A stretch of 56,116 nucleotides of DNA from Fidelibacterota bacterium (GCA_046861645.1 JBHHUM010000005.1:1-56116); one strand, 5' to 3'. Shown: positions 1 through 56,116, counted from the stretch's first letter. The notes: generated by a model from the sequence alone, not told the origin. Translations and numbers: made by a program.

Positions 1-12
1 CCGCTACTTGGT

Positions 13-51
13 AACCTCATTTACTCCTCGGGGGAATGGGGTTTTTTCTTT
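13..51 (+). terminator. Probable intrinsic terminator of a gene lying upstream of the window
   Basis: CCTCATT(TA)CTCC-TCG-GGGGAATGGGG stem (G:U pairs, 2-nt bulge) followed by TTTTTTCTTT. Confidence 0.55.
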
Positions 52-367
52 GGTGTGAGTTATAATAAGACGTATTAAGAAGTGTTTGATACACGTGATA
101 TAAACGTGAATGTGATTTTGTCTCTGAAAGGAAAACACCGTTGAATAGCATACCTAATTACAGGAATATTCTAAGTTAGCACATTTTCTCGTCGATCATT
201 TCGTAATAAATGTAATACTCTTTTAAAACAATTTTGACTTCACAAAACCTGACCACCCCGGGAACTAATTATGGATATTATAAGATTTTTATCATCCCAT
301 AGTTTGTGGTACTAGGCTAATAATTCAGGGAGAAAATCGATATAGTAATCTGGCTTAGAAGGAAACT

Positions 368-1090
368 TTACGAGGATACAGTTACAGGTCGTTTACGGAC
401 ATTGAACCAATAGCCCAACCAGATTGTTGAGAGTCCTACCAGCTCCATAATATAAAGAATTTCTGTATGGCCCGCCCTGCTGGAAGCACCCCCTATCCCT
501 GGAAGTATGGCTCCAACTGCAATAAGAACATTCCCGATGAATCGATCTCGAGCAATTTCAGCTCCTCGCCCACCCTTTTGATAGCTTTTTCTAAAACGCC
601 AGGCAGAAAGTATTGCCCCACCCACAAGGAAAATAACAGCATACGTATTGATAAAAGGACTGAAAGCTCTAACCCACTGCCAGACAAAGACCCTGCCGCT
701 CGGAAGGTGCGGATCAACTAAAACGACGTTTATGGGACTTGCTATCACACATATGGAGGCAATACTCACCAACGTGACCAGTCCATAAGTTAACCTCCTG
801 GCTGTCTTTTTTCTGAGCAGAAGCCAGACTGTACCTTGAGCCAGCGGAGCTCCTCCCATGAGAGCTCCAACAATGTACCAGAACCTGAAAATTACTTCAT
901 TCCATCCCCATAAGGTAATAAATCCTTCAGCAAAAGTGCCTGCTCCAAAAATGAGTACTCCAGCACCCCACCATAGTAAGTGATTACCTTTGGATTTTTT
1001 CCGGTAGCGATTGAATATTTGAGCTGAAAAAGCAATAGACAGCATCGTAGTCAGAATGGGAAAGTAATGGACGACTGTGAGGGGGTTCAT
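368..1090 (-). CDS. Polytopic (~7 TM) integral membrane protein, function unknown
   Basis: 240-aa ORF with about seven hydrophobic segments separated by short basic loops; no recognisable catalytic motif. Confidence 0.75.
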   Translation of the reverse strand: MNPLTVVHYFPILTTMLSIAFSAQIFNRYRKKSKGNHLLWWGAGVLIFGAGTFAEGFITLWGWNEVIFRFWYIVGALMGGAPLAQGTVWLLLRKKTARRLTYGLVTLVSIASICVIASPINVVLVDPHLPSGRVFVWQWVRAFSPFINTYAVIFLVGGAILSAWRFRKSYQKGGRGAEIARDRFIGNVLIAVGAILPGIGGASSRAGHTEILYIMELVGLSTIWLGYWFNVRKRPVTVSS

Positions 1091-1279
1091 TCTATTATGA
1101 TACTTGATAATTAGTCTTAATTAGAGGCCGAAAATATAAACTTTCTACCATCATAAACCAATGTGTTATTCCAATACTTAAGAAATAATATGACTATATC
1201 TTAATTATCAGAGGAATTAAAATAGTCTTGGTTAAAGGGAGAAATCCTTCACCTGATCTACCACAAAAGAAATCCGAGG

Positions 1280-3829
1280 TCAATAATCCATATCCATCAT
1301 GCCTCCACCTTCCCGGTCTCCCTGTTTCCAGCGGCGTTTCTGCTCCATATTGCCAAAGTTGTACGTCAGCACCAGAAATACCGTCCGGCGATCACGTCGG
1401 CGATCAGCGTTCAAATATTGGATGTAGGTTTCATTAGTCACTAAGTCTTCCAACTCTTCCTCTAATTCGATAGAAAAACCAGCATTATCCAATAAATCAC
1501 TTATCTTCAAAGTCAGCGCAAACTTTCGATTGAAAAAGTTCTTCTGTAAAGCAAGATCCAAAAACATAACCGGAGGTATAATACCATTAATTATTTTCAT
1601 TCTACCACGGTATCGACCTGTAAGTTCAAGTCTACCAACTCCCGGCAGGACGGCTGAAGCCAAGCCATATGAGAATAAACCTTTAAAATTTCCGTTTAGA
1701 TCTGACTCTCCAGAACCATAGGTTCGGGAATTCCAAGAAGTGAGTGTCACCATTAGATTAATAAAGGGTATAGGCCTGAAATTCAACATAAGATCTACCC
1801 CATAGGAATTAGAGTAGCCAGCATTATCAGCTGTAGATATCTGGTATTGTAGAGAGTCACCTTGATCCACCACTAATACTAAATCATTGTCCCACCAGCG
1901 AATCATATCGGTTACATGTTTATAATAAAGACCCGTATTGATGGTGAAGCGACGACTGTTATTTGAAAAATTCAGCTCAATAACGTCGCTGTATTCCGGC
2001 TTCAGGAAGGGATTGCCATTACGTATGTGATATTCATCGAATGTATTTCGAGGAAAAGGATTGAGTGAGTGCCGACGTGGACGATTCACGCGTTTTGAAT
2101 AACCCAATTGTAACTGTTTACTCTCAGAAAGGTGATAGAGCCAATAGAAACTGGGATAGATCTGAAAATAGTCGTTTCGGAACGGAGCCCGAGAGATGGC
2201 AGAATCGATAATGGTGGTATAAATATTTGATGTTTCCGCAGCTATTCCCCCTGACTTTACTTCCGCACGTGTAAATACCTGTTCCATCCGAGCACCAGCT
2301 TTGAGACCCATTTTATTAGTAATATTGATCGAAATCGTACCATAAATTGCATGCACATCTTCATTGTAATGGTAATCATACGGTGTGGTCAGATACTCCA
2401 ATTCAGTAATAAACCTCTGAAAGGTACTTTTATATCCAGCTTCAAAAATTGAATTTTTTCCTAATGGCTGGGTATAGTCTGACTTTAAAATCAGGTTCGA
2501 GTTTGTCTCGTCTTCGTGGGTATCATTATCAGAAATTAAATTAGTTTGACCTGGACTTACCCCCAGATTTTCTACAGTATGAGCCTCTTTTTGTTGATCT
2601 TCGGATTTAGAAAGGGATACCTCAAAAATTAGATCCTGTTGTTCATCATCAAAATCTCGATCATAACTGAAATCCAATTGAGTAGTCTGACCAACGTCTG
2701 TCTCTACAGAATGAAGAGTATACTCATAGGGTAGGAAATAATTTAAATAATCGTCAGTCTGGTTGGTATGATTGTTGAAGGAACCACTAATGGAAATGGT
2801 ATTCCTCTTGTTCAGGTAGTAGTCCCCACCGATTTTAAGAGATACCGTCTCTGGAATACGCAAACGTTTTGTAGCCATGCGAGAAGAATCAGTTGATGTG
2901 GGATAAACCCAGATAAATTCTCTACCACCTTTTCCCAATTGATTACCCAATCTATAACTTCCGTTGGTAAATACATTCCATGAATTAACCCTGTAGTTTA
3001 ATGCGCCAGAAAAGTTATACTTTTCGAATTGACCTACCGAAGCCGAAGTCATCCCGTTGAGACCTTCAAATTTTCCCCGCTTCAGAATAATGTTAATGAT
3101 GCCACCCATTCCATCAGGATCGTACTTCGCGGAGGGATTGGTAATGACTTCCACACGATCGATCATAGCCGCAGGAATGTTATCCACTACGGCCCGACGA
3201 TCACCATGAGTTAATCCACTGGGCTTTCCATCCACAAGAACGGTAACATTCTGATCTCCTCGAAGTGAAATGTTGCCATCAATATCTACATCCACAGAAG
3301 GAATCTTCTTGAGAGCATCAGCAGCTGTTCCCCCAGCAACAGTAAGACTTTTATCCACCCGGAATATTTTCTTATCTATGGTTTGAATCAATTGTGGACT
3401 CTCACCTAATACTTCCAGTTCCTCCATCTGCAGTGAAACCGAGACCAACTTAATGATACCTAAATTCTGTTCAACTCCACCTCCCTTCCCTGGAAATAAA
3501 CTGATGCCATGAATAACTGTCTTTTCATAGCCGATAAAGTCTACAATTACGCTATAACGCCCTAACCGGATCTCTTCTATTCGGAAATGTCCCTGATCAT
3601 CGGTAATACCACCCGTTACAACTGTCTGATCCCTAATATCTTCAAGAGATACAGAGGCGTAGGCGATAGGAATGCCTGTAACGGAATCAATAACTGTCCC
3701 AGTAACGACTCCTATTTTAGGTAATTGACCGGGATCAAAGTGCTGAGCTAATCCAGGGGATTTAAACAGTAATAAAAACGACACCAAACCACAGATGAAA
3801 AGTTTAAGACGCATGACTATTGTTTTCAC
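1280..3829 (-). CDS. TonB-dependent receptor (CarboxypepD_reg-like N-domain, plug, beta-barrel)
   Basis: Signal peptide; VTGTVIDSVTGIPIAYASV prealbumin-like domain; plug motifs DALKKIPSV..ISLRG..VLVDGKP and IDRVEVITNPSAKYDPDGMGGIINIILK; GNPFLKPE; C-terminal LTYNFG. Start may be ATG 3814. Confidence 0.93.
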   Translation of the reverse strand: MKTIVMRLKLFICGLVSFLLLFKSPGLAQHFDPGQLPKIGVVTGTVIDSVTGIPIAYASVSLEDIRDQTVVTGGITDDQGHFRIEEIRLGRYSVIVDFIGYEKTVIHGISLFPGKGGGVEQNLGIIKLVSVSLQMEELEVLGESPQLIQTIDKKIFRVDKSLTVAGGTAADALKKIPSVDVDIDGNISLRGDQNVTVLVDGKPSGLTHGDRRAVVDNIPAAMIDRVEVITNPSAKYDPDGMGGIINIILKRGKFEGLNGMTSASVGQFEKYNFSGALNYRVNSWNVFTNGSYRLGNQLGKGGREFIWVYPTSTDSSRMATKRLRIPETVSLKIGGDYYLNKRNTISISGSFNNHTNQTDDYLNYFLPYEYTLHSVETDVGQTTQLDFSYDRDFDDEQQDLIFEVSLSKSEDQQKEAHTVENLGVSPGQTNLISDNDTHEDETNSNLILKSDYTQPLGKNSIFEAGYKSTFQRFITELEYLTTPYDYHYNEDVHAIYGTISINITNKMGLKAGARMEQVFTRAEVKSGGIAAETSNIYTTIIDSAISRAPFRNDYFQIYPSFYWLYHLSESKQLQLGYSKRVNRPRRHSLNPFPRNTFDEYHIRNGNPFLKPEYSDVIELNFSNNSRRFTINTGLYYKHVTDMIRWWDNDLVLVVDQGDSLQYQISTADNAGYSNSYGVDLMLNFRPIPFINLMVTLTSWNSRTYGSGESDLNGNFKGLFSYGLASAVLPGVGRLELTGRYRGRMKIINGIIPPVMFLDLALQKNFFNRKFALTLKISDLLDNAGFSIELEEELEDLVTNETYIQYLNADRRRDRRTVFLVLTYNFGNMEQKRRWKQGDREGGGMMDMDY

Positions 3830-4047
3830 TGATTAAGCTAATATTCTCTTTCCCCCCTGAATCATTTAATTGGTTATTGAATCAATATTTTTATGAAATG
3901 TTCCAGAAATATCTGGTGATTTGCAATAATGAAATTTAGTATCACGTTTACAACCATTTCTCTGATCACTACTACTGATTTGCTAAGGGTGATAAAGGTT
4001 ATTCCCTAGCAGCTAAATTAAAATTTGAGAGGAAAACTTCCTATCTA

Positions 4048-4713
4048 TTACACTTCATTTTTGGGTCCATGGTCATTATAGCTCTCACACACTTTTTCTT
4101 TGGCTTTATCGAATGACTCCCGTCCCTCCCGGAAAGAAATCCCCCCTATCAACAATGAACCAATAGCATCGAGGTTACCTATCTTGGTTAACTCATACCC
4201 CAGACTGGCAATCAGCAGAACCACTGAAAGTTGCATACAAGCCCTGGTACATTTGGCATCTGCAATGACCGCATCAGAATTAAGAACCGTACCCACTTTC
4301 ACCTTTTCCCTGATCAGCCACCACATGAGTAAAATCGAGATCGAAGAGATAATCACTCCCCAGAGGGTAGTTTCAGGATGGTGACCAGCAAAAATGCTCC
4401 AAATCGCCGTAGTCACCAGAACTGAAGTCAGTAGGTAAAAGGCAGTCCCCGTAATTTGTAGCGCCAGGCTTTCAAAATGATCCTGGTGCTCATCACCATT
4501 CTGACGCAAGCGACGGATCATGTGCCAAATACCGACTCCGGAAATCACTTCCACAAAGGAATCGATACCAAAACCAAACAGAGCCAGTGTTTTATCATCA
4601 GCCCCAAAATAGACTGCCACTATCCCTTCTACTACATTGTAGATAACTGTAATGGCAGCCAGAAAGATGGCCCATTTAAACAGGTAAGCTTTAGGTTTGT
4701 GTTCAAATTTCAC
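4048..4713 (-). CDS. Short cation-efflux (CDF-like) family transporter lacking the cytoplasmic C-terminal domain
   Basis: YNVVEGIVAV...LALFGFGIDSFVEVISG motif, ~6 TM helices, ADAKCT in TM5. Confidence 0.8.
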   Translation of the reverse strand: MKFEHKPKAYLFKWAIFLAAITVIYNVVEGIVAVYFGADDKTLALFGFGIDSFVEVISGVGIWHMIRRLRQNGDEHQDHFESLALQITGTAFYLLTSVLVTTAIWSIFAGHHPETTLWGVIISSISILLMWWLIREKVKVGTVLNSDAVIADAKCTRACMQLSVVLLIASLGYELTKIGNLDAIGSLLIGGISFREGRESFDKAKEKVCESYNDHGPKNEV

Positions 4714-4983
4714 GGGGGGAATTTACAATGAACTTATTGCCACACTATACTTTCTTAAGATTCAAAAAAGTATCAGCAAATAAAGGGAGATGATTAAAAG
4801 TACTGCCATCCAAGCCTTAAGTAAGTGAACTAGCAATTTTCAATAGGTAGATCGTGGAGTTTTGTATATAGAAGTAATTTTCTGGTCAAAACAATGTAAA
4901 CTTTTTAGAAAACTGTAGAAAAAGGAAGCATCTGACCTTTTATCTACCACCGAGTGCTTGCTTAAAAAAATGTTAGCTTAAGA

Positions 4984-7287
4984 TCATTTCATGAGGAGTA
5001 GTTTACGCGTTTGAGAAAAATCTCCAACCTGCAGTTGGTAAAAGTAGACTCCGCTCGGATACTTTGTTGCGTCCCAGGTGACTTCATACTCACCCTGCTT
5101 GCCGACAGGCACAACGCTCTCCAGTTGACCACTTACCAGAGTTTCCACTTCCCGACCGAGAATATCGTAAATGACGAGATTCACATACCCGGCTCCAGGA
5201 GCAACAAAACGAATTGATGTCAGGGGGTTAAACGGGTTGGGATAATTCTGATAGAGTACGAATGATCCAGGAAAAACTTTTATTGAAGGGTTAATACTCA
5301 CTTCCACGACTAAATCATCGTAAAGTTGGGCATAAGGTGCCAACGCCACTTTAGGTTCATCAGTATCTTTTCGAATCAACCCTGAAAAACGCATGAAAGT
5401 GTTCAGAGCACCGCCCCCGCCAACATCCTCATCCTCCTCAGCAGTGAGTGAGAAATAGAAGAACCCGTTGATGCCATTATCTACCGCTGAACTGAGAGCC
5501 TCGGTAATATATTGATCCTGACGATTTTCCGAAAAGTAGATCATATCCTCCGCCAGTGAAAGAGTGTCCGGAGGATCATTAAGTTCAATACCCGGAAAGC
5601 CACTTTCTATGAGCCAGACAGGTTTACCAGCATAACCGAGTCCTGCCAGCGCCCGGCGTACTGCCCACACATACTCTCCCACCGAAAACCCCATATTGGG
5701 CAACGCCCAGGCCTGGTTGGGATAATAGTTGAAACCGATGATATCCAAATCATCCACCCAATCTTCCAGGGCTTCCATAAAACCAAGCATATGCAAATCG
5801 TGGGTAATAAGAGCTGTGGGATCTTCTGTATGTATCGCTTCAACCAGGATATCCATGACCTGGTTGCGGAAATCACGATCGAGCCAAAAGTCACCCTTCC
5901 GCCACCAATCCGGGCTGGCTGCAGCAAACGCCGCCGCATTTAACTCATTCTCCGCCTGCCAGACATCTACGTAGCTAGCATACTTTCGTACAGTAGCATG
6001 GGCATAGATTTTGAGATTGTAGAGATAAGTTTCCGGTGGAACTGCCACATAATTTTCCGGTAGTGACCACTCCGGTGATGCCGGAGCAATTGTTAAACCT
6101 TCCGCTGTCTTAGGAGGTCTATCCTGGTGTCCAACGCCAATGGCCATGAAAGGTGTCAAGCCTCGAGCAACACTCTCATCCAAAATATCAAATATGGCTG
6201 AAAACTCCATATCATTCCAATACACCGGATCAGCCAGAAAATCCTCGATCATTTCCGGTGTTACATCAGCAGGATTAAGATTCTCGCCCATATAAGCCTG
6301 GGTCTGTACTCTACTCCAGAAAGTCTCCATACGAAAACCGTTGATACTGAGCGAATCCATAAGGTTAAAGGCAGCATCAACACGTTGAACTTCATCCCAA
6401 TCCTCATGCCAGTGGAATCCACGTTGCAACTGCCAATAGAGATAGCTGAAGCCGCCTATTTCAAGATGAGAACCAGTAACAGGATCAGGTTCTATACCTA
6501 CAAATGCTTGAGGATCAGCTGTAGTCCCAGTTAAAAAATTGATATCGTAGATGAGCTGGACAACGTCTTGCTCAGGATCATTTTCGGTAACGATAGCTAT
6601 ATCCATAGGAAAGCTCGAAAACGCCTCTGCTAAAAGTTCCTCATCATCAATTCCCAACGAACTGATCAGGTCACCAAATACAAACAGGCTGTCGAAGCCG
6701 ATACTGTCCATGGCAACGGCTATGCTATCCATGAAAGAGTCTAATACCAACTCAATGCCCGCCTGAACGGTTGATTCCATACCACTACACCACAAAGCTC
6801 CGCTACCATTGACCGTCACAGTTGGCTCCAGAGGTGTGGGTTCACCCATGGTAATGTCCAATCCGCTGGAACCAAACTGACTGGAACCACCTATTTGAGC
6901 ACCAATTCCGGATATACCAATATCAAAGATGCAACCTCCACCTTCAGCGACAACCACCCAGTTGTCAAGCGAAAGACCAATAATGAAATCAAATTCACCC
7001 ACTGCATCTTCAAGATAGAAAACGGTGGCATCTTCTGGTTGAGAGAAATCTGTGATTTCAAGACCTGCATCCAGCAGAATACTGTCCATCATGGTGGTCA
7101 GATCGAGACTGTCTTTGAAGGCATCATACCACTCCTGTACTGCCCGATCCAGAAAATCCTCTTCCATGTTGTGCTTGTGTCCATTCATCCGCATGGCAAA
7201 GGTGGACGGGTCGGCTGACAGCTGGCAAACCAATAGAATTAGGAGAACTCCGATGGAAATGAAAGATCTGTTCACGTTGTACTTCAT
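4984..7287 (-). CDS. Secreted clan GH-A glycoside hydrolase-like protein with acidic N-terminal domain and C-terminal T9SS-type A/FlgD-Ig sorting domain
   Basis: GGAGG RBS before ATG 7287; signal peptide; candidate acid/base WQAENELN and nucleophile VWLIESGFP; FNYYP; C-terminal LYQNYPNPFNP...IYDILGREV...SGVYFYQL...RKLLLMK. Confidence 0.8.
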   Translation of the reverse strand: MKYNVNRSFISIGVLLILLVCQLSADPSTFAMRMNGHKHNMEEDFLDRAVQEWYDAFKDSLDLTTMMDSILLDAGLEITDFSQPEDATVFYLEDAVGEFDFIIGLSLDNWVVVAEGGGCIFDIGISGIGAQIGGSSQFGSSGLDITMGEPTPLEPTVTVNGSGALWCSGMESTVQAGIELVLDSFMDSIAVAMDSIGFDSLFVFGDLISSLGIDDEELLAEAFSSFPMDIAIVTENDPEQDVVQLIYDINFLTGTTADPQAFVGIEPDPVTGSHLEIGGFSYLYWQLQRGFHWHEDWDEVQRVDAAFNLMDSLSINGFRMETFWSRVQTQAYMGENLNPADVTPEMIEDFLADPVYWNDMEFSAIFDILDESVARGLTPFMAIGVGHQDRPPKTAEGLTIAPASPEWSLPENYVAVPPETYLYNLKIYAHATVRKYASYVDVWQAENELNAAAFAAASPDWWRKGDFWLDRDFRNQVMDILVEAIHTEDPTALITHDLHMLGFMEALEDWVDDLDIIGFNYYPNQAWALPNMGFSVGEYVWAVRRALAGLGYAGKPVWLIESGFPGIELNDPPDTLSLAEDMIYFSENRQDQYITEALSSAVDNGINGFFYFSLTAEEDEDVGGGGALNTFMRFSGLIRKDTDEPKVALAPYAQLYDDLVVEVSINPSIKVFPGSFVLYQNYPNPFNPLTSIRFVAPGAGYVNLVIYDILGREVETLVSGQLESVVPVGKQGEYEVTWDATKYPSGVYFYQLQVGDFSQTRKLLLMK
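5094..5112. repeat. Degenerate short palindromic element (CCTGCCTGCCGNCAGGCAGG type) inserted in-frame in the sorting domain
   Basis: CCTGCTTG-CCGA-CAGGCAC hairpin; coincides with an apparent ~7-aa insertion (VVPVGKQ) relative to the usual ..xQxxGxYEVxWDA pattern. Confidence 0.45.
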
Positions 7288-7525
7288 GGTACCTCCCCAC
7301 AATTTATAAAGCTATTTCCTATAATTATATTGAAGTGTACTATTAAAAAGGGGTTATTTCAAAGGGAACATTTCACACCCCATATTGTAAAGTAAAAGTA
7401 TGTTCCGTAACTTTCTATCGAAGGATCATTTTCAGGAGGTTGACCGGCATTCTCATGAACAATGACAACATGCAGTTACTGTTCTGTACAATCACATCTT
7501 ACACTCAATCCCGGGAGGTATTACT

Positions 7526-9337
7526 ATGAAGACTATACGACTCCTTATTTTCTCAATGTTCTGTACACAACTGACCTTAGCCTGGTATCCGGATTACACC
7601 GTAATGGCGACTGATTTTGTTCTGCGGTATGATTTTCTTTCACCAGCCAGAATTCCATCCATTTCACTGCAAGGACTCGGGCCGCAATTTCAGAATATCT
7701 ATAGTCACCCTCTAGACAATACCTTCCAGAATCCTGCTTACTTGCACTTCTGGCCGAAGAATTTTCTCTATGCAGACCTGGCCGGAGAGGAATACCAACC
7801 GGATTTCGTTCAACCAATCCCGATTTTCTATTTCGACAACTCCTATTATTGGTCACCGTACCGCTATTCTGAAGAACCTTCCATAGAGGAACCACTTTTG
7901 CGTTTGGTCTATTTCGGGAAGCCGCTGGAAGATAAACTTCCCATGGGGATCGGTGCGGCGTATGAATATTTCTACACTCAGGAGAAGTTCTATAAACCGT
8001 ACTGGTACTGGTGGGGATATGGTATGATGAATGCTTTGGGTGGAGCATATGAACAGTCTGCTGCAGATCCCTACGAAGATTACCGCATTATGGAAGAGGG
8101 CGATAATGTGGAGACTATGACCGGTCACCGCCTCACGACATTTGTCTCATACCCTATTACAGAAAGCTTAGTACTTGGTCTCAGATATGCTTTCCAGATC
8201 GAAGATGCCAACGGTCTGTACCATGACTTGGATTTCAATGATCATAGCAGTTATGCGGATGAATACCTTCGTTTCTACGACACCCGTGAGGAAATGGATC
8301 AGACATATCAGGTCAATGATGGTATGGCGGGACTTATCTTCTCATCCGAAGGTGGAACTCGCCTGGGAATCACTTTCGGGTATGCGGATGGATTTACTGA
8401 GCGAATTCATACAGACAGTGATACCTCCTATTACAAATCAGTCTATCTAAATGAAGATACCACCAAGACAAGCCGTTATAGAAGAATCAACAGCTACCTG
8501 TCGGAGAAACAGTGGAATTATGACGGGACTTCTAACAACGCTGCTATCCACGGCGATCTCCCAGCAGGGAACAACATGCTTGTGCGATTTTCATTTTATG
8601 GAGAAAAAAGGAACGCTAATCTCACTGAGAGTGAAACAATGGATCGTTCTCAATACTACTTCAGTAAATACTGGTACAGTTACTACGATACACTACAACA
8701 GTATCTGTCGGATTCATGGGCGGTTTTAGAGCGTAACGGAAATGGCAATTATGAATTTAAGCGGCGTAGATACTCAGTAGGAGTTGACTGGGAGATTTCT
8801 CAAAAAGTTCGCTTCATTGGAGGAATTGTTCACGATGACCGGGCAGCTGAACGCTCAGCCACAGAACCGTTTGTAGGCACAAAATACTCCCTCATAGAAA
8901 ACGAAGGGTACACCTGGCAAGAATATGATAGTCGCGAGGAGATGCAGGAGAACGACAAGGAATTCAGATGGTGGCGGTCTGAATCTTACACGACTACCTC
9001 CGTGCCTCTGGGAGTAGTCCTCGATCTATTGGATGACTTCGAAATACAGTTTGGACTCACAAAAGTTCTTCAGCACACCGACATTGATGAAGGGTACGAT
9101 TTGGTGGTCTTCAAAGACAAGAATACCGTAACAGAGGACGGAGAGACAACTGTCACTGAGGATTCTATGTATGTGGAGGGACACGACTTCCCCGGCACGC
9201 AGACCTTTATCAATGACCTGCGGTTCAATGCTGGACTCAGTCTGACTGCAAGCGATCATTTCAGGCTGACAGCAGTTGTCACTGAATCAATTCTTGAACC
9301 GAGATCTCTGAGGATAGGTGGGCAGATCGCCTGGTGA
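7526..9337 (+). CDS. Putative outer-membrane beta-barrel protein, function unknown
   Basis: GGGAGG RBS, signal peptide, Tyr/Asp/Glu-rich, alternating amphipathic strands (GIGAAYEY, LVLGLRYAF, RLGITFGY, YSVGVDW), terminal aromatic residue (GGQIAW). Confidence 0.65.
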   Translation: MKTIRLLIFSMFCTQLTLAWYPDYTVMATDFVLRYDFLSPARIPSISLQGLGPQFQNIYSHPLDNTFQNPAYLHFWPKNFLYADLAGEEYQPDFVQPIPIFYFDNSYYWSPYRYSEEPSIEEPLLRLVYFGKPLEDKLPMGIGAAYEYFYTQEKFYKPYWYWWGYGMMNALGGAYEQSAADPYEDYRIMEEGDNVETMTGHRLTTFVSYPITESLVLGLRYAFQIEDANGLYHDLDFNDHSSYADEYLRFYDTREEMDQTYQVNDGMAGLIFSSEGGTRLGITFGYADGFTERIHTDSDTSYYKSVYLNEDTTKTSRYRRINSYLSEKQWNYDGTSNNAAIHGDLPAGNNMLVRFSFYGEKRNANLTESETMDRSQYYFSKYWYSYYDTLQQYLSDSWAVLERNGNGNYEFKRRRYSVGVDWEISQKVRFIGGIVHDDRAAERSATEPFVGTKYSLIENEGYTWQEYDSREEMQENDKEFRWWRSESYTTTSVPLGVVLDLLDDFEIQFGLTKVLQHTDIDEGYDLVVFKDKNTVTEDGETTVTEDSMYVEGHDFPGTQTFINDLRFNAGLSLTASDHFRLTAVVTESILEPRSLRIGGQIAW

Positions 9338-9524
9338 GACGTTTCAGGGGTACCTCTCATTTCTGGTGTATTGTGTTATATGATTTCTAAGAAAAGTGTG
9401 ATTTTCAAAGCAATACTCTAGTCAGAAAGAGAGATAGAGTTATTACTATCTTGTTCAAATATAAGTCCCCAATATTAATAGTATAGGATAGCTTTGACAG
9501 GGAAATTTCAAAAGAAAAGGAAAG

Positions 9525-11072
9525 TTATAACCTCCAGTTCAATCCAAAGTAAACATAGAATATCGTAAACTCGTCATCTTTCGAATAATCGAGTGACAGC
9601 GATCCCCTGAGCTTCGATGTCATTCTCCAGTTGAGACTGGCCGAGACTGTATGCTGCCGATAATCTATGATACTGGTACCGTAACCGTAGGAAAATAGTT
9701 CATACTGGGCATAAATATCCATCTTCTTATTCACCGGAGCACTATATCCCAATTGCAAACGGCCACCCGATATCAACAGGTTCCTTAGATAACTCCCGCC
9801 TACACTATAAGATTGTCCTTTAGCAAAAGTTTTTGTTTGGTAGTCCATAAAATAGAACTCTGACTTATCTCCGGTTCCCGATTGAGAGCGAAAGTTAATT
9901 CCAATTTTAAGAGAACCAAAATCATCATAAGTAAAGCGAACAGAATTATACCAACCTGATCGCAGGGCATCTTCGAAAAGGGAATCAGGAAATACAACAC
10001 CGGAGACTTGGTAAATCACCTGTCGACGATCGGAATACCTTGAGCGAAAGATAATCCCTGGCCACGGTTTGATACTCGCAGAAATTTGACTGGATGTTGG
10101 CGTTATGTTTTTTCGATCACCAGGAGAATTATCACGATATAAGTCCAAAGTTTCATAGAGGGAAATCGTGACTTTTCGGTCTAAAAAATCTCCAGAGAAG
10201 CGAAAGTAAACAAACTCTCGATCCACATCCTTATTGGTGTACTGACCTACAGCGGAGAGCATTGCATCCATAGAACTTGACGGAGTACTTCTCTTCCATC
10301 TGGTAAACGCTCCCAACTTATTCACATCAGTTTTAAAGCTTAATGATGAAGGATCGGGCTGAAACCCACTTAAGACACCAATTGAGAAGGAAGAAACCAC
10401 CTGTGAAGATATCATAACTCCATCAGTGGCACCTATTCCAGCCAGTTCAGGGGCAAAAATACGGCCAAGTTGCAGAAAATACTTTCCGTTCCGTTTACCC
10501 ATCGTAAAACGAGCCTGATAAATTGTGAAATCCCTTTCTGAAAGATTACCCCTTCCATAGAGCCAGATATCCGAGCGAAAAGGCGCTGTCAGTACCAATC
10601 CATACCGCAGCGATGCAATTCCCCGGCTGGACTGATCGCCGCCGGAAAAACTACTCATGGAATAGCGGGCTGAAGCATTCCCTCGCTGAGAGAGAATTCG
10701 ATCTTGCCGTATTTGAGGTTTTGATGCTTCCACTGGTGTCTCCATTATCTCTTCCACCGGAAGAGGTTCAAAGGCTGCTTTCTTCTCTAACACCACACGA
10801 TCACCTAACTGAAATGTCTCTACCGGAATCAGCGATTGACAGACAGCGGACCTCCTCGCTACATTCGTTATCACAACTGGACCCAACTCTTCGTTCCGTC
10901 GCAAAATGAGCAGAGTATCGCCTACTGATCCCCCCGCTTCAGAACCGATATTCACATAAACCTGGTCAGTAGTGAGATAAGTAATCTTGCCTTCAGCCCT
11001 AACGATATCTTCATTCTGAGCAATAACTGTAGAAAGAATAATTATCAGTAGGCAAAGGAAATATCTAATCAT
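9525..11072 (-). CDS. Putative outer-membrane beta-barrel (porin) of the multiheme cytochrome cluster, with small N-terminal beta domain
   Basis: Start reassigned to ATG 11072 (MIRYFLCLL, GGAAGGAG upstream, overlaps previous stop); signal peptide; many amphipathic strands; C-terminal YVYFGLNWRL beta-signal-like. Confidence 0.8.
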   Translation of the reverse strand: MIRYFLCLLIIILSTVIAQNEDIVRAEGKITYLTTDQVYVNIGSEAGGSVGDTLLILRRNEELGPVVITNVARRSAVCQSLIPVETFQLGDRVVLEKKAAFEPLPVEEIMETPVEASKPQIRQDRILSQRGNASARYSMSSFSGGDQSSRGIASLRYGLVLTAPFRSDIWLYGRGNLSERDFTIYQARFTMGKRNGKYFLQLGRIFAPELAGIGATDGVMISSQVVSSFSIGVLSGFQPDPSSLSFKTDVNKLGAFTRWKRSTPSSSMDAMLSAVGQYTNKDVDREFVYFRFSGDFLDRKVTISLYETLDLYRDNSPGDRKNITPTSSQISASIKPWPGIIFRSRYSDRRQVIYQVSGVVFPDSLFEDALRSGWYNSVRFTYDDFGSLKIGINFRSQSGTGDKSEFYFMDYQTKTFAKGQSYSVGGSYLRNLLISGGRLQLGYSAPVNKKMDIYAQYELFSYGYGTSIIDYRQHTVSASLNWRMTSKLRGSLSLDYSKDDEFTIFYVYFGLNWRL

Positions 11073-11892
11073 CTCCTTCCCCTTTTCCACCTGATGGATG
11101 ACAGTTATAACATGCCCAGCTTTCATAAATATAACCATTTACTTCTCCCCGATGCTCTTTATCCATCTTGCTTTTATTATGTTCATGACATACTCCGTTC
11201 AGCCCACAGGAAAAAACCGAGTAATCTGTTTGATCAATATGACATTCAGCATTACAGGAAGACCATTTCCCCCGGTGCTCCCCAGAGTAAATGGGGAAAA
11301 AGCGGTCATGATGCGCCATTTCCGTGGGAAACCATGCTCTCGTATTATGGCAAATTGAGCATTCAGTAACTTCAGGGTGGTCTGCAGTGTTAACTTCGAT
11401 TGTGTAAACATTCTCATGACAATCCAAGCAATCTGTAGTGAGATGCCCCTTCAACAAAGTCATTTCATTCCCGTGGCAAGCATTACAATCCAAAGTGGTA
11501 TGAGCTCCCACTAAAGGAAATAGCATGGTCTGGTGCTGGTATCGCCAGTTGCTCAAGTCCCAAGAAACAGTCTGGTGGCACATCTCACAATCGTTACCAT
11601 ATTGAGTCAAATGAATATCCATATGACAAAACGAACAATTTGCTTCAGCTCGCTTAAACTGATGAATCTCATGTTGTGTTTCACCCGGATGACACTGGAT
11701 ACAGTCGGCAAAAATATGCCCACCAGTCAGCTGGAAGTGAGTAGCACGGTTATGATCAAAGCTACGCTCGGGAGCCAGGGGATACCAGGCATCAGGTAGA
11801 TGACATTCTTCGCAAGGTCTGTCCGTCAATTGCAAATCCTGAGCTGAAATAAACGTTACCGTAAAGATTAATACTACTATTCTACGATCCAC
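11065..11892 (-). CDS. Exported multiheme cytochrome c (8 CxxCH + CX3CH + CX5CH)
   Basis: Signal peptide; CEECH, CIQCH, CSFCH, CEMCH, CNACH, CLDCH, CSICH, CYNCH plus CNAECH and CGLNGVCH; FDH/FPLxGxH distal-His motifs. Confidence 0.93.
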   Translation of the reverse strand: MDRRIVVLIFTVTFISAQDLQLTDRPCEECHLPDAWYPLAPERSFDHNRATHFQLTGGHIFADCIQCHPGETQHEIHQFKRAEANCSFCHMDIHLTQYGNDCEMCHQTVSWDLSNWRYQHQTMLFPLVGAHTTLDCNACHGNEMTLLKGHLTTDCLDCHENVYTIEVNTADHPEVTECSICHNTRAWFPTEMAHHDRFFPIYSGEHRGKWSSCNAECHIDQTDYSVFSCGLNGVCHEHNKSKMDKEHRGEVNGYIYESWACYNCHPSGGKGEGDD

Positions 11893-14735
11893 GGTATTTG
11901 GGGTTTAAGCTTTTTCCACCGGGGTTGCCATTTATCATCACCATCCCCGTCGCCATCATCATCATCTCCAGTTGGGTGACATTCATAGCAAGCCCAACTT
12001 TCATAAACGTAGTTACTTGTTCCACTATGCTTATCATCCATTTTACTCTGGTCATGTTTGTGGCAAACTCCATTCAAACCACAGGAAAAATCGGAGTAAT
12101 CTTCCGGTACGATGTGGCACTCTGCTGTACAGGTGGACCACTCACCGCTATGCTCCCCAGTATAAATTGGAAACCAATCGTTATCGTGATCAAAGGTCGC
12201 TTCAGACCAGTTAGTAGTGGAGGTATGGCAGACTTCACAAGCAGTGGGATAACCATTGCTTGCATGATTTGTGGAATTATAATCAGTAAGGTGACAATTC
12301 ACACAACCAGAAGTAATGCCCTCATGGACGAAGGTAGCTCCTTCCCAAGTCTCCGTACTGGTGTGACAATTTTCACAGGTCTGACTGAATCCAGTTTCCT
12401 CAGAATGTGGCGGATCAGAAGCATTATTATAATCAGCAAGATGACAATTCACGCAACCAGAAGTAATACCCACATGGCTGAAGTTAGCCCCTTCCCAGGT
12501 CTCCGTACTGGTGTGACAATTTTCGCAGGTCTGACTGAATCCAATTTCCTCAGAATGTGGCGGATCGGTAGCATTATTATAATCATTGAGATGACAATCC
12601 ACACAACCAGAAGTAATACCTTCGTGAGCAAAAGTCGCCCCGACCCACGTATCAGTTGTCGAGTGACAGGTTTCACAAGTAGTGGTGAAGCCATTCTGCT
12701 CAGAGTGTGGTGGATTGGTAGCACTTTCGTAATCCTGCAGATGGCAGGTGGCACACGTTAGAACCAGTCCATGAGTATAGATATGGGGGCTCCAACCATA
12801 TTCATTATGACATTGATCACAATATCCCGAAGGATAACCATAAGTACCATGATCTGGATTGGTAGTGGACTCAAAATCACTCAGGTGACAGCCACTGTTA
12901 GCACAATCCTGTGGAGTTCCGTTGTACATCTGCTCAACGTGACAGTTAATACACGGCACAGGAATATGAAGGCCCACCAGAGAAAAATTGGTCTGCTCGC
13001 TGGAGTGCTCGAAAGGATCAATCACCCAGCTCTCTGTACCATGACATAATTCACAACTGGTACCAATATTACCATTACCGTGCGGAGGATCAGCACTGCT
13101 GGAATGATCACTTAGATGACAATCCACACACCCTGATAAAATACCGGCATGATCAAATGAAGCTCCAGCCCATGTATCCGTGGTGGTATGGCAGAGGTCA
13201 CAGGAGGTAGAGTATCCATTTTCTGCCAAGTGGAGAGGGGTGGAAGCATTCTCGTAGTCTGGCATATGGCAGGTAGCACACGATAGCGTTAGCCCATGGG
13301 TGAAAATATGAGGACTCCAACCAAATGTATTATGGCATTGATCACAGTAGTTCGCAGGGTATCCATAAAGATTATGGTCGGGATTGTTTGTAGCTTCAAA
13401 ATTACTCAAATGACAGCCACTGTTAGCACAATCCTGAGGAGTACCACTGTACATCTGTTCTACGTGACAATCGATACAGGCTGCCGCAGCATGAGCTCCA
13501 ATGAGAGTATATCCAGTCTGTTCTGTAAGATGCTCAAATAGTTCGATACCCCAATTTTCTGTGGTATGGCATAAAGAACAATTGTCACTGATATTTCCAT
13601 TTGAATGAGGAGGATCTTCGGTTTCATCATATTCAAACTGATGACAATCCAGACACAGATTCTCAGTGAAGGCGGAGTGGGTAAACAGGTTGACTTCCCA
13701 ACCAGATGTAGTATGACAGACAATACAATCATCGGCAATACCGTGGTTGGGATGATCGTAAGCAGAACTTCCATAGTTAGTTTCAGAGATTCCTCCAGGA
13801 ATATGACATCCTTCACACTCTAAGGGAAGATCGTAATTCCCCAACCCGTGGCATGAGGCACAGTCAGTATTCTGATGCAACCCGGTTAGGGGAAATTCAG
13901 TAAGATCATGGTTCATTTCAGCTCCTAGCCACGAAGCAGTGGAGTGACAATACTCGCAATTCTGGCTATATGCTTCAGTAGTATGGGATGGGGCATTAGG
14001 GTATGCACCAGAACCGGTTAGAGTATATTCTTCTTCATGACAAGACCAGCAATCTTGAGGTGTACCGGCAAAGATACCTTCGTGACAGTCAGCACATTGC
14101 GTCGTACGGTGAACTCCATCCAGTATAAAAGCCGTCTGAGAATTGTGATCAAAGTCTGATGGAAGCCAACTATTTCGGCGGGGCGAATGACATATTTCAC
14201 AGTCAGTATTCAATTGAGCTAATTTATGAGATGGAAAATCAACAGCGTCATAATCAGAGCGGTGACACTCGTAACAGAATATGGGTGTGGAACTAAAAAC
14301 TGTCATGGGTCGCTCGGTGTGACATAACTGACAGGCAACACTACGATGGGCTCCCAATAGAGAAAACTGGGTCGTCTCGTGGTCAAAAGTAAGGGTGGTC
14401 ACCTGCCACGATTTATCTCCATGGCACTGCTGACAATCACCTCCGAGTGTTGACTGGTGAACGTCAATGTGGCAATCAACGCAAGTAGTGCCCTCTAATT
14501 GAAACTGATGCTTTTCCAACACTGATGTCCCTTCATGACAGACACTACAAGGTTGCATCCGATGCGTACCCCCAAGGGGAAAACTAGTTAGTTGATGACT
14601 GAAACCTGCCAGAGTAAGAACGTCCCACCCCTCAGCTCCATGGCAATCCTGACAATCGTAACCGGGGACAGTCAGCCCTTCATCCTGTATAGCCAGAAGG
14701 GGTACAGCAATTAGCAGGAGAAACCACTGTTTCAT
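11877..14735 (-). CDS. Very large exported multiheme cytochrome c (32 CxxCH + 4 atypical motifs)
   Basis: Signal peptide; hand count of 32 CxxCH plus 2x CANSGCH, CTAECH and CGLNGVCH; internal repeats. Confidence 0.95.
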   Translation of the reverse strand: MKQWFLLLIAVPLLAIQDEGLTVPGYDCQDCHGAEGWDVLTLAGFSHQLTSFPLGGTHRMQPCSVCHEGTSVLEKHQFQLEGTTCVDCHIDVHQSTLGGDCQQCHGDKSWQVTTLTFDHETTQFSLLGAHRSVACQLCHTERPMTVFSSTPIFCYECHRSDYDAVDFPSHKLAQLNTDCEICHSPRRNSWLPSDFDHNSQTAFILDGVHRTTQCADCHEGIFAGTPQDCWSCHEEEYTLTGSGAYPNAPSHTTEAYSQNCEYCHSTASWLGAEMNHDLTEFPLTGLHQNTDCASCHGLGNYDLPLECEGCHIPGGISETNYGSSAYDHPNHGIADDCIVCHTTSGWEVNLFTHSAFTENLCLDCHQFEYDETEDPPHSNGNISDNCSLCHTTENWGIELFEHLTEQTGYTLIGAHAAAACIDCHVEQMYSGTPQDCANSGCHLSNFEATNNPDHNLYGYPANYCDQCHNTFGWSPHIFTHGLTLSCATCHMPDYENASTPLHLAENGYSTSCDLCHTTTDTWAGASFDHAGILSGCVDCHLSDHSSSADPPHGNGNIGTSCELCHGTESWVIDPFEHSSEQTNFSLVGLHIPVPCINCHVEQMYNGTPQDCANSGCHLSDFESTTNPDHGTYGYPSGYCDQCHNEYGWSPHIYTHGLVLTCATCHLQDYESATNPPHSEQNGFTTTCETCHSTTDTWVGATFAHEGITSGCVDCHLNDYNNATDPPHSEEIGFSQTCENCHTSTETWEGANFSHVGITSGCVNCHLADYNNASDPPHSEETGFSQTCENCHTSTETWEGATFVHEGITSGCVNCHLTDYNSTNHASNGYPTACEVCHTSTTNWSEATFDHDNDWFPIYTGEHSGEWSTCTAECHIVPEDYSDFSCGLNGVCHKHDQSKMDDKHSGTSNYVYESWACYECHPTGDDDDGDGDGDDKWQPRWKKLKPQIPWIVE
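12280..12625. repeat. 150-bp (50-codon, two-heme) tandem repeat, ~2.3 copies, inside the large cytochrome gene
   Basis: ACRCAACCAGAAGTAAT recurs at 12301, 12451 and 12601; intervening DNA is near-identical (PPHSEExGFSQTCENCHTSTETWEGAxFxHxGITSGCVNCH). Confidence 0.92.
12591..13655. repeat. 525-bp (175-codon, seven-heme) internal duplication in the large cytochrome gene
   Basis: ATGACAATCCA at 12591, 13116 and 13641; VEQMYxGTPQDCANSGCHLS...CDQCH..GWSPHI.THGL.L.CATCH occurs twice, 175 aa apart. Confidence 0.88.
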
Positions 14736-16144
14736 CGTATTTGGTCAGTCAAAGTATGGCAATCAGAACAGTTATGTGCAAGTGGTGAATAACGGATAAA
14801 AATTCCATCACTATCAGCTTCCTGCTCATGGCATTTACCACAAGCTACACCAATATGTTTTCCATCCAGTGGAAAGGTTGTTTGTTGATGGTCGAAATTT
14901 AGCTCAGTGAAACTCAAAGAATTGTGGCAGAAATCACATCTATTCTGGAAGTTCAATTGGAACTGATTGCGATGATTATCAACATGACAATTTTCACACC
15001 TGTTCTGTTTCCAGGTAAACTGTGTAGTGCTAACTCCCCGTAGAGGTTGATAATCTTTGTGGCAGAAAATGCAAGGCACGGCTAAATGAGCTCCTTCCAG
15101 AATAAAACGGGAAAGTTGGTGTTGTGCTGCGGTAAATGTTGTCGGTTTGAATCCCTTTATCGTGTGACAAGCGGCACAGTCCCCGCCATCTGCCCGACCG
15201 TCAAATTGACCATAATGTTCATCCTGATGGCAACGGAGGCAGGTATCATATTTTGGTAAGCCACCAGCAAGGTCACTTTTGTGACACTTTAAACAGGCTA
15301 TTCCGATATGCTTATCTATCAAAGGATATTTTGTTACTGAGTGATCAAATGGTTTTAAATCTGTTTTCCAATTTGTTATCTGATGACAGGTTTCACATGA
15401 GGCGCCATAGCTGCCCCGGTGGAAGTCTTCATGGCAACGACCACAACGATCAAAAGCGATCCCGGTGAGTTGCCAAACCATGGGAACTCTATTGGTCTGA
15501 ATCCGGTGGCACTTTTCACAATCCACTTTCAGATGTGTTCCTTCAAGGTGGAAACGAGCCCGGTTATGATCGAATACCGAAATAACCAGTTTCCAGTCAG
15601 AGGTATTGTGGCAGGATACACAATCCGAGGAAACTTCTCCCTGGTGTACATCTTGGTGACAACCAAGGCAGTTTTGTTTAAGACCAAGGAAGGTGCGGTC
15701 GAGAACTGGGAATTGTCTGTTCTCCGCTGCCCAGGTAATAATTGACTCCCCATGAATGAAATCACGCTTATGGCATTGGGAGCAGTTCAGGGCAGAGTGT
15801 TTGCCCATCAACGGATAACCAGTAGCCCCATGATCAAACTGGGAAATATCTTTCGGCCAATAGACTAACTCGAAATTCCGTCCGTTATGATCGGAATGGC
15901 AATCCTCGCACGCTTCCCCCTTATCCTTATGATAGCCCCGTCCTGCAGTAATACGCTCCTTTAAAGGGGAATGACACTCAATACAACCATCAGATATCTG
16001 TTTTTTGTTCTGTTCGTGACACTCCAGACAGTGTTTGTTGCCTTCTAAGTGGGCATGGTACTTAGAAAGTTCTCCCGGAGAAAATTGAGCCCCTAACCCC
16101 GAAAAAAGAAAAACAATGAGGAGGCCAGTGCAGAATAATCTCAC
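14732..16144 (-). CDS. Exported 17-heme cytochrome c
   Basis: Signal peptide followed by QFSPGELSKYHAHLEG; 17 CxxCH by hand count in repeating FDH..F/YPLxGxH..CxxCH units; ATGA overlap with next gene. Confidence 0.93.
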   Translation of the reverse strand: MRLFCTGLLIVFLFSGLGAQFSPGELSKYHAHLEGNKHCLECHEQNKKQISDGCIECHSPLKERITAGRGYHKDKGEACEDCHSDHNGRNFELVYWPKDISQFDHGATGYPLMGKHSALNCSQCHKRDFIHGESIITWAAENRQFPVLDRTFLGLKQNCLGCHQDVHQGEVSSDCVSCHNTSDWKLVISVFDHNRARFHLEGTHLKVDCEKCHRIQTNRVPMVWQLTGIAFDRCGRCHEDFHRGSYGASCETCHQITNWKTDLKPFDHSVTKYPLIDKHIGIACLKCHKSDLAGGLPKYDTCLRCHQDEHYGQFDGRADGGDCAACHTIKGFKPTTFTAAQHQLSRFILEGAHLAVPCIFCHKDYQPLRGVSTTQFTWKQNRCENCHVDNHRNQFQLNFQNRCDFCHNSLSFTELNFDHQQTTFPLDGKHIGVACGKCHEQEADSDGIFIRYSPLAHNCSDCHTLTDQIR

Positions 16145-16439
16145 CGGTTTATAATACCTTCAAAATGTGTAACGTGACAGGTGAAAATAGTTTATCCATA
16201 ATATCTCCGCTATAAAATTCCTCCCCCGTTTTTCACCCAGATTATCAATTTATCCACCCCAAACGAAGTTCAAAATCACGATTAATTTCAAATTGTATCA
16301 GAATAATAGGTAAATTTAACAACCAGAACTACTTACCTCATTAATTATAATCTCTAGGCCGAATACTGTAAGAAATAATTCATATGTAGATCCGATTCGC
16401 TTCCTTCCCTCTTAGACAAACCTCCAGTTTAGACTTTCA

Positions 16440-17753
16440 TCAAATTTTCACTTTAACTTTCTTCCCAAATTCAATACCGATAGAATTAAGCAATGGAAAA
16501 GGTAATTCTCCTCCAGCAAAAATGAATACAAAATCGTTTTCCAGCTTGATTTCCTTCTTATCTTCATCCAGCAAAACAGAATCAGTTTCTATTTTCTTCA
16601 GGTTAGAGTTAAATATTACTATGAGTTTCTTCTCCTTGATGGCTTTTTCAACATTCTTCTCATTCCGGGTTTTAAGCCGGAAAAAGTTGGCTTTACGGTA
16701 AGAGAGGGTAACCTGATTATTTTCCTGATTAGCTAATCCAATGGCAGCCTCAATAGCACTATCTCCCCCTCCCACTACCAGGATACGTCTGTTTTTGTAA
16801 GTTTCTGCATCAATTAACTTGTACATTACCTTTCCCATTTCTTCACCGGGTACCCCCAGTTTACGGGGGGACCCACGCCTCCCTAAGGCAAGAATCAATT
16901 TTTTCGTAGAAATATCACCTTTGGAAGTGGTCATGGTAAACAATCCGTTCGATCGCTCAACACCCAACAACTTAAATTTAGTTTTTAAATTTAATTCATT
17001 TACAGCGATCACTGTTTCCCAAATCTCCAGTAACTCTTCCTTGGTGTATTCTCTGTCTTTAAGTTCCTTATAGAGGGGCAGTTTAACCGGTTGAACCAAA
17101 GTAAGCTTCCGCCGTGGATAATGAAGGATTGTACCCCCCGGTACGTCTTGGTCAATTACCACATAATTAAGACCAAGCTCCTTCGCTCGGAGAGCTGCCG
17201 CCAGACCCGCCGGACCGGCTCCTACGATAACAACATCATGTCCATCATGGGACGAGCTGCTAGGGGTATTATTGATATGATCTATGGCTGTAATTCCGTG
17301 GGAAATTGCGTTCCTGATTAAAGCCAATCCACTAAGCTCACCAATGATATAAATACCTGGAACATTGCTTTCAAAATGTTCCGACAGGGCTGGAATATCC
17401 TCACGCTCGCTGATATCTCCCAAACCAACCTTTATTGCCCCCACAGGACAATTCTCAGCACACAAGGCATGTCCTACACAGTGGCTGCCGTGAATGATGG
17501 CAGATTTACCATCAATAATCCCAAGGACGTCTCCCTCAGGGCAGGAAGTGACACAGATTCCACATCCTATACAGACAGAGCGATTGATAATCGGGTGTTG
17601 AAGTAAAGCCTTATCCTGACCTTTCTCCCTTGTCTGTACCAGTCGAGCCCGAGTCCGAGCTTCTTTCCGCTTCATGCCTACAATATATGGAACAAGAAAT
17701 AATAGAATAATAGCAAGTGCCAATCCCCAGGTTAACAGTTGCTCAGAAATCAT
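16440..17753 (-). CDS. Membrane-anchored ferredoxin (2x Fe-S) fused to a thioredoxin-reductase-like FAD/NAD(P)H oxidoreductase
   Basis: Start ATG 17753 (ATGA overlap with upstream stop); N-terminal TM; CIGCGICVTSCP and CVGHALCAENCP; VVIVGAGPAG (FAD); ILVVGGGDSA..LSYRK (NADPH-type); no redox CxxC. Confidence 0.9.
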   Translation of the reverse strand: MISEQLLTWGLALAIILLFLVPYIVGMKRKEARTRARLVQTREKGQDKALLQHPIINRSVCIGCGICVTSCPEGDVLGIIDGKSAIIHGSHCVGHALCAENCPVGAIKVGLGDISEREDIPALSEHFESNVPGIYIIGELSGLALIRNAISHGITAIDHINNTPSSSSHDGHDVVIVGAGPAGLAAALRAKELGLNYVVIDQDVPGGTILHYPRRKLTLVQPVKLPLYKELKDREYTKEELLEIWETVIAVNELNLKTKFKLLGVERSNGLFTMTTSKGDISTKKLILALGRRGSPRKLGVPGEEMGKVMYKLIDAETYKNRRILVVGGGDSAIEAAIGLANQENNQVTLSYRKANFFRLKTRNEKNVEKAIKEKKLIVIFNSNLKKIETDSVLLDEDKKEIKLENDFVFIFAGGELPFPLLNSIGIEFGKKVKVKI

Positions 17754-18673
17754 TGCGCTAACCAGCCTATTTGTAACCACCCTTCCACAACGAACACATG
17801 AATTATCATAATTACGATCATGGTAAAAGCAAATGGCTTATGTATTACATGCCAGTAGTGGAAAAGACGATGAGCTGTATTCCAGAAGGCAATCTGTCGA
17901 GTGACCTTAATCCGCTGTCGTAGAAGGTGTCTGAAACCAGATACTTTATCAGGAGAGATCTCAGCAACTTTTGCTATTCTTGCTACGATCCTGTTTACGG
18001 TAAACCAGTTAAACAGATCCATCGTAAAAAGAGTAAATAAACCCCACATCCCCCGATTTTTTATTTTTTCTGCACCTGCTAAAGAATCAATATGATCCAG
18101 ATTTTCTCGGGTAAGGTTAAATTCCATTTTTAACCTATCCTTAAGTTCATTGAGGGATGTCTCAAATTCCTGTAATGTCAGCTCCTTCCCGTCCACATGA
18201 CGGGGAATCTTTATATAAATGTAGCGACCTATAAAGCCACTCAGCATCACAGCCATCATAGACCAGTACGAGACTGATACGAGTCCACCAAACTTAAAAG
18301 CAGTATGGAAAGTAACCAGTACTGGTCCGGCGATTCCAAGGAAAATATGATAGTTGAGCCAAGACCTGAGCTTTCCCAAGACGCGAAGGCTCTTCAACCG
18401 TTTCCGAGCAGAATAAACGAATAAGATCACCATCATCGCACTACCTATTATCCCTAAACTGTGGCCCATATCCCCACCAGGTTTCCAGATATCGTGAAAC
18501 TTTGCCGGACGCTCAGCTTTGGGAGTCACATAGTAGTCATCTGGGAGGAGATGGTGGGGACGTTCTTCGTTGGGTAAGAGGTAGTAACCTCCAGCTTCTA
18601 CTGAAATCCAGATAGAAGTACCAAACAGTATCAAAAAAAGACTACTCAATACCAGGCGATGAATGATCTGCAT
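17750..18673 (-). CDS. Ferric-reductase-like transmembrane cytochrome b subunit (putative di-heme)
   Basis: ~5 TM helices; two H-x13-H pairs in TM segments (HIFLGIAGPVLVTFH; HKPFAFTMIVIMIIH), as in NOX/FRE-type bis-His heme b proteins. Confidence 0.8.
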   Translation of the reverse strand: MQIIHRLVLSSLFLILFGTSIWISVEAGGYYLLPNEERPHHLLPDDYYVTPKAERPAKFHDIWKPGGDMGHSLGIIGSAMMVILFVYSARKRLKSLRVLGKLRSWLNYHIFLGIAGPVLVTFHTAFKFGGLVSVSYWSMMAVMLSGFIGRYIYIKIPRHVDGKELTLQEFETSLNELKDRLKMEFNLTRENLDHIDSLAGAEKIKNRGMWGLFTLFTMDLFNWFTVNRIVARIAKVAEISPDKVSGFRHLLRQRIKVTRQIAFWNTAHRLFHYWHVIHKPFAFTMIVIMIIHVFVVEGWLQIGWLAQ

Positions 18674-18728
18674 TTTGATAGAAAAACCTTTTGATTAATG
18701 GTCGATTATTAAGAAAAAATGGAGGTAA

Positions 18729-18757
18729 AATGTACTTTAGTATATGGGGAACTGCAA
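18729..18757 (-). promoter_or_regulatory. Candidate sigma70 promoter of the cytochrome cluster
   Basis: Minus strand TTGCAG-N17-TACATT, ~55 nt upstream of ATG 18673. Confidence 0.45.
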
Positions 18758-18923
18758 GAAACGACACCATTCTAAGATCAAAAGAAAATACCAGAGAGCG
18801 TCCAATAAAGCATGAACATTTTACTTGGATATAGTTACTAATATTCTGATCTGATCATACGTGATCTTTCATTAGATTGAGCCACCTTAGTGCAATATAC
18901 ATGTTTCTATCTTCGTCATGTTT

Positions 18924-20675
18924 CTAGGAAGGTACATTACGTTCTCCACTATCTATCTCCATAATTGTTTTGGCAATATTAGCCAGGTGTACACCAATTT
19001 GTTTAAGCAAATCCATAAACTCAACATGAACCTCATGTGTCTCCAGAGACTCTACCTTCTCTTCACTAAGTCGCTGTACATGACGTATCCGAAAATCTGA
19101 TTCTAACATTTCGTATTTCTCCTCCTTATATAGAATTTTCTTAGCCATTGTTGGATCCAGTTCACTGAGGGCATCACGCAACCGGCTCATCTGTTTACTT
19201 ACCTTGATGTGGTAGGCTTTCAACTCCTCCTTACCTTCCCGGGAAAAATCACTTTCTAATTGACGCCTTTTTCTGGCTAAGGGTACCATATTTCTATGGA
19301 TGATATCACCAATATTCTCTAAATCATTAGCTGTCGATATCATTGCATATATTTCGCTCATCTGTTGATTGGTAATTTCCTGGCGACCAATCTTCACAAG
19401 ATAGTCCACCACTTTTTCATCGAGAAAATCAATCTTCCTTTCTCGCATGTCAATCCCAGCCATCACACTCAATTTGGGATAGATTTCATCTTCCCCCGGT
19501 TCATTGGAAATAAAGGGATGTAAAATAGCAGATAGCATCCGGGCAACGATCTTTGCCATTCGTGAAATTTCAGATTGAGCTAATTTAATAGCCACAGCCG
19601 GGTGCGAAATTTGACTTTCATCCAGATGCCAGACGATAGGCTTAACTCCCACTTCTTCTTCCTTCTCTGGGTAGATTTTGTACAAATATTTTGAAAAAAG
19701 AGCAGTAAAGGGCAGGAAAATTGCAGCCAGACTCACGTTGAAAATAGTGTGGGCATTTGCTATCTGCCGAGGGATATCCGCTCCTATGGAGATCCTCTCG
19801 ATGAAATGGGCAAAAGTCGGAATCCAAAGAATAAAAAGAGCCACTCCCCCAATCTTGAAAAGGACATGAGCAAGGGCAACACGTTTCGCTTCCCGTGAGG
19901 TACCTATGCTTGCCAAACCAGCCGTGATACAGGTACCGATGTTGGCTCCAAAAATGAGAGGAATTCCCGCCTCCAGTGTCAGGAAACCCTGGAGAGACAA
20001 AGTAATTACAATACCCGTAAATGCACTGCTACTCTGAATTAAAGCTGTAAACAAAGTTCCTACCAGAAGCCCCAGTAATGGGTTCTCCATCCCCAACAAG
20101 ACATCCCTGAAGGGAGTATAATCGCGGAGGTCATACATCGCCGTAGACATATGTTTCATTCCAAAAAATAGGATACCGAAACCGAGAATAGTTTCACCCA
20201 CATGCTTGTACGATTCTCGACGGGATAACAAGATGATTCCATATCCAACTGCAATCATCAAAATGGCATAATTGGTGAATTTGAAGGCAATGAGTTGTGC
20301 GGTGATAGTAGTCCCAATGTCGGCCCCCAGAATTACTCCTAAAGATTGAGCAAAACTCATCAATTCCGCTTGTACAAAACTGACCAGCATCACAGTTGTT
20401 GCGCTACTACTCTGGATAATCATGGTCACAAAAGCACCAACTAAAAGAGCAATTACCCTCTTTTGGGTCAGCGCTGTCAGGATTCGTCGCATTCGATTCC
20501 CAGCAGCTTTTTTTAATCCCTCACTCATCTTCCCCATACCGTAGAGAAAGAGAGCCAGGCCACCTAAAAGATTCATGACGACAATGCCCCAGCTTATAGC
20601 TGATACACTACCATCTGCCGCAGGGAGTAAACCAGGAACAATTATTATAGATAAAATTTTGCAGGTTATCCGCAT
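18924..20675 (-). CDS. Na+/Pi cotransporter family protein with C-terminal PhoU domains
   Basis: LLGGLALFLYGM, two QSSS repeats (IIQSSSAT, LIQSSSAF), GADIGTT/GANIGTC, ANAHTIFN; PhoU-like DLENIGD. Confidence 0.92.
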   Translation of the reverse strand: MRITCKILSIIIVPGLLPAADGSVSAISWGIVVMNLLGGLALFLYGMGKMSEGLKKAAGNRMRRILTALTQKRVIALLVGAFVTMIIQSSSATTVMLVSFVQAELMSFAQSLGVILGADIGTTITAQLIAFKFTNYAILMIAVGYGIILLSRRESYKHVGETILGFGILFFGMKHMSTAMYDLRDYTPFRDVLLGMENPLLGLLVGTLFTALIQSSSAFTGIVITLSLQGFLTLEAGIPLIFGANIGTCITAGLASIGTSREAKRVALAHVLFKIGGVALFILWIPTFAHFIERISIGADIPRQIANAHTIFNVSLAAIFLPFTALFSKYLYKIYPEKEEEVGVKPIVWHLDESQISHPAVAIKLAQSEISRMAKIVARMLSAILHPFISNEPGEDEIYPKLSVMAGIDMRERKIDFLDEKVVDYLVKIGRQEITNQQMSEIYAMISTANDLENIGDIIHRNMVPLARKRRQLESDFSREGKEELKAYHIKVSKQMSRLRDALSELDPTMAKKILYKEEKYEMLESDFRIRHVQRLSEEKVESLETHEVHVEFMDLLKQIGVHLANIAKTIMEIDSGERNVPS

Positions 20676-20722
20676 CAGTTAATACTCTACTTCTTTACTC
20701 ATAGCTGAACATTTCCAAGATA

Positions 20723-21196
20723 TTACCAGACGTTATAAGGTTCTTTAGTAAGCATAAGGCTATAGTATTTCACCTTACCGGTAACTTCCTCACCAATAAA
20801 ATCCGGCCTGTTAAACTTCTGATCTTCCCGCTCCAATTCGATTTCAGCTATTATGAGACCCTCATTGGCACCGTGAAAAACATCTATCTCCCAGATTAGA
20901 CCTTCATATTCGTAAAGAAACCTTGTTTTTTCGATGAGGGGTTGATCACAGAGAGTAAGCAAGTGCTGAGCATCAGTCAATGGAATTTCTGTTTCAAATT
21001 CATATCGACTCATACCTTTGATATCCCCTATTCCCTTTATGGTTAACAGCCCTCTTTTCACACTATCCTGTTCTACAATCCTGATCCGTACTGCTCGCTC
21101 CTTTTCGGACTGCAAATATCCTTGGAGTATTGTTTTCCCTATTAATCCTGCTGGCAGCTTTGTCACCAGAAATTTCCGTTCAATCTCCTGACTCAT
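20723..21196 (-). CDS. CYTH domain protein (triphosphate tunnel metalloenzyme)
   Basis: MSQEIERKFLV (ExExK), ILQGYL, VRIR, TIKG, EFETEI, KTR, WEIDVF, AEIEL; GAGGAGG RBS before ATG 21196. Confidence 0.92.
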   Translation of the reverse strand: MSQEIERKFLVTKLPAGLIGKTILQGYLQSEKERAVRIRIVEQDSVKRGLLTIKGIGDIKGMSRYEFETEIPLTDAQHLLTLCDQPLIEKTRFLYEYEGLIWEIDVFHGANEGLIIAEIELEREDQKFNRPDFIGEEVTGKVKYYSLMLTKEPYNVW

Positions 21197-21207
21197 GAAA
21201 CCTCCTC

Positions 21208-21855
21208 TCAATTAGCCAGCGGCTTATTAATCCACCCGATGATCCGCTTGATCGCCTGCAGATAGTTGATGTTCTCTACATGCTCTAACTCCAAATCCTT
21301 AATCGTAAGGAGTACATCTGGCACATTAATTGACTCTATACTGATACTAGTAACGGGTACATCATCGATCACTACTTGAGCCATTTCACAAATCGTCTCA
21401 TTAATCAAATATCTAAGCCGTTTTTTCTTCACCATCACTGATTGGAGTTCAGGGTTGCTTTTGATTAAGTTAAGAAACTCTCCCAGTTCATATTCATCCC
21501 GTCCCCAAATGAGCTCCGACACTTGCAATGCAGAAAATACTATTTCTTCTAGAATTTTACCTGTTATTGGAAAGGCACTTTTCATTAAAGGACGCCACTG
21601 TTCAAGTCCTTGTTTGTAACTAACCAACGTTTTAACATCCAAACTATCATTTCTAATTTTAATGTTATTAAGGTCATTGATCTTTGATATAATATAGATT
21701 TCCTCGGAGATTCTAACCCTTCGATGTTCAGGCCCAGATAAGGACAATTGCTCCATCCGCTGGACTATTTCTGAAAAATCCTTACCAAAGGATCGGAATT
21801 CAAATCTCGGTTTGGATATTGGGTCAATATTGAGTGATTCCTTGATTGTGATCAC
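21208..21855 (-). CDS. Divergent CYTH-like hypothetical protein
   Basis: PRFEFRSF, EIYIIS, NIKIR, VKKKR, SISIES, ENINY pattern parallels the CYTH fold; GTG start uncertain. Confidence 0.65.
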   Translation of the reverse strand: MITIKESLNIDPISKPRFEFRSFGKDFSEIVQRMEQLSLSGPEHRRVRISEEIYIISKINDLNNIKIRNDSLDVKTLVSYKQGLEQWRPLMKSAFPITGKILEEIVFSALQVSELIWGRDEYELGEFLNLIKSNPELQSVMVKKKRLRYLINETICEMAQVVIDDVPVTSISIESINVPDVLLTIKDLELEHVENINYLQAIKRIIGWINKPLAN

Positions 21856-21895
21856 GCCCTCTATCCGTCCCGTAGTGAACTTTGGCTGACATCAT
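21824..21895 (-). CDS. Possible 23-aa upstream ORF (MMSAKVHYGTDRGRDHNQGITQY) overlapping the CYTH-like gene start
   Basis: Perfect AGGAGG (21901-21906) 5 nt before ATG; out of frame with GTG 21855. Confidence 0.3.
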   Translation of the reverse strand: MMSAKVHYGTDRGRDHNQGITQY

Positions 21896-22078
21896 TAATA
21901 CCTCCTGAGGTACTCTACTTATCAGTTACCTTCTGAATATATCGAACTTAACCCCCTATGAATCAATTCTCACAGTAAAACCGCCTTAAGTGAAGTGCCT
22001 TTAGCACAGTTTCCCTTGCCTTTACCATTGGCAGATATTAACGTGGCGTCCCTTACTTACCTGTTAACAGCAGAAAAA

Positions 22079-22873
22079 ATGACTGACAACGATATTAGAA
22101 AAAGAGGAAAATTTTACGAAGATTTCACCTTCCTCAAGAGTTCAGAAGGAAGACCATCTCGCCTGTTATCCGAGTATTTCGGACCGCTGCGCCTGTTCCG
22201 GAAATATAAAATCAAGGATACTATCGTGTTTTTTGGATCAGCAAGGATCCCTTCCCCTGAGGTTGCTGACGAGATACGAAACGGAGACAATCCCGATAAA
22301 AATGGTTTACTTACTTTAGCCAAATATTATCAACAGGCAAGAGAACTTTCGTTTCGACTGACGAAATGGTCTAAAGGGTTAAAAGGAACCAATCACCGCT
22401 TCATTGTCACCTCTGGTGGAGGTGGGGGCATTATGGAAGCTGCGTCCCGGGGCGCCAGTGAAGCTGACGGCTATGCTGTAGGATTAAACATTTCCCTCCC
22501 TTTCGAGCCCCAAGGAAATCCCTACGTCACCAAGGATCTGGATATGGAGTTTCATTATTTCTTTATGCGTAAATTCTGGTTCCTCTATCTGGCCAAGGCG
22601 CTCATTATCTTTCCAGGAGGTTTTGGAACATTGGATGAATTGATGGAATTGCTTACACTTGTCCAAACCGGTAAAATGATGAAAAAACTTCCCATTGTAA
22701 TTTTTGGTAAGTCATATTGGGAGGAAATTATCAATTTCAAAGCATTAGTAAGACACGGTACTATTGCCCCTAAAGATCTCTCTCTTTTTCACTTTTCTAA
22801 TACGGTGAGTGCTGCTTTCGATTACCTTACTACTGAACTCACCAAAACTCATCTACAAGGCAAAAACTTTTAA
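22079..22873 (+). CDS. LOG family (TIGR00730-like) nucleotide phosphoribohydrolase
   Basis: FFGSAR, SGGGGGIMEAA, GLNISLPFE, FHYFFMRKFWF, FPGGFGTLDELMELLTL; start taken at ATG 22079. Confidence 0.92.
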   Translation: MTDNDIRKRGKFYEDFTFLKSSEGRPSRLLSEYFGPLRLFRKYKIKDTIVFFGSARIPSPEVADEIRNGDNPDKNGLLTLAKYYQQARELSFRLTKWSKGLKGTNHRFIVTSGGGGGIMEAASRGASEADGYAVGLNISLPFEPQGNPYVTKDLDMEFHYFFMRKFWFLYLAKALIIFPGGFGTLDELMELLTLVQTGKMMKKLPIVIFGKSYWEEIINFKALVRHGTIAPKDLSLFHFSNTVSAAFDYLTTELTKTHLQGKNF

Positions 22874-22934
22874 TTGATGACTCATTACCAAATTAAATGA
22901 AGTCTCTACACCATAATCTTTAGTCATATTTGTT

Positions 22935-25934
22935 ATGGTAAGAGAATATAAGAATCAAACCCCATCCGCTTCCGCAACACTGTTATTTTTTTTCTTTCTC
23001 TCCTGCTGTACTGTTTTCTGCCAGACTGCACCCATTGTAGGATTACACGAAAATACTCCCCGATCCTTTTCTCTCAAACACGCCACACTCATTCCTGAAC
23101 CAGGGAAGATTATCAAGGATAGTGAGTTGGTGATTCAGGATGGTCTCATCGTATCAGTAGGTTCTGTAGCTGAAGTACCTGCGGAAGCCTTTGAAATCGA
23201 TATGACTGGAAAGACTATTTATCCCGGGTTCATTGAGCCCTTTTTGGAAGCAGAAAAAATTCCTGTGGACTCAAATCGCACTATTCTTCGCAACTGGAAC
23301 GAAAAAGTACATCCGGAACTAAACCCTCTCGACTGGTACTCCCCTACAGAGAAAGATCTTTTGGTTTTGCGTAAATTAGGTTTTACCGCTGCCCAGGTCG
23401 TACCTCCATCAGGAATATTCCAGGGTCAGTCTGCCCTAATTCACTTAAGTGAATGGTCTTCTGCTGCCGTAATTGAACAGCAGGGACCAGTACAAACCAT
23501 GTCATTTGAGCATGGAACCTGGAAGGAGATCAGCTATCCCAATTCTCTTTTAGGCACTATTGCCCTTATCCGACAGACCTTTCTCGATGCTCAATGGTAT
23601 CAAAACGCCTGGGCGACTTACCGCCGCTTCCCCAACGAGAATGAACAGCCGGAAATAGATATTTCCTTAACCGCCTTGGGAAAATTATTGGACAATGGTT
23701 ATCCCTTCTGTTTTCGAACCAATAACGAATTGGCTGTTTTAAGAGCAGTAAAAATTGCCCGTGAATTTGATTTTCCTCTTTGGTTAAAAGGGAGTGGCTA
23801 CGAATATCGAGTACTTACAACTCTCCAAGATATCAAACCGTTTATCATTCTCCCCATAAACTATCCCGAAATTCCAGACGTGAGCAGCTGGGAATCAGCA
23901 CTGCAGTATTCTAATGCCCAGTTACGGCACTGGGACCAGGCACCAGATAACGCCATGCGTCTCCAGCAAGCAGGAATTCCCTTCGCATTTACTACGATTG
24001 ATCTAAAGGATCGTAAACAATTTCGCACCAATTTACTTCGTAGCGTGGAGCGGGGTCTACCCCAAGCGGATGCCCTGGCTGCCCTCACCACCTTACCTGC
24101 AAAACAGTTGGGAATCTCTGATCGACTGGGCACAATTTCTCCAGGTAAAATCGCTAACTTGACCATCACTGATGGCGACTATTTCCAAGAGGACACTAAG
24201 GTAGTAGAAGTGTGGATCCAGGGTGAACAATTTCGATTGGAACCTGAAGCAGAAAAAGATATTCGTGGTAAGTGGCTAGTTCACTGGGAAGTTGAAAATG
24301 AAATTCATATAGACTCTCTTAAATTCTCAGGGAAGAAACCTGGAAAAGTATCAGAAGGCCAATTCATATCTGATACAACTAAGATTCCCTTTGATTCACT
24401 TGCCTTGGAGCATGACTTTATCATCTTCTATTTCGAAGGTAAGCAACTTGACTTTCCAGGCAGTTTACGTTTCTCTGGAACCGTGGAAGATAACTACATG
24501 GAAGGTCGAGCTGTGGCTGCCGAGGGTACAATTATCTCCTGGTACGCCCGGCTGATACTACCACCTGAATCCTCTAAAGAGGAAGAGGAAAAGTTACCAG
24601 AGACTGCTTCAGAGCTTAAACCTCTGTACCCAGAAGGTGCTTTTGGGCTGAAAGCTTCTCCGGAGCAACCACGATTGATCCTGGTGAAAAATGCCACACT
24701 TTGGACCTGTGGCCCAGAAGGTATTATTGAAGAAGGTGACCTTCTTGTAAGGGATGGTAAGATCTGGAAAATCGGTCAGAATCTAAAAATAACTGGTAGT
24801 ACTAAAAACGTCGTTATCATTGATGCCCGAGGAAAACATGTGACCCCGGGGCTTATCGATTGCCATAGTCATAGTGCAGCCAGTTCTATTAATGAAGGGA
24901 CTCAAGCTGTAACTGCAGAGGTACGTATTGAGGATGTACTCAATCCAAATGATATTAATATCTACAGGGAGCTGGCAGGAGGACTCACTATTGCCAACAT
25001 CTTTCACGGATCAGCCAATCCCATAGGTGGGCAAAACGCTATTCTTAAACTGAGGTGGGGGGCTGGTCCCGAGCAACTGATTTTCGCACAGGGCCCACCC
25101 AGCATAAAATTTGCTTTAGGAGAGAATGTAAAGCAATCCAATTGGGGTGATGATTTCACCACTCGTTATCCACAAACTCGAATGGGGGTAGAGCAAGTTA
25201 TTCGCGATGCTTTCACTGCAGCCAGGAAATACAAACGGGAATGGGCTGACTATCAAAGTGGCAAAAGTAACTCCTTGAGGAAAATTCCTCCCCGCCGAGA
25301 TCTGGAATTGGAAGCTCTGTCAGAAGTCCTGGAAGGTAAGCGGTTAGTTCATTGTCACTCTTACCGCCAAGACGAAATTCTCATGATGATGCGCATTGCT
25401 GAAGATTTCGGATTCCGGATGGCGACCTTTCAACATGTCCTGGAGGGCTATAAGGTGGCTGAAATACTAGTTCAGCATGGCGCAGGAGCATCAACCTTCA
25501 CGGACTGGTGGGCGTACAAGTATGAAGTGATGGAAGCTATCCCCTACAATGGTGCTCTTATGCAGAAAGTCGGAGTAGTGACCTCCTTTAATTCAGACAG
25601 TGGCGAGCTGGCTCGGAGACTAAATACGGAAGCTGCTAAAGCGGTAAAATATGGTGGGTTATCACCGGAGGAGGCCTTGAAGATGGTTACTATGAATCCA
25701 GCCATTCAGTTAGGTATCGATGAGTGGGTGGGTTCTCTGGAAAAAGGTAAAGATGCTGACTTTGTCATCTGGAGCGGCAATCCCCTCTCCACCTATACCG
25801 TCTGTGAGCATACCTGGATTGACGGTCGAGAGTACTTCAATATAGTCAAAGACCGGCAGCGCCGGAAAGAGATGGAACGCGAACGCAACTACCTCATCCA
25901 GAAAATATTAAGTCATAACGGGAAAATAGATTAG
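22935..25934 (+). CDS. Exported two-domain amidohydrolase family protein
   Basis: Signal peptide; domain 1 GKTIYPGFIE...LGTISPGKIANL; domain 2 GKHVTPGLIDCHSH...HCHSYR...FQHVLEG...FNSDS...GSLEKGKDADFVIW. Confidence 0.9.
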   Translation: MVREYKNQTPSASATLLFFFFLSCCTVFCQTAPIVGLHENTPRSFSLKHATLIPEPGKIIKDSELVIQDGLIVSVGSVAEVPAEAFEIDMTGKTIYPGFIEPFLEAEKIPVDSNRTILRNWNEKVHPELNPLDWYSPTEKDLLVLRKLGFTAAQVVPPSGIFQGQSALIHLSEWSSAAVIEQQGPVQTMSFEHGTWKEISYPNSLLGTIALIRQTFLDAQWYQNAWATYRRFPNENEQPEIDISLTALGKLLDNGYPFCFRTNNELAVLRAVKIAREFDFPLWLKGSGYEYRVLTTLQDIKPFIILPINYPEIPDVSSWESALQYSNAQLRHWDQAPDNAMRLQQAGIPFAFTTIDLKDRKQFRTNLLRSVERGLPQADALAALTTLPAKQLGISDRLGTISPGKIANLTITDGDYFQEDTKVVEVWIQGEQFRLEPEAEKDIRGKWLVHWEVENEIHIDSLKFSGKKPGKVSEGQFISDTTKIPFDSLALEHDFIIFYFEGKQLDFPGSLRFSGTVEDNYMEGRAVAAEGTIISWYARLILPPESSKEEEEKLPETASELKPLYPEGAFGLKASPEQPRLILVKNATLWTCGPEGIIEEGDLLVRDGKIWKIGQNLKITGSTKNVVIIDARGKHVTPGLIDCHSHSAASSINEGTQAVTAEVRIEDVLNPNDINIYRELAGGLTIANIFHGSANPIGGQNAILKLRWGAGPEQLIFAQGPPSIKFALGENVKQSNWGDDFTTRYPQTRMGVEQVIRDAFTAARKYKREWADYQSGKSNSLRKIPPRRDLELEALSEVLEGKRLVHCHSYRQDEILMMMRIAEDFGFRMATFQHVLEGYKVAEILVQHGAGASTFTDWWAYKYEVMEAIPYNGALMQKVGVVTSFNSDSGELARRLNTEAAKAVKYGGLSPEEALKMVTMNPAIQLGIDEWVGSLEKGKDADFVIWSGNPLSTYTVCEHTWIDGREYFNIVKDRQRRKEMERERNYLIQKILSHNGKID

Positions 25935-27256
25935 TGAGATTACGCCCCAAAATCCTCCACTTAATCATCCTGATCTCAGCTACTTCCCTGCCAGCCTCAG
26001 ACCAAATCCCAGCACCGGCTCAATCCCACCCCATATTAATCTCTGATGTAACCATCCACCCCGTCTCTTCTGAACCTATCGTCAATAGCCAGATTTTATT
26101 CGAAAATGGTATTATCATTGCTCTCGGTAAAGACGTGGGACACCTCCCTGACAATACAGAAACCCTCAGCCTGTCGGGGAAGCATGTTTATCCAGGGTTT
26201 GTGGCAGCAAATACAACCATGGGACTCGTAGAAGTTCAAGCCGTAAGGGCTACCCGGGACGTTCGTGAGACCGGGGATTTTAATCCAAATGTTCGGGCAG
26301 AAGTAAGTTACAATCCCGATTCTGAACTCATTCCTGTAGCGAGGTCAAACGGCATTACCGTGGCCCACACCATACCTAAAGGCGGACTCATCTCCGGCAC
26401 TTCAGCAGCTATGATGATGGACGGATGGACCACAGAGGACGTGACCCTGAAGGCGCCGGTAGGGTTACATCTAAACTGGCCGGCCATGGATGTGGGCTCT
26501 GGTAAGAAACGGGAAGAACGGGAAAAGGAACGTGATAAGAAAATTGAAGAAATCAACCAGATTTTCAGGGATGCACGTGCTTATTTTCAGGCCAAGAAAG
26601 CTGCCGAAGTTGCCAATTTACCTGTCAAGATCGATCTTCGCTTGGAAGCCCTGATCCCGGTACTAACCGGTGAACTACCCCTGATCATCCATGCCAACCG
26701 GGTGCGTCAAATAGAAACGGCAGTACACTGGTCTCGGAAACAGAACATCAGGATGATCTTAGCCGATGGTCGTGATTCCTGGCGGGTCACTGACCTGTTG
26801 AAGAAATACGAGATTCCAGTCATTATCGGCGGAGTACATTCTCTCCCTTACCGCCGCTGGGAAGATTACGATACACCTTATACTACACCATTAAAACTTT
26901 ATCAAGCTGGGGTACTATATTGCATATCTATGTCACGTGGATTTTTTGTAGCTGCACATGTGCGCAACCTCCCTTATCAAGCTGCTACAGCAGCCGCCTA
27001 CGGACTCCCCAAGGACGAGGCGCTGAAGTCCATTACACTCTACCCAGCCCAGATCCTGGGCATTGCTGACCGTATCGGCTCGCTCGAACCAGGGAAGGAC
27101 GCCACACTGATTATCACAGATGGCGACCCGCTGGAGATCACCACGCAAGTTGAGATGGAGTTCATCCAGGGCAGGCTGATAGACCTCTCCGATCGACATA
27201 AAATGCTATACGCCAAGTATCAGGAGAAGTACCGGCAGCTGAAGTTGATTAAATAA
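25934..27256 (+). CDS. Exported amidohydrolase-family protein (metal-site degenerate)
   Basis: Signal peptide; GKHVYPGFVAANTTMG (no HxH); IHAN; GSLEPGKDATLII; GTG start overlaps upstream stop. Confidence 0.88.
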   Translation: MRLRPKILHLIILISATSLPASDQIPAPAQSHPILISDVTIHPVSSEPIVNSQILFENGIIIALGKDVGHLPDNTETLSLSGKHVYPGFVAANTTMGLVEVQAVRATRDVRETGDFNPNVRAEVSYNPDSELIPVARSNGITVAHTIPKGGLISGTSAAMMMDGWTTEDVTLKAPVGLHLNWPAMDVGSGKKREEREKERDKKIEEINQIFRDARAYFQAKKAAEVANLPVKIDLRLEALIPVLTGELPLIIHANRVRQIETAVHWSRKQNIRMILADGRDSWRVTDLLKKYEIPVIIGGVHSLPYRRWEDYDTPYTTPLKLYQAGVLYCISMSRGFFVAAHVRNLPYQAATAAAYGLPKDEALKSITLYPAQILGIADRIGSLEPGKDATLIITDGDPLEITTQVEMEFIQGRLIDLSDRHKMLYAKYQEKYRQLKLIK

Positions 27257-27288
27257 TTTTTTTAGATCAGTCCTGACCATAAACGAAA

Positions 27289-27471
27289 TTATTTGAACTT
27301 TTTATACACCTGGATATGTTTACCCAACATGACTAAATGTAATATTTGTTCATCAACCTTAAAAATGAGCAACCAATCATTTTTTATATGAAAAGATTTA
27401 AAATCCTTCAAGTCTCCATTTAATGGATGTCTTTTATATTTTTTGTCTATTACTTCCTGACCTAGATTCAA
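27289..27471 (-). pseudogene. 5'-truncated YafQ/RelE-family mRNA interferase toxin remnant
   Basis: YKRHPLNGDLKDFKSFHIKNDWLLIFKV...LVMLGKH matches the C-terminal two-thirds of YafQ-type toxins; no N-terminal helix, RBS or antitoxin; AT-rich. Confidence 0.65.
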
Positions 27472-27523
27472 GTAGTAAATGTTCTGAGATGAATCAGATA
27501 ATAGCAGGAAGAGAATATTCTCC

Positions 27524-28231
27524 TCAGAGACTTATTCCCAGCAGCATTCTTATCTGAACATGGGGTTTACCTTCAGGGACTTCACCCAGAGAAAAGGCCG
27601 ACCCCAAGGTTACCCAAAATCTTTCGGTACCGTGGGCAAGTACCGGTCCCAGATAGTGAACATCTGCACTCCCTTTAGCTTCCAAGCCTACATCCAGTAA
27701 ATCTCCTAACTGATATCCAAGTCCCACGGCATATTCTGGCTCCAGTTCCCATTCATCATGCTCCCGCTTCATCTCAAGAACAGGATTGAGGGCAATGTTA
27801 AATCCTCCCAAATCTCGGGCAAGAATAAGCTTGAATTCCAGGGTAGGCTCGGAGATTCGGGGTTTGCCCAGGTACTCCACATAAGCTATTGGATCAAAAA
27901 GGTATTTCCCTTTTTCTCCAAAACGGTAACGTGCCCTGAGTTTAAAACCGATATATCGTAACGCATCGTCAGGTTGTTGTTCCAAAACATGATAAATTCC
28001 CATATCGAATCGGTCGTTCATGCCTACTTCCAGCTCCAGTTGGTGTTCAATTGATGCTATTTCACTGGAATCATCAGGTAAGATCAGTGTAAAATAGCTT
28101 TCTAATTCTGCCTCGCCGGCTGGCATGGTTTGATATTCATATGTCCAGACAAATAATCGTTGGTCTGCCTGACCTAGAGATAAAATACCAAGAATTATTA
28201 GTTCTGATAGTAACATCCATCTTTTTCCCAT
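27524..28231 (-). CDS. Small putative outer-membrane beta-barrel protein
   Basis: AGGA RBS, signal peptide, FVWTYEYQTMPAGEAELE, amphipathic strands, terminal IRMLLGISL. Confidence 0.7.
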   Translation of the reverse strand: MGKRWMLLSELIILGILSLGQADQRLFVWTYEYQTMPAGEAELESYFTLILPDDSSEIASIEHQLELEVGMNDRFDMGIYHVLEQQPDDALRYIGFKLRARYRFGEKGKYLFDPIAYVEYLGKPRISEPTLEFKLILARDLGGFNIALNPVLEMKREHDEWELEPEYAVGLGYQLGDLLDVGLEAKGSADVHYLGPVLAHGTERFWVTLGSAFSLGEVPEGKPHVQIRMLLGISL

Positions 28232-28282
28232 TTCCTATATCTCCTGTTTTAAGAAGTTCAGTCAAAAAGAATATCTTTATAT

Positions 28283-28303
28283 TATTGAGACTCAATCTCA
28301 TTA
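28283..28303. promoter_or_regulatory. Fur-box-like 7-1-7 inverted repeat
   Basis: TAT-TGAGACT-C-AATCTCA-TTA, close to TGA(G/T)AATnATT(C/A)TCA, ~52 nt upstream of ATG 28231. Confidence 0.55.
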
Positions 28304-28373
28304 GTATTTTAGTTATTATATAGTTAAAAGCAAAGTTATTTATCATTCAACTGACATCGTGCCCCGATTACCC

Positions 28374-28429
28374 TTGCACTGAAATGTAATTAAATCGTAA
28401 ACTCCTCTAAACTGACTGGTCGGTTTAGA
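28374..28429 (+). promoter_or_regulatory. Candidate promoter plus TetR-type operator of the fatty-acid degradation operon
   Basis: TTGCAC-N18-TAAACT followed by the 24-bp imperfect palindrome TCTAAACTGACTGGTCGGTTTAGA (28406-28429), just before the TetR ATG. Confidence 0.65.
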
Positions 28430-28435
28430 ACTATT

Positions 28436-29053
28436 ATGACAGAAATATCAAAAGAAGAAGCTCGCAAAAACCAGATACTGGACGCCGCTTTAGAGGTGGT
28501 CGTCAAAAAGGGTTATGCCGATTGTCGAATGGATGACATCGTAAAAGTCTCAGGTTTGAGTAAGGGTACCATCTACTGGTATTACAAGTCTAAAAAGGAG
28601 GTTTTCCTCTCTCTCATCAATCATTGGGTAAGCAAATTCGGTGTAACCCTGAACCATATCGTTCAGGAGGACCTTTCAGCTTCAGACCAACTTCGTCAGC
28701 TGTTCTCTTTTTTTCTGGATATCTCTGAGAAAAACCCTGAAGTATTAAATGCCGAATTAGAGTTTTGGGCTCTCGCCAGTCGAGATCAGGATTTCCTTAA
28801 TAAAACTCAAAAGATTTATCACGAACTGATGGAGTTTATTGAAGCAATTGTAGCTAACGGAGTAGAAACCGGAGAATTTAAAAATTTAGACGTTAAGGTT
28901 GCGGCGCTATCGATTATGGTAAATGTTGAAGGCATCATCTGGTTCACATTTTTTGATGTAGATGGTATTCAAACCAGCCATTATATCGAAACTATCACCG
29001 ATTTTATTCTCGCAGGACTGACCAGAAAACCAAGAGGAAAAATCAATGAATAA
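28436..29053 (+). CDS. TetR/AcrR family transcriptional regulator
   Basis: RKNQILDAALEVVVKKGY..MDDIVKVSGLSKGTIYWYYKSKKEV helix-turn-helix. Confidence 0.95.
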   Translation: MTEISKEEARKNQILDAALEVVVKKGYADCRMDDIVKVSGLSKGTIYWYYKSKKEVFLSLINHWVSKFGVTLNHIVQEDLSASDQLRQLFSFFLDISEKNPEVLNAELEFWALASRDQDFLNKTQKIYHELMEFIEAIVANGVETGEFKNLDVKVAALSIMVNVEGIIWFTFFDVDGIQTSHYIETITDFILAGLTRKPRGKINE

Positions 29054-30833
29054 GGTGACATCAAATGCCCCCACCGGTGGAACCTTTTTACTGAATCGTG
29101 TAACCACTCAGCCTATTTTCACCCGGGAGCAATTCAGCGAAGAGCACCGAGAAATCGAAAATCTGACTAAAGAGTTTTGCCTCAAGGAGATACTTCCAAA
29201 AGTTCTGGAGATTGAAAAACATGATCAAGAGTTGTCTCATAACCTCATTAAAGAGATGGGTGAACTGGGACTTCTTTCCATAGATATTCCAGAAAAGTAT
29301 GGTGGTCTGGAGATGGATAAAATTACAGGCATCGTAGTTGCCGAAGCTATGAGATATGGCGGATCGAGTTCTTTCACTACCACCTACTCCGTACAGACAG
29401 GAATAGGTATGCTACCCATTGTCTGGTTTGGTACAGATTCCCAAAAGGAGAATTACTTACCTAAACTCTCCAGCGGAGAGTGGATAGGTGCCTATGCTCT
29501 CACTGAGCCAGGGGCTGGATCTGATGCTTTATCCGGTAAGACGACTGCTATTAAAAGTGATGATGGGAAGTACTATATACTTAATGGTGAAAAACAGTTC
29601 ATCTCGAATGGTGAATGGGCGCAAGTCTTTACTGTTTTTGCCCAAGTGGATGGTACCAGGTTTTCTGCATTCATCGTAGAGCCCAATACTCCCGGATTTG
29701 AGATTGGAGCTGAGGAGCATAAGTTAGGTGTAAAGGGAAGTTCCACAGTATCTTTGAAGTTTAACGAGGTTAAAATCCCAGCCGAAAATCTCTTAGGTGA
29801 GGTTGGTAGTGGGGCCACCATTGCTTTCAATGCTTTAAACGCCGGCCGATTGAAACTAGGCGCTTCAGCACTAGGCGGAAGTAAGGGAATCATTGAAAAG
29901 GCTACGGAATATGCGCTACAGCGACGGCAATTTGGCCAGTCGATTGCCTATTTCGACATTATCCGCAAATATATCGCCGATATGACCGTCAGGACCTACG
30001 CCCTGGATAGCATTGTTTACCGCACAATTGGCGATATAGATGCCTCTATTGCTGAATTGGATCACGATAATAGCAATTTCTATCTGATGATGGGGGAAGC
30101 AATGGAACGTTTTGCCATTGAATCCTCCATGGTCAAAGTTTATGGCAGTGAAACGTTAGGTTTCTGTGCTGATCTCGGCATTCAGATACTGGGCGGCTAC
30201 GGTTTCATCGAAGAATACCCCATGGCTCGAATTTATCGCGATACTCGGATTGATCGCATCTGGGAAGGCAGTAATGAAATCAACCGCCAGATTATTACCG
30301 GTTACCTCATGAAAAAGACCTTATTAGAAGAAATTCCCTTGCGGGAAAAAATAAAATCTGTCCAAGAATTCTTAACTGTTGAAACTGCTGAAGTCAGCAA
30401 TCACCCTTTAGATTACCAGATAGCTGTGATCGAAAGTGGTAAATATCTAATGCTCTATGTTTTTGACGAAGCCTTAAAAGAGTTTGGACAAGACCTGAAA
30501 CACGAACAGCAACTGGGCGAACTGCTGGCTAACGCCTTCATGGACCTCTATCTGGCTGACAGTACAGTGGCACGAGTCGTGCAGATAGGAAAAATGGAGA
30601 GCTATGATCCTATTCTGGTCGCAATCGCGCGGACCTTTACAGCAGAAATGGCATTACGGTTATTAAATGGAGCTCTCACCGGATTGAATGACATTTATCA
30701 TGGTCATCTCCCTGAAGCCGTTATTGATTCGTTACGGAAGTTTCAGGTAAGATTGCTCCCCAGTACAGATGTGACAGCTATGAAGCGACGAATCGCCAAC
30801 TACATATACTATCGAAAAACATACCCATATTAG
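29046..30833 (+). CDS. fadE: Acyl-CoA dehydrogenase (long form with C-terminal extension)
   Basis: AYALTEPGAGSDA, LNGEKQFISN, EHKLGVKGSST, ALNAGRLKLG, RRQFG, QILGGYGFIEEYP, RIWEGSNEINR. Confidence 0.92.
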   Translation: MNKVTSNAPTGGTFLLNRVTTQPIFTREQFSEEHREIENLTKEFCLKEILPKVLEIEKHDQELSHNLIKEMGELGLLSIDIPEKYGGLEMDKITGIVVAEAMRYGGSSSFTTTYSVQTGIGMLPIVWFGTDSQKENYLPKLSSGEWIGAYALTEPGAGSDALSGKTTAIKSDDGKYYILNGEKQFISNGEWAQVFTVFAQVDGTRFSAFIVEPNTPGFEIGAEEHKLGVKGSSTVSLKFNEVKIPAENLLGEVGSGATIAFNALNAGRLKLGASALGGSKGIIEKATEYALQRRQFGQSIAYFDIIRKYIADMTVRTYALDSIVYRTIGDIDASIAELDHDNSNFYLMMGEAMERFAIESSMVKVYGSETLGFCADLGIQILGGYGFIEEYPMARIYRDTRIDRIWEGSNEINRQIITGYLMKKTLLEEIPLREKIKSVQEFLTVETAEVSNHPLDYQIAVIESGKYLMLYVFDEALKEFGQDLKHEQQLGELLANAFMDLYLADSTVARVVQIGKMESYDPILVAIARTFTAEMALRLLNGALTGLNDIYHGHLPEAVIDSLRKFQVRLLPSTDVTAMKRRIANYIYYRKTYPY

Positions 30834-30841
30834 GAGGAAAA

Positions 30842-30976
30842 ATGAACCTGTTGAAGAAAAACAAAAGCAAAAATAGAACACAATCAAGAAAAGACAAACC
30901 TGTTGTTTTGCTTGATTTTGATATTGATCAATTCCTACTCAATAGAGAAATACGTCAACATAAAAACAAGAGTTAG
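30842..30976 (+). CDS. Small basic 44-aa protein (MNLLKKNKSKNRTQSRKDKPVVLLDFDIDQFLLNREIRQHKNKS)
   Basis: AGGAGG RBS overlapping the fadE stop; ORF fills the gap and stops 2 nt before the thiolase ATG; below the ORF-track cutoff. Confidence 0.6.
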   Translation: MNLLKKNKSKNRTQSRKDKPVVLLDFDIDQFLLNREIRQHKNKS

Positions 30977-30978
30977 CT

Positions 30979-32142
30979 ATGCCCAGAGCTGTCATAATTG
31001 ATGCGGTTCGCTCTCCGATTGGAGTAAAACGAGGGCAGATGCCGAACCATATTCGAAGCGATGATTTAACCGCTCAGGTCATCAGAGCACTTTTAGATCG
31101 AAACCCAAATTTCTCACCAACATTTGTAGAAGACGTGGTACTGGGGTGTGCTTTCCCAGAGGGACCACAAGGGATGCTCATGGCTCGAGCTGTGGCGATC
31201 CTCGCCGGAATCCCCAAGGAAGCAGGTGGAAAGGTAGTCAACCGGTTTTGTGGTTCATCTATGGATGCTTTGCACCAGCTTAGTCAGGCTATTATAGCTG
31301 GTGACATTGAAGCAGGCATCGCCGCTGGAGCTGAAGATATGTTCGGCGTCCCTATGGGTGGTTTCGTCCCCGACTTCCATCCGGAATTAGCAGATAGGGA
31401 TTTCTACATTGGTATGGGAGAGACCGCAGAAAATCTCGCCCAAGCGGGTAATATCTCCCGAGAAGATCAGGACAGCTTCGCCATCGCTTCTCACCAAAAG
31501 GCTTTGTCAGCCTGGGATAGTGGTAAGTTTGACAACGAAATAGTACCTGTCACCCTTGATGACGGAACTATTATCTCCAAAGACGAAGGTCCCCTGGAAC
31601 CAAACGAAGAGAAAATTCGATCTCTTAAACCTGCCTTTTTGGAAGACGGAACGGTGACAGCAGCTTCCAGTTCACCCCTCTCGGTAGGAGCTGTGGCCGC
31701 CATTATCTGCAGCGAAGAATTCGCCAGAGTACACAACTTAACCATTAGAGCAGAAATCATCTCCCGGGCTATTGCTGGAGTTGAGTGGGAAGAGATGGGT
31801 AAGGGACCCATTCCAGCCACTAAAAAAGCACTGGAAAAAGCTGGGATTACTTTCGATGATATTGATGCAATCGAACTCAATGAAGCCTTTGCTGCACAAT
31901 CACTGTATGTTATCCGGGAAGGAAATTTTCCCGCTAAAAAAGTCAATTTCAATGGTGGCGCCGTTGCCCTGGGACATCCCTTAGGTTGCTCTGGTCTGCG
32001 AATCATCACTACCCTCTTGAATGTCCTGGAGCAGAAAAATGGCAAGTTGGGATTAGCCACCATGTGCATCGGAACTGGACAGGGTATAGCTACGGTTATT
32101 AAAAGAAGAAAAAGTAGTGAAATGGAACGGGGTGAACGGTAA
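30979..32142 (+). CDS. fadA: Acetyl-CoA acyltransferase (thiolase)
   Basis: VNRFCGSS (catalytic Cys), ELNEAFAAQ, NGGAVALGHPLGCSG, TMCIGTGQG. Confidence 0.93.
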   Translation: MPRAVIIDAVRSPIGVKRGQMPNHIRSDDLTAQVIRALLDRNPNFSPTFVEDVVLGCAFPEGPQGMLMARAVAILAGIPKEAGGKVVNRFCGSSMDALHQLSQAIIAGDIEAGIAAGAEDMFGVPMGGFVPDFHPELADRDFYIGMGETAENLAQAGNISREDQDSFAIASHQKALSAWDSGKFDNEIVPVTLDDGTIISKDEGPLEPNEEKIRSLKPAFLEDGTVTAASSSPLSVGAVAAIICSEEFARVHNLTIRAEIISRAIAGVEWEEMGKGPIPATKKALEKAGITFDDIDAIELNEAFAAQSLYVIREGNFPAKKVNFNGGAVALGHPLGCSGLRIITTLLNVLEQKNGKLGLATMCIGTGQGIATVIKRRKSSEMERGER

Positions 32143-32243
32143 CTGTGAGTTGTGAAGAATAATTCAAACTTGGACTTGATGTACGGTACCTTGCTTCGCT
32201 CTTGAGGTGAGTAGTAATAAGTAAGAAGGGAAAAGGAAGATTG

Positions 32244-34583
32244 ATGTACAAAGCAATAAATAAGGTAGCTGTTTTAGGTGCTGGGACAATGGGCGCTCAG
32301 ATTGCTGGTCATTGTGCTAACGCTGGTATCCCTGCTCTAATGTACGACCTTAACGATGAGCTTGTACAAAATGGGCTAAACGTACTCACTTCCCTAAAGC
32401 CTGCCCCACTCTATGACAAGAAGAATGTAACGCTTGTCGAAGGATGTACCTATGATAGAGATCTGGAAAAACTAGCTGAGGCGGATTGGATCGTGGAAGC
32501 CGTAGCAGAAAATATGGAGATCAAACATAAAGTCTTCCAGAATATAACTCCCCATGTTAAAGACAAGGTCATCTTGAGCACAAACACTTCTGGGCTCTCT
32601 GTTCATGGGATCGCCGAAGCATTGCCGGAAAACCTGCGAAAACGATTTTTACTCACTCACTTTTTCAATCCTCCCCGTTACCTGCGTCTGGTGGAGATTG
32701 TTACTGATCTGGCAGAAGATAACGTAATTAAGACTATGGTTACTTTCCTGGAGGATGTTCTAGGTAAGGGTCTGGTTTATGCCAAGGATACACCCAATTT
32801 CATTGCCAATAGAATCGGTGTTTATGGGTTGATGGCTGCGCTGAAACTTACTGAGGAGATGGCTCTTACTGTGGAAGAGGTTGACAAACTGACCGGTACG
32901 ATTGTTGGGAGACCCAAGAGCGCTACTTTTCGCACGGCGGATGTAGTTGGATTGGATATCCTCAGTCACGTAGCTAACACCTCCTTTGAACTTGGTAAAG
33001 AGGACGAAGAGCGTGAGATGTTCAAGATTCCTGATGTTTTGGCAAAGCTGGTGCAGGATGGTCGTCTGGGACAGAAAACGAAAGCAGGGTTTTATCAAAA
33101 GACCGACGAAGGAATCCTGACACTGGATTTTAATACAATGGATTACGTACCCCAGAAACGGATTCGCTTCGATGGGTTCCGATTGGCTAAGGAACAGTCC
33201 CTTCTATCGGGTAAAATAAAAGCGCTGGCATGGAGTGACGACAAAGCAGGAAAGTTCTTCTGGGAACTCCTTTCCCGAACACTCATCTACTCCGCCAACC
33301 GGATACCTGAGATATCTGATGATATCATCAATGTGGACAACGCTATGAAATGGGGTTTTGGATGGGACATCGGTCCCTTCGAAACCTGGGATGTTATCGG
33401 TGTAGAAGAGTCTATGCACCGCATGAAGGAGGAAGGAAAATCTGTACCATCCTGGGTAGCAGAAATGATCGCCTCAGGACGTAATTCCTTTTACGCGATT
33501 GACCAGGGAGTAAAAACTTTTTACAGCATTGTTGACCTGGCTCCTGTTGAAGTTCCCCTGAATAATAAATCCATCAATCTCTCTTTGATTAAGTCAAAAG
33601 GCAATGTGGTCAAGAAAGATTGGAGTGCCTCGCTAATAGATTTAGGTGATGGTATTCTAAATGTAGAATTCCACTCTATCTTGCAACCAGTGATGAATCC
33701 TATTGACACCTCGGTCGCAGAGACGATTAATGACGGTCTAGATCTGGTGGAAGTTGGTAAATACAAGGCTCTGATCCTTAATCACAACGGTGCTAATTTT
33801 TGCGCCGGTGCCAACTTGAAGTTAATCCTGCAGTTCTGTGAAGACGCCCATTGGGATAAGCTTAATGGAATTATCAAGCTGCTTCAAAACCTCACCCAAC
33901 GCATGCGATTCATCAATGCCCCGGTAGTTGTTGCTCCCTTTGGTCTGGCTCTTGGAGGTGGTTATGAACTGATGGGTCCTGCTGACAAAAGAGTCGCTGC
34001 AGCTGAACTCTATTGTGGTTTGGTAGAAGTAGGAGTGGGGCTCATACCAGGTGCTGCGGGAAATCTCCGTATTATTCTTCACCTGACTGACGACGGTCCG
34101 AAGAAATTATCACCTTTCCAGATTTCGCAACAGGCCCTGGAGACGATTGGTTTTGCTAAAGTTGCCACTTCTGCCACCCATGCTAAAAAACTTCACTATC
34201 TCCGTCCGGATGACGAAATCGTGCTCAACAGAGAGCATCTTCTCCACCGGGCCAAGCAGGTTGCCCTGGAGATGATTGACAACTATCAACCCCCTTCCTA
34301 CCGGGACGATATTAAGCTTGCTGGAAAAGGGGGACGCACAGCGATGAAGGTAACTCTGAAGGGATTCAAACTGCAGGGAAAGATATCTGCTCATGATGAG
34401 TTTATCGCCAGGAAACTGGCCTATGTAGTTACCGGTGGAGATAAAGGGGGTCCCACCAAACCTGTTGATGAACAATATCTCCTCGACATCGAACGGGAGG
34501 TGTTTCTATCACTCTGCGGTGAAGAGAAGACACACGACCGTATCCGGTACATGTTGAAAAAAGGGAAACCGCTTAGGAATTAA
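32244..34583 (+). CDS. fadN: 3-hydroxyacyl-CoA dehydrogenase / enoyl-CoA hydratase fusion (FadN-type domain order)
   Basis: VAVLGAGTMGAQIA, IVEAVAE, STNTSG, HFFNPPRY, NFIANRIG; C-terminal crotonase NFCAGANL, ALGGGYE, GLVEVGVGLIP. Confidence 0.88.
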   Translation: MYKAINKVAVLGAGTMGAQIAGHCANAGIPALMYDLNDELVQNGLNVLTSLKPAPLYDKKNVTLVEGCTYDRDLEKLAEADWIVEAVAENMEIKHKVFQNITPHVKDKVILSTNTSGLSVHGIAEALPENLRKRFLLTHFFNPPRYLRLVEIVTDLAEDNVIKTMVTFLEDVLGKGLVYAKDTPNFIANRIGVYGLMAALKLTEEMALTVEEVDKLTGTIVGRPKSATFRTADVVGLDILSHVANTSFELGKEDEEREMFKIPDVLAKLVQDGRLGQKTKAGFYQKTDEGILTLDFNTMDYVPQKRIRFDGFRLAKEQSLLSGKIKALAWSDDKAGKFFWELLSRTLIYSANRIPEISDDIINVDNAMKWGFGWDIGPFETWDVIGVEESMHRMKEEGKSVPSWVAEMIASGRNSFYAIDQGVKTFYSIVDLAPVEVPLNNKSINLSLIKSKGNVVKKDWSASLIDLGDGILNVEFHSILQPVMNPIDTSVAETINDGLDLVEVGKYKALILNHNGANFCAGANLKLILQFCEDAHWDKLNGIIKLLQNLTQRMRFINAPVVVAPFGLALGGGYELMGPADKRVAAAELYCGLVEVGVGLIPGAAGNLRIILHLTDDGPKKLSPFQISQQALETIGFAKVATSATHAKKLHYLRPDDEIVLNREHLLHRAKQVALEMIDNYQPPSYRDDIKLAGKGGRTAMKVTLKGFKLQGKISAHDEFIARKLAYVVTGGDKGGPTKPVDEQYLLDIEREVFLSLCGEEKTHDRIRYMLKKGKPLRN

Positions 34584-34699
34584 TCTGGTAATTAGCAAGT
34601 GGTAAGCAGATCGGAATAGAAAATACTAAACTAGAAAATTATTTCAATTTAAGGGCTTTCACCCTGACCCTCCACTGATGGCTCCATCTGAAAGCCCAC

Positions 34700-34738
34700 A
34701 CCGCTCCAGCTTCATGCTGCTGGAGCGGTTTTCTTTTC
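34700..34738 (+). terminator. Intrinsic terminator downstream of the fad operon
   Basis: ACCGCTCCAGC-N8-GCTGGAGCGGT perfect 11-bp stem followed by TTTCTTTT. Confidence 0.85.
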
Positions 34739-34786
34739 AACACTCATTTGCATAGATTAAGTTTGTGATGATAATTTCAACTGAAT

Positions 34787-35257
34787 ATGAATAAAGAACA
34801 AATATATCATAAGATCAACAAAACCGTAAAGGCCTTATCGGGCAACGAAGGCAAGTATGAGCTGGATGAGACGGGCTGGATGGCTGTCATCAGTTGGGCA
34901 ATCAAACACTTCTTCCCTCATTTCATTTTTGTAGGTTTCTATCGTGTTACCCAGCCAGACCACCTAACTATCGGACCCTACCAGGGAGATGTTCTGGCCT
35001 GTGGAACCATACCGTTTGGTAAAGGTGTCTGCGGTACGGCAGCAGAATCAGGAGAAATAATTATTGTGGATGACGTAGGTCAGTTTCCCGGTTATATCTC
35101 CTGCGATGATAAGACAGTATCTGAGATTGTAATACCCATCAAGCGAAATGGCAAAGTAACGGCAGTCCTGGACATTGATGCTAAAGAAAAGGGGGTGTTT
35201 GATGAGGTTGATAAGAAAAATCTCCAGAATCTCTGTATTCAAGTCTTCATAAATTAA
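34787..35257 (+). CDS. msrC: GAF-domain protein, free methionine-R-sulfoxide reductase-like
   Basis: FVGFYRV, IGPYQGDVLAC, IPFGKGVCGTAA, VDDVGQFPGYISCD, SEIVIP, VLDID. Confidence 0.8.
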   Translation: MNKEQIYHKINKTVKALSGNEGKYELDETGWMAVISWAIKHFFPHFIFVGFYRVTQPDHLTIGPYQGDVLACGTIPFGKGVCGTAAESGEIIIVDDVGQFPGYISCDDKTVSEIVIPIKRNGKVTAVLDIDAKEKGVFDEVDKKNLQNLCIQVFIN

Positions 35258-35262
35258 TTTAC

Positions 35263-35973
35263 TCATATGGAAAACAACTCCCCCAACACTTCCCCAGCTT
35301 TCCCCCTAATCACCCGATCAAATAACCCGCTCTGATCCGAAGGTTCAGGATTGATTTCCACCAGTAGAGCACCTGCAGTTTTAGCCAGTTGTGGGTAACC
35401 AGCAGCGGGCCATACCACACCGGATGTGCCGATAGAGATGAACAGATTTGCCTTGGAAATACCTTCATCGGCTTGTCGTAAAGTGTCGGGATTTAGGTAA
35501 TCACTGAACCATATTACATCCGGTCGAAGCCAGGCACCGCAGTCACATTTACGTGAAGAGTACGGTCCGGGATTAGTGTCCTCACGAACAACTCCTTCCT
35601 GCTCACAGCGTACCCGCCAGATACTGCCGTGAAGTTCGATCACTTTTCGGGAGCCGGCCCGCTGATGCATACCGTCAATGTTTTGCGTGACCACAGATAC
35701 ATCCGGATGATTCTGTTCAAGCTGGGCAATCACCTCGTGCCCAGAGTGGGGATTACACTTCAGCGCTTCCTTCCGCCGCTCATCGTGGAAGTCGAACACT
35801 TTCTCTGGATTTCGCTCCCACGCCTCTTGACAGGCATAATCTTCCCACCGGTACTCATGCCAGATACCGCCTGAACCGCGATACGTCGGCACTCCCGATT
35901 CTGCTGACATTCCCGCTCCGGTGAAAAAGACAATACGATCGTAGTCGGTGTGGTCTATGGGTGTTATATTCAA
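35263..35973 (-). CDS. cobB: NAD-dependent protein deacylase (sirtuin, class III-like)
   Basis: FTGAGMSAESGVPTYRG, TQNIDGMHQRAG, ELHGS, LRPDVIWF, IGTSGVVWPAA, EINPE. Confidence 0.92.
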   Translation of the reverse strand: MNITPIDHTDYDRIVFFTGAGMSAESGVPTYRGSGGIWHEYRWEDYACQEAWERNPEKVFDFHDERRKEALKCNPHSGHEVIAQLEQNHPDVSVVTQNIDGMHQRAGSRKVIELHGSIWRVRCEQEGVVREDTNPGPYSSRKCDCGAWLRPDVIWFSDYLNPDTLRQADEGISKANLFISIGTSGVVWPAAGYPQLAKTAGALLVEINPEPSDQSGLFDRVIRGKAGEVLGELFSI

Positions 35974-35979
35974 AACTAT

Positions 35980-36990
35980 TCAATTCTCCCTGTTAATCAA
36001 ATTAACAATGACTTTCACAATAAGCTCTTTTTCTTCCGGGTTACTTTGGGCTACCATCAGTGTGAGGGCTACTAGAGCGTTATCAGCAATCCGTTTGCTA
36101 CCATCTTTCCGATAAAGGCAACTATTTCGGTCGAGAAACCAGAGAAAGATGGAGGCGCCGATCCGTTTATTCCCGTCGACAAAGGGGTGATTCTTGATAA
36201 CAAAGTAAAGCAGGTGTGCCGCTTTCTCCTAAACGCTGGGGTAGGCGTCTTTGCCTCCCACCGTCTGGTAGATTGATCTCAGCGAACCTCTAAGCGAATC
36301 GTCCTTTTCCAAACCAAATAGCCCCACCTCTTCTCCAGACTTCTTTAATTGAGCCGATATTTCATCAATGCTTCTTCTAGCGGTTTCATAATCGAGAACA
36401 AACTTGACCTCCTCGTGAGTATCCTGAATGGTCAGACTTCGACGATCAAAATCATCCAGGGTCTTCAGACCATAGGCATAATCGGAAATGACCTGCAGCA
36501 ATCCCCGGGTTTCGTCCTGAGAAAGCTGCCTAGTTTCGGCTACTGACTGTATCAGTTTTATACTCTGGGTCAATTCATCGAGTCCCCGTTCCCGTTCCTG
36601 CAGCCTCTGTTTATTCAGCGCGTAACCCTTCATAGTATACTCACGGAGGACGTTGGTCGCCCAGATGCGGAATTGGGTACCCCGCTTTGATTTAACGCGG
36701 TATCCTACCGATATAATGACATCCTAATTATATGAATTCACGGATCGTCTTACCTGCCGATTACCCTCCTGTTGAACTATAAGGGATTTCCTTATAGTTG
36801 CTTTTTTGGATAGCTCGCGTTCTGAATAGATATTCCGGATATGTTCGTTAATTGTCATTACATTCTTATCGAATAATTCTGACATTTGACGTTGAGATAG
36901 CCAAACAGTGTCTTCTGCTACACGCACCTCAAGTGTTGGCGCTTTCCCCTTTTGCTTGTAAATGACAATATCTGTCTGTTTATCCACCAT
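35980..36990 (-). pseudogene. RhuM/virulence-protein + Fic/Doc fusion interrupted by two in-frame TAG codons
   Basis: One 337-codon frame: TVWLSQRQMSELF...SYN*DVIISVGYRVKSKRGTQFRIWAT...YPSV*EKAAHLLYFVIKNHPFVDGNKRIG; stops at 36724-36726 and 36229-36231. Confidence 0.88.
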
Positions 36991-37130
36991 AGATTTTCCC
37001 CATACTTCAAACCCAATATTCAGGTTCTATCGAATCCTCCCTTATACTTTCGAACTATCAAGTATTCCTCAGAAGTCCACCTACTCTCAAGTTCTCCTTC
37101 TTTGAAACGTTGTTGATGTGGAGGCTTATT

Positions 37131-37210
37131 ATCTGTGTTGTCTGTTGAAATGGGAGAGGTATTCATATTAAAGCAAATTTAGCCACGGATGTACACAGAT
37201 AAACAAGGAT
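37131..37210. repeat. Short heptamer repeats CA(C/A)(A/G)GAT at 10-bp period, plus an inverted partial copy
   Basis: CACGGAT-gta-CACAGAT-aaa-CAAGGAT (37184-37210); ATCTGTGTTGTCTGTTG (37131-37147) in opposite orientation. Confidence 0.5.
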
Positions 37211-37227
37211 TCAATACTCTGCCCAAA

Positions 37228-37902
37228 TCACCATGGAATCTCTGATCCATCGTATCCTAGGAAGCTCCCTCCATCATCAATACCAGCAGTATCAATGACC
37301 TGCACCATCCCACTTACCGACTCCTCAATGCTGAGGAGAGCACTGGCCCCTCCCATATCGGTCCGTACCCAGCCGGGATGAATAGCAAAGACGACGACAC
37401 CGACTCCAGCCAGCTCCAAGTGGAGGTTCTTCGTGGCCATGTTGAGAGCTGCCTTACTCATTCTGTAATCATAGTAACCACCAGAAGTATTATCAGTAAT
37501 AGAACCCATTCGGGAAGTAACGTTCACCACTTTAGACCCCTTCGCCAAGTGCGTCTTTAGTTGTTTTGTTAACAGCACAGGACCAATGGCATTCGTAGAG
37601 TATGTACGGATAAGGTCGTCAAATGAGGGAAGTTCAGCACTGGTATCCTCGCCCACCCCTGCGTTATTGATTAGAATATCCAGTCGATTTACTAGCTCCC
37701 TGACTCTGCTTGCGGCTTCTGAAATAGACCCAGGATCAGCCACATCTATCCGAAGAATATGTTCCTTGGGAACCAGTTCCTTTAATTCGACGGCTCGTTC
37801 AGGAATACGACACCCAGCAATAATGTTGTCACCACGGTTCGCATAGTGCTGTACAAATCCCAATCCAAGCCCACGGTTTGCGCCAGTAATGAAAATGTTC
37901 AT
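37228..37902 (-). CDS. Short-chain dehydrogenase/reductase (CsgA/C-factor-like)
   Basis: ITGANRGLG, LINNAGV, VTSRMGSI, YRMSKAALNM, IHPGWVRTDMGG. Confidence 0.92.
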   Translation of the reverse strand: MNIFITGANRGLGLGFVQHYANRGDNIIAGCRIPERAVELKELVPKEHILRIDVADPGSISEAASRVRELVNRLDILINNAGVGEDTSAELPSFDDLIRTYSTNAIGPVLLTKQLKTHLAKGSKVVNVTSRMGSITDNTSGGYYDYRMSKAALNMATKNLHLELAGVGVVVFAIHPGWVRTDMGGASALLSIEESVSGMVQVIDTAGIDDGGSFLGYDGSEIPW

Positions 37903-37916
37903 CTGACTTTCATGTG

Positions 37917-39686
37917 TTATTTCTTCAGCTGAATTCCCAGCTCGTCAAGCTGCTCTTTAGCAACTTCGCTGGGTGAACCGTCCATAAGACTGAGGGCGCT
38001 TGTGGTCTTGGGGAAGGCGATAACGTCCCGGATCTGGTGAGTCCCTGCCAAAAGCATAACGAAGCGGTCGTACCCGAAAGCAATGCCGCCGTGAGGCGGA
38101 GCACCGTAAGTAAGCGCCTCCAGTAAAAAACCGAACTTTTCATTGGCTTCCTCTTTCGACATGCCCAAGATTTCAAAGATCTTCATCTGTACCTTGGGAT
38201 TGTGATTCCTGATGGAGCCGCCGGCTATTTCATAGCCATTGATGACCAAGTCGTAGGCTCGAGATTTCACTGCTCCGGGATCACTCTCCAACAGCTCCAT
38301 ATCTTCCTCCCGAGGTGAGGTAAACGGATGGTGCAGAAAGGTCCACTGCCCGGTCTTCTCGTCCTTCTCGAACTGAGGGAATTCCGTTATCCAGACAGGC
38401 TGATAGTCATCATTGGAAATCAGGTTATCTCTTTTGGCAATCTCCAACCGGAGTACTCCCATGGTCGCTAGAACTGAGGAATGTTCCCCTGCCGCTGTCA
38501 GAATGAGAGCGCCATCCTTTAGCTTCAGATCAGAGATAATCTTCTGCTGCAATTCCTTGCCAAAAAACTTGCTCATACCTCCGGTAAACTCACCGGCTTG
38601 AAGACGCATCCAGAACAATCCTCCCAGCGCAGATTTTCCCTCCTGAGCAGAGTAGTCCTTCACAAAATCTGTAAGCCCGTCTATCACTTTCCGCGAGTAG
38701 CCACTGCCGTTATCGATGACAATCGTCTTAACGCATTCTGCATCGTGCATCGCTTTAAACTCAGAAGCGGCGCCGTATTCCGCAAAATCTATCAGCGGTA
38801 AGCCGAAACGAATATCCGGCCTGTCCGTACCGTACATCTCCAACGCTTCTTCGTAAGCCATCACAGGAAACCCTTCAGGCAGTTCCACATCTATCACTTC
38901 CCGGAAGACATGCCGGACAAGGCCTTCCACAGCCTCCCGGATATCGTCCTCATCAATGAACGACATCTCCAGATCGATCTGAGTAAACTCAGGCTGGCGA
39001 TCCGCACGCAGGTCTTCATCCCGGAAACACCTGACGATCTGAAAGTAACGATCAAATCCGGAGATCATTAGCAGCTGTTTGTAAGTCTGCGGTGATTGCG
39101 GCAGTGCATAGAACCTCCCCTTGTGAATACGGCTCGGCACCAGGTAGTCCCGGGCTCCCTCGGGAGTAGAACGCATGAGAAACGGGGTTTCTATCTCTAT
39201 GAAATTTCTACTGGAAAGGTAGGTTCGTACCGCCTGTGATGCTCGGTGACGTATATCCATATAGTATTGTAATTCTTTGGTGCGGAGTTCCAAATAACGA
39301 TATTTCAAACGAAAATCCTCCGTGGCACTTTCCCGATCACTGACTACAAATGGCAGGGGGGCCGCTTCATTCAATAGCTCGATTTCTTCGACCTCCACTT
39401 CAATCTCTCCCGTTAGCAAGTCGCTTTTTACCGCCCCCTCCTTACGGGAGTGTACTTGACCTTTAATAGAGATGACATCTTCCATGGAGAGCTTTCGCCC
39501 AAGTTGAAATTGATCCGGATGAGATTCTTCATTAAAAGTTATTTGGGTTCTTCCAAAACGATCTCGAATATCCACAAAGATTAGACCCCCATGATCTCTG
39601 GTGGTAGCAACCCAACCATTCAAACAGACTTGACTACCGATGTCTGATGAACGAAGTTCACCACAGGTGTGAGTACGCTTGAACAT
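37917..39686 (-). CDS. aspS: Aspartate--tRNA ligase
   Basis: MFKRTHTCGEL, RDHGGLIFVDIRD, STPEGARDYLVPSR, ALPQSPQ, FRDEDLRADRQPEFTQIDLE, GAPPHGGIAFG. Confidence 0.98.
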   Translation of the reverse strand: MFKRTHTCGELRSSDIGSQVCLNGWVATTRDHGGLIFVDIRDRFGRTQITFNEESHPDQFQLGRKLSMEDVISIKGQVHSRKEGAVKSDLLTGEIEVEVEEIELLNEAAPLPFVVSDRESATEDFRLKYRYLELRTKELQYYMDIRHRASQAVRTYLSSRNFIEIETPFLMRSTPEGARDYLVPSRIHKGRFYALPQSPQTYKQLLMISGFDRYFQIVRCFRDEDLRADRQPEFTQIDLEMSFIDEDDIREAVEGLVRHVFREVIDVELPEGFPVMAYEEALEMYGTDRPDIRFGLPLIDFAEYGAASEFKAMHDAECVKTIVIDNGSGYSRKVIDGLTDFVKDYSAQEGKSALGGLFWMRLQAGEFTGGMSKFFGKELQQKIISDLKLKDGALILTAAGEHSSVLATMGVLRLEIAKRDNLISNDDYQPVWITEFPQFEKDEKTGQWTFLHHPFTSPREEDMELLESDPGAVKSRAYDLVINGYEIAGGSIRNHNPKVQMKIFEILGMSKEEANEKFGFLLEALTYGAPPHGGIAFGYDRFVMLLAGTHQIRDVIAFPKTTSALSLMDGSPSEVAKEQLDELGIQLKK

Positions 39687-39756
39687 ATCAAAATTTGTCT
39701 CTGCAGGATAAAAAGACGAAGGAGTTTCTCAGTGAGATGATCTGCCCTCTCTGGGT

Positions 39757-40151
39757 TCAGCCCCTTCGAGCAACTTTAAGACGATTTTCAGCTCGATTAA
39801 GTTTAGCCCTGGCTTGTTGAATGTCTTCATCTCCCTGAGCCAAACGTTCTCTGGCTTTATTACGTGCTGATTCCGCCCTGGTTACATCTATTTCATCAGA
39901 ACGCTCTGCTGTCTCCACCAATAACTCTACTTTATCGTCAGAGATTTCAGCAAACCCACCACTGGTAGCAAAGAAGATATCCTGGCCATCCTTCGTAATT
40001 TTGATTTCCCCCATACGCAGAGCAATTAGAGCAGGAATATGTCCGCCCATGACGCCAAACAGACCGTCCATCCCCGGACAGCGAACATAAGTTACATCTC
40101 CTGTATCCAGGAACTTAGTGGGAGTAACAATTTCCAATTGAAATGCCTTCA

Positions 40152-40152
<1 letters not shown>
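39757..40152 (-). CDS. atpC: ATP synthase F1 epsilon subunit
   Basis: LEIVTP, GLFGVMGGH, SGGFAEI, AERSDEIDVTRA; last gene of the atp operon. Confidence 0.95.
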
Positions 40153-41582
<1,430 letters not shown>

Positions 41583-41599
41583 TCAGATGTAAATCAATT

Positions 41600-42457
41600 C
41601 TAACGTGCTTTAAGTGCTTCTGCTCCACTGACGATTTCCAGTACTTCTTTAGTAATGGCAGCCTGTCTTAGTTGGTTGAACTCCAGTTTCAAATCATGAA
41701 TCAATTCACCAGCATTTTCTGTGGCATTATCCATGGCCACCATACGAGCTGCCTGTTCACTGGCAAAAGATTCTAAAAGGTACTTCCACATCTCAACATT
41801 CAAATGCCGCGGAATCAGGGAGCATACCAGCTCATCCTTGGAAGGTTCATACAGTCTTTCGCTTTGGATATGCATGTCACCCTCATAAACCAGAGGGAGA
41901 AGTCTTTCCACCCTTATTTCCTGTTTTCCCACACTTCTAAACCAATTAAAAATAACTCGAACCTCATCAACTTTACCAGTTACGAATTGTTCGAGGATAT
42001 TATCACAAAACTCCATGGCATGGTTGAATCTGAGTTCATTCCAGAAGTTGGCATGATAGGTTATGACATTATAATCCCGTTTCTGAAAATAATCTCGCCC
42101 CCGTCGTCCAATACAAATCAGGTCAGTCGATTCTCTACCAAAAGCGTTAATTTCCTCTTCAGCCCGACGGATAATACTGGAGTTGAATGAGCCGGCGAGT
42201 CCCCGATCAGACGTGAATAATACCAGGGCAACTCTCTTTACTTCACGGACATCTAAAAGTGGCAGAAGCGAACGGTCCACATCTGGAAGGAGTGAATGGA
42301 TAACTTGACTTAGACGGGCTTCATAAGGACGGGCTTGTTCCATGCGCTCCTGAGCCCTCCGCAGTTTCGCTGCAGCTACCATCTTCATAGCTCTCGTTAC
42401 CTGTTGAATATTCTGCACAGATTTTATGCGGCTACGAATATCTTTCAGATTAGCCAT
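41600..42457 (-). CDS. atpG: ATP synthase F1 gamma subunit
   Basis: MANLKDIRSRIKSV, TSDRGLAGSFN, SEQAARMVAMDNATENA, RQAAITKEVLEI. Confidence 0.98.
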   Translation of the reverse strand: MANLKDIRSRIKSVQNIQQVTRAMKMVAAAKLRRAQERMEQARPYEARLSQVIHSLLPDVDRSLLPLLDVREVKRVALVLFTSDRGLAGSFNSSIIRRAEEEINAFGRESTDLICIGRRGRDYFQKRDYNVITYHANFWNELRFNHAMEFCDNILEQFVTGKVDEVRVIFNWFRSVGKQEIRVERLLPLVYEGDMHIQSERLYEPSKDELVCSLIPRHLNVEMWKYLLESFASEQAARMVAMDNATENAGELIHDLKLEFNQLRQAAITKEVLEIVSGAEALKAR

Positions 42458-43984
42458 TTATGCGACAGCAAATCCTGATTTAAATTCGGTCACTGCTTTT
42501 TCAAGAGTATTCTCGCTCTCTGCAGTCATCTCACCGGAAACTTCAAGCTCAGAAAGAACATCTCCATAGTTCGCCTCCATGAAGGAGTAAAAACCCTCTT
42601 CAAATTCAACTACCTTGTCAAGGGGAATATCATCAAGAAACCCTTTATTACCTGCCCAAATGATGATCACTTGATTTGGTACTGGAACCGGTGCATACTG
42701 ATCCTGTTTCAGGATTTCCACCATCCTTTGTCCTCTTGTGAGCTGCGCCAGTGTGTTCTTATCCAAATCCGAACCAAATTTAGCAAACGCCTCCAGCTCT
42801 CGGAATTGTGCCAGGTCAAGGCGTAACATTCCGGCTACCTTCTTCATTCCCTTAATCTGAGCATTACCACCTACTCGAGAGACTGATAATCCTACATCGA
42901 TGGCAGGGCGTACTCCTGCATTGAACAACCCGGTCTCCAAATAAATCTGACCATCGGTGATTGAGATAACATTTGTAGGAATATACGCCGATACGTCCCC
43001 TTCCTGGGTCTCGATGATAGGCAGTGCTGTAAGTGATCCACCACCGAGTTCATCCTGCAGTTTACTGGCCCGTTCCAATAACCTGCTGTGCAGATAAAAA
43101 ACATCACCAGGATACGCCTCTCTGCCGGGAGGTCTTCTTAACAAAAGGGACATCTGCCGATAGGCCCAGGCATGTTTAGATAGATCATCATAGATTACCA
43201 GGGCATGCCGACCATTATCTCGGAAATATTCCCCAATGGAGCAGCCCGAATAAGGTGCTATATACTGCAAGGGAGAAGGTTCGGAAGCACTGGCCGCTAC
43301 GACGGTTGTGTACTCCATAGCACCATAAGACTCCAGCTTGGCTACCACCTGGGCAACCGTAGATGCCTTTTGGCCAATGGCAACATAAACGCAGTAAACA
43401 GGGGCATCAGTCTTATGAGTATTCTTCTGATTAATAATGGTGTCCACGGCGATGGCGGTTTTACCCGTCTGCCGGTCTCCAATAATCAGTTCCCGCTGTC
43501 CACGACCGATTGGAATCATACTGTCAATGGCCTTAAGTCCTGTCTGAAGAGGTTCTTTTACAGGTTGACGGGCTAAAACACCTAAAGCTTTACGCTCAAT
43601 AGGTAAACTTTCGGTAGCATCGATAGGTCCTTTCCCATCAATGGGTTGCCCTAAGGGACTCACTACCCGACCTAATAGTGCTTCGCCTACAGGGATCTCA
43701 ACTACCCGACCAGTCCTCTTAGCTATGTCACCTTCTTTAACCAGATGACTTTCCCCGAAAAGGACCAGACCGACATTATCTTCCTCCAGGTTAAGAGCCA
43801 TACCGAAAACATCATTAGGTAATTCCACCAATTCGGTGCTAACCACATTCTCAAGACCGCTGATTCTGGCCACTCCATCACCCACTTCCAGAACTTCACC
43901 CACCTCAGCAACATCAACTGAAATGTCAAATTTCTCGATCTCCCTGATCAGGAGGTCCCTGATTTCATTTGTATTAATATCCAT
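42458..43984 (-). CDS. atpA: ATP synthase F1 alpha subunit
   Basis: [39 protein letters not shown]. Confidence 0.99.
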
Positions 43985-43999
43985 TATTACATAGTCCTA

Positions 44000-44554
44000 T
44001 TACTGCTTGATAGTTAGTTCTCGCTTGAGCGACTGTAATTTCCCCTTAATGGAGCCATCAATAAAAAGATTCCCAATGCGTAGTTTTAATCCACCTAACA
44101 AATCAGGATTCACTTTTGCTGTAAACTCCACCGTTTTTTTCCGACCTCCAGTTAATAAACTTCTCCTTATGGAGTTAAATTCTTCCTCAGAAAGGGGGGT
44201 AGCCGAAAAAGCGACCGCTTTCAGAATCTGTAATTCAGTACTTCTCATCACCTCAAATTGTCGCACTATATCTGTCAAAAGATTTTGCTCTCGCTTTTCA
44301 GCTAAGATGCAAAACAAGGTCCTGACCAAAGGATGACATGCCTCGCCTAAAATCGTATTGAGAATAGCCATCCTTTGATTGGATCCAAGTCGATGACTAT
44401 AAAAGAAAACCCTGAAAGTCGCCTCTTTTTTAACCAGATTTTTCAAGAGCAACAAAGAATTGAATACCTCTGTGACAGTATCCATTTCACGGCTGACCGT
44501 CATTAAGACAGTAGTATAATGTTTAGCTTTCCGCTCTATCTTCACGAATGGCAC
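44000..44554 (-). CDS. atpH: ATP synthase F1 delta subunit
   Basis: AKHY, SATPLS, VNPDLLGGLKLRIGNLFIDGSIKGKL; position between atpF and atpA. Start may be GTG 44545. Confidence 0.92.
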   Translation of the reverse strand: MPFVKIERKAKHYTTVLMTVSREMDTVTEVFNSLLLLKNLVKKEATFRVFFYSHRLGSNQRMAILNTILGEACHPLVRTLFCILAEKREQNLLTDIVRQFEVMRSTELQILKAVAFSATPLSEEEFNSIRRSLLTGGRKKTVEFTAKVNPDLLGGLKLRIGNLFIDGSIKGKLQSLKRELTIKQ

Positions 44555-45041
44555 CTACTTTGTTCAGGGAATCTTGTATGAGAGCCAAATTGTCTTCCTT
44601 ACTGATATTACGTTTTAGAAGCTTCTCTGCCACCTTCAGCGAGAGATCTATCACATCTCGCTTGATCTCTTGGACCGCTCTATCTTTCTCTGCTTGAATC
44701 TGGGTTTTGGCATTTTGCACTAGAGCTTCTGCTTTATCCTTGGCCGCAGCGATAATTTCATCCTTTACTTTCTGGGCATTAACCTTAGTTCCTTCAAAGA
44801 CTGACTGAGCGTCCTGTCTGGCCTTGGCTAAAATTTCCTCCGCTTCCTGTTGAACCTGTTCCAATCTCTGCTGAGCGAGATCGGCGTCCTCCAATGATTT
44901 GCGGATCTTTTCTTCCCGGCGTGTTAACGCTTCCAGCAGAGGCTTCCAGACAAATTTAGCTAAGACAGCCAATAGTACCAGGAAGGTGATAATCGACCAG
45001 ATGAACAGACCTGGTTCTATGCGTACGAGAGGATTATCCAT
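44523..45041 (-). CDS. atpF: ATP synthase F0 subunit b
   Basis: PGLFIWSIITFLVLLAVLAKFVWKPL TM followed by a long coiled coil. Confidence 0.95.
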   Translation of the reverse strand: MDNPLVRIEPGLFIWSIITFLVLLAVLAKFVWKPLLEALTRREEKIRKSLEDADLAQQRLEQVQQEAEEILAKARQDAQSVFEGTKVNAQKVKDEIIAAAKDKAEALVQNAKTQIQAEKDRAVQEIKRDVIDLSLKVAEKLLKRNISKEDNLALIQDSLNKVGAIREDRAES

Positions 45042-45071
45042 AATTAACCTCTTATCAAGTTGAAGGGTACG

Positions 45072-45401
45072 TTATTTCATTAAAACTATGAGCAGGCAAA
45101 ATACCTCACCCAGGATAGCCACACCTTCGAGAAGAAAAAGGGGAAGGTTGATTGCAGCAGTTATTTGAGCTGCAGCTTCTGGTTGACGGGCAATTGATTC
45201 TGCTGCTGCAGCAGTAAATCTGCTGATTCCGTACCCTGCGGCAGATACTACCATGCCCAAACCGATTGCTGCACCAAAATAGTGCAGTGTTGAACCGCTT
45301 CCAGCTGCAGTAGCTTCCTCAGCCGTTTCGGCAGCAAAAGCAGGAGCTGCCATACCGAGCATAAAGACGACAACAACCGCAAGCATGATTAACCGTTTCA
45401 T
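45072..45401 (-). CDS. atpE: ATP synthase F0 subunit c with N-terminal signal-peptide-like extension
   Basis: AAGGAGG RBS; hairpin with ARQPE loop and LLEG carboxylate; ~37 extra N-terminal residues. Confidence 0.93.
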   Translation of the reverse strand: MKRLIMLAVVVVFMLGMAAPAFAAETAEEATAAGSGSTLHYFGAAIGLGMVVSAAGYGISRFTAAAAESIARQPEAAAQITAAINLPLFLLEGVAILGEVFCLLIVLMK

Positions 45402-45445
45402 TTTTGTTCCTCCTTATTATCCGTGCTTAACAGTTTGATGGGTTT

Positions 45446-46303
45446 CTAATGATGGGGATGTATTGCCATCCCTACAAAGATTGAGGAAAGAAGAGTGAAA
45501 ACATATGCCTGAATTAAAATCACAATGATTTCCAGTCCTGAAATAGCCACATTTAGTGGCACAGATACAAAAGCACCAGTAGCAATCCCAATGCTATTCC
45601 CAAACAACTCGCTGAAGATAAAAATAAATGACATGATGGAAAGAATGGCTATGTGACCTCCGGTCATATTAGCTGCTAAACGCATGGTTAGAGCAAACGG
45701 CTTTACAAACATGGCGATTATTTCTATCGGTACCAGAAGAAAATAGACACCGAAAGGGTGTCCCGCTGGGGCTAGATTTTTCCAGTGTCCAATAAATCCA
45801 TGTTTAATACTACCCGCGGCAATGATAGCCATGAAAGTCACGGTAGCTAAACCAGCAGTTACATTGAAATTCCCGGTAGCTGTGGAACCCCCAGGAATCA
45901 GATCAAAAAGTGGGATCATTCCCAATGAATTCGTGGTTAAGATAAAGAAGAAAAAGGTAAGAATGAGGGGTGACCAACGTAGATTATCTTCTTTTCCTAC
46001 ATAGGGAATAACCACCTGTGTACGAATGAAATTCACCAGACTCTCCAAAGCATTAGATAAACCACTGGGTACGGGATATTTCTCCCTCCGGTAAATACGG
46101 GTACCCAGGTAGAATAGGGTAAAGACTACCAGAGCAGCAATCCAGAGCATGATGACATGCTTAGTGATAGAAAAATCAATCCCTAAAACTGAAGGAAGTG
46201 GAATCAGGGCTTCACTGTTAGAAACATGATGCAGTATGACGCCTCCTACCTCGTCCAGGACGCTGGAGTGCACAGTTATGGGAGTTTCTGAGGGGTTGAT
46301 CAT
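45446..46303 (-). CDS. atpB: ATP synthase F0 subunit a
   Basis: DFSITKHV, TATGNFNVT, VKPFALTMRLAANMTGGH, LIQAYVFTLLS. Confidence 0.97.
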   Translation of the reverse strand: MINPSETPITVHSSVLDEVGGVILHHVSNSEALIPLPSVLGIDFSITKHVIMLWIAALVVFTLFYLGTRIYRREKYPVPSGLSNALESLVNFIRTQVVIPYVGKEDNLRWSPLILTFFFFILTTNSLGMIPLFDLIPGGSTATGNFNVTAGLATVTFMAIIAAGSIKHGFIGHWKNLAPAGHPFGVYFLLVPIEIIAMFVKPFALTMRLAANMTGGHIAILSIMSFIFIFSELFGNSIGIATGAFVSVPLNVAISGLEIIVILIQAYVFTLLSSIFVGMAIHPHH

Positions 46304-46608
46304 TATGTTTTATCTGATTTATGGCTAGAAAAGAATCGTTGAAAGTACAAAGCTTCCCCTATTTGAAGAAATATAAAAACCACACAAAAAGAAAAAACAA
46401 AAGCAGCAAAACTTACTTCAAATGAAGAAGCTATAATGATCAATGCAACAGCATAAAGAAAAAGCCTGATAATAAAAATCATAATGTTGGCACTGATGGC
46501 TTTCTGAGGTGATCGCTTGATCTTTTTTCTGATTATTGAAAAAGTTATGATATTAATAATAAAAGGTATGGACGCTCCAAGTAAGATGGATAGTAGGAAA
46601 AGGGACAC
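46303..46608 (-). CDS. atpI: ATP synthase accessory membrane protein I-like
   Basis: Small hydrophobic protein with IIRLFL motif directly before atpB (TAATG overlap). Confidence 0.65.
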   Translation of the reverse strand: MSLFLLSILLGASIPFIINIITFSIIRKKIKRSPQKAISANIMIFIIRLFLYAVALIIIASSFEVSFAAFVFSFCVVFIFLQIGEALYFQRFFSSHKSDKT

Positions 46609-46609
46609 T

Positions 46610-46852
46610 CTATCTTCTCAGGCTCACTCGTGCCAACTCCCAGATCCCCACTACCACCCCAAGGAGAAGTCCCCCTACCAGTATCCAAGGAGAGGTTCCC
46701 AACCATTGATCCAATAAATAACCCAGGAGCCCTAATCCTAAAATGGAACCAATTAACATATAGGAAGCACTCATATATGGACTGGATTGACGAACGATTT
46801 TTTGAAATGCTTCAAATACACGAGCAAAATAATTTTCATCGGGCAGGCTCAC
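46610..46852 (-). CDS. AtpZ/AtpI family small membrane protein
   Basis: LGLLGYLLDQWLGTSPWILVGGLLLGVVVG motif; first gene of the atp cluster. Confidence 0.85.
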   Translation of the reverse strand: MSLPDENYFARVFEAFQKIVRQSSPYMSASYMLIGSILGLGLLGYLLDQWLGTSPWILVGGLLLGVVVGIWELARVSLRR

Positions 46853-46871
46853 TTAATTCCCTGTAGCCAGA

Positions 46872-47303
46872 TCATACCACATCCAAGGTATCAGAATCGC
46901 TGCCTGAAGGGGTATTAACAGTATCCAAATGTTCTCTTTTTATAGCTGAACTCTGACCTTCCTTCTTTAAGGGTACCAGGTCACATCTCCCTTCAAAATG
47001 GGCTCCCTCTTCAATGACGAGCTTACGATAAATGATGTCACCTTTTACCGTGGAATGTCCTCGTAGTACTACCTTACCGATGGTAGAGAGTTTTCCTTCA
47101 ACTACCCCCCCAATAAAAGCATCTGATGCCATCACATCCCCTTTTACCAAAGCATCCCTGGCAACCCGTACCGATCCCTCTGTGTAGACATTACCATAAA
47201 CCTTACCACAGATAATGGCGCCACCCTTTAATACCAAGTCTCCATGTATAACGGCGTCGGCGCCGATCATCGTCCCGACATGCTTCAAGCTGTCTTTAGC
47301 CAT
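46872..47303 (-). CDS. Bactofilin (polymer-forming cytoskeletal protein, CcmA family)
   Basis: TMIGADAVIHGDL...GKVYGNV...VKGDV...IGGVVEG...VKGDIIYRKLVIEEGAHFEGRC beta-helix; start taken at ATG 47303. Confidence 0.92.
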   Translation of the reverse strand: MAKDSLKHVGTMIGADAVIHGDLVLKGGAIICGKVYGNVYTEGSVRVARDALVKGDVMASDAFIGGVVEGKLSTIGKVVLRGHSTVKGDIIYRKLVIEEGAHFEGRCDLVPLKKEGQSSAIKREHLDTVNTPSGSDSDTLDVV

Positions 47304-48087
47304 CAGTAGCCCCCAAAATATCATGATCTTGATACTGGACAATAAATCCTACCGGATCTACAGGTATGCCTTCCTTCCAAATTTCAAAATGCAAATGGGG
47401 ACCCGTGGCATCCCCTGTCTCTCCCACCAGGGCAATGAGTTCACCCCTCTCCACCCGCTGGGGGGCTTCCACTAAGTTCTCATCATTGTGACCGTAGAGT
47501 GTGATATAACCGTCACCATGAGAGATTATGATAAGATGTCCAAATCCTAATGTCCATCCTGAAAAGACCACTAGACCTGATGCTGCTGCAAATATAGGTG
47601 ATTTTTTCGGAGCAGCCACATCAACTCCTGTGTGACTCCCTTTCCAACTCCGGGAAGGCGGTACAAATTCCTGGGTTAAATACCCTGCCACAGGCATCGT
47701 AGTGGGGAGATTCTCTAATACACTGATAGGAATGCCGGAAAGCAAAATGGGTTCGGGTAAATCGGGTGAATTCAAATCAATGGGGATTTCTACATCAGGC
47801 CCTAGTACATTTTCGATATATCTTCGCATAGTTTTCAAATTTAGCAGTTCCCGTTCAAGCTCTGAAAGAACCCAGGTACGATCAGCTTTTAGGGATCGAT
47901 TTTCAGCCATGAGTTCATCATAATTTACAGCCTTTGGAATGGCAAGAAAGCCGATAATAAACCCGGCAGCTATTACAACCAATCCTAAAATAAATAATAT
48001 CCATAATTGCCACTTCGTGACCGAAAAATTACGACTGATTTCTCCCTCTTCCTGAACAAGTACAACGGTATATCGTTTCCTGGCCAT
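47296..48087 (-). CDS. M23 family metallopeptidase with N-terminal TM and coiled coil
   Basis: HTGVD, YGHN, VGETGDATGPHLHFEIW. Confidence 0.93.
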   Translation of the reverse strand: MARKRYTVVLVQEEGEISRNFSVTKWQLWILFILGLVVIAAGFIIGFLAIPKAVNYDELMAENRSLKADRTWVLSELERELLNLKTMRRYIENVLGPDVEIPIDLNSPDLPEPILLSGIPISVLENLPTTMPVAGYLTQEFVPPSRSWKGSHTGVDVAAPKKSPIFAAASGLVVFSGWTLGFGHLIIISHGDGYITLYGHNDENLVEAPQRVERGELIALVGETGDATGPHLHFEIWKEGIPVDPVGFIVQYQDHDILGATDG

Positions 48088-48110
48088 TTCTCAAGAATCC
48101 ATTTGGCACT

Positions 48111-48974
48111 TCAGGAGTTCAAATCAGATAGCAATTCCAAAAGACGATCTAGATCATCATCAGAATAGTATTCTATTTCTATACTCCCTCCCTTTGATTT
48201 CGGCTTTATAACTACCTTGGTACCTAAAAGAGAAATAAGTTCATCCTCAATACGCTGTAAAGATGCATTCTTTCTTTTTTTAGCTCGTTGTTTTCCTTTT
48301 ATTGCACCGGATAGTATCCTACCCACCATCTCCTCTGTCGTCCTGACAGAGGGACCATGACTTACAATATATTTCCACATTTTGATCATGGCACGGGAAT
48401 CTTTCAAGGCCAGGAGTGCACGGGCATGACCGGCAGTTATTTCATCTGTCCTTAGACTCATGCGGATTTCCGGAGGCAGTTTCAGCAGACGAAGGGTGTT
48501 AGAAATCACCACGCGACCCTTGCCAACCGCCTGGGCAATAGCAGTGTGAGACATCTTGTACTTGGAAGCTAATACCGCATAGGCCTCGGCTTCTTCCATG
48601 ATGTTCAAATTTTCACGTTGTATATTCTCTATTAGGGCGAATTCCATCATTTCTGAGTCACTCTCAACATTCAAAATATGGGCTGGAACTTCGGTTAATC
48701 CAGCCAAACGGGCTGCCCTTAACCTGCGCTCACCTACTATCAATTCATAATTATCCTCCCCTGCTCTAACAGTGATAGGCTGAATAATACCTTTCGCCTT
48801 TATGGATTCAGCCAGTTCGTGCAGACTATCTTCATCAAACTTTTGTCGGGGTTGATGGGGATTTGGTGCTATGAGACTGACGGGAATCTGCAGGATAGAA
48901 TCTGGACCTGCTGTCTCATCAGTGGTCTCTCTAATTAAAGCGCTAAGTCCTCTTCCGAGTTTTCTTGCTGTCAC
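48111..48974 (-). CDS. parB: Chromosome partitioning protein ParB/Spo0J
   Basis: LGRGLSALI, PNPHQPRQKF, IIQPITVR, GERRLRAA, ALIENIQRENLN, GHARALL. Confidence 0.97.
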   Translation of the reverse strand: MTARKLGRGLSALIRETTDETAGPDSILQIPVSLIAPNPHQPRQKFDEDSLHELAESIKAKGIIQPITVRAGEDNYELIVGERRLRAARLAGLTEVPAHILNVESDSEMMEFALIENIQRENLNIMEEAEAYAVLASKYKMSHTAIAQAVGKGRVVISNTLRLLKLPPEIRMSLRTDEITAGHARALLALKDSRAMIKMWKYIVSHGPSVRTTEEMVGRILSGAIKGKQRAKKRKNASLQRIEDELISLLGTKVVIKPKSKGGSIEIEYYSDDDLDRLLELLSDLNS

Positions 48975-49728
48975 GTTTGAGTATCTCCTCTGCTAACTTG
49001 AGGTAATCCTGGGCACCTGTAGAATTTGCCTCATAAAGCAGAATTGGTTTCCCATAACTGGGTGCCTCACCAAGGCGTACATTCCTTCGTATTACTGTCT
49101 GGAAAACGTTATTATGGAAATGATTCCTCACCTCTTTTTCCACCTGCTTGGAAAGATTGAGCCGTTGATCATGCATTGTAATGAGTACTCCTTCAATATC
49201 CAAGCGTTTGTTCAAATGACGCTGGACAAGTTTAATGGTCTGCATAAGTTGACTGAGCCCTTCCAAGGCAAAATATTCACACTGGATGGGTATAAGTATA
49301 GATTTAGCTGCTGCCAAACCATTTAGGGTCAGCAATCCCAGTGAGGGTGGACAGTCCACCAATATATAATCGAACTTTCTAACTACAGATTTTAGAGCAT
49401 CCCTTAAACGATATTCCCGTGCCAAAAGTCCCACTAATTCAATTTCAGCACCTACTAAATCGTGTGTACTTGGGATCATATAAAGGTGAACCAGATCTGT
49501 TTTAGTGATTGCTTCCTCAAGGGGTATGTTGTCAATAAGAACATCATAAATGGTTGCCCGTCTCTCCTGCAATAGATGGGAGAGCGCTGTAGTCGCATTG
49601 GTTTGAGGGTCCAGATCTACGAGGAGGGTCTTTTTTTCCGAAACAGCCATTCCAGCAGCCAGATTTACAGCAGTAGTAGTTTTGCCAACTCCTCCCTTTT
49701 GATTGACTAAAGCTATGATTCTTCCCAT
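48943..49728 (-). CDS. parA: Chromosome partitioning ATPase ParA/Soj
   Basis: NQKGGVGKTTT, DLDPQTNAT, DCPPSLG, QCEYFALEG, EAPSYG; start taken at ATG 49728. Confidence 0.97.
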   Translation of the reverse strand: MGRIIALVNQKGGVGKTTTAVNLAAGMAVSEKKTLLVDLDPQTNATTALSHLLQERRATIYDVLIDNIPLEEAITKTDLVHLYMIPSTHDLVGAEIELVGLLAREYRLRDALKSVVRKFDYILVDCPPSLGLLTLNGLAAAKSILIPIQCEYFALEGLSQLMQTIKLVQRHLNKRLDIEGVLITMHDQRLNLSKQVEKEVRNHFHNNVFQTVIRRNVRLGEAPSYGKPILLYEANSTGAQDYLKLAEEILKRDSKKTRKRT

Positions 49729-49843
49729 CTCACCATTCTTTCGTTCTAAACCCTGGCTGGTCAATAAATTTCGTTAGCGGCTGGCAGTCATTATTCAAAT
49801 TCAGAGGTTCGAATTTAACGGCGGAGTCATGGAGATACAAGGA

Positions 49844-49882
49844 TATTCCCGTCGAAAATAGGGCAATTTCTCGTCGAGAAAT
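49844..49882. promoter_or_regulatory. Two tandem 17-bp palindromic sites in the divergent parA / threonine dehydrogenase intergenic region
   Basis: TATTCCCG-T-CGAAAATA (49844-49860) and perfect ATTTCTCG-T-CGAGAAAT (49866-49882); centres 22 bp apart. Confidence 0.55.
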
Positions 49883-50039
49883 ACGTTAAAATGGCTTGCA
49901 GGTGATACCCTTCCAAACTAAATTGAATCTGTCTATTTTAAACAAATCTGCAGATGGGACCTTCACAATCAAGAATGTTATGAATGAACCATTTAGACTC
50001 TTGACAGTCCTCTCAAAAAATATTTACTAAAAATTGGTC

Positions 50040-51062
50040 ATGAGAAAACCTATCATCCTGATAACTGGCGCTAATGGTGAAATTGGCCATGGGCTCATTC
50101 GTGCCCTATCCGAGAAACTCGATACGAGAATAGTGGGTCTTGATCTGGATCCCCTCGAAAATGCTATTCTACCTTTAATAGCTGAGGCTCTCCAGGGTAA
50201 TATTCTCGATCGCAATCTACTGGAACGAGTTAATGCTGAATTTGAGGTTACCACTATTTACCACCTGGCAGCCATCCTCAGTACTCGAGCGGAGTTCTCC
50301 CCTATGACAGCTCATAATGTTAATGTGGGCGGAACCATAAATCTTTTACATCTTGCCATGGAACAGTCAATCAGTCAGGGACGACCCGTAAAGTTTTTCT
50401 TTCCCAGCTCCATAGCTGTCTATGGTTTAAATGATATTACAGAAAAAAATCATGCTGGACCTGTCAGTGAAGACGACTATCGCCACCCAGAGACGATCTA
50501 TGGTTGTAACAAATTGTATTGCGAAAATCTTGGGATCTATTTCTCCCGTTTTTATAAGCGACTCTCAGCAGAATCTTCCCGGGGAAGGGTTGATTTTCGA
50601 GCTATTCGACTACCTGGGCTTATCAGCGCTCAAACGCTTCCCGCTGGCGGTACCAGCGATTTTGCTCCCGAGATGATTCATAGAGCTGCGCAACATAAAC
50701 CTTACCACTGCTTCGTCAGGAAAGATACCGCCCTTCCCTTCATGACTATGGCTGATGCTATCAAAGCTATTCTAAATCTTATGGCAGCTGGAGAAGAGTC
50801 TCTATCAAGGGCGGTTTATAATGTCACTTCTTTCAGTCAAACTGCAGCAGAATTCCGAGAAAAAACGCTCTCTTATTTCCCAGAGGCTAAAATCGATTTC
50901 GTCATCAATGATAAACGTCAATCCATCGTGGACAGTTGGCCTGCTCAAGTCAATGATGATAAAGCTCGTGAGGATTGGGATTGGGAACCAGAGCACGATT
51001 TTAATAGTGCTTTCGAGGACTATTTAATCCCAGAGATTAACAAACGATACGAAATCGACTAA
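50040..51062 (+). CDS. L-threonine 3-dehydrogenase (extended SDR/epimerase type)
   Basis: ITGANGEIG, YHLAAILS, PSSIAVYG, YGCNK, RLPGLIS, GGTSDFA, RQSIVDSWP; adjacent to kbl. Confidence 0.88.
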   Translation: MRKPIILITGANGEIGHGLIRALSEKLDTRIVGLDLDPLENAILPLIAEALQGNILDRNLLERVNAEFEVTTIYHLAAILSTRAEFSPMTAHNVNVGGTINLLHLAMEQSISQGRPVKFFFPSSIAVYGLNDITEKNHAGPVSEDDYRHPETIYGCNKLYCENLGIYFSRFYKRLSAESSRGRVDFRAIRLPGLISAQTLPAGGTSDFAPEMIHRAAQHKPYHCFVRKDTALPFMTMADAIKAILNLMAAGEESLSRAVYNVTSFSQTAAEFREKTLSYFPEAKIDFVINDKRQSIVDSWPAQVNDDKAREDWDWEPEHDFNSAFEDYLIPEINKRYEID

Positions 51063-51130
51063 AATTAAGGTGGTCAACATTATATAATAATATTGGACAA
51101 GTTATTTGTTCGACTTAGTAAGGAGAAACC

Positions 51131-52318
51131 ATGGACACAATCAAACCTGAACTGACTAAAGAATTGCAGAATATTCAGGAAGCTGGACTATTCAAGGAGG
51201 AGCGAATCATTCAATCTCCACAACAGGCAGAAATTATGGTGGGGGGAAAAAGTGTGCTCAACTTCTGTGCCAATAATTACTTGGGATTGGCAAACAATCA
51301 CGAGCTAATCAAAGCTTCCCAACAAGGGCTGGAAAAATGGGGTTTTGGGCTCAGCTCGGTGCGGTTCATTTGTGGAACTCAGACTATTCACAAGGAGCTG
51401 GAAAGACGGATTGCCCGTTTCCTGCAGACTGATGATGCCATTCTCTATACGTCATGTTTCGATGCGAATGGTGGACTATTCGAAACCCTATTAGGACCGG
51501 ATGATGCTGTTATTTCAGATCAGCTCAACCACGCTTCCATCATTGACGGTATCCGTCTCTGTAAAGCCGAGCGGTTCCGTTATCTCCATGCCGATATGAA
51601 TGCTCTGAAAGATATCCTTATTAAAACCCAATCTCACAAAACTCGTCTTATCGCCACTGATGGCGTTTTTTCTATGGATGGAGATGTAGCCAAGCTGGAC
51701 AAAATCTGTGATCTGGCGGAGCAGTATAATGCTCTTGTCATGGTGGATGACTCCCATGCGACTGGATTTTTCGGCCCTACTGGTCGTGGTTCCATAGATC
51801 ACTGCAGGGTTATGGGAAGAGTGGACATTATCACCTCAACCCTGGGCAAGGCACTGGGGGGAGCCAGCGGTGGCTTCACCTCCGGGCGACAGGAGATCGT
51901 GGATATATTAAGACAACGCTCCCGTCCCTATCTCTTCAGTAACACCTTGGCACCTGCCATTGTAGCTGCAGGAATCGCTTGTCTTGATTTACTCTCTAAA
52001 ACTACAAGTCTACGAGATAAGCTTGAACAAAATACTCTCTATTTCAGAGAGAAGATGAAGAATGCCGATTTCGACATTCCTCAGGGAGTCCACCCTATTG
52101 TGCCTATCATGTTGGGGGATGCCCAACTTGCCCAGGATATGGCCGCCGATTTATTAGCAGAAGGAATATATGTAATTGGTTTTTCCTATCCTGTAGTACC
52201 CAAAGAAGCAGCCCGCATCCGGGTGCAAATCAGCGCAGCTCATACAAAAGAGCATTTGGATCGTGCGGTAGAGGCATTCATAATTATTGGCAGAAAACAT
52301 GGTGTTATTCGAGGGTGA
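51131..52318 (+). CDS. kbl: Glycine C-acetyltransferase (2-amino-3-ketobutyrate CoA ligase)
   Basis: [58 protein letters not shown]. Confidence 0.97.
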
Positions 52319-52455
52319 TATTTATCACCTAAAGACGTTGTGTTCTTTTTCATACTCATGTAAGAAATTTAAGACTCCCCGATAAATGAATATTTAAATC
52401 TAATAGAGCTGACTGAAAGGGAATGAAAATCACCAGAAAACTCACTAAAAAGTGA

Positions 52456-52484
52456 TTGCCTCCCACTGGACACTACGGTAAATT
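52456..52484 (+). promoter_or_regulatory. Candidate sigma70 promoter of secDF
   Basis: TTGCCT-N17-TAAATT, ~50 nt upstream of the secD ATG. Confidence 0.45.
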
Positions 52485-52534
52485 CGCCACCGCTTGTTCG
52501 AGAGAAAACACTTTCAAGCCGCTAATCAATAATA

Positions 52535-54343
52535 ATGTCCCAAAATAACAAACCACGTATCTTCTTCAGTATCCTGATATTTCTCTGGGCTCTCTGGGCT
52601 CTATGGCCATCCTTACAACTTCAGTTTTTTCCACCTGATGATGAAACTGAAATTGAGAAACTCAAAAAAGAGTCTATAAAACTTGGATTGGATTTGCAGG
52701 GAGGTGCCTCTTTCCTCCTGGAAGTGGATATCCCCACAATGGTAGAAAACCTGACAGTACCTGTCAAACCTCAAGCTGACTCTCTCCTGCAAACAATTTT
52801 ATTGAACACAAAGCAAAGTGGTGATCAGGAAAGCTTAATTAACCGTTTTGTGAAAGCTGCTACAGAAGAAGGAATAGTCCTCAAGCGACACTTTGAGGGT
52901 CTTGGATCTACTAATGCTGAAATAGAGACTGGACTTAACGCTGCCGCTGATGATGCAATTAACCAGGTACTGGAGATTTTGCAAAACCGCGTGGACGAGT
53001 TCGGTGTTTCGGAGCCCACCATACAAAAACAAGGTAACCATCGTATCATAGTTGAGCTGGCGGGTGTTACTGATACTGATCGAGCTGAAGCGCTTCTTGA
53101 GCGTACTGCTTTACTGGAATTTGTCTACTTGAAGGACAATCCTTCCACTCAAAATATTATCGACAAAATAGATGCTCTCTACTTCGGAGGGGATACCATT
53201 GCCGCTGAGTTAGATACTGCTGAAACTGACACGGGGAGTTTGCAGTTGCAGTTGGCAGATGAATCATTATTGGAAACAGAAGCCATCAGTACAAAAAACT
53301 TTTCTTCTTTGTTGATCCCCACCGCTTCAGGTGACATAGGAGTGCCGATTAATAACCGCTTACGTATCAATAATATACTCGAGAGAGAAGATGTAAAACA
53401 GATCATAAAAAAGGATAATGGACGATTTGTCTGGAGCAGTGAGCCACACTTAGCAGCAGGTGGTCAGGAGGGAGTTTATATTCTCTACTATCTTGATGCT
53501 GATCCTAACAACCCTCAGCTTACCGGTCAAGTAGTGGAAGACGCAGTTGCCGATATCTACAACGGTCAACCTATCGTCCGTTTAAGTATGAATTCCGATG
53601 GAGCCAAAACCTGGTCAGTTATTACCAGCCGGGTTGGTGATCGCGTAGCTATCGTCCTCGATAAGAAAGTTCATATGGCACCAGTCATCCGCTCTAAAAT
53701 TACTGACGGACGAACACAGGTTGAGGGACTGGATAACATGGAAGAGGCGAAAGACATTGCCATTGTACTTCGGGCGGGTAAACTCCCAGCTCCTATTCGA
53801 AAAGTCTACGGGCACGAAGTAGGACCTGCCTTGGGACAGGACTCCGTAGATAAGGGGACTAAATCCGTCCTGGCAGGTCTGGTGATGGTACTGGTATTCA
53901 TGCTTGTTTACTACAAACTTTCAGGTTTTATTGCCAACATTGCTCTTATCTGGAACTTAATCCTGGTACTGGCTGTGCTCGCCATGCTTGATGCCACTCT
54001 CACCCTTCCGGGGATTGCAGGCTTAATTCTGACTGTTGGAATGTCAGTAGATGCTAATGTAATCATTTTTGAACGCATCCGTGAAGAACTGGACAAAGGG
54101 AAGACAGTTAGAGCCGCCATCGATAGTGGCTACAAACGAGCCCTCACAACAATCATTGATGCAAATGTCACAACTCTCCTTGTCGCGCTTATCCTGTGGC
54201 AGTTTGGTACTGGACCAATCAAGGGATTTGCTGTAGTACTATTCGCAGGCATCGCCATTAGTATGTTCACGGCGGTCTTTTTCACCCGGACGATATACAA
54301 TATCATAACGTCCCGCAGACAGCTACAAAGATTAAGCATATGA
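52535..54343 (+). CDS. secD: Protein translocase subunit SecD
   Basis: LGLDLQGG, NRVDEFGVSEP, AIVLD, LRAGKLPAP, LTLPGIAG, DANVIIFERIREE. Confidence 0.97.
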   Translation: MSQNNKPRIFFSILIFLWALWALWPSLQLQFFPPDDETEIEKLKKESIKLGLDLQGGASFLLEVDIPTMVENLTVPVKPQADSLLQTILLNTKQSGDQESLINRFVKAATEEGIVLKRHFEGLGSTNAEIETGLNAAADDAINQVLEILQNRVDEFGVSEPTIQKQGNHRIIVELAGVTDTDRAEALLERTALLEFVYLKDNPSTQNIIDKIDALYFGGDTIAAELDTAETDTGSLQLQLADESLLETEAISTKNFSSLLIPTASGDIGVPINNRLRINNILEREDVKQIIKKDNGRFVWSSEPHLAAGGQEGVYILYYLDADPNNPQLTGQVVEDAVADIYNGQPIVRLSMNSDGAKTWSVITSRVGDRVAIVLDKKVHMAPVIRSKITDGRTQVEGLDNMEEAKDIAIVLRAGKLPAPIRKVYGHEVGPALGQDSVDKGTKSVLAGLVMVLVFMLVYYKLSGFIANIALIWNLILVLAVLAMLDATLTLPGIAGLILTVGMSVDANVIIFERIREELDKGKTVRAAIDSGYKRALTTIIDANVTTLLVALILWQFGTGPIKGFAVVLFAGIAISMFTAVFFTRTIYNIITSRRQLQRLSI

Positions 54344-55290
54344 GATTTCTGTCAGAAACCAAGATTGATTTTCTCGGAGCACGCCGCTTCGGTTTCGTCA
54401 TTTCTGGAGCTCTACTTTTAGTGGGTTTGATCTCACTATTCCTGCAGGGTGGTCCAAAATTAGGGATTGACTTCACAGGGGGCACAAAAGTGATGGTTAA
54501 GTACGATAAATTTGTTGATATCGTTAGCGTACGTAAGGCCCTGTCCCAAGTTATGATAGATGGCGAAACTTTTGATTTCAGCAAAGCTGAAGTTAAGTTG
54601 GAACAGGATGAAAAAGGGCGAGATTTAGTGAGTGTTCGCCTTCCTCAAATAACGGAGACTACCAAAGGAATCGATGAAGCTGTTATAAGTAAGCTTTTTA
54701 CAGACTTCCCCGAAAGTGTCCCCGACGAGTTAACAGAATTTAAGCTTTCCTCTGACACTATCGGTCCCAAAATTGGCGCAGAGCTTAGGGGAAAAGCAGT
54801 CTTGGCTATCCTATCAGCCATTTTGATGATTCTCATCTACATCTCCATCCGGTTCCAACTTAAATTTGCCATTGGTGCCATTGTTGCCCTGGTTCATGAC
54901 GTTCTTATCACTCTGGGAATTTTCTCTATCATGGACTACGAAATTTCATTGGTTATTGTAGCCGCTTTCCTAACAATCGTAGGTTACTCACTTAACGATA
55001 CGATTGTTGTTTTCGACCGGGTACGTGAAAACCTGAAACGTCTAAAACAGGAAAAGTACGAAGTTATTATCAACAAAAGTATCAACGAATCTCTTTCACG
55101 GACGATAATAACCTCAATAACCACATTTATTGTCGTCTTTGTTCTCTGGTTGGCCGGAGGTGAAGTTATCAGAAATTTTGCTTTCGCCATGATGGTAGGT
55201 ATTCTGGTAGGAACTTACTCTTCCATGTTCGTGGCCAGTCCTGTTGTCGTAGCCTGGCACAATCGCTACGGTGAGAGCAGGAGCCGGTAA
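54340..55290 (+). CDS. secF: Protein translocase subunit SecF
   Basis: LGIDFTGG, IGPKIG, ALVHDV, GYSLNDTIVVFDRVREN, GTYSS; ATGA overlap with secD. Confidence 0.97.
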   Translation: MRFLSETKIDFLGARRFGFVISGALLLVGLISLFLQGGPKLGIDFTGGTKVMVKYDKFVDIVSVRKALSQVMIDGETFDFSKAEVKLEQDEKGRDLVSVRLPQITETTKGIDEAVISKLFTDFPESVPDELTEFKLSSDTIGPKIGAELRGKAVLAILSAILMILIYISIRFQLKFAIGAIVALVHDVLITLGIFSIMDYEISLVIVAAFLTIVGYSLNDTIVVFDRVRENLKRLKQEKYEVIINKSINESLSRTIITSITTFIVVFVLWLAGGEVIRNFAFAMMVGILVGTYSSMFVASPVVVAWHNRYGESRSR

Positions 55291-55325
55291 AACGTTCCTT
55301 TTTCCCCCTCCCCACAGCCGTTAAT

Positions 55326-56116
55326 ATGAGACTAAGAGCCCCATTGGCGTTCATCCTTGTAAGTTGTATTTGGGGAACTACATGGTTCGCCCTGAAAGTG
55401 GGGCTGGAAGCAACTCCTCCCCTTTTTGCAGTGAGTTTAAGGTTTACTATTTCAATCATAATCTTATGGAGTGTTTTCTTCCTACGACGAGAACGACTGG
55501 CTTTATCAAGGAACGCAGCAAAAGTTTATATCGCATTCGGAGTATTCAATTTCAGTTGTTCCTATTCCCTCACCTATTGGGGTACACAATATATTCATTC
55601 GGGACTTTCTGCCATAATCTGGTCTACTTTTCCCATTGCGGTCGCCTTCTTTGTTCATATTATGCTCCAAACTGAACGTATTACCTTAAACAAAGGTGCT
55701 GGGGTATTACTTGGACTGATCGGAACAGCCTTGATTTTCATTCAGGATAAAACAGTCTTTGAGGGATTCGATCTGAAAGCTGTAGTATCAGTATCGACAG
55801 CTGTATTGATAGCGGCTTGGCCAAATGTGCTCTATAAAAAATATCAGAAGGAAATTCCCCACTTCCATTTGAATGTAGTATCTCAAACCCTTGCGGTTGC
55901 TATACTGTTACCACTCTCCTTTCTTGTTGAGGATCCCTTGCAAGTTGAGTGGGGAATGCGCAATACCTTAGCCCTCTTCTATCTTGCTGTTCCTGGTACT
56001 GCAGTGGTTTGGAGTATTTACTTTTGGCTCTACAAACATCTAACTGTTACACAAATGTCCACAATTGCTCTTATTCCACCTATCATTGCGTTGTTAATTG
56101 GCTGGCAACTGTTAGG
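55326..56116 (+). CDS. EamA/DMT family transporter (3'-truncated by window end)
   Basis: Translated by hand from ATG 55326: MRLRAPLAFILVSCIWGTTWFALKVGLEATPPLFAVSLRF...; hydrophobic frame that appears open to the window end (absent from the ORF track, consistent with no stop). Confidence 0.88.
   Translation, partial: MRLRAPLAFILVSCIWGTTWFALKVGLEATPPLFAVSLRFTISIIILWSVFFLRRERLALSRNAAKVYIAFGVFNFSCSYSLTYWGTQYIHSGLSAIIWSTFPIAVAFFVHIMLQTERITLNKGAGVLLGLIGTALIFIQDKTVFEGFDLKAVVSVSTAVLIAAWPNVLYKKYQKEIPHFHLNVVSQTLAVAILLPLSFLVEDPLQVEWGMRNTLALFYLAVPGTAVVWSIYFWLYKHLTVTQMSTIALIPPIIALLIGWQLL

Follow-up and report, generated by a model that had tools for sequence, protein, structure and literature searches.

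A PCC3-type porin-cytochrome gene cluster of Marinimicrobia with a candidate NAD(P)H-linked entry module

The point at which electrons enter a porin-cytochrome conduit decides how much energy is kept by the cell and which donors are usable. To our knowledge, entry into all well-studied conduits of this kind proceeds through quinol dehydrogenases, i.e., via CymA in case of MtrCAB and via ImcH or CbcL in case of the Geobacter Pcc systems. A cluster of six genes in a stretch of DNA from a marine member of the Marinimicrobia (56,116 nucleotides, GCA_046861645.1 JBHHUM010000005.1:1-56116; the whole stretch analysed is referred to as the window) raises the question whether a conduit may instead be fed from NAD(P)H, as proposed in an earlier note which saw in this cluster a split NOX-like module wired to a haem wire. 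The six genes probably encode one envelope-spanning conduit of the PCC3 type, with a two-part NOX-like NAD(P)H entry, outward electron flow and bypass of the quinone pool.

All six genes are located on the minus strand, co-oriented and tightly packed (Table 1). ATGA overlaps were read from the sequence at the IMP/OXR and c17/c32 junctions, while c32/c8 and c8/barrel overlap by 16 and 8 nt, respectively, pointing to translational coupling. For OXR, the ATG at position 17753 is the likely true start, judging from orthologs and from its ATGA overlap with the IMP stop; in case of the barrel gene, the ATG at position 11072, which the earlier note had chosen, stands before a signal peptide. ORFs and junction sequences thus confirm the described arrangement of six co-oriented genes with 4 of 5 junctions overlapping and a single gap of about 295 bp. 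Promoter-like and terminator-like sites in this gap are not commoner than in shuffled sequences. In some relatives, this slot is occupied by an FNR-type or a TPR gene, and 6 of 40 related loci contain a separate FNR-type gene (PF00175). The own genome contains no FNR-type gene: tblastn with an FNR-type protein yielded no match in the window's contig and a best E of 2.1 on another contig.

Table 1. Features of the gene cluster (positions counted from the first nucleotide of the window)
Feature	Position	Strand	Remarks
IMP (inner-membrane protein)	17750-18673	-	307 aa
OXR (membrane-anchored ferredoxin-domain flavoprotein)	16440-17780 by earliest GTG	-	
Intergenic gap OXR/c17	16145-16439		295 bp, only non-overlapping junction
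c17 cytochrome	14732-16144	-	470 aa, 17 CxxCH
c32 cytochrome	11877-14735	-	952 aa, 32 CxxCH + 4 atypical
Tandem 150-bp repeats within c32	12276-12723		unit of 50 aa with two haem motifs
c8 cytochrome	11065-11892	-	275 aa, 8 CxxCH + 2 atypical
Barrel	9525-11138 by earliest ATG; 9525-11072 by later ATG	-	

The IMP protein has no Pfam or NCBIfam family match and contains 15 His and no Cys. Its motifs, SGxxG in helix 4 and one Wx3Hx13H each in helices 3 and 5, predict a two-haem cytochrome b of the 'IMP' type known from PCC3 and PCC4; W105, H109, H123, S145, G146, G149, W274, H278 and H292 are invariant in the alignment (26/26 sequences). The AlphaFold2 model (pLDDT 84.7) comprises helices at residues 3–32, 68–90, 102–124, 131–155 and 241–306. 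Loops 2-3 and 4-5 are assigned to the cytoplasmic side because of their K+R contents (7 of 17 and 20 of 123 residues, respectively), and both His pairs reside on helices running from the cytoplasmic to the periplasmic side. Foldseek searches with the model gave no match at E ≤ 0.001, and the best VIA-align match, the two-haem cytochrome b561 CybB (5oc0_A, Z 7.3, rmsd 3.5, 135 aligned residues), falls in a range which the tool calls common for helical bundles; the match to STEAP4 (6hcy_C, Z 6.0) is likewise within noise. The IMP profile retrieves 4234 cluster representatives at E ≤ 0.001, and among the 120 IMP homologs listed, precomputed Pfam assignments comprise PF01794 on one, PF01292 on one and PF14358 on two proteins.

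The adjacent OXR is composed of an N-terminal membrane anchor, a 2x[4Fe-4S]-type ferredoxin domain (Fer4_10, residues 63–112) and a TrxR/YpdA-type FAD and NAD(P)H domain (Pyr_redox_3, 1.1e-45, residues 184–437). With 170 bits against TIGR04018 (YpdA; cut-off 339.9) it is not a YpdA member; the nearest solved relative is YpdA/Bdr (7a7b, 5.4e-25), followed by TrxR-type ferredoxin-NADP reductases. C70, C76, C80, C101, C107, C111, GxGxxG and GGGDSA are invariant in the alignment. Each of the 7 Cys resides in the Fe-S domain, the flavin domain being devoid of CxxC, and the second Fe-S motif reads CxxHxxCxxxCP in 23 of 26 sequences, with a conserved His where a Cys would be. The dinucleotide motifs for FAD and NAD(P)H are invariant and the relatives are NADPH enzymes, which is consistent with NAD(P)H as the putative donor. 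An FNR-type dehydrogenase as in NOX and ferric reductases could be ruled out for OXR on account of its Pyr_redox_3/TrxR/YpdA-type domain and its two-cluster ferredoxin domain.

In NOX and ferric reductases, electrons proceed from NAD(P)H via flavin to a pair of b haems, which two Hx13H helices bind, and in this way cross the membrane; NOX proteins possess six helices, are fused with an FNR-type dehydrogenase domain and reduce O2 or Fe(III) directly. The IMP/OXR pair resembles this scheme in its predicted use of NAD(P)H, flavin and two b haems on two Hx13H helices, but differs in that IMP has five helices and the dehydrogenase is a separate TrxR/YpdA-type polypeptide with a ferredoxin domain. 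Properties of NOX and ferric reductases are also summarised by He et al. (PMC5566968). A split NOX-like path that serves a periplasmic partner is already known, according to the account in PMC12525009, for MsrQ, a haem protein of the FRD (NOX/STEAP) superfamily which transfers electrons of an NADH oxidoreductase located in the cytosol to periplasmic MsrP. As described there, MsrQ resembles the scheme proposed here in having a haem b membrane protein fed by a separate cytosolic NAD(P)H flavoenzyme, a periplasmic partner and independence from a quinol donor. However, MsrQ carries one haem plus FMN and serves a protein-repairing molybdoenzyme, whereas the present cluster combines two predicted haems with a tethered Fe-S flavoprotein, a barrel and a wire of 57 haems.

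Evidence for a functional unit comes from the conserved neighbourhood. Within the phylum, IMP was found in 69 of 301 genomes, and 40 of these 69 loci were taken for comparison. OXR directly follows IMP in all of them (40/40), a c17-like gene is found wherever at least 3 kb downstream are available (36/36), and OXR, c17, c32 and barrel are jointly present in each of the 24 loci that offer 9 kb or more of downstream and 1.5 kb or more of upstream sequence. Outside the phylum, at least 579 stretches of species-representative genomes matched, and the best 80 of these were compared; their record titles name Calditrichota, KSB1, Zixibacteria, Acidobacteriota, Gemmatimonadota, Ignavibacteria, Krumholzibacteriia, Latescibacterota, Bacteroidetes and others (about a dozen phyla). 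Among these 80, a c17-like gene occurs in 58 of the 61 loci that reach 3 kb or more downstream, and OXR in 33 of 34 well-flanked loci; these counts, like those within the phylum, are not independent, as loci are related and genome sets overlap (L035 and L073 represent one contig). The exceptions are three loci (L074, L105, L144) with IMP and OXR and no c17-like gene in the available stretch, and one (L143) without OXR in the available stretch. The gene order varies among the 63 OXR-bearing loci outside the phylum (IMP-OXR in 27 loci and OXR-IMP in 14, whilst OXR follows the barrel in 22), and the barrel gene is always coupled to cytochrome genes in the loci compared. In metagenome loci where OXR is directly followed by IMP, a frame with 20–26 haem motifs (23–26 in L154, L156 and L157; 20 in L196) lies downstream in 4 of 4 with at least 2 kb downstream; also in the metagenome set, L192 (about 4.4 kb of the locus downstream of OXR) and L218 (12.7 kb) showed no haem-rich frame. 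Pairing of OXR and cytochrome b usually without cytochromes, which would have spoken against the proposal of the earlier note, was thus not observed; the opposite prevails.

Natural fusion proteins further tie OXR to IMP and the periplasmic cytochrome. Longer OXR homologs number 378; the best 120 of these include 63 OXR-IMP fusions whose IMP domain is near full-length, 38 proteins which combine OXR with a c17-like cytochrome (13–37 haems), and one which joins OXR, IMP and 20 haems. A single open frame of 1360 aa in L196 likewise encodes OXR, IMP and 20 haems. Several of the OXR-c17 fusions align from c17 residues 3–9 onwards, suggesting that the signal peptide serves as membrane-crossing linker. 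In the ESM Atlas, an 805-aa cluster with 56 members carries Pyr_redox_2/3 and Fer4_10, and its model aligns to IMP over 279 residues (TM 0.77). The idea of a split NOX-like module wired to a haem wire is therefore sustained with respect to the unit and its fusions, but not with respect to an FNR-type dehydrogenase.

One alternative is that IMP represents a quinol- or quinone-reactive cytochrome b of a quinone-coupled PCC3 complex, with OXR as an accessory protein that, e.g., keeps the complex reduced or feeds it conditionally. The model of He et al. 2017 (PMC5566968) has IMP exchanging electrons with quinones, and since proteobacterial PCC3 clusters are described there with four genes and no OXR, IMP may work without OXR. 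The best structural neighbours of IMP include, besides CybB, a second quinone-reactive two-haem protein, FdnI (1kqg_C, Z 6.1). The own genome encodes complex I and haem-copper oxidases, i.e., a normal quinone-linked chain, so that a quinone bypass is not needed by the organism. However, this alternative leaves unexplained the near-constant presence of OXR and its covalent linkage to IMP (63/120) and to the periplasmic cytochrome (38/120, both among the best 120 of 378); moreover, the structural matches of IMP are within noise and no quinone site was identified. Quinone coupling is hence considered unlikely, and entry via OXR is preferred.

The three cytochromes together contain 57 CxxCH motifs; 1000 shuffles of each protein yielded means of 0.12–0.41 and never more than 3. 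Atypical motifs are CxxxCH (c32 869, c8 213), CxxxxCH (c32 436 and 611) and, by eye from the translations, Cx5CH (CGLNGVCH; one each in c32 and c8), so that both the 57 canonical and the 6 atypical motifs counted previously were reproduced. Cytochrome c maturation genes, the lack of which would have spoken against the earlier proposal, are present in the own genome (CcmF- and CcmC-like). The c17 protein possesses a signal peptide, 27.6 aa per haem and a Cytochrome_C7 match (1.5e-21), and has no match among PDB sequences at E ≤ 0.01. Its orthologs contain 17, 20 or 23 CxxCH (mostly 17 or 20) and directly adjoin IMP or the IMP-OXR pair; c17 is predicted to be the periplasm-spanning wire. The c32 protein (29.8 aa per haem) carries the MtrC/MtrF domain II/IV (PF22113, 65.7 bits, above the cut-off of 30), its sole match among PDB sequences being MtrC (9eov, 4.5e-4), and is predicted to form an outer or extracellular wire; c32 orthologs contain 16–73 CxxCH. 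Against the DmsE/MtrA family (TIGR03508), part of c32 reaches 60.3 bits (cut-off 192.2), and c17 and c8 gave nothing; the three cytochromes do not belong to that family. In BLASTP alignments, the C-terminal and N-terminal modules of c8 share 50 % (3e-36) and 32 % (1e-30) identity with c32; by this comparison, c8 is a short c32 paralog built from both end modules.

The barrel protein consists of a signal peptide, a small N-terminal beta domain (residues 23–98) and a 22-strand barrel (residues 127–514; AlphaFold2, pLDDT 85.0). With E ≤ 0.001 as limit, Foldseek retrieved 363 matches from the PDB; those listed, the 50 best, are outer-membrane barrels throughout, which bears out the assignment of 9525-11072 as a beta-barrel. 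VIA-align ranks 22-strand TonB-dependent transporters highest (5t3r_D, Z 20.8, rmsd 4.3, 362 aligned residues). MtrB has 26 strands; the barrel modelled here is smaller and MtrB is not among the matches listed by either tool. The combination of a barrel with predicted periplasmic and outer multihaem cytochromes, including the MtrC/MtrF domain of c32, resembles MtrCAB and Pcc.

These properties also bear on the possibility that the cytochromes are periplasmic and act as electron store or as reductase for a soluble substrate entering via the barrel. The similarity of the barrel to 22-strand import barrels, with MtrB absent among the 50 best matches, would be in line with such a role, as would the cytochrome translations, in which neither a lipoprotein signal nor a type IX sorting domain was seen. 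However, a density of about 28–34 residues per haem is linked by He et al. (PMC5566968) to wire-like cytochromes, c32 matches an MtrC/MtrF domain, the barrel gene is always coupled with cytochrome genes, and the repeat-driven length variation from 16 to 73 haems suits a wire better than an enzyme. A purely periplasmic function is thus regarded as very unlikely.

The cytochrome/barrel/IMP part corresponds in its described features (motifs, haem numbers, barrel) to PCC3, a porin-cytochrome c gene cluster already catalogued from genomes (He, Barco, Emerson & Roden 2017, PMC5566968; Gallionellaceae survey, PMC10734462). PCC3 is described in Alpha-, Beta- and Gammaproteobacteria, with an IMP of roughly 300 aa and five helices which carries SGxxG on helix 4 as well as two Wx3Hx13H and is predicted to hold two b haems (PMC5566968). 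The present IMP agrees in size, helix number and signature (26/26 sequences), an outer-membrane beta-barrel gene is present, 17 and 32 haems compare with about 20–21 in the periplasmic and a median of 34 in the second cytochrome of PCC3, and few residues per haem and internal repeats are shared. Beyond the PCC3 set, the cluster encodes a third cytochrome with 8 haems as well as the membrane-anchored Fe-S flavoprotein. Its barrel is modelled with 22 strands, compared to predictions of up to 42 in PCC3, and it resides in a member of the Marinimicrobia with a heterotroph-like genome. PCC4, as described in the same paper, has the same IMP motifs, and its subgroup II harbours an Fe-S protein gene (pfam13247) just upstream of IMP, once annotated with IMP as a single gene. 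However, PCC4 lacks an extracellular cytochrome, and its three periplasmic ones are small, with 4, 5 and 10 haems compared to 17, 32 and 8 haems here, and 'FAD' and 'flavo' have 0 occurrences in its main text. OXR as constant NAD(P)H-type partner of PCC3-like clusters seems not to have been described before. Of the four findings which the earlier note would have taken as refutation, only the last, a match to an already characterised complex, speaks partly against it, by way of the part catalogued as PCC3.

In the preferred scheme, OXR would be held at the cytoplasmic face by its N-terminal helix and oxidise NAD(P)H on FAD, the electrons then passing through both Fe-S clusters and crossing the membrane on the two b haems of IMP (H109/H278 on the cytoplasmic, H123/H292 on the periplasmic side). 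Subsequently, c17 would carry them over the periplasm into the 22-strand barrel, and c32 together with c8 past the outer membrane, where metal oxides, humic matter or partner cells would receive them. Such a path would bypass the quinone pool, with net flow directed outward; since negative charge would be exported, such a conduit would represent an electron-disposal valve rather than proton-pumping respiration. No experiments on any member of the cluster were found in the literature, and the PCC3 complex is called functionally unverified in PCC3 papers.

Electron flow in either direction had been envisaged before; the outward part is retained, whereas the inward part is doubtful. In case of inward flow, Fe(II), reduced minerals, cathode-like surfaces or partner cells would act as electron donors, and OXR would directly reduce NAD(P)+. 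PCC3 is indeed known from iron oxidisers and discussed as a candidate iron oxidase, its IMP is drawn as quinone-linked with inward flow (PMC5566968), and haem wires are in principle reversible, as stated for Mto/Mtr. By our reasoning, however, the electrons would need to be lifted from about 0 V to -0.32 V and, in addition, moved against the inside-negative membrane potential; no coupling site is visible, and this direction is considered improbable.

One may further speculate, with confidence just short of even, that OXR, IMP, periplasmic cytochrome, barrel and outer wire constitute one widespread quinone-bypassing supercomplex, an NAD(P)H:extracellular-acceptor oxidoreductase. Its proposed range would extend from Marinimicrobia to Acidobacteriota, Zixibacteria and Ignavibacteria, and to Planctomycetota as fusion proteins. 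An NAD(P)H-wired conduit would have another energy balance, with membrane potential being spent and NAD(P)+ regenerated. If such a supercomplex exists, many uncultured lineages would use extracellular electron transfer not as respiration but as a redox valve which exports charge and serves a fermentative or mixed metabolism, and the quinone-linked model of the PCC3/PCC4 IMP would need another look. Marinimicrobia of oxygen-poor ocean water would gain a route to particles, metal oxides and humic matter. The two-protein entry module would be simple and compact; it could allow re-annotation of thousands of 'hypothetical' membrane proteins of the IMP family and be transplanted into host strains for bioelectrochemistry.

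The tandem repeats within c32 comprise three copies at 82 % matches, 2.3 of these copies at 90 %. A plus-strand ORF (11898-12761) lies opposite the repeat stretch and is taken to be an antisense shadow.

The six genes under study encode a predicted two-haem inner-membrane protein (IMP), a membrane-anchored Fe-S/FAD/NAD(P)H flavoprotein with a ferredoxin domain (OXR), three multihaem cytochromes c named by their CxxCH counts (c17, c32 and c8) and a beta-barrel protein of the outer membrane (barrel). Open reading frames and junction sequences bear out the layout proposed in the earlier note, i.e., six co-oriented genes with four overlapping junctions and one gap of about 295 bp: the IMP/OXR and c17/c32 junctions are ATGA start/stop overlaps, 16 nt are shared at c32/c8 and 8 nt at c8/barrel, and the sole gap (16145–16439) measures 295 bp. 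The 57 canonical haem motifs of the hand count recur as CxxCH in the three cytochromes, which is far above chance (shuffled versions of the same proteins: means of 0.12–0.41, maximum 3), and all six atypical motifs were found as well, two of them being Cx5CH as read from the translations. A promoter/terminator scan returned 21/9 sites versus 21.4/6.9 expected; the host group may use other promoters.

Genes of the cluster and their products
Gene	Position	Strand	Product
IMP	17750-18673	minus	307-aa membrane protein
OXR	16440-17780	minus	446-aa Fe-S flavoprotein
c17	14732-16144	minus	cytochrome c, 17 CxxCH
c32	11877-14735	minus	cytochrome c, 32 CxxCH
c8	11065-11892	minus	cytochrome c, 8 CxxCH
barrel	9525-11072	minus	515-aa outer-membrane protein

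IMP matched no Pfam or NCBIfam family. A near-length search yielded 542 homologs at 90 % clustering, and its profile 4234 cluster representatives at E ≤ 0.001 (2571 at ≤ 1e-10, 803 at ≤ 1e-30). Invariant across 26 aligned homologs are two Wx3Hx13H motifs (W105/H109/H123; W274/H278/H292) and one SGxxG motif (S145, G146, G149), together with H71, H272 and H275 outside both Hx13H pairs; H71 is located where helix 2 starts on the periplasmic side, H272 and H275 on the cytoplasmic side just ahead of helix 5. In the AlphaFold2 model (pLDDT 84.7), the five membrane helices are long, and ~115 residues linking helices 4 and 5 form a helical domain. Since loops 2-3 and 4-5 are enriched in Lys and Arg, helices 3 and 5 should both run from the cytoplasm to the periplasm. 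H109/H278 are predicted to pair near the cytoplasm and H123/H292 near the periplasm, an arrangement matching a transmembrane wire of two predicted haems. Fold searches with the model are suggestive only: Foldseek against the PDB gave zero matches at E ≤ 0.001, while the top VIA-align match, the two-haem cytochrome b561 CybB (5oc0_A, Z 7.3, rmsd 3.5, 135 aligned), and the following ones at Z 6.0–6.5 (a designed two-haem bundle, FdnI, cytochrome b6 and STEAP4) fall in a range common for helical bundles.

OXR consists of an N-terminal hydrophobic helix, a Lys/Arg run, a two-cluster ferredoxin domain and a two-dinucleotide flavoprotein of the thioredoxin-reductase/YpdA type. Its closest solved relatives are the NADPH enzymes YpdA/Bdr (7a7b, 5.4e-25) and TrxR-type ferredoxin-NADP reductases. 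All seven Cys are situated within the Fe-S domain, thus ruling out a disulfide reductase. The glycine motifs for FAD and NAD(P)H are invariant, and so is a SYRK...R stretch after the second of them, which, by comparison with thioredoxin reductase, points to NADPH. Residues 101–112, the second Fe-S motif, read CxxHxxCxxxCP in 23 of 26 orthologs, as they do in most of the OXR-IMP fusion proteins described below; His (residue 104) replaces the second Cys of ferredoxins, suggesting that one end of the chain holds a His-ligated or three-iron cluster.

Among Pfam families, the three cytochromes match generic c7/c3 models only, apart from the MtrC/MtrF domain recognised in c32. c8 corresponds to the N-terminal and C-terminal modules of c32 (32 % and 50 % identity, respectively). 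Three tandem 150-bp units within c32 (12276–12723; 82 % matches over three copies, 90 % over 2.3 copies) would fit the range of 16–73 haems among its orthologs. A plus-strand ORF opposite these repeats (11898–12761) is probably not a gene. The barrel model (pLDDT 85) displays an N-terminal beta domain and 22 strands. In agreement with the beta-barrel predicted for this gene in the earlier note, it is structurally closest to 22-strand TonB-dependent transporters (Z as high as 20.8), and all 50 Foldseek matches listed are outer-membrane barrels.

The porin-cytochrome c gene cluster type PCC3 was defined by He et al. 2017 (PMC5566968), with a five-helix membrane protein in which helix 4 bears SGxxG, and helices 3 and 5 each bear Wx3Hx13H. 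The same authors compared it to the ferric-reductase domain, predicted two b haems and drew it as quinone-linked. In later papers on Gallionellaceae and Sideroxydans (including PMC10734462), PCC3 figures as a four-gene cluster whose function is unverified. The present cluster displays every architectural feature of PCC3, a likeness at the level of architecture. It differs by the presence of OXR, which proteobacterial PCC3 clusters, in the descriptions consulted, seem to lack. In the related PCC4 type (PMC5566968) a gene for an Fe-S protein adjoins that of the membrane protein, the main text making no mention of FAD or a flavoprotein. MsrQ, a haem protein of the FRD superfamily that passes electrons from an NADH oxidoreductase of the cytosol on to a periplasmic partner (PMC12525009), provides, within its own system, a precedent for the route from flavoenzyme via membrane haem protein to periplasmic partner. 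Thus, with PCC3/PCC4 and MsrQ described, the general idea of the conduit has precedents. A peat preprint (10.64898/2026.05.27.727921) deals with other clusters, with cytochromes of 8–13 haems. In the literature searched, no paper was found in which the membrane protein of PCC3/PCC4 is paired with a flavoprotein using NAD(P)H; journals behind subscription and the supplementary figures S1–S4 and tables S3–S6 of He et al., outside the search, may bear on this. The cluster is a variant of a known, though only predicted, kind of cluster; the earlier statement that no characterised system with this architecture was known narrows to the constant flavoprotein partner, since the cytochrome/barrel/IMP part matches the predicted PCC3 architecture.

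This partnership is conserved in relatives. Within the phylum (Marinimicrobia, i.e., Marinisomatota/Fidelibacterota), 69 of 301 genomes carry IMP. In the 40 of these 69 loci compared, OXR always follows IMP (40/40), a c17-like gene is present wherever at least 3 kb lie downstream (36/36), and OXR, c17, c32 and barrel occur together in all 24 well-flanked loci. The genes flanking the cluster vary between phylum loci; in the window they are unrelated to it (Na/Pi symporter, CYTH protein, type-IX-sorted protein and others). Two downstream neighbours, a 772-aa protein ending in a type IX secretion sorting tail (4984–7302) and a barrel that resembles TonB-dependent receptors and carries a CarboxypepD_reg domain (1280–3829), are not kept beside the cluster in relatives. 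A 603-aa plus-strand ORF facing the cluster end (7526–9337) matched no Pfam/NCBIfam family. Outside the phylum, species-representative genomes yielded at least 579 matches, of which the best 80, spread over roughly a dozen phylum-level groups, were compared: a c17-like gene is present in 58 of the 61 loci that have 3 kb or more downstream, OXR in 33 and barrel in 31 of 34 well-flanked loci; as the loci are relatives of each other and both genome sets overlap, neither these nor the phylum counts are independent. Among the 63 OXR-holding loci of these best 80, the order is IMP-OXR in 27 and OXR-IMP in 14, with OXR past the barrel in 22, and a link that survives changes of gene order argues more strongly for a functional tie than kept order alone. 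The synteny check across FCB and other MAGs proposed in the earlier note thus turned out positive, and in the loci compared the pair does not usually occur without the cytochromes.

The slot between OXR and c17, a bare gap in the window, is occupied in some Marinimicrobia clusters by an FNR-type gene of ~285 aa (PF00175 NAD_binding_1; L035:11789-12646, minus strand; same slot in L036, L044, L045 and L046), with a frequency of 6/40 phylum loci and 6/80 loci of species-representative genomes. No homolog was found in the own genome by tblastn (best E 2.1). In other lineages, a zinc-ribbon one-helix TPR or plain TPR protein lies between OXR and the first cytochrome (L060:6163-6864, L061:9918-10604, L145:12096-12686); its weak likeness to the CcmH/CycH TPR domain was noted, and it may be an assembly factor.

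No cytochrome was found beside the IMP-OXR pair in the examined stretches of loci L074, L105, L144 and L192. Because of these few loci and the seeming lack of OXR in proteobacterial clusters, a quinone-linked mode of IMP, as drawn for PCC3, is retained as an alternative, albeit an improbable one. Direct feeding of the haem wire by NAD(P)H, as put forward in the earlier note, draws its main support from fusion proteins. Among 120 listed of 378 longer OXR relatives, 63 fuse OXR to a near full-length IMP domain (782–976 aa, one 1156 aa), their sources by given names being Planctomycetota, 'Deltaproteobacteria' and other groups; one is an OXR-IMP-20-haem fusion, 38 (including P0268–P0304) join OXR to a c17-like cytochrome of 13–37 haems with no IMP domain between, and 18 carry other additions. 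In several OXR-cytochrome fusions the match begins at c17 residues 3–9, so that the signal peptide would become a membrane-crossing linker, a single helix that would have to join the cytoplasmic flavoprotein to the periplasmic cytochrome. The ESM Atlas contains an 805-aa Fer4/Pyr_redox family, the model of which overlays IMP at TM 0.77. On metagenome contigs, a 20–26-haem frame follows OXR-IMP in all four loci with enough downstream sequence, and at one locus OXR, IMP and haems share a single 1360-aa open frame. Judged from these sequences, the fusions would set OXR on the cytoplasmic side, in the same complex as IMP and the periplasmic cytochrome. Accordingly, wiring of an NAD(P)H module to the haem wire is partly supported, by conserved unit and fusions; the supposed NOX-like module proved to have a TrxR/YpdA-type flavoprotein.

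With IMP as query, no longer relatives were found, which is weak evidence; the OXR query of the same search did find fusions. Apparent IMP-cytochrome fusions of 730–862 aa (L093, L107, L110, L111 and L119) are ORF-calling artefacts, the cytochrome frame being open upstream in high-GC DNA and differing from that of IMP. Long 'IMP' ORFs of L103, L115 and L129 were likewise rejected as fusions (N-terminal parts without Pfam family and of off-frame-looking composition), and P0225, P0242 and P0238 (truncated IMP plus partial cytochrome or partial OXR) were set aside as probably frameshifted or mis-called.

In the most likely mode of action, NAD(P)H would reduce the FAD of OXR, from where electrons would pass through two Fe-S clusters to the two b haems of IMP, and then via c17 and the barrel to c32/c8; c8 and c32 may conceivably act as alternative caps with common docking modules. 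Whereas the earlier note allowed flow in either direction, net outward flow is favoured, because electrons moving inward would reach NAD(P)+ only by climbing ~0.3 V or more as well as working against an inside-negative membrane, with no visible coupling site. Outward flow would export charge and leave protons inside, thereby costing membrane potential, and would regenerate NAD(P)+ when oxygen is short. Since the own genome also encodes complex I, two haem-copper oxidases and the Ccm genes for cytochrome c maturation expected in the earlier note, the conduit would be an addition to the normal respiratory chain, not a replacement. Further multihaem frames are present on other contigs of this genome (C167:49917-51059, 13 CxxCH; C67:14544-17600, 8; C165:1284-3269, 8), with C67 carrying both its 8-haem frame and the two COX1-type oxidase genes.
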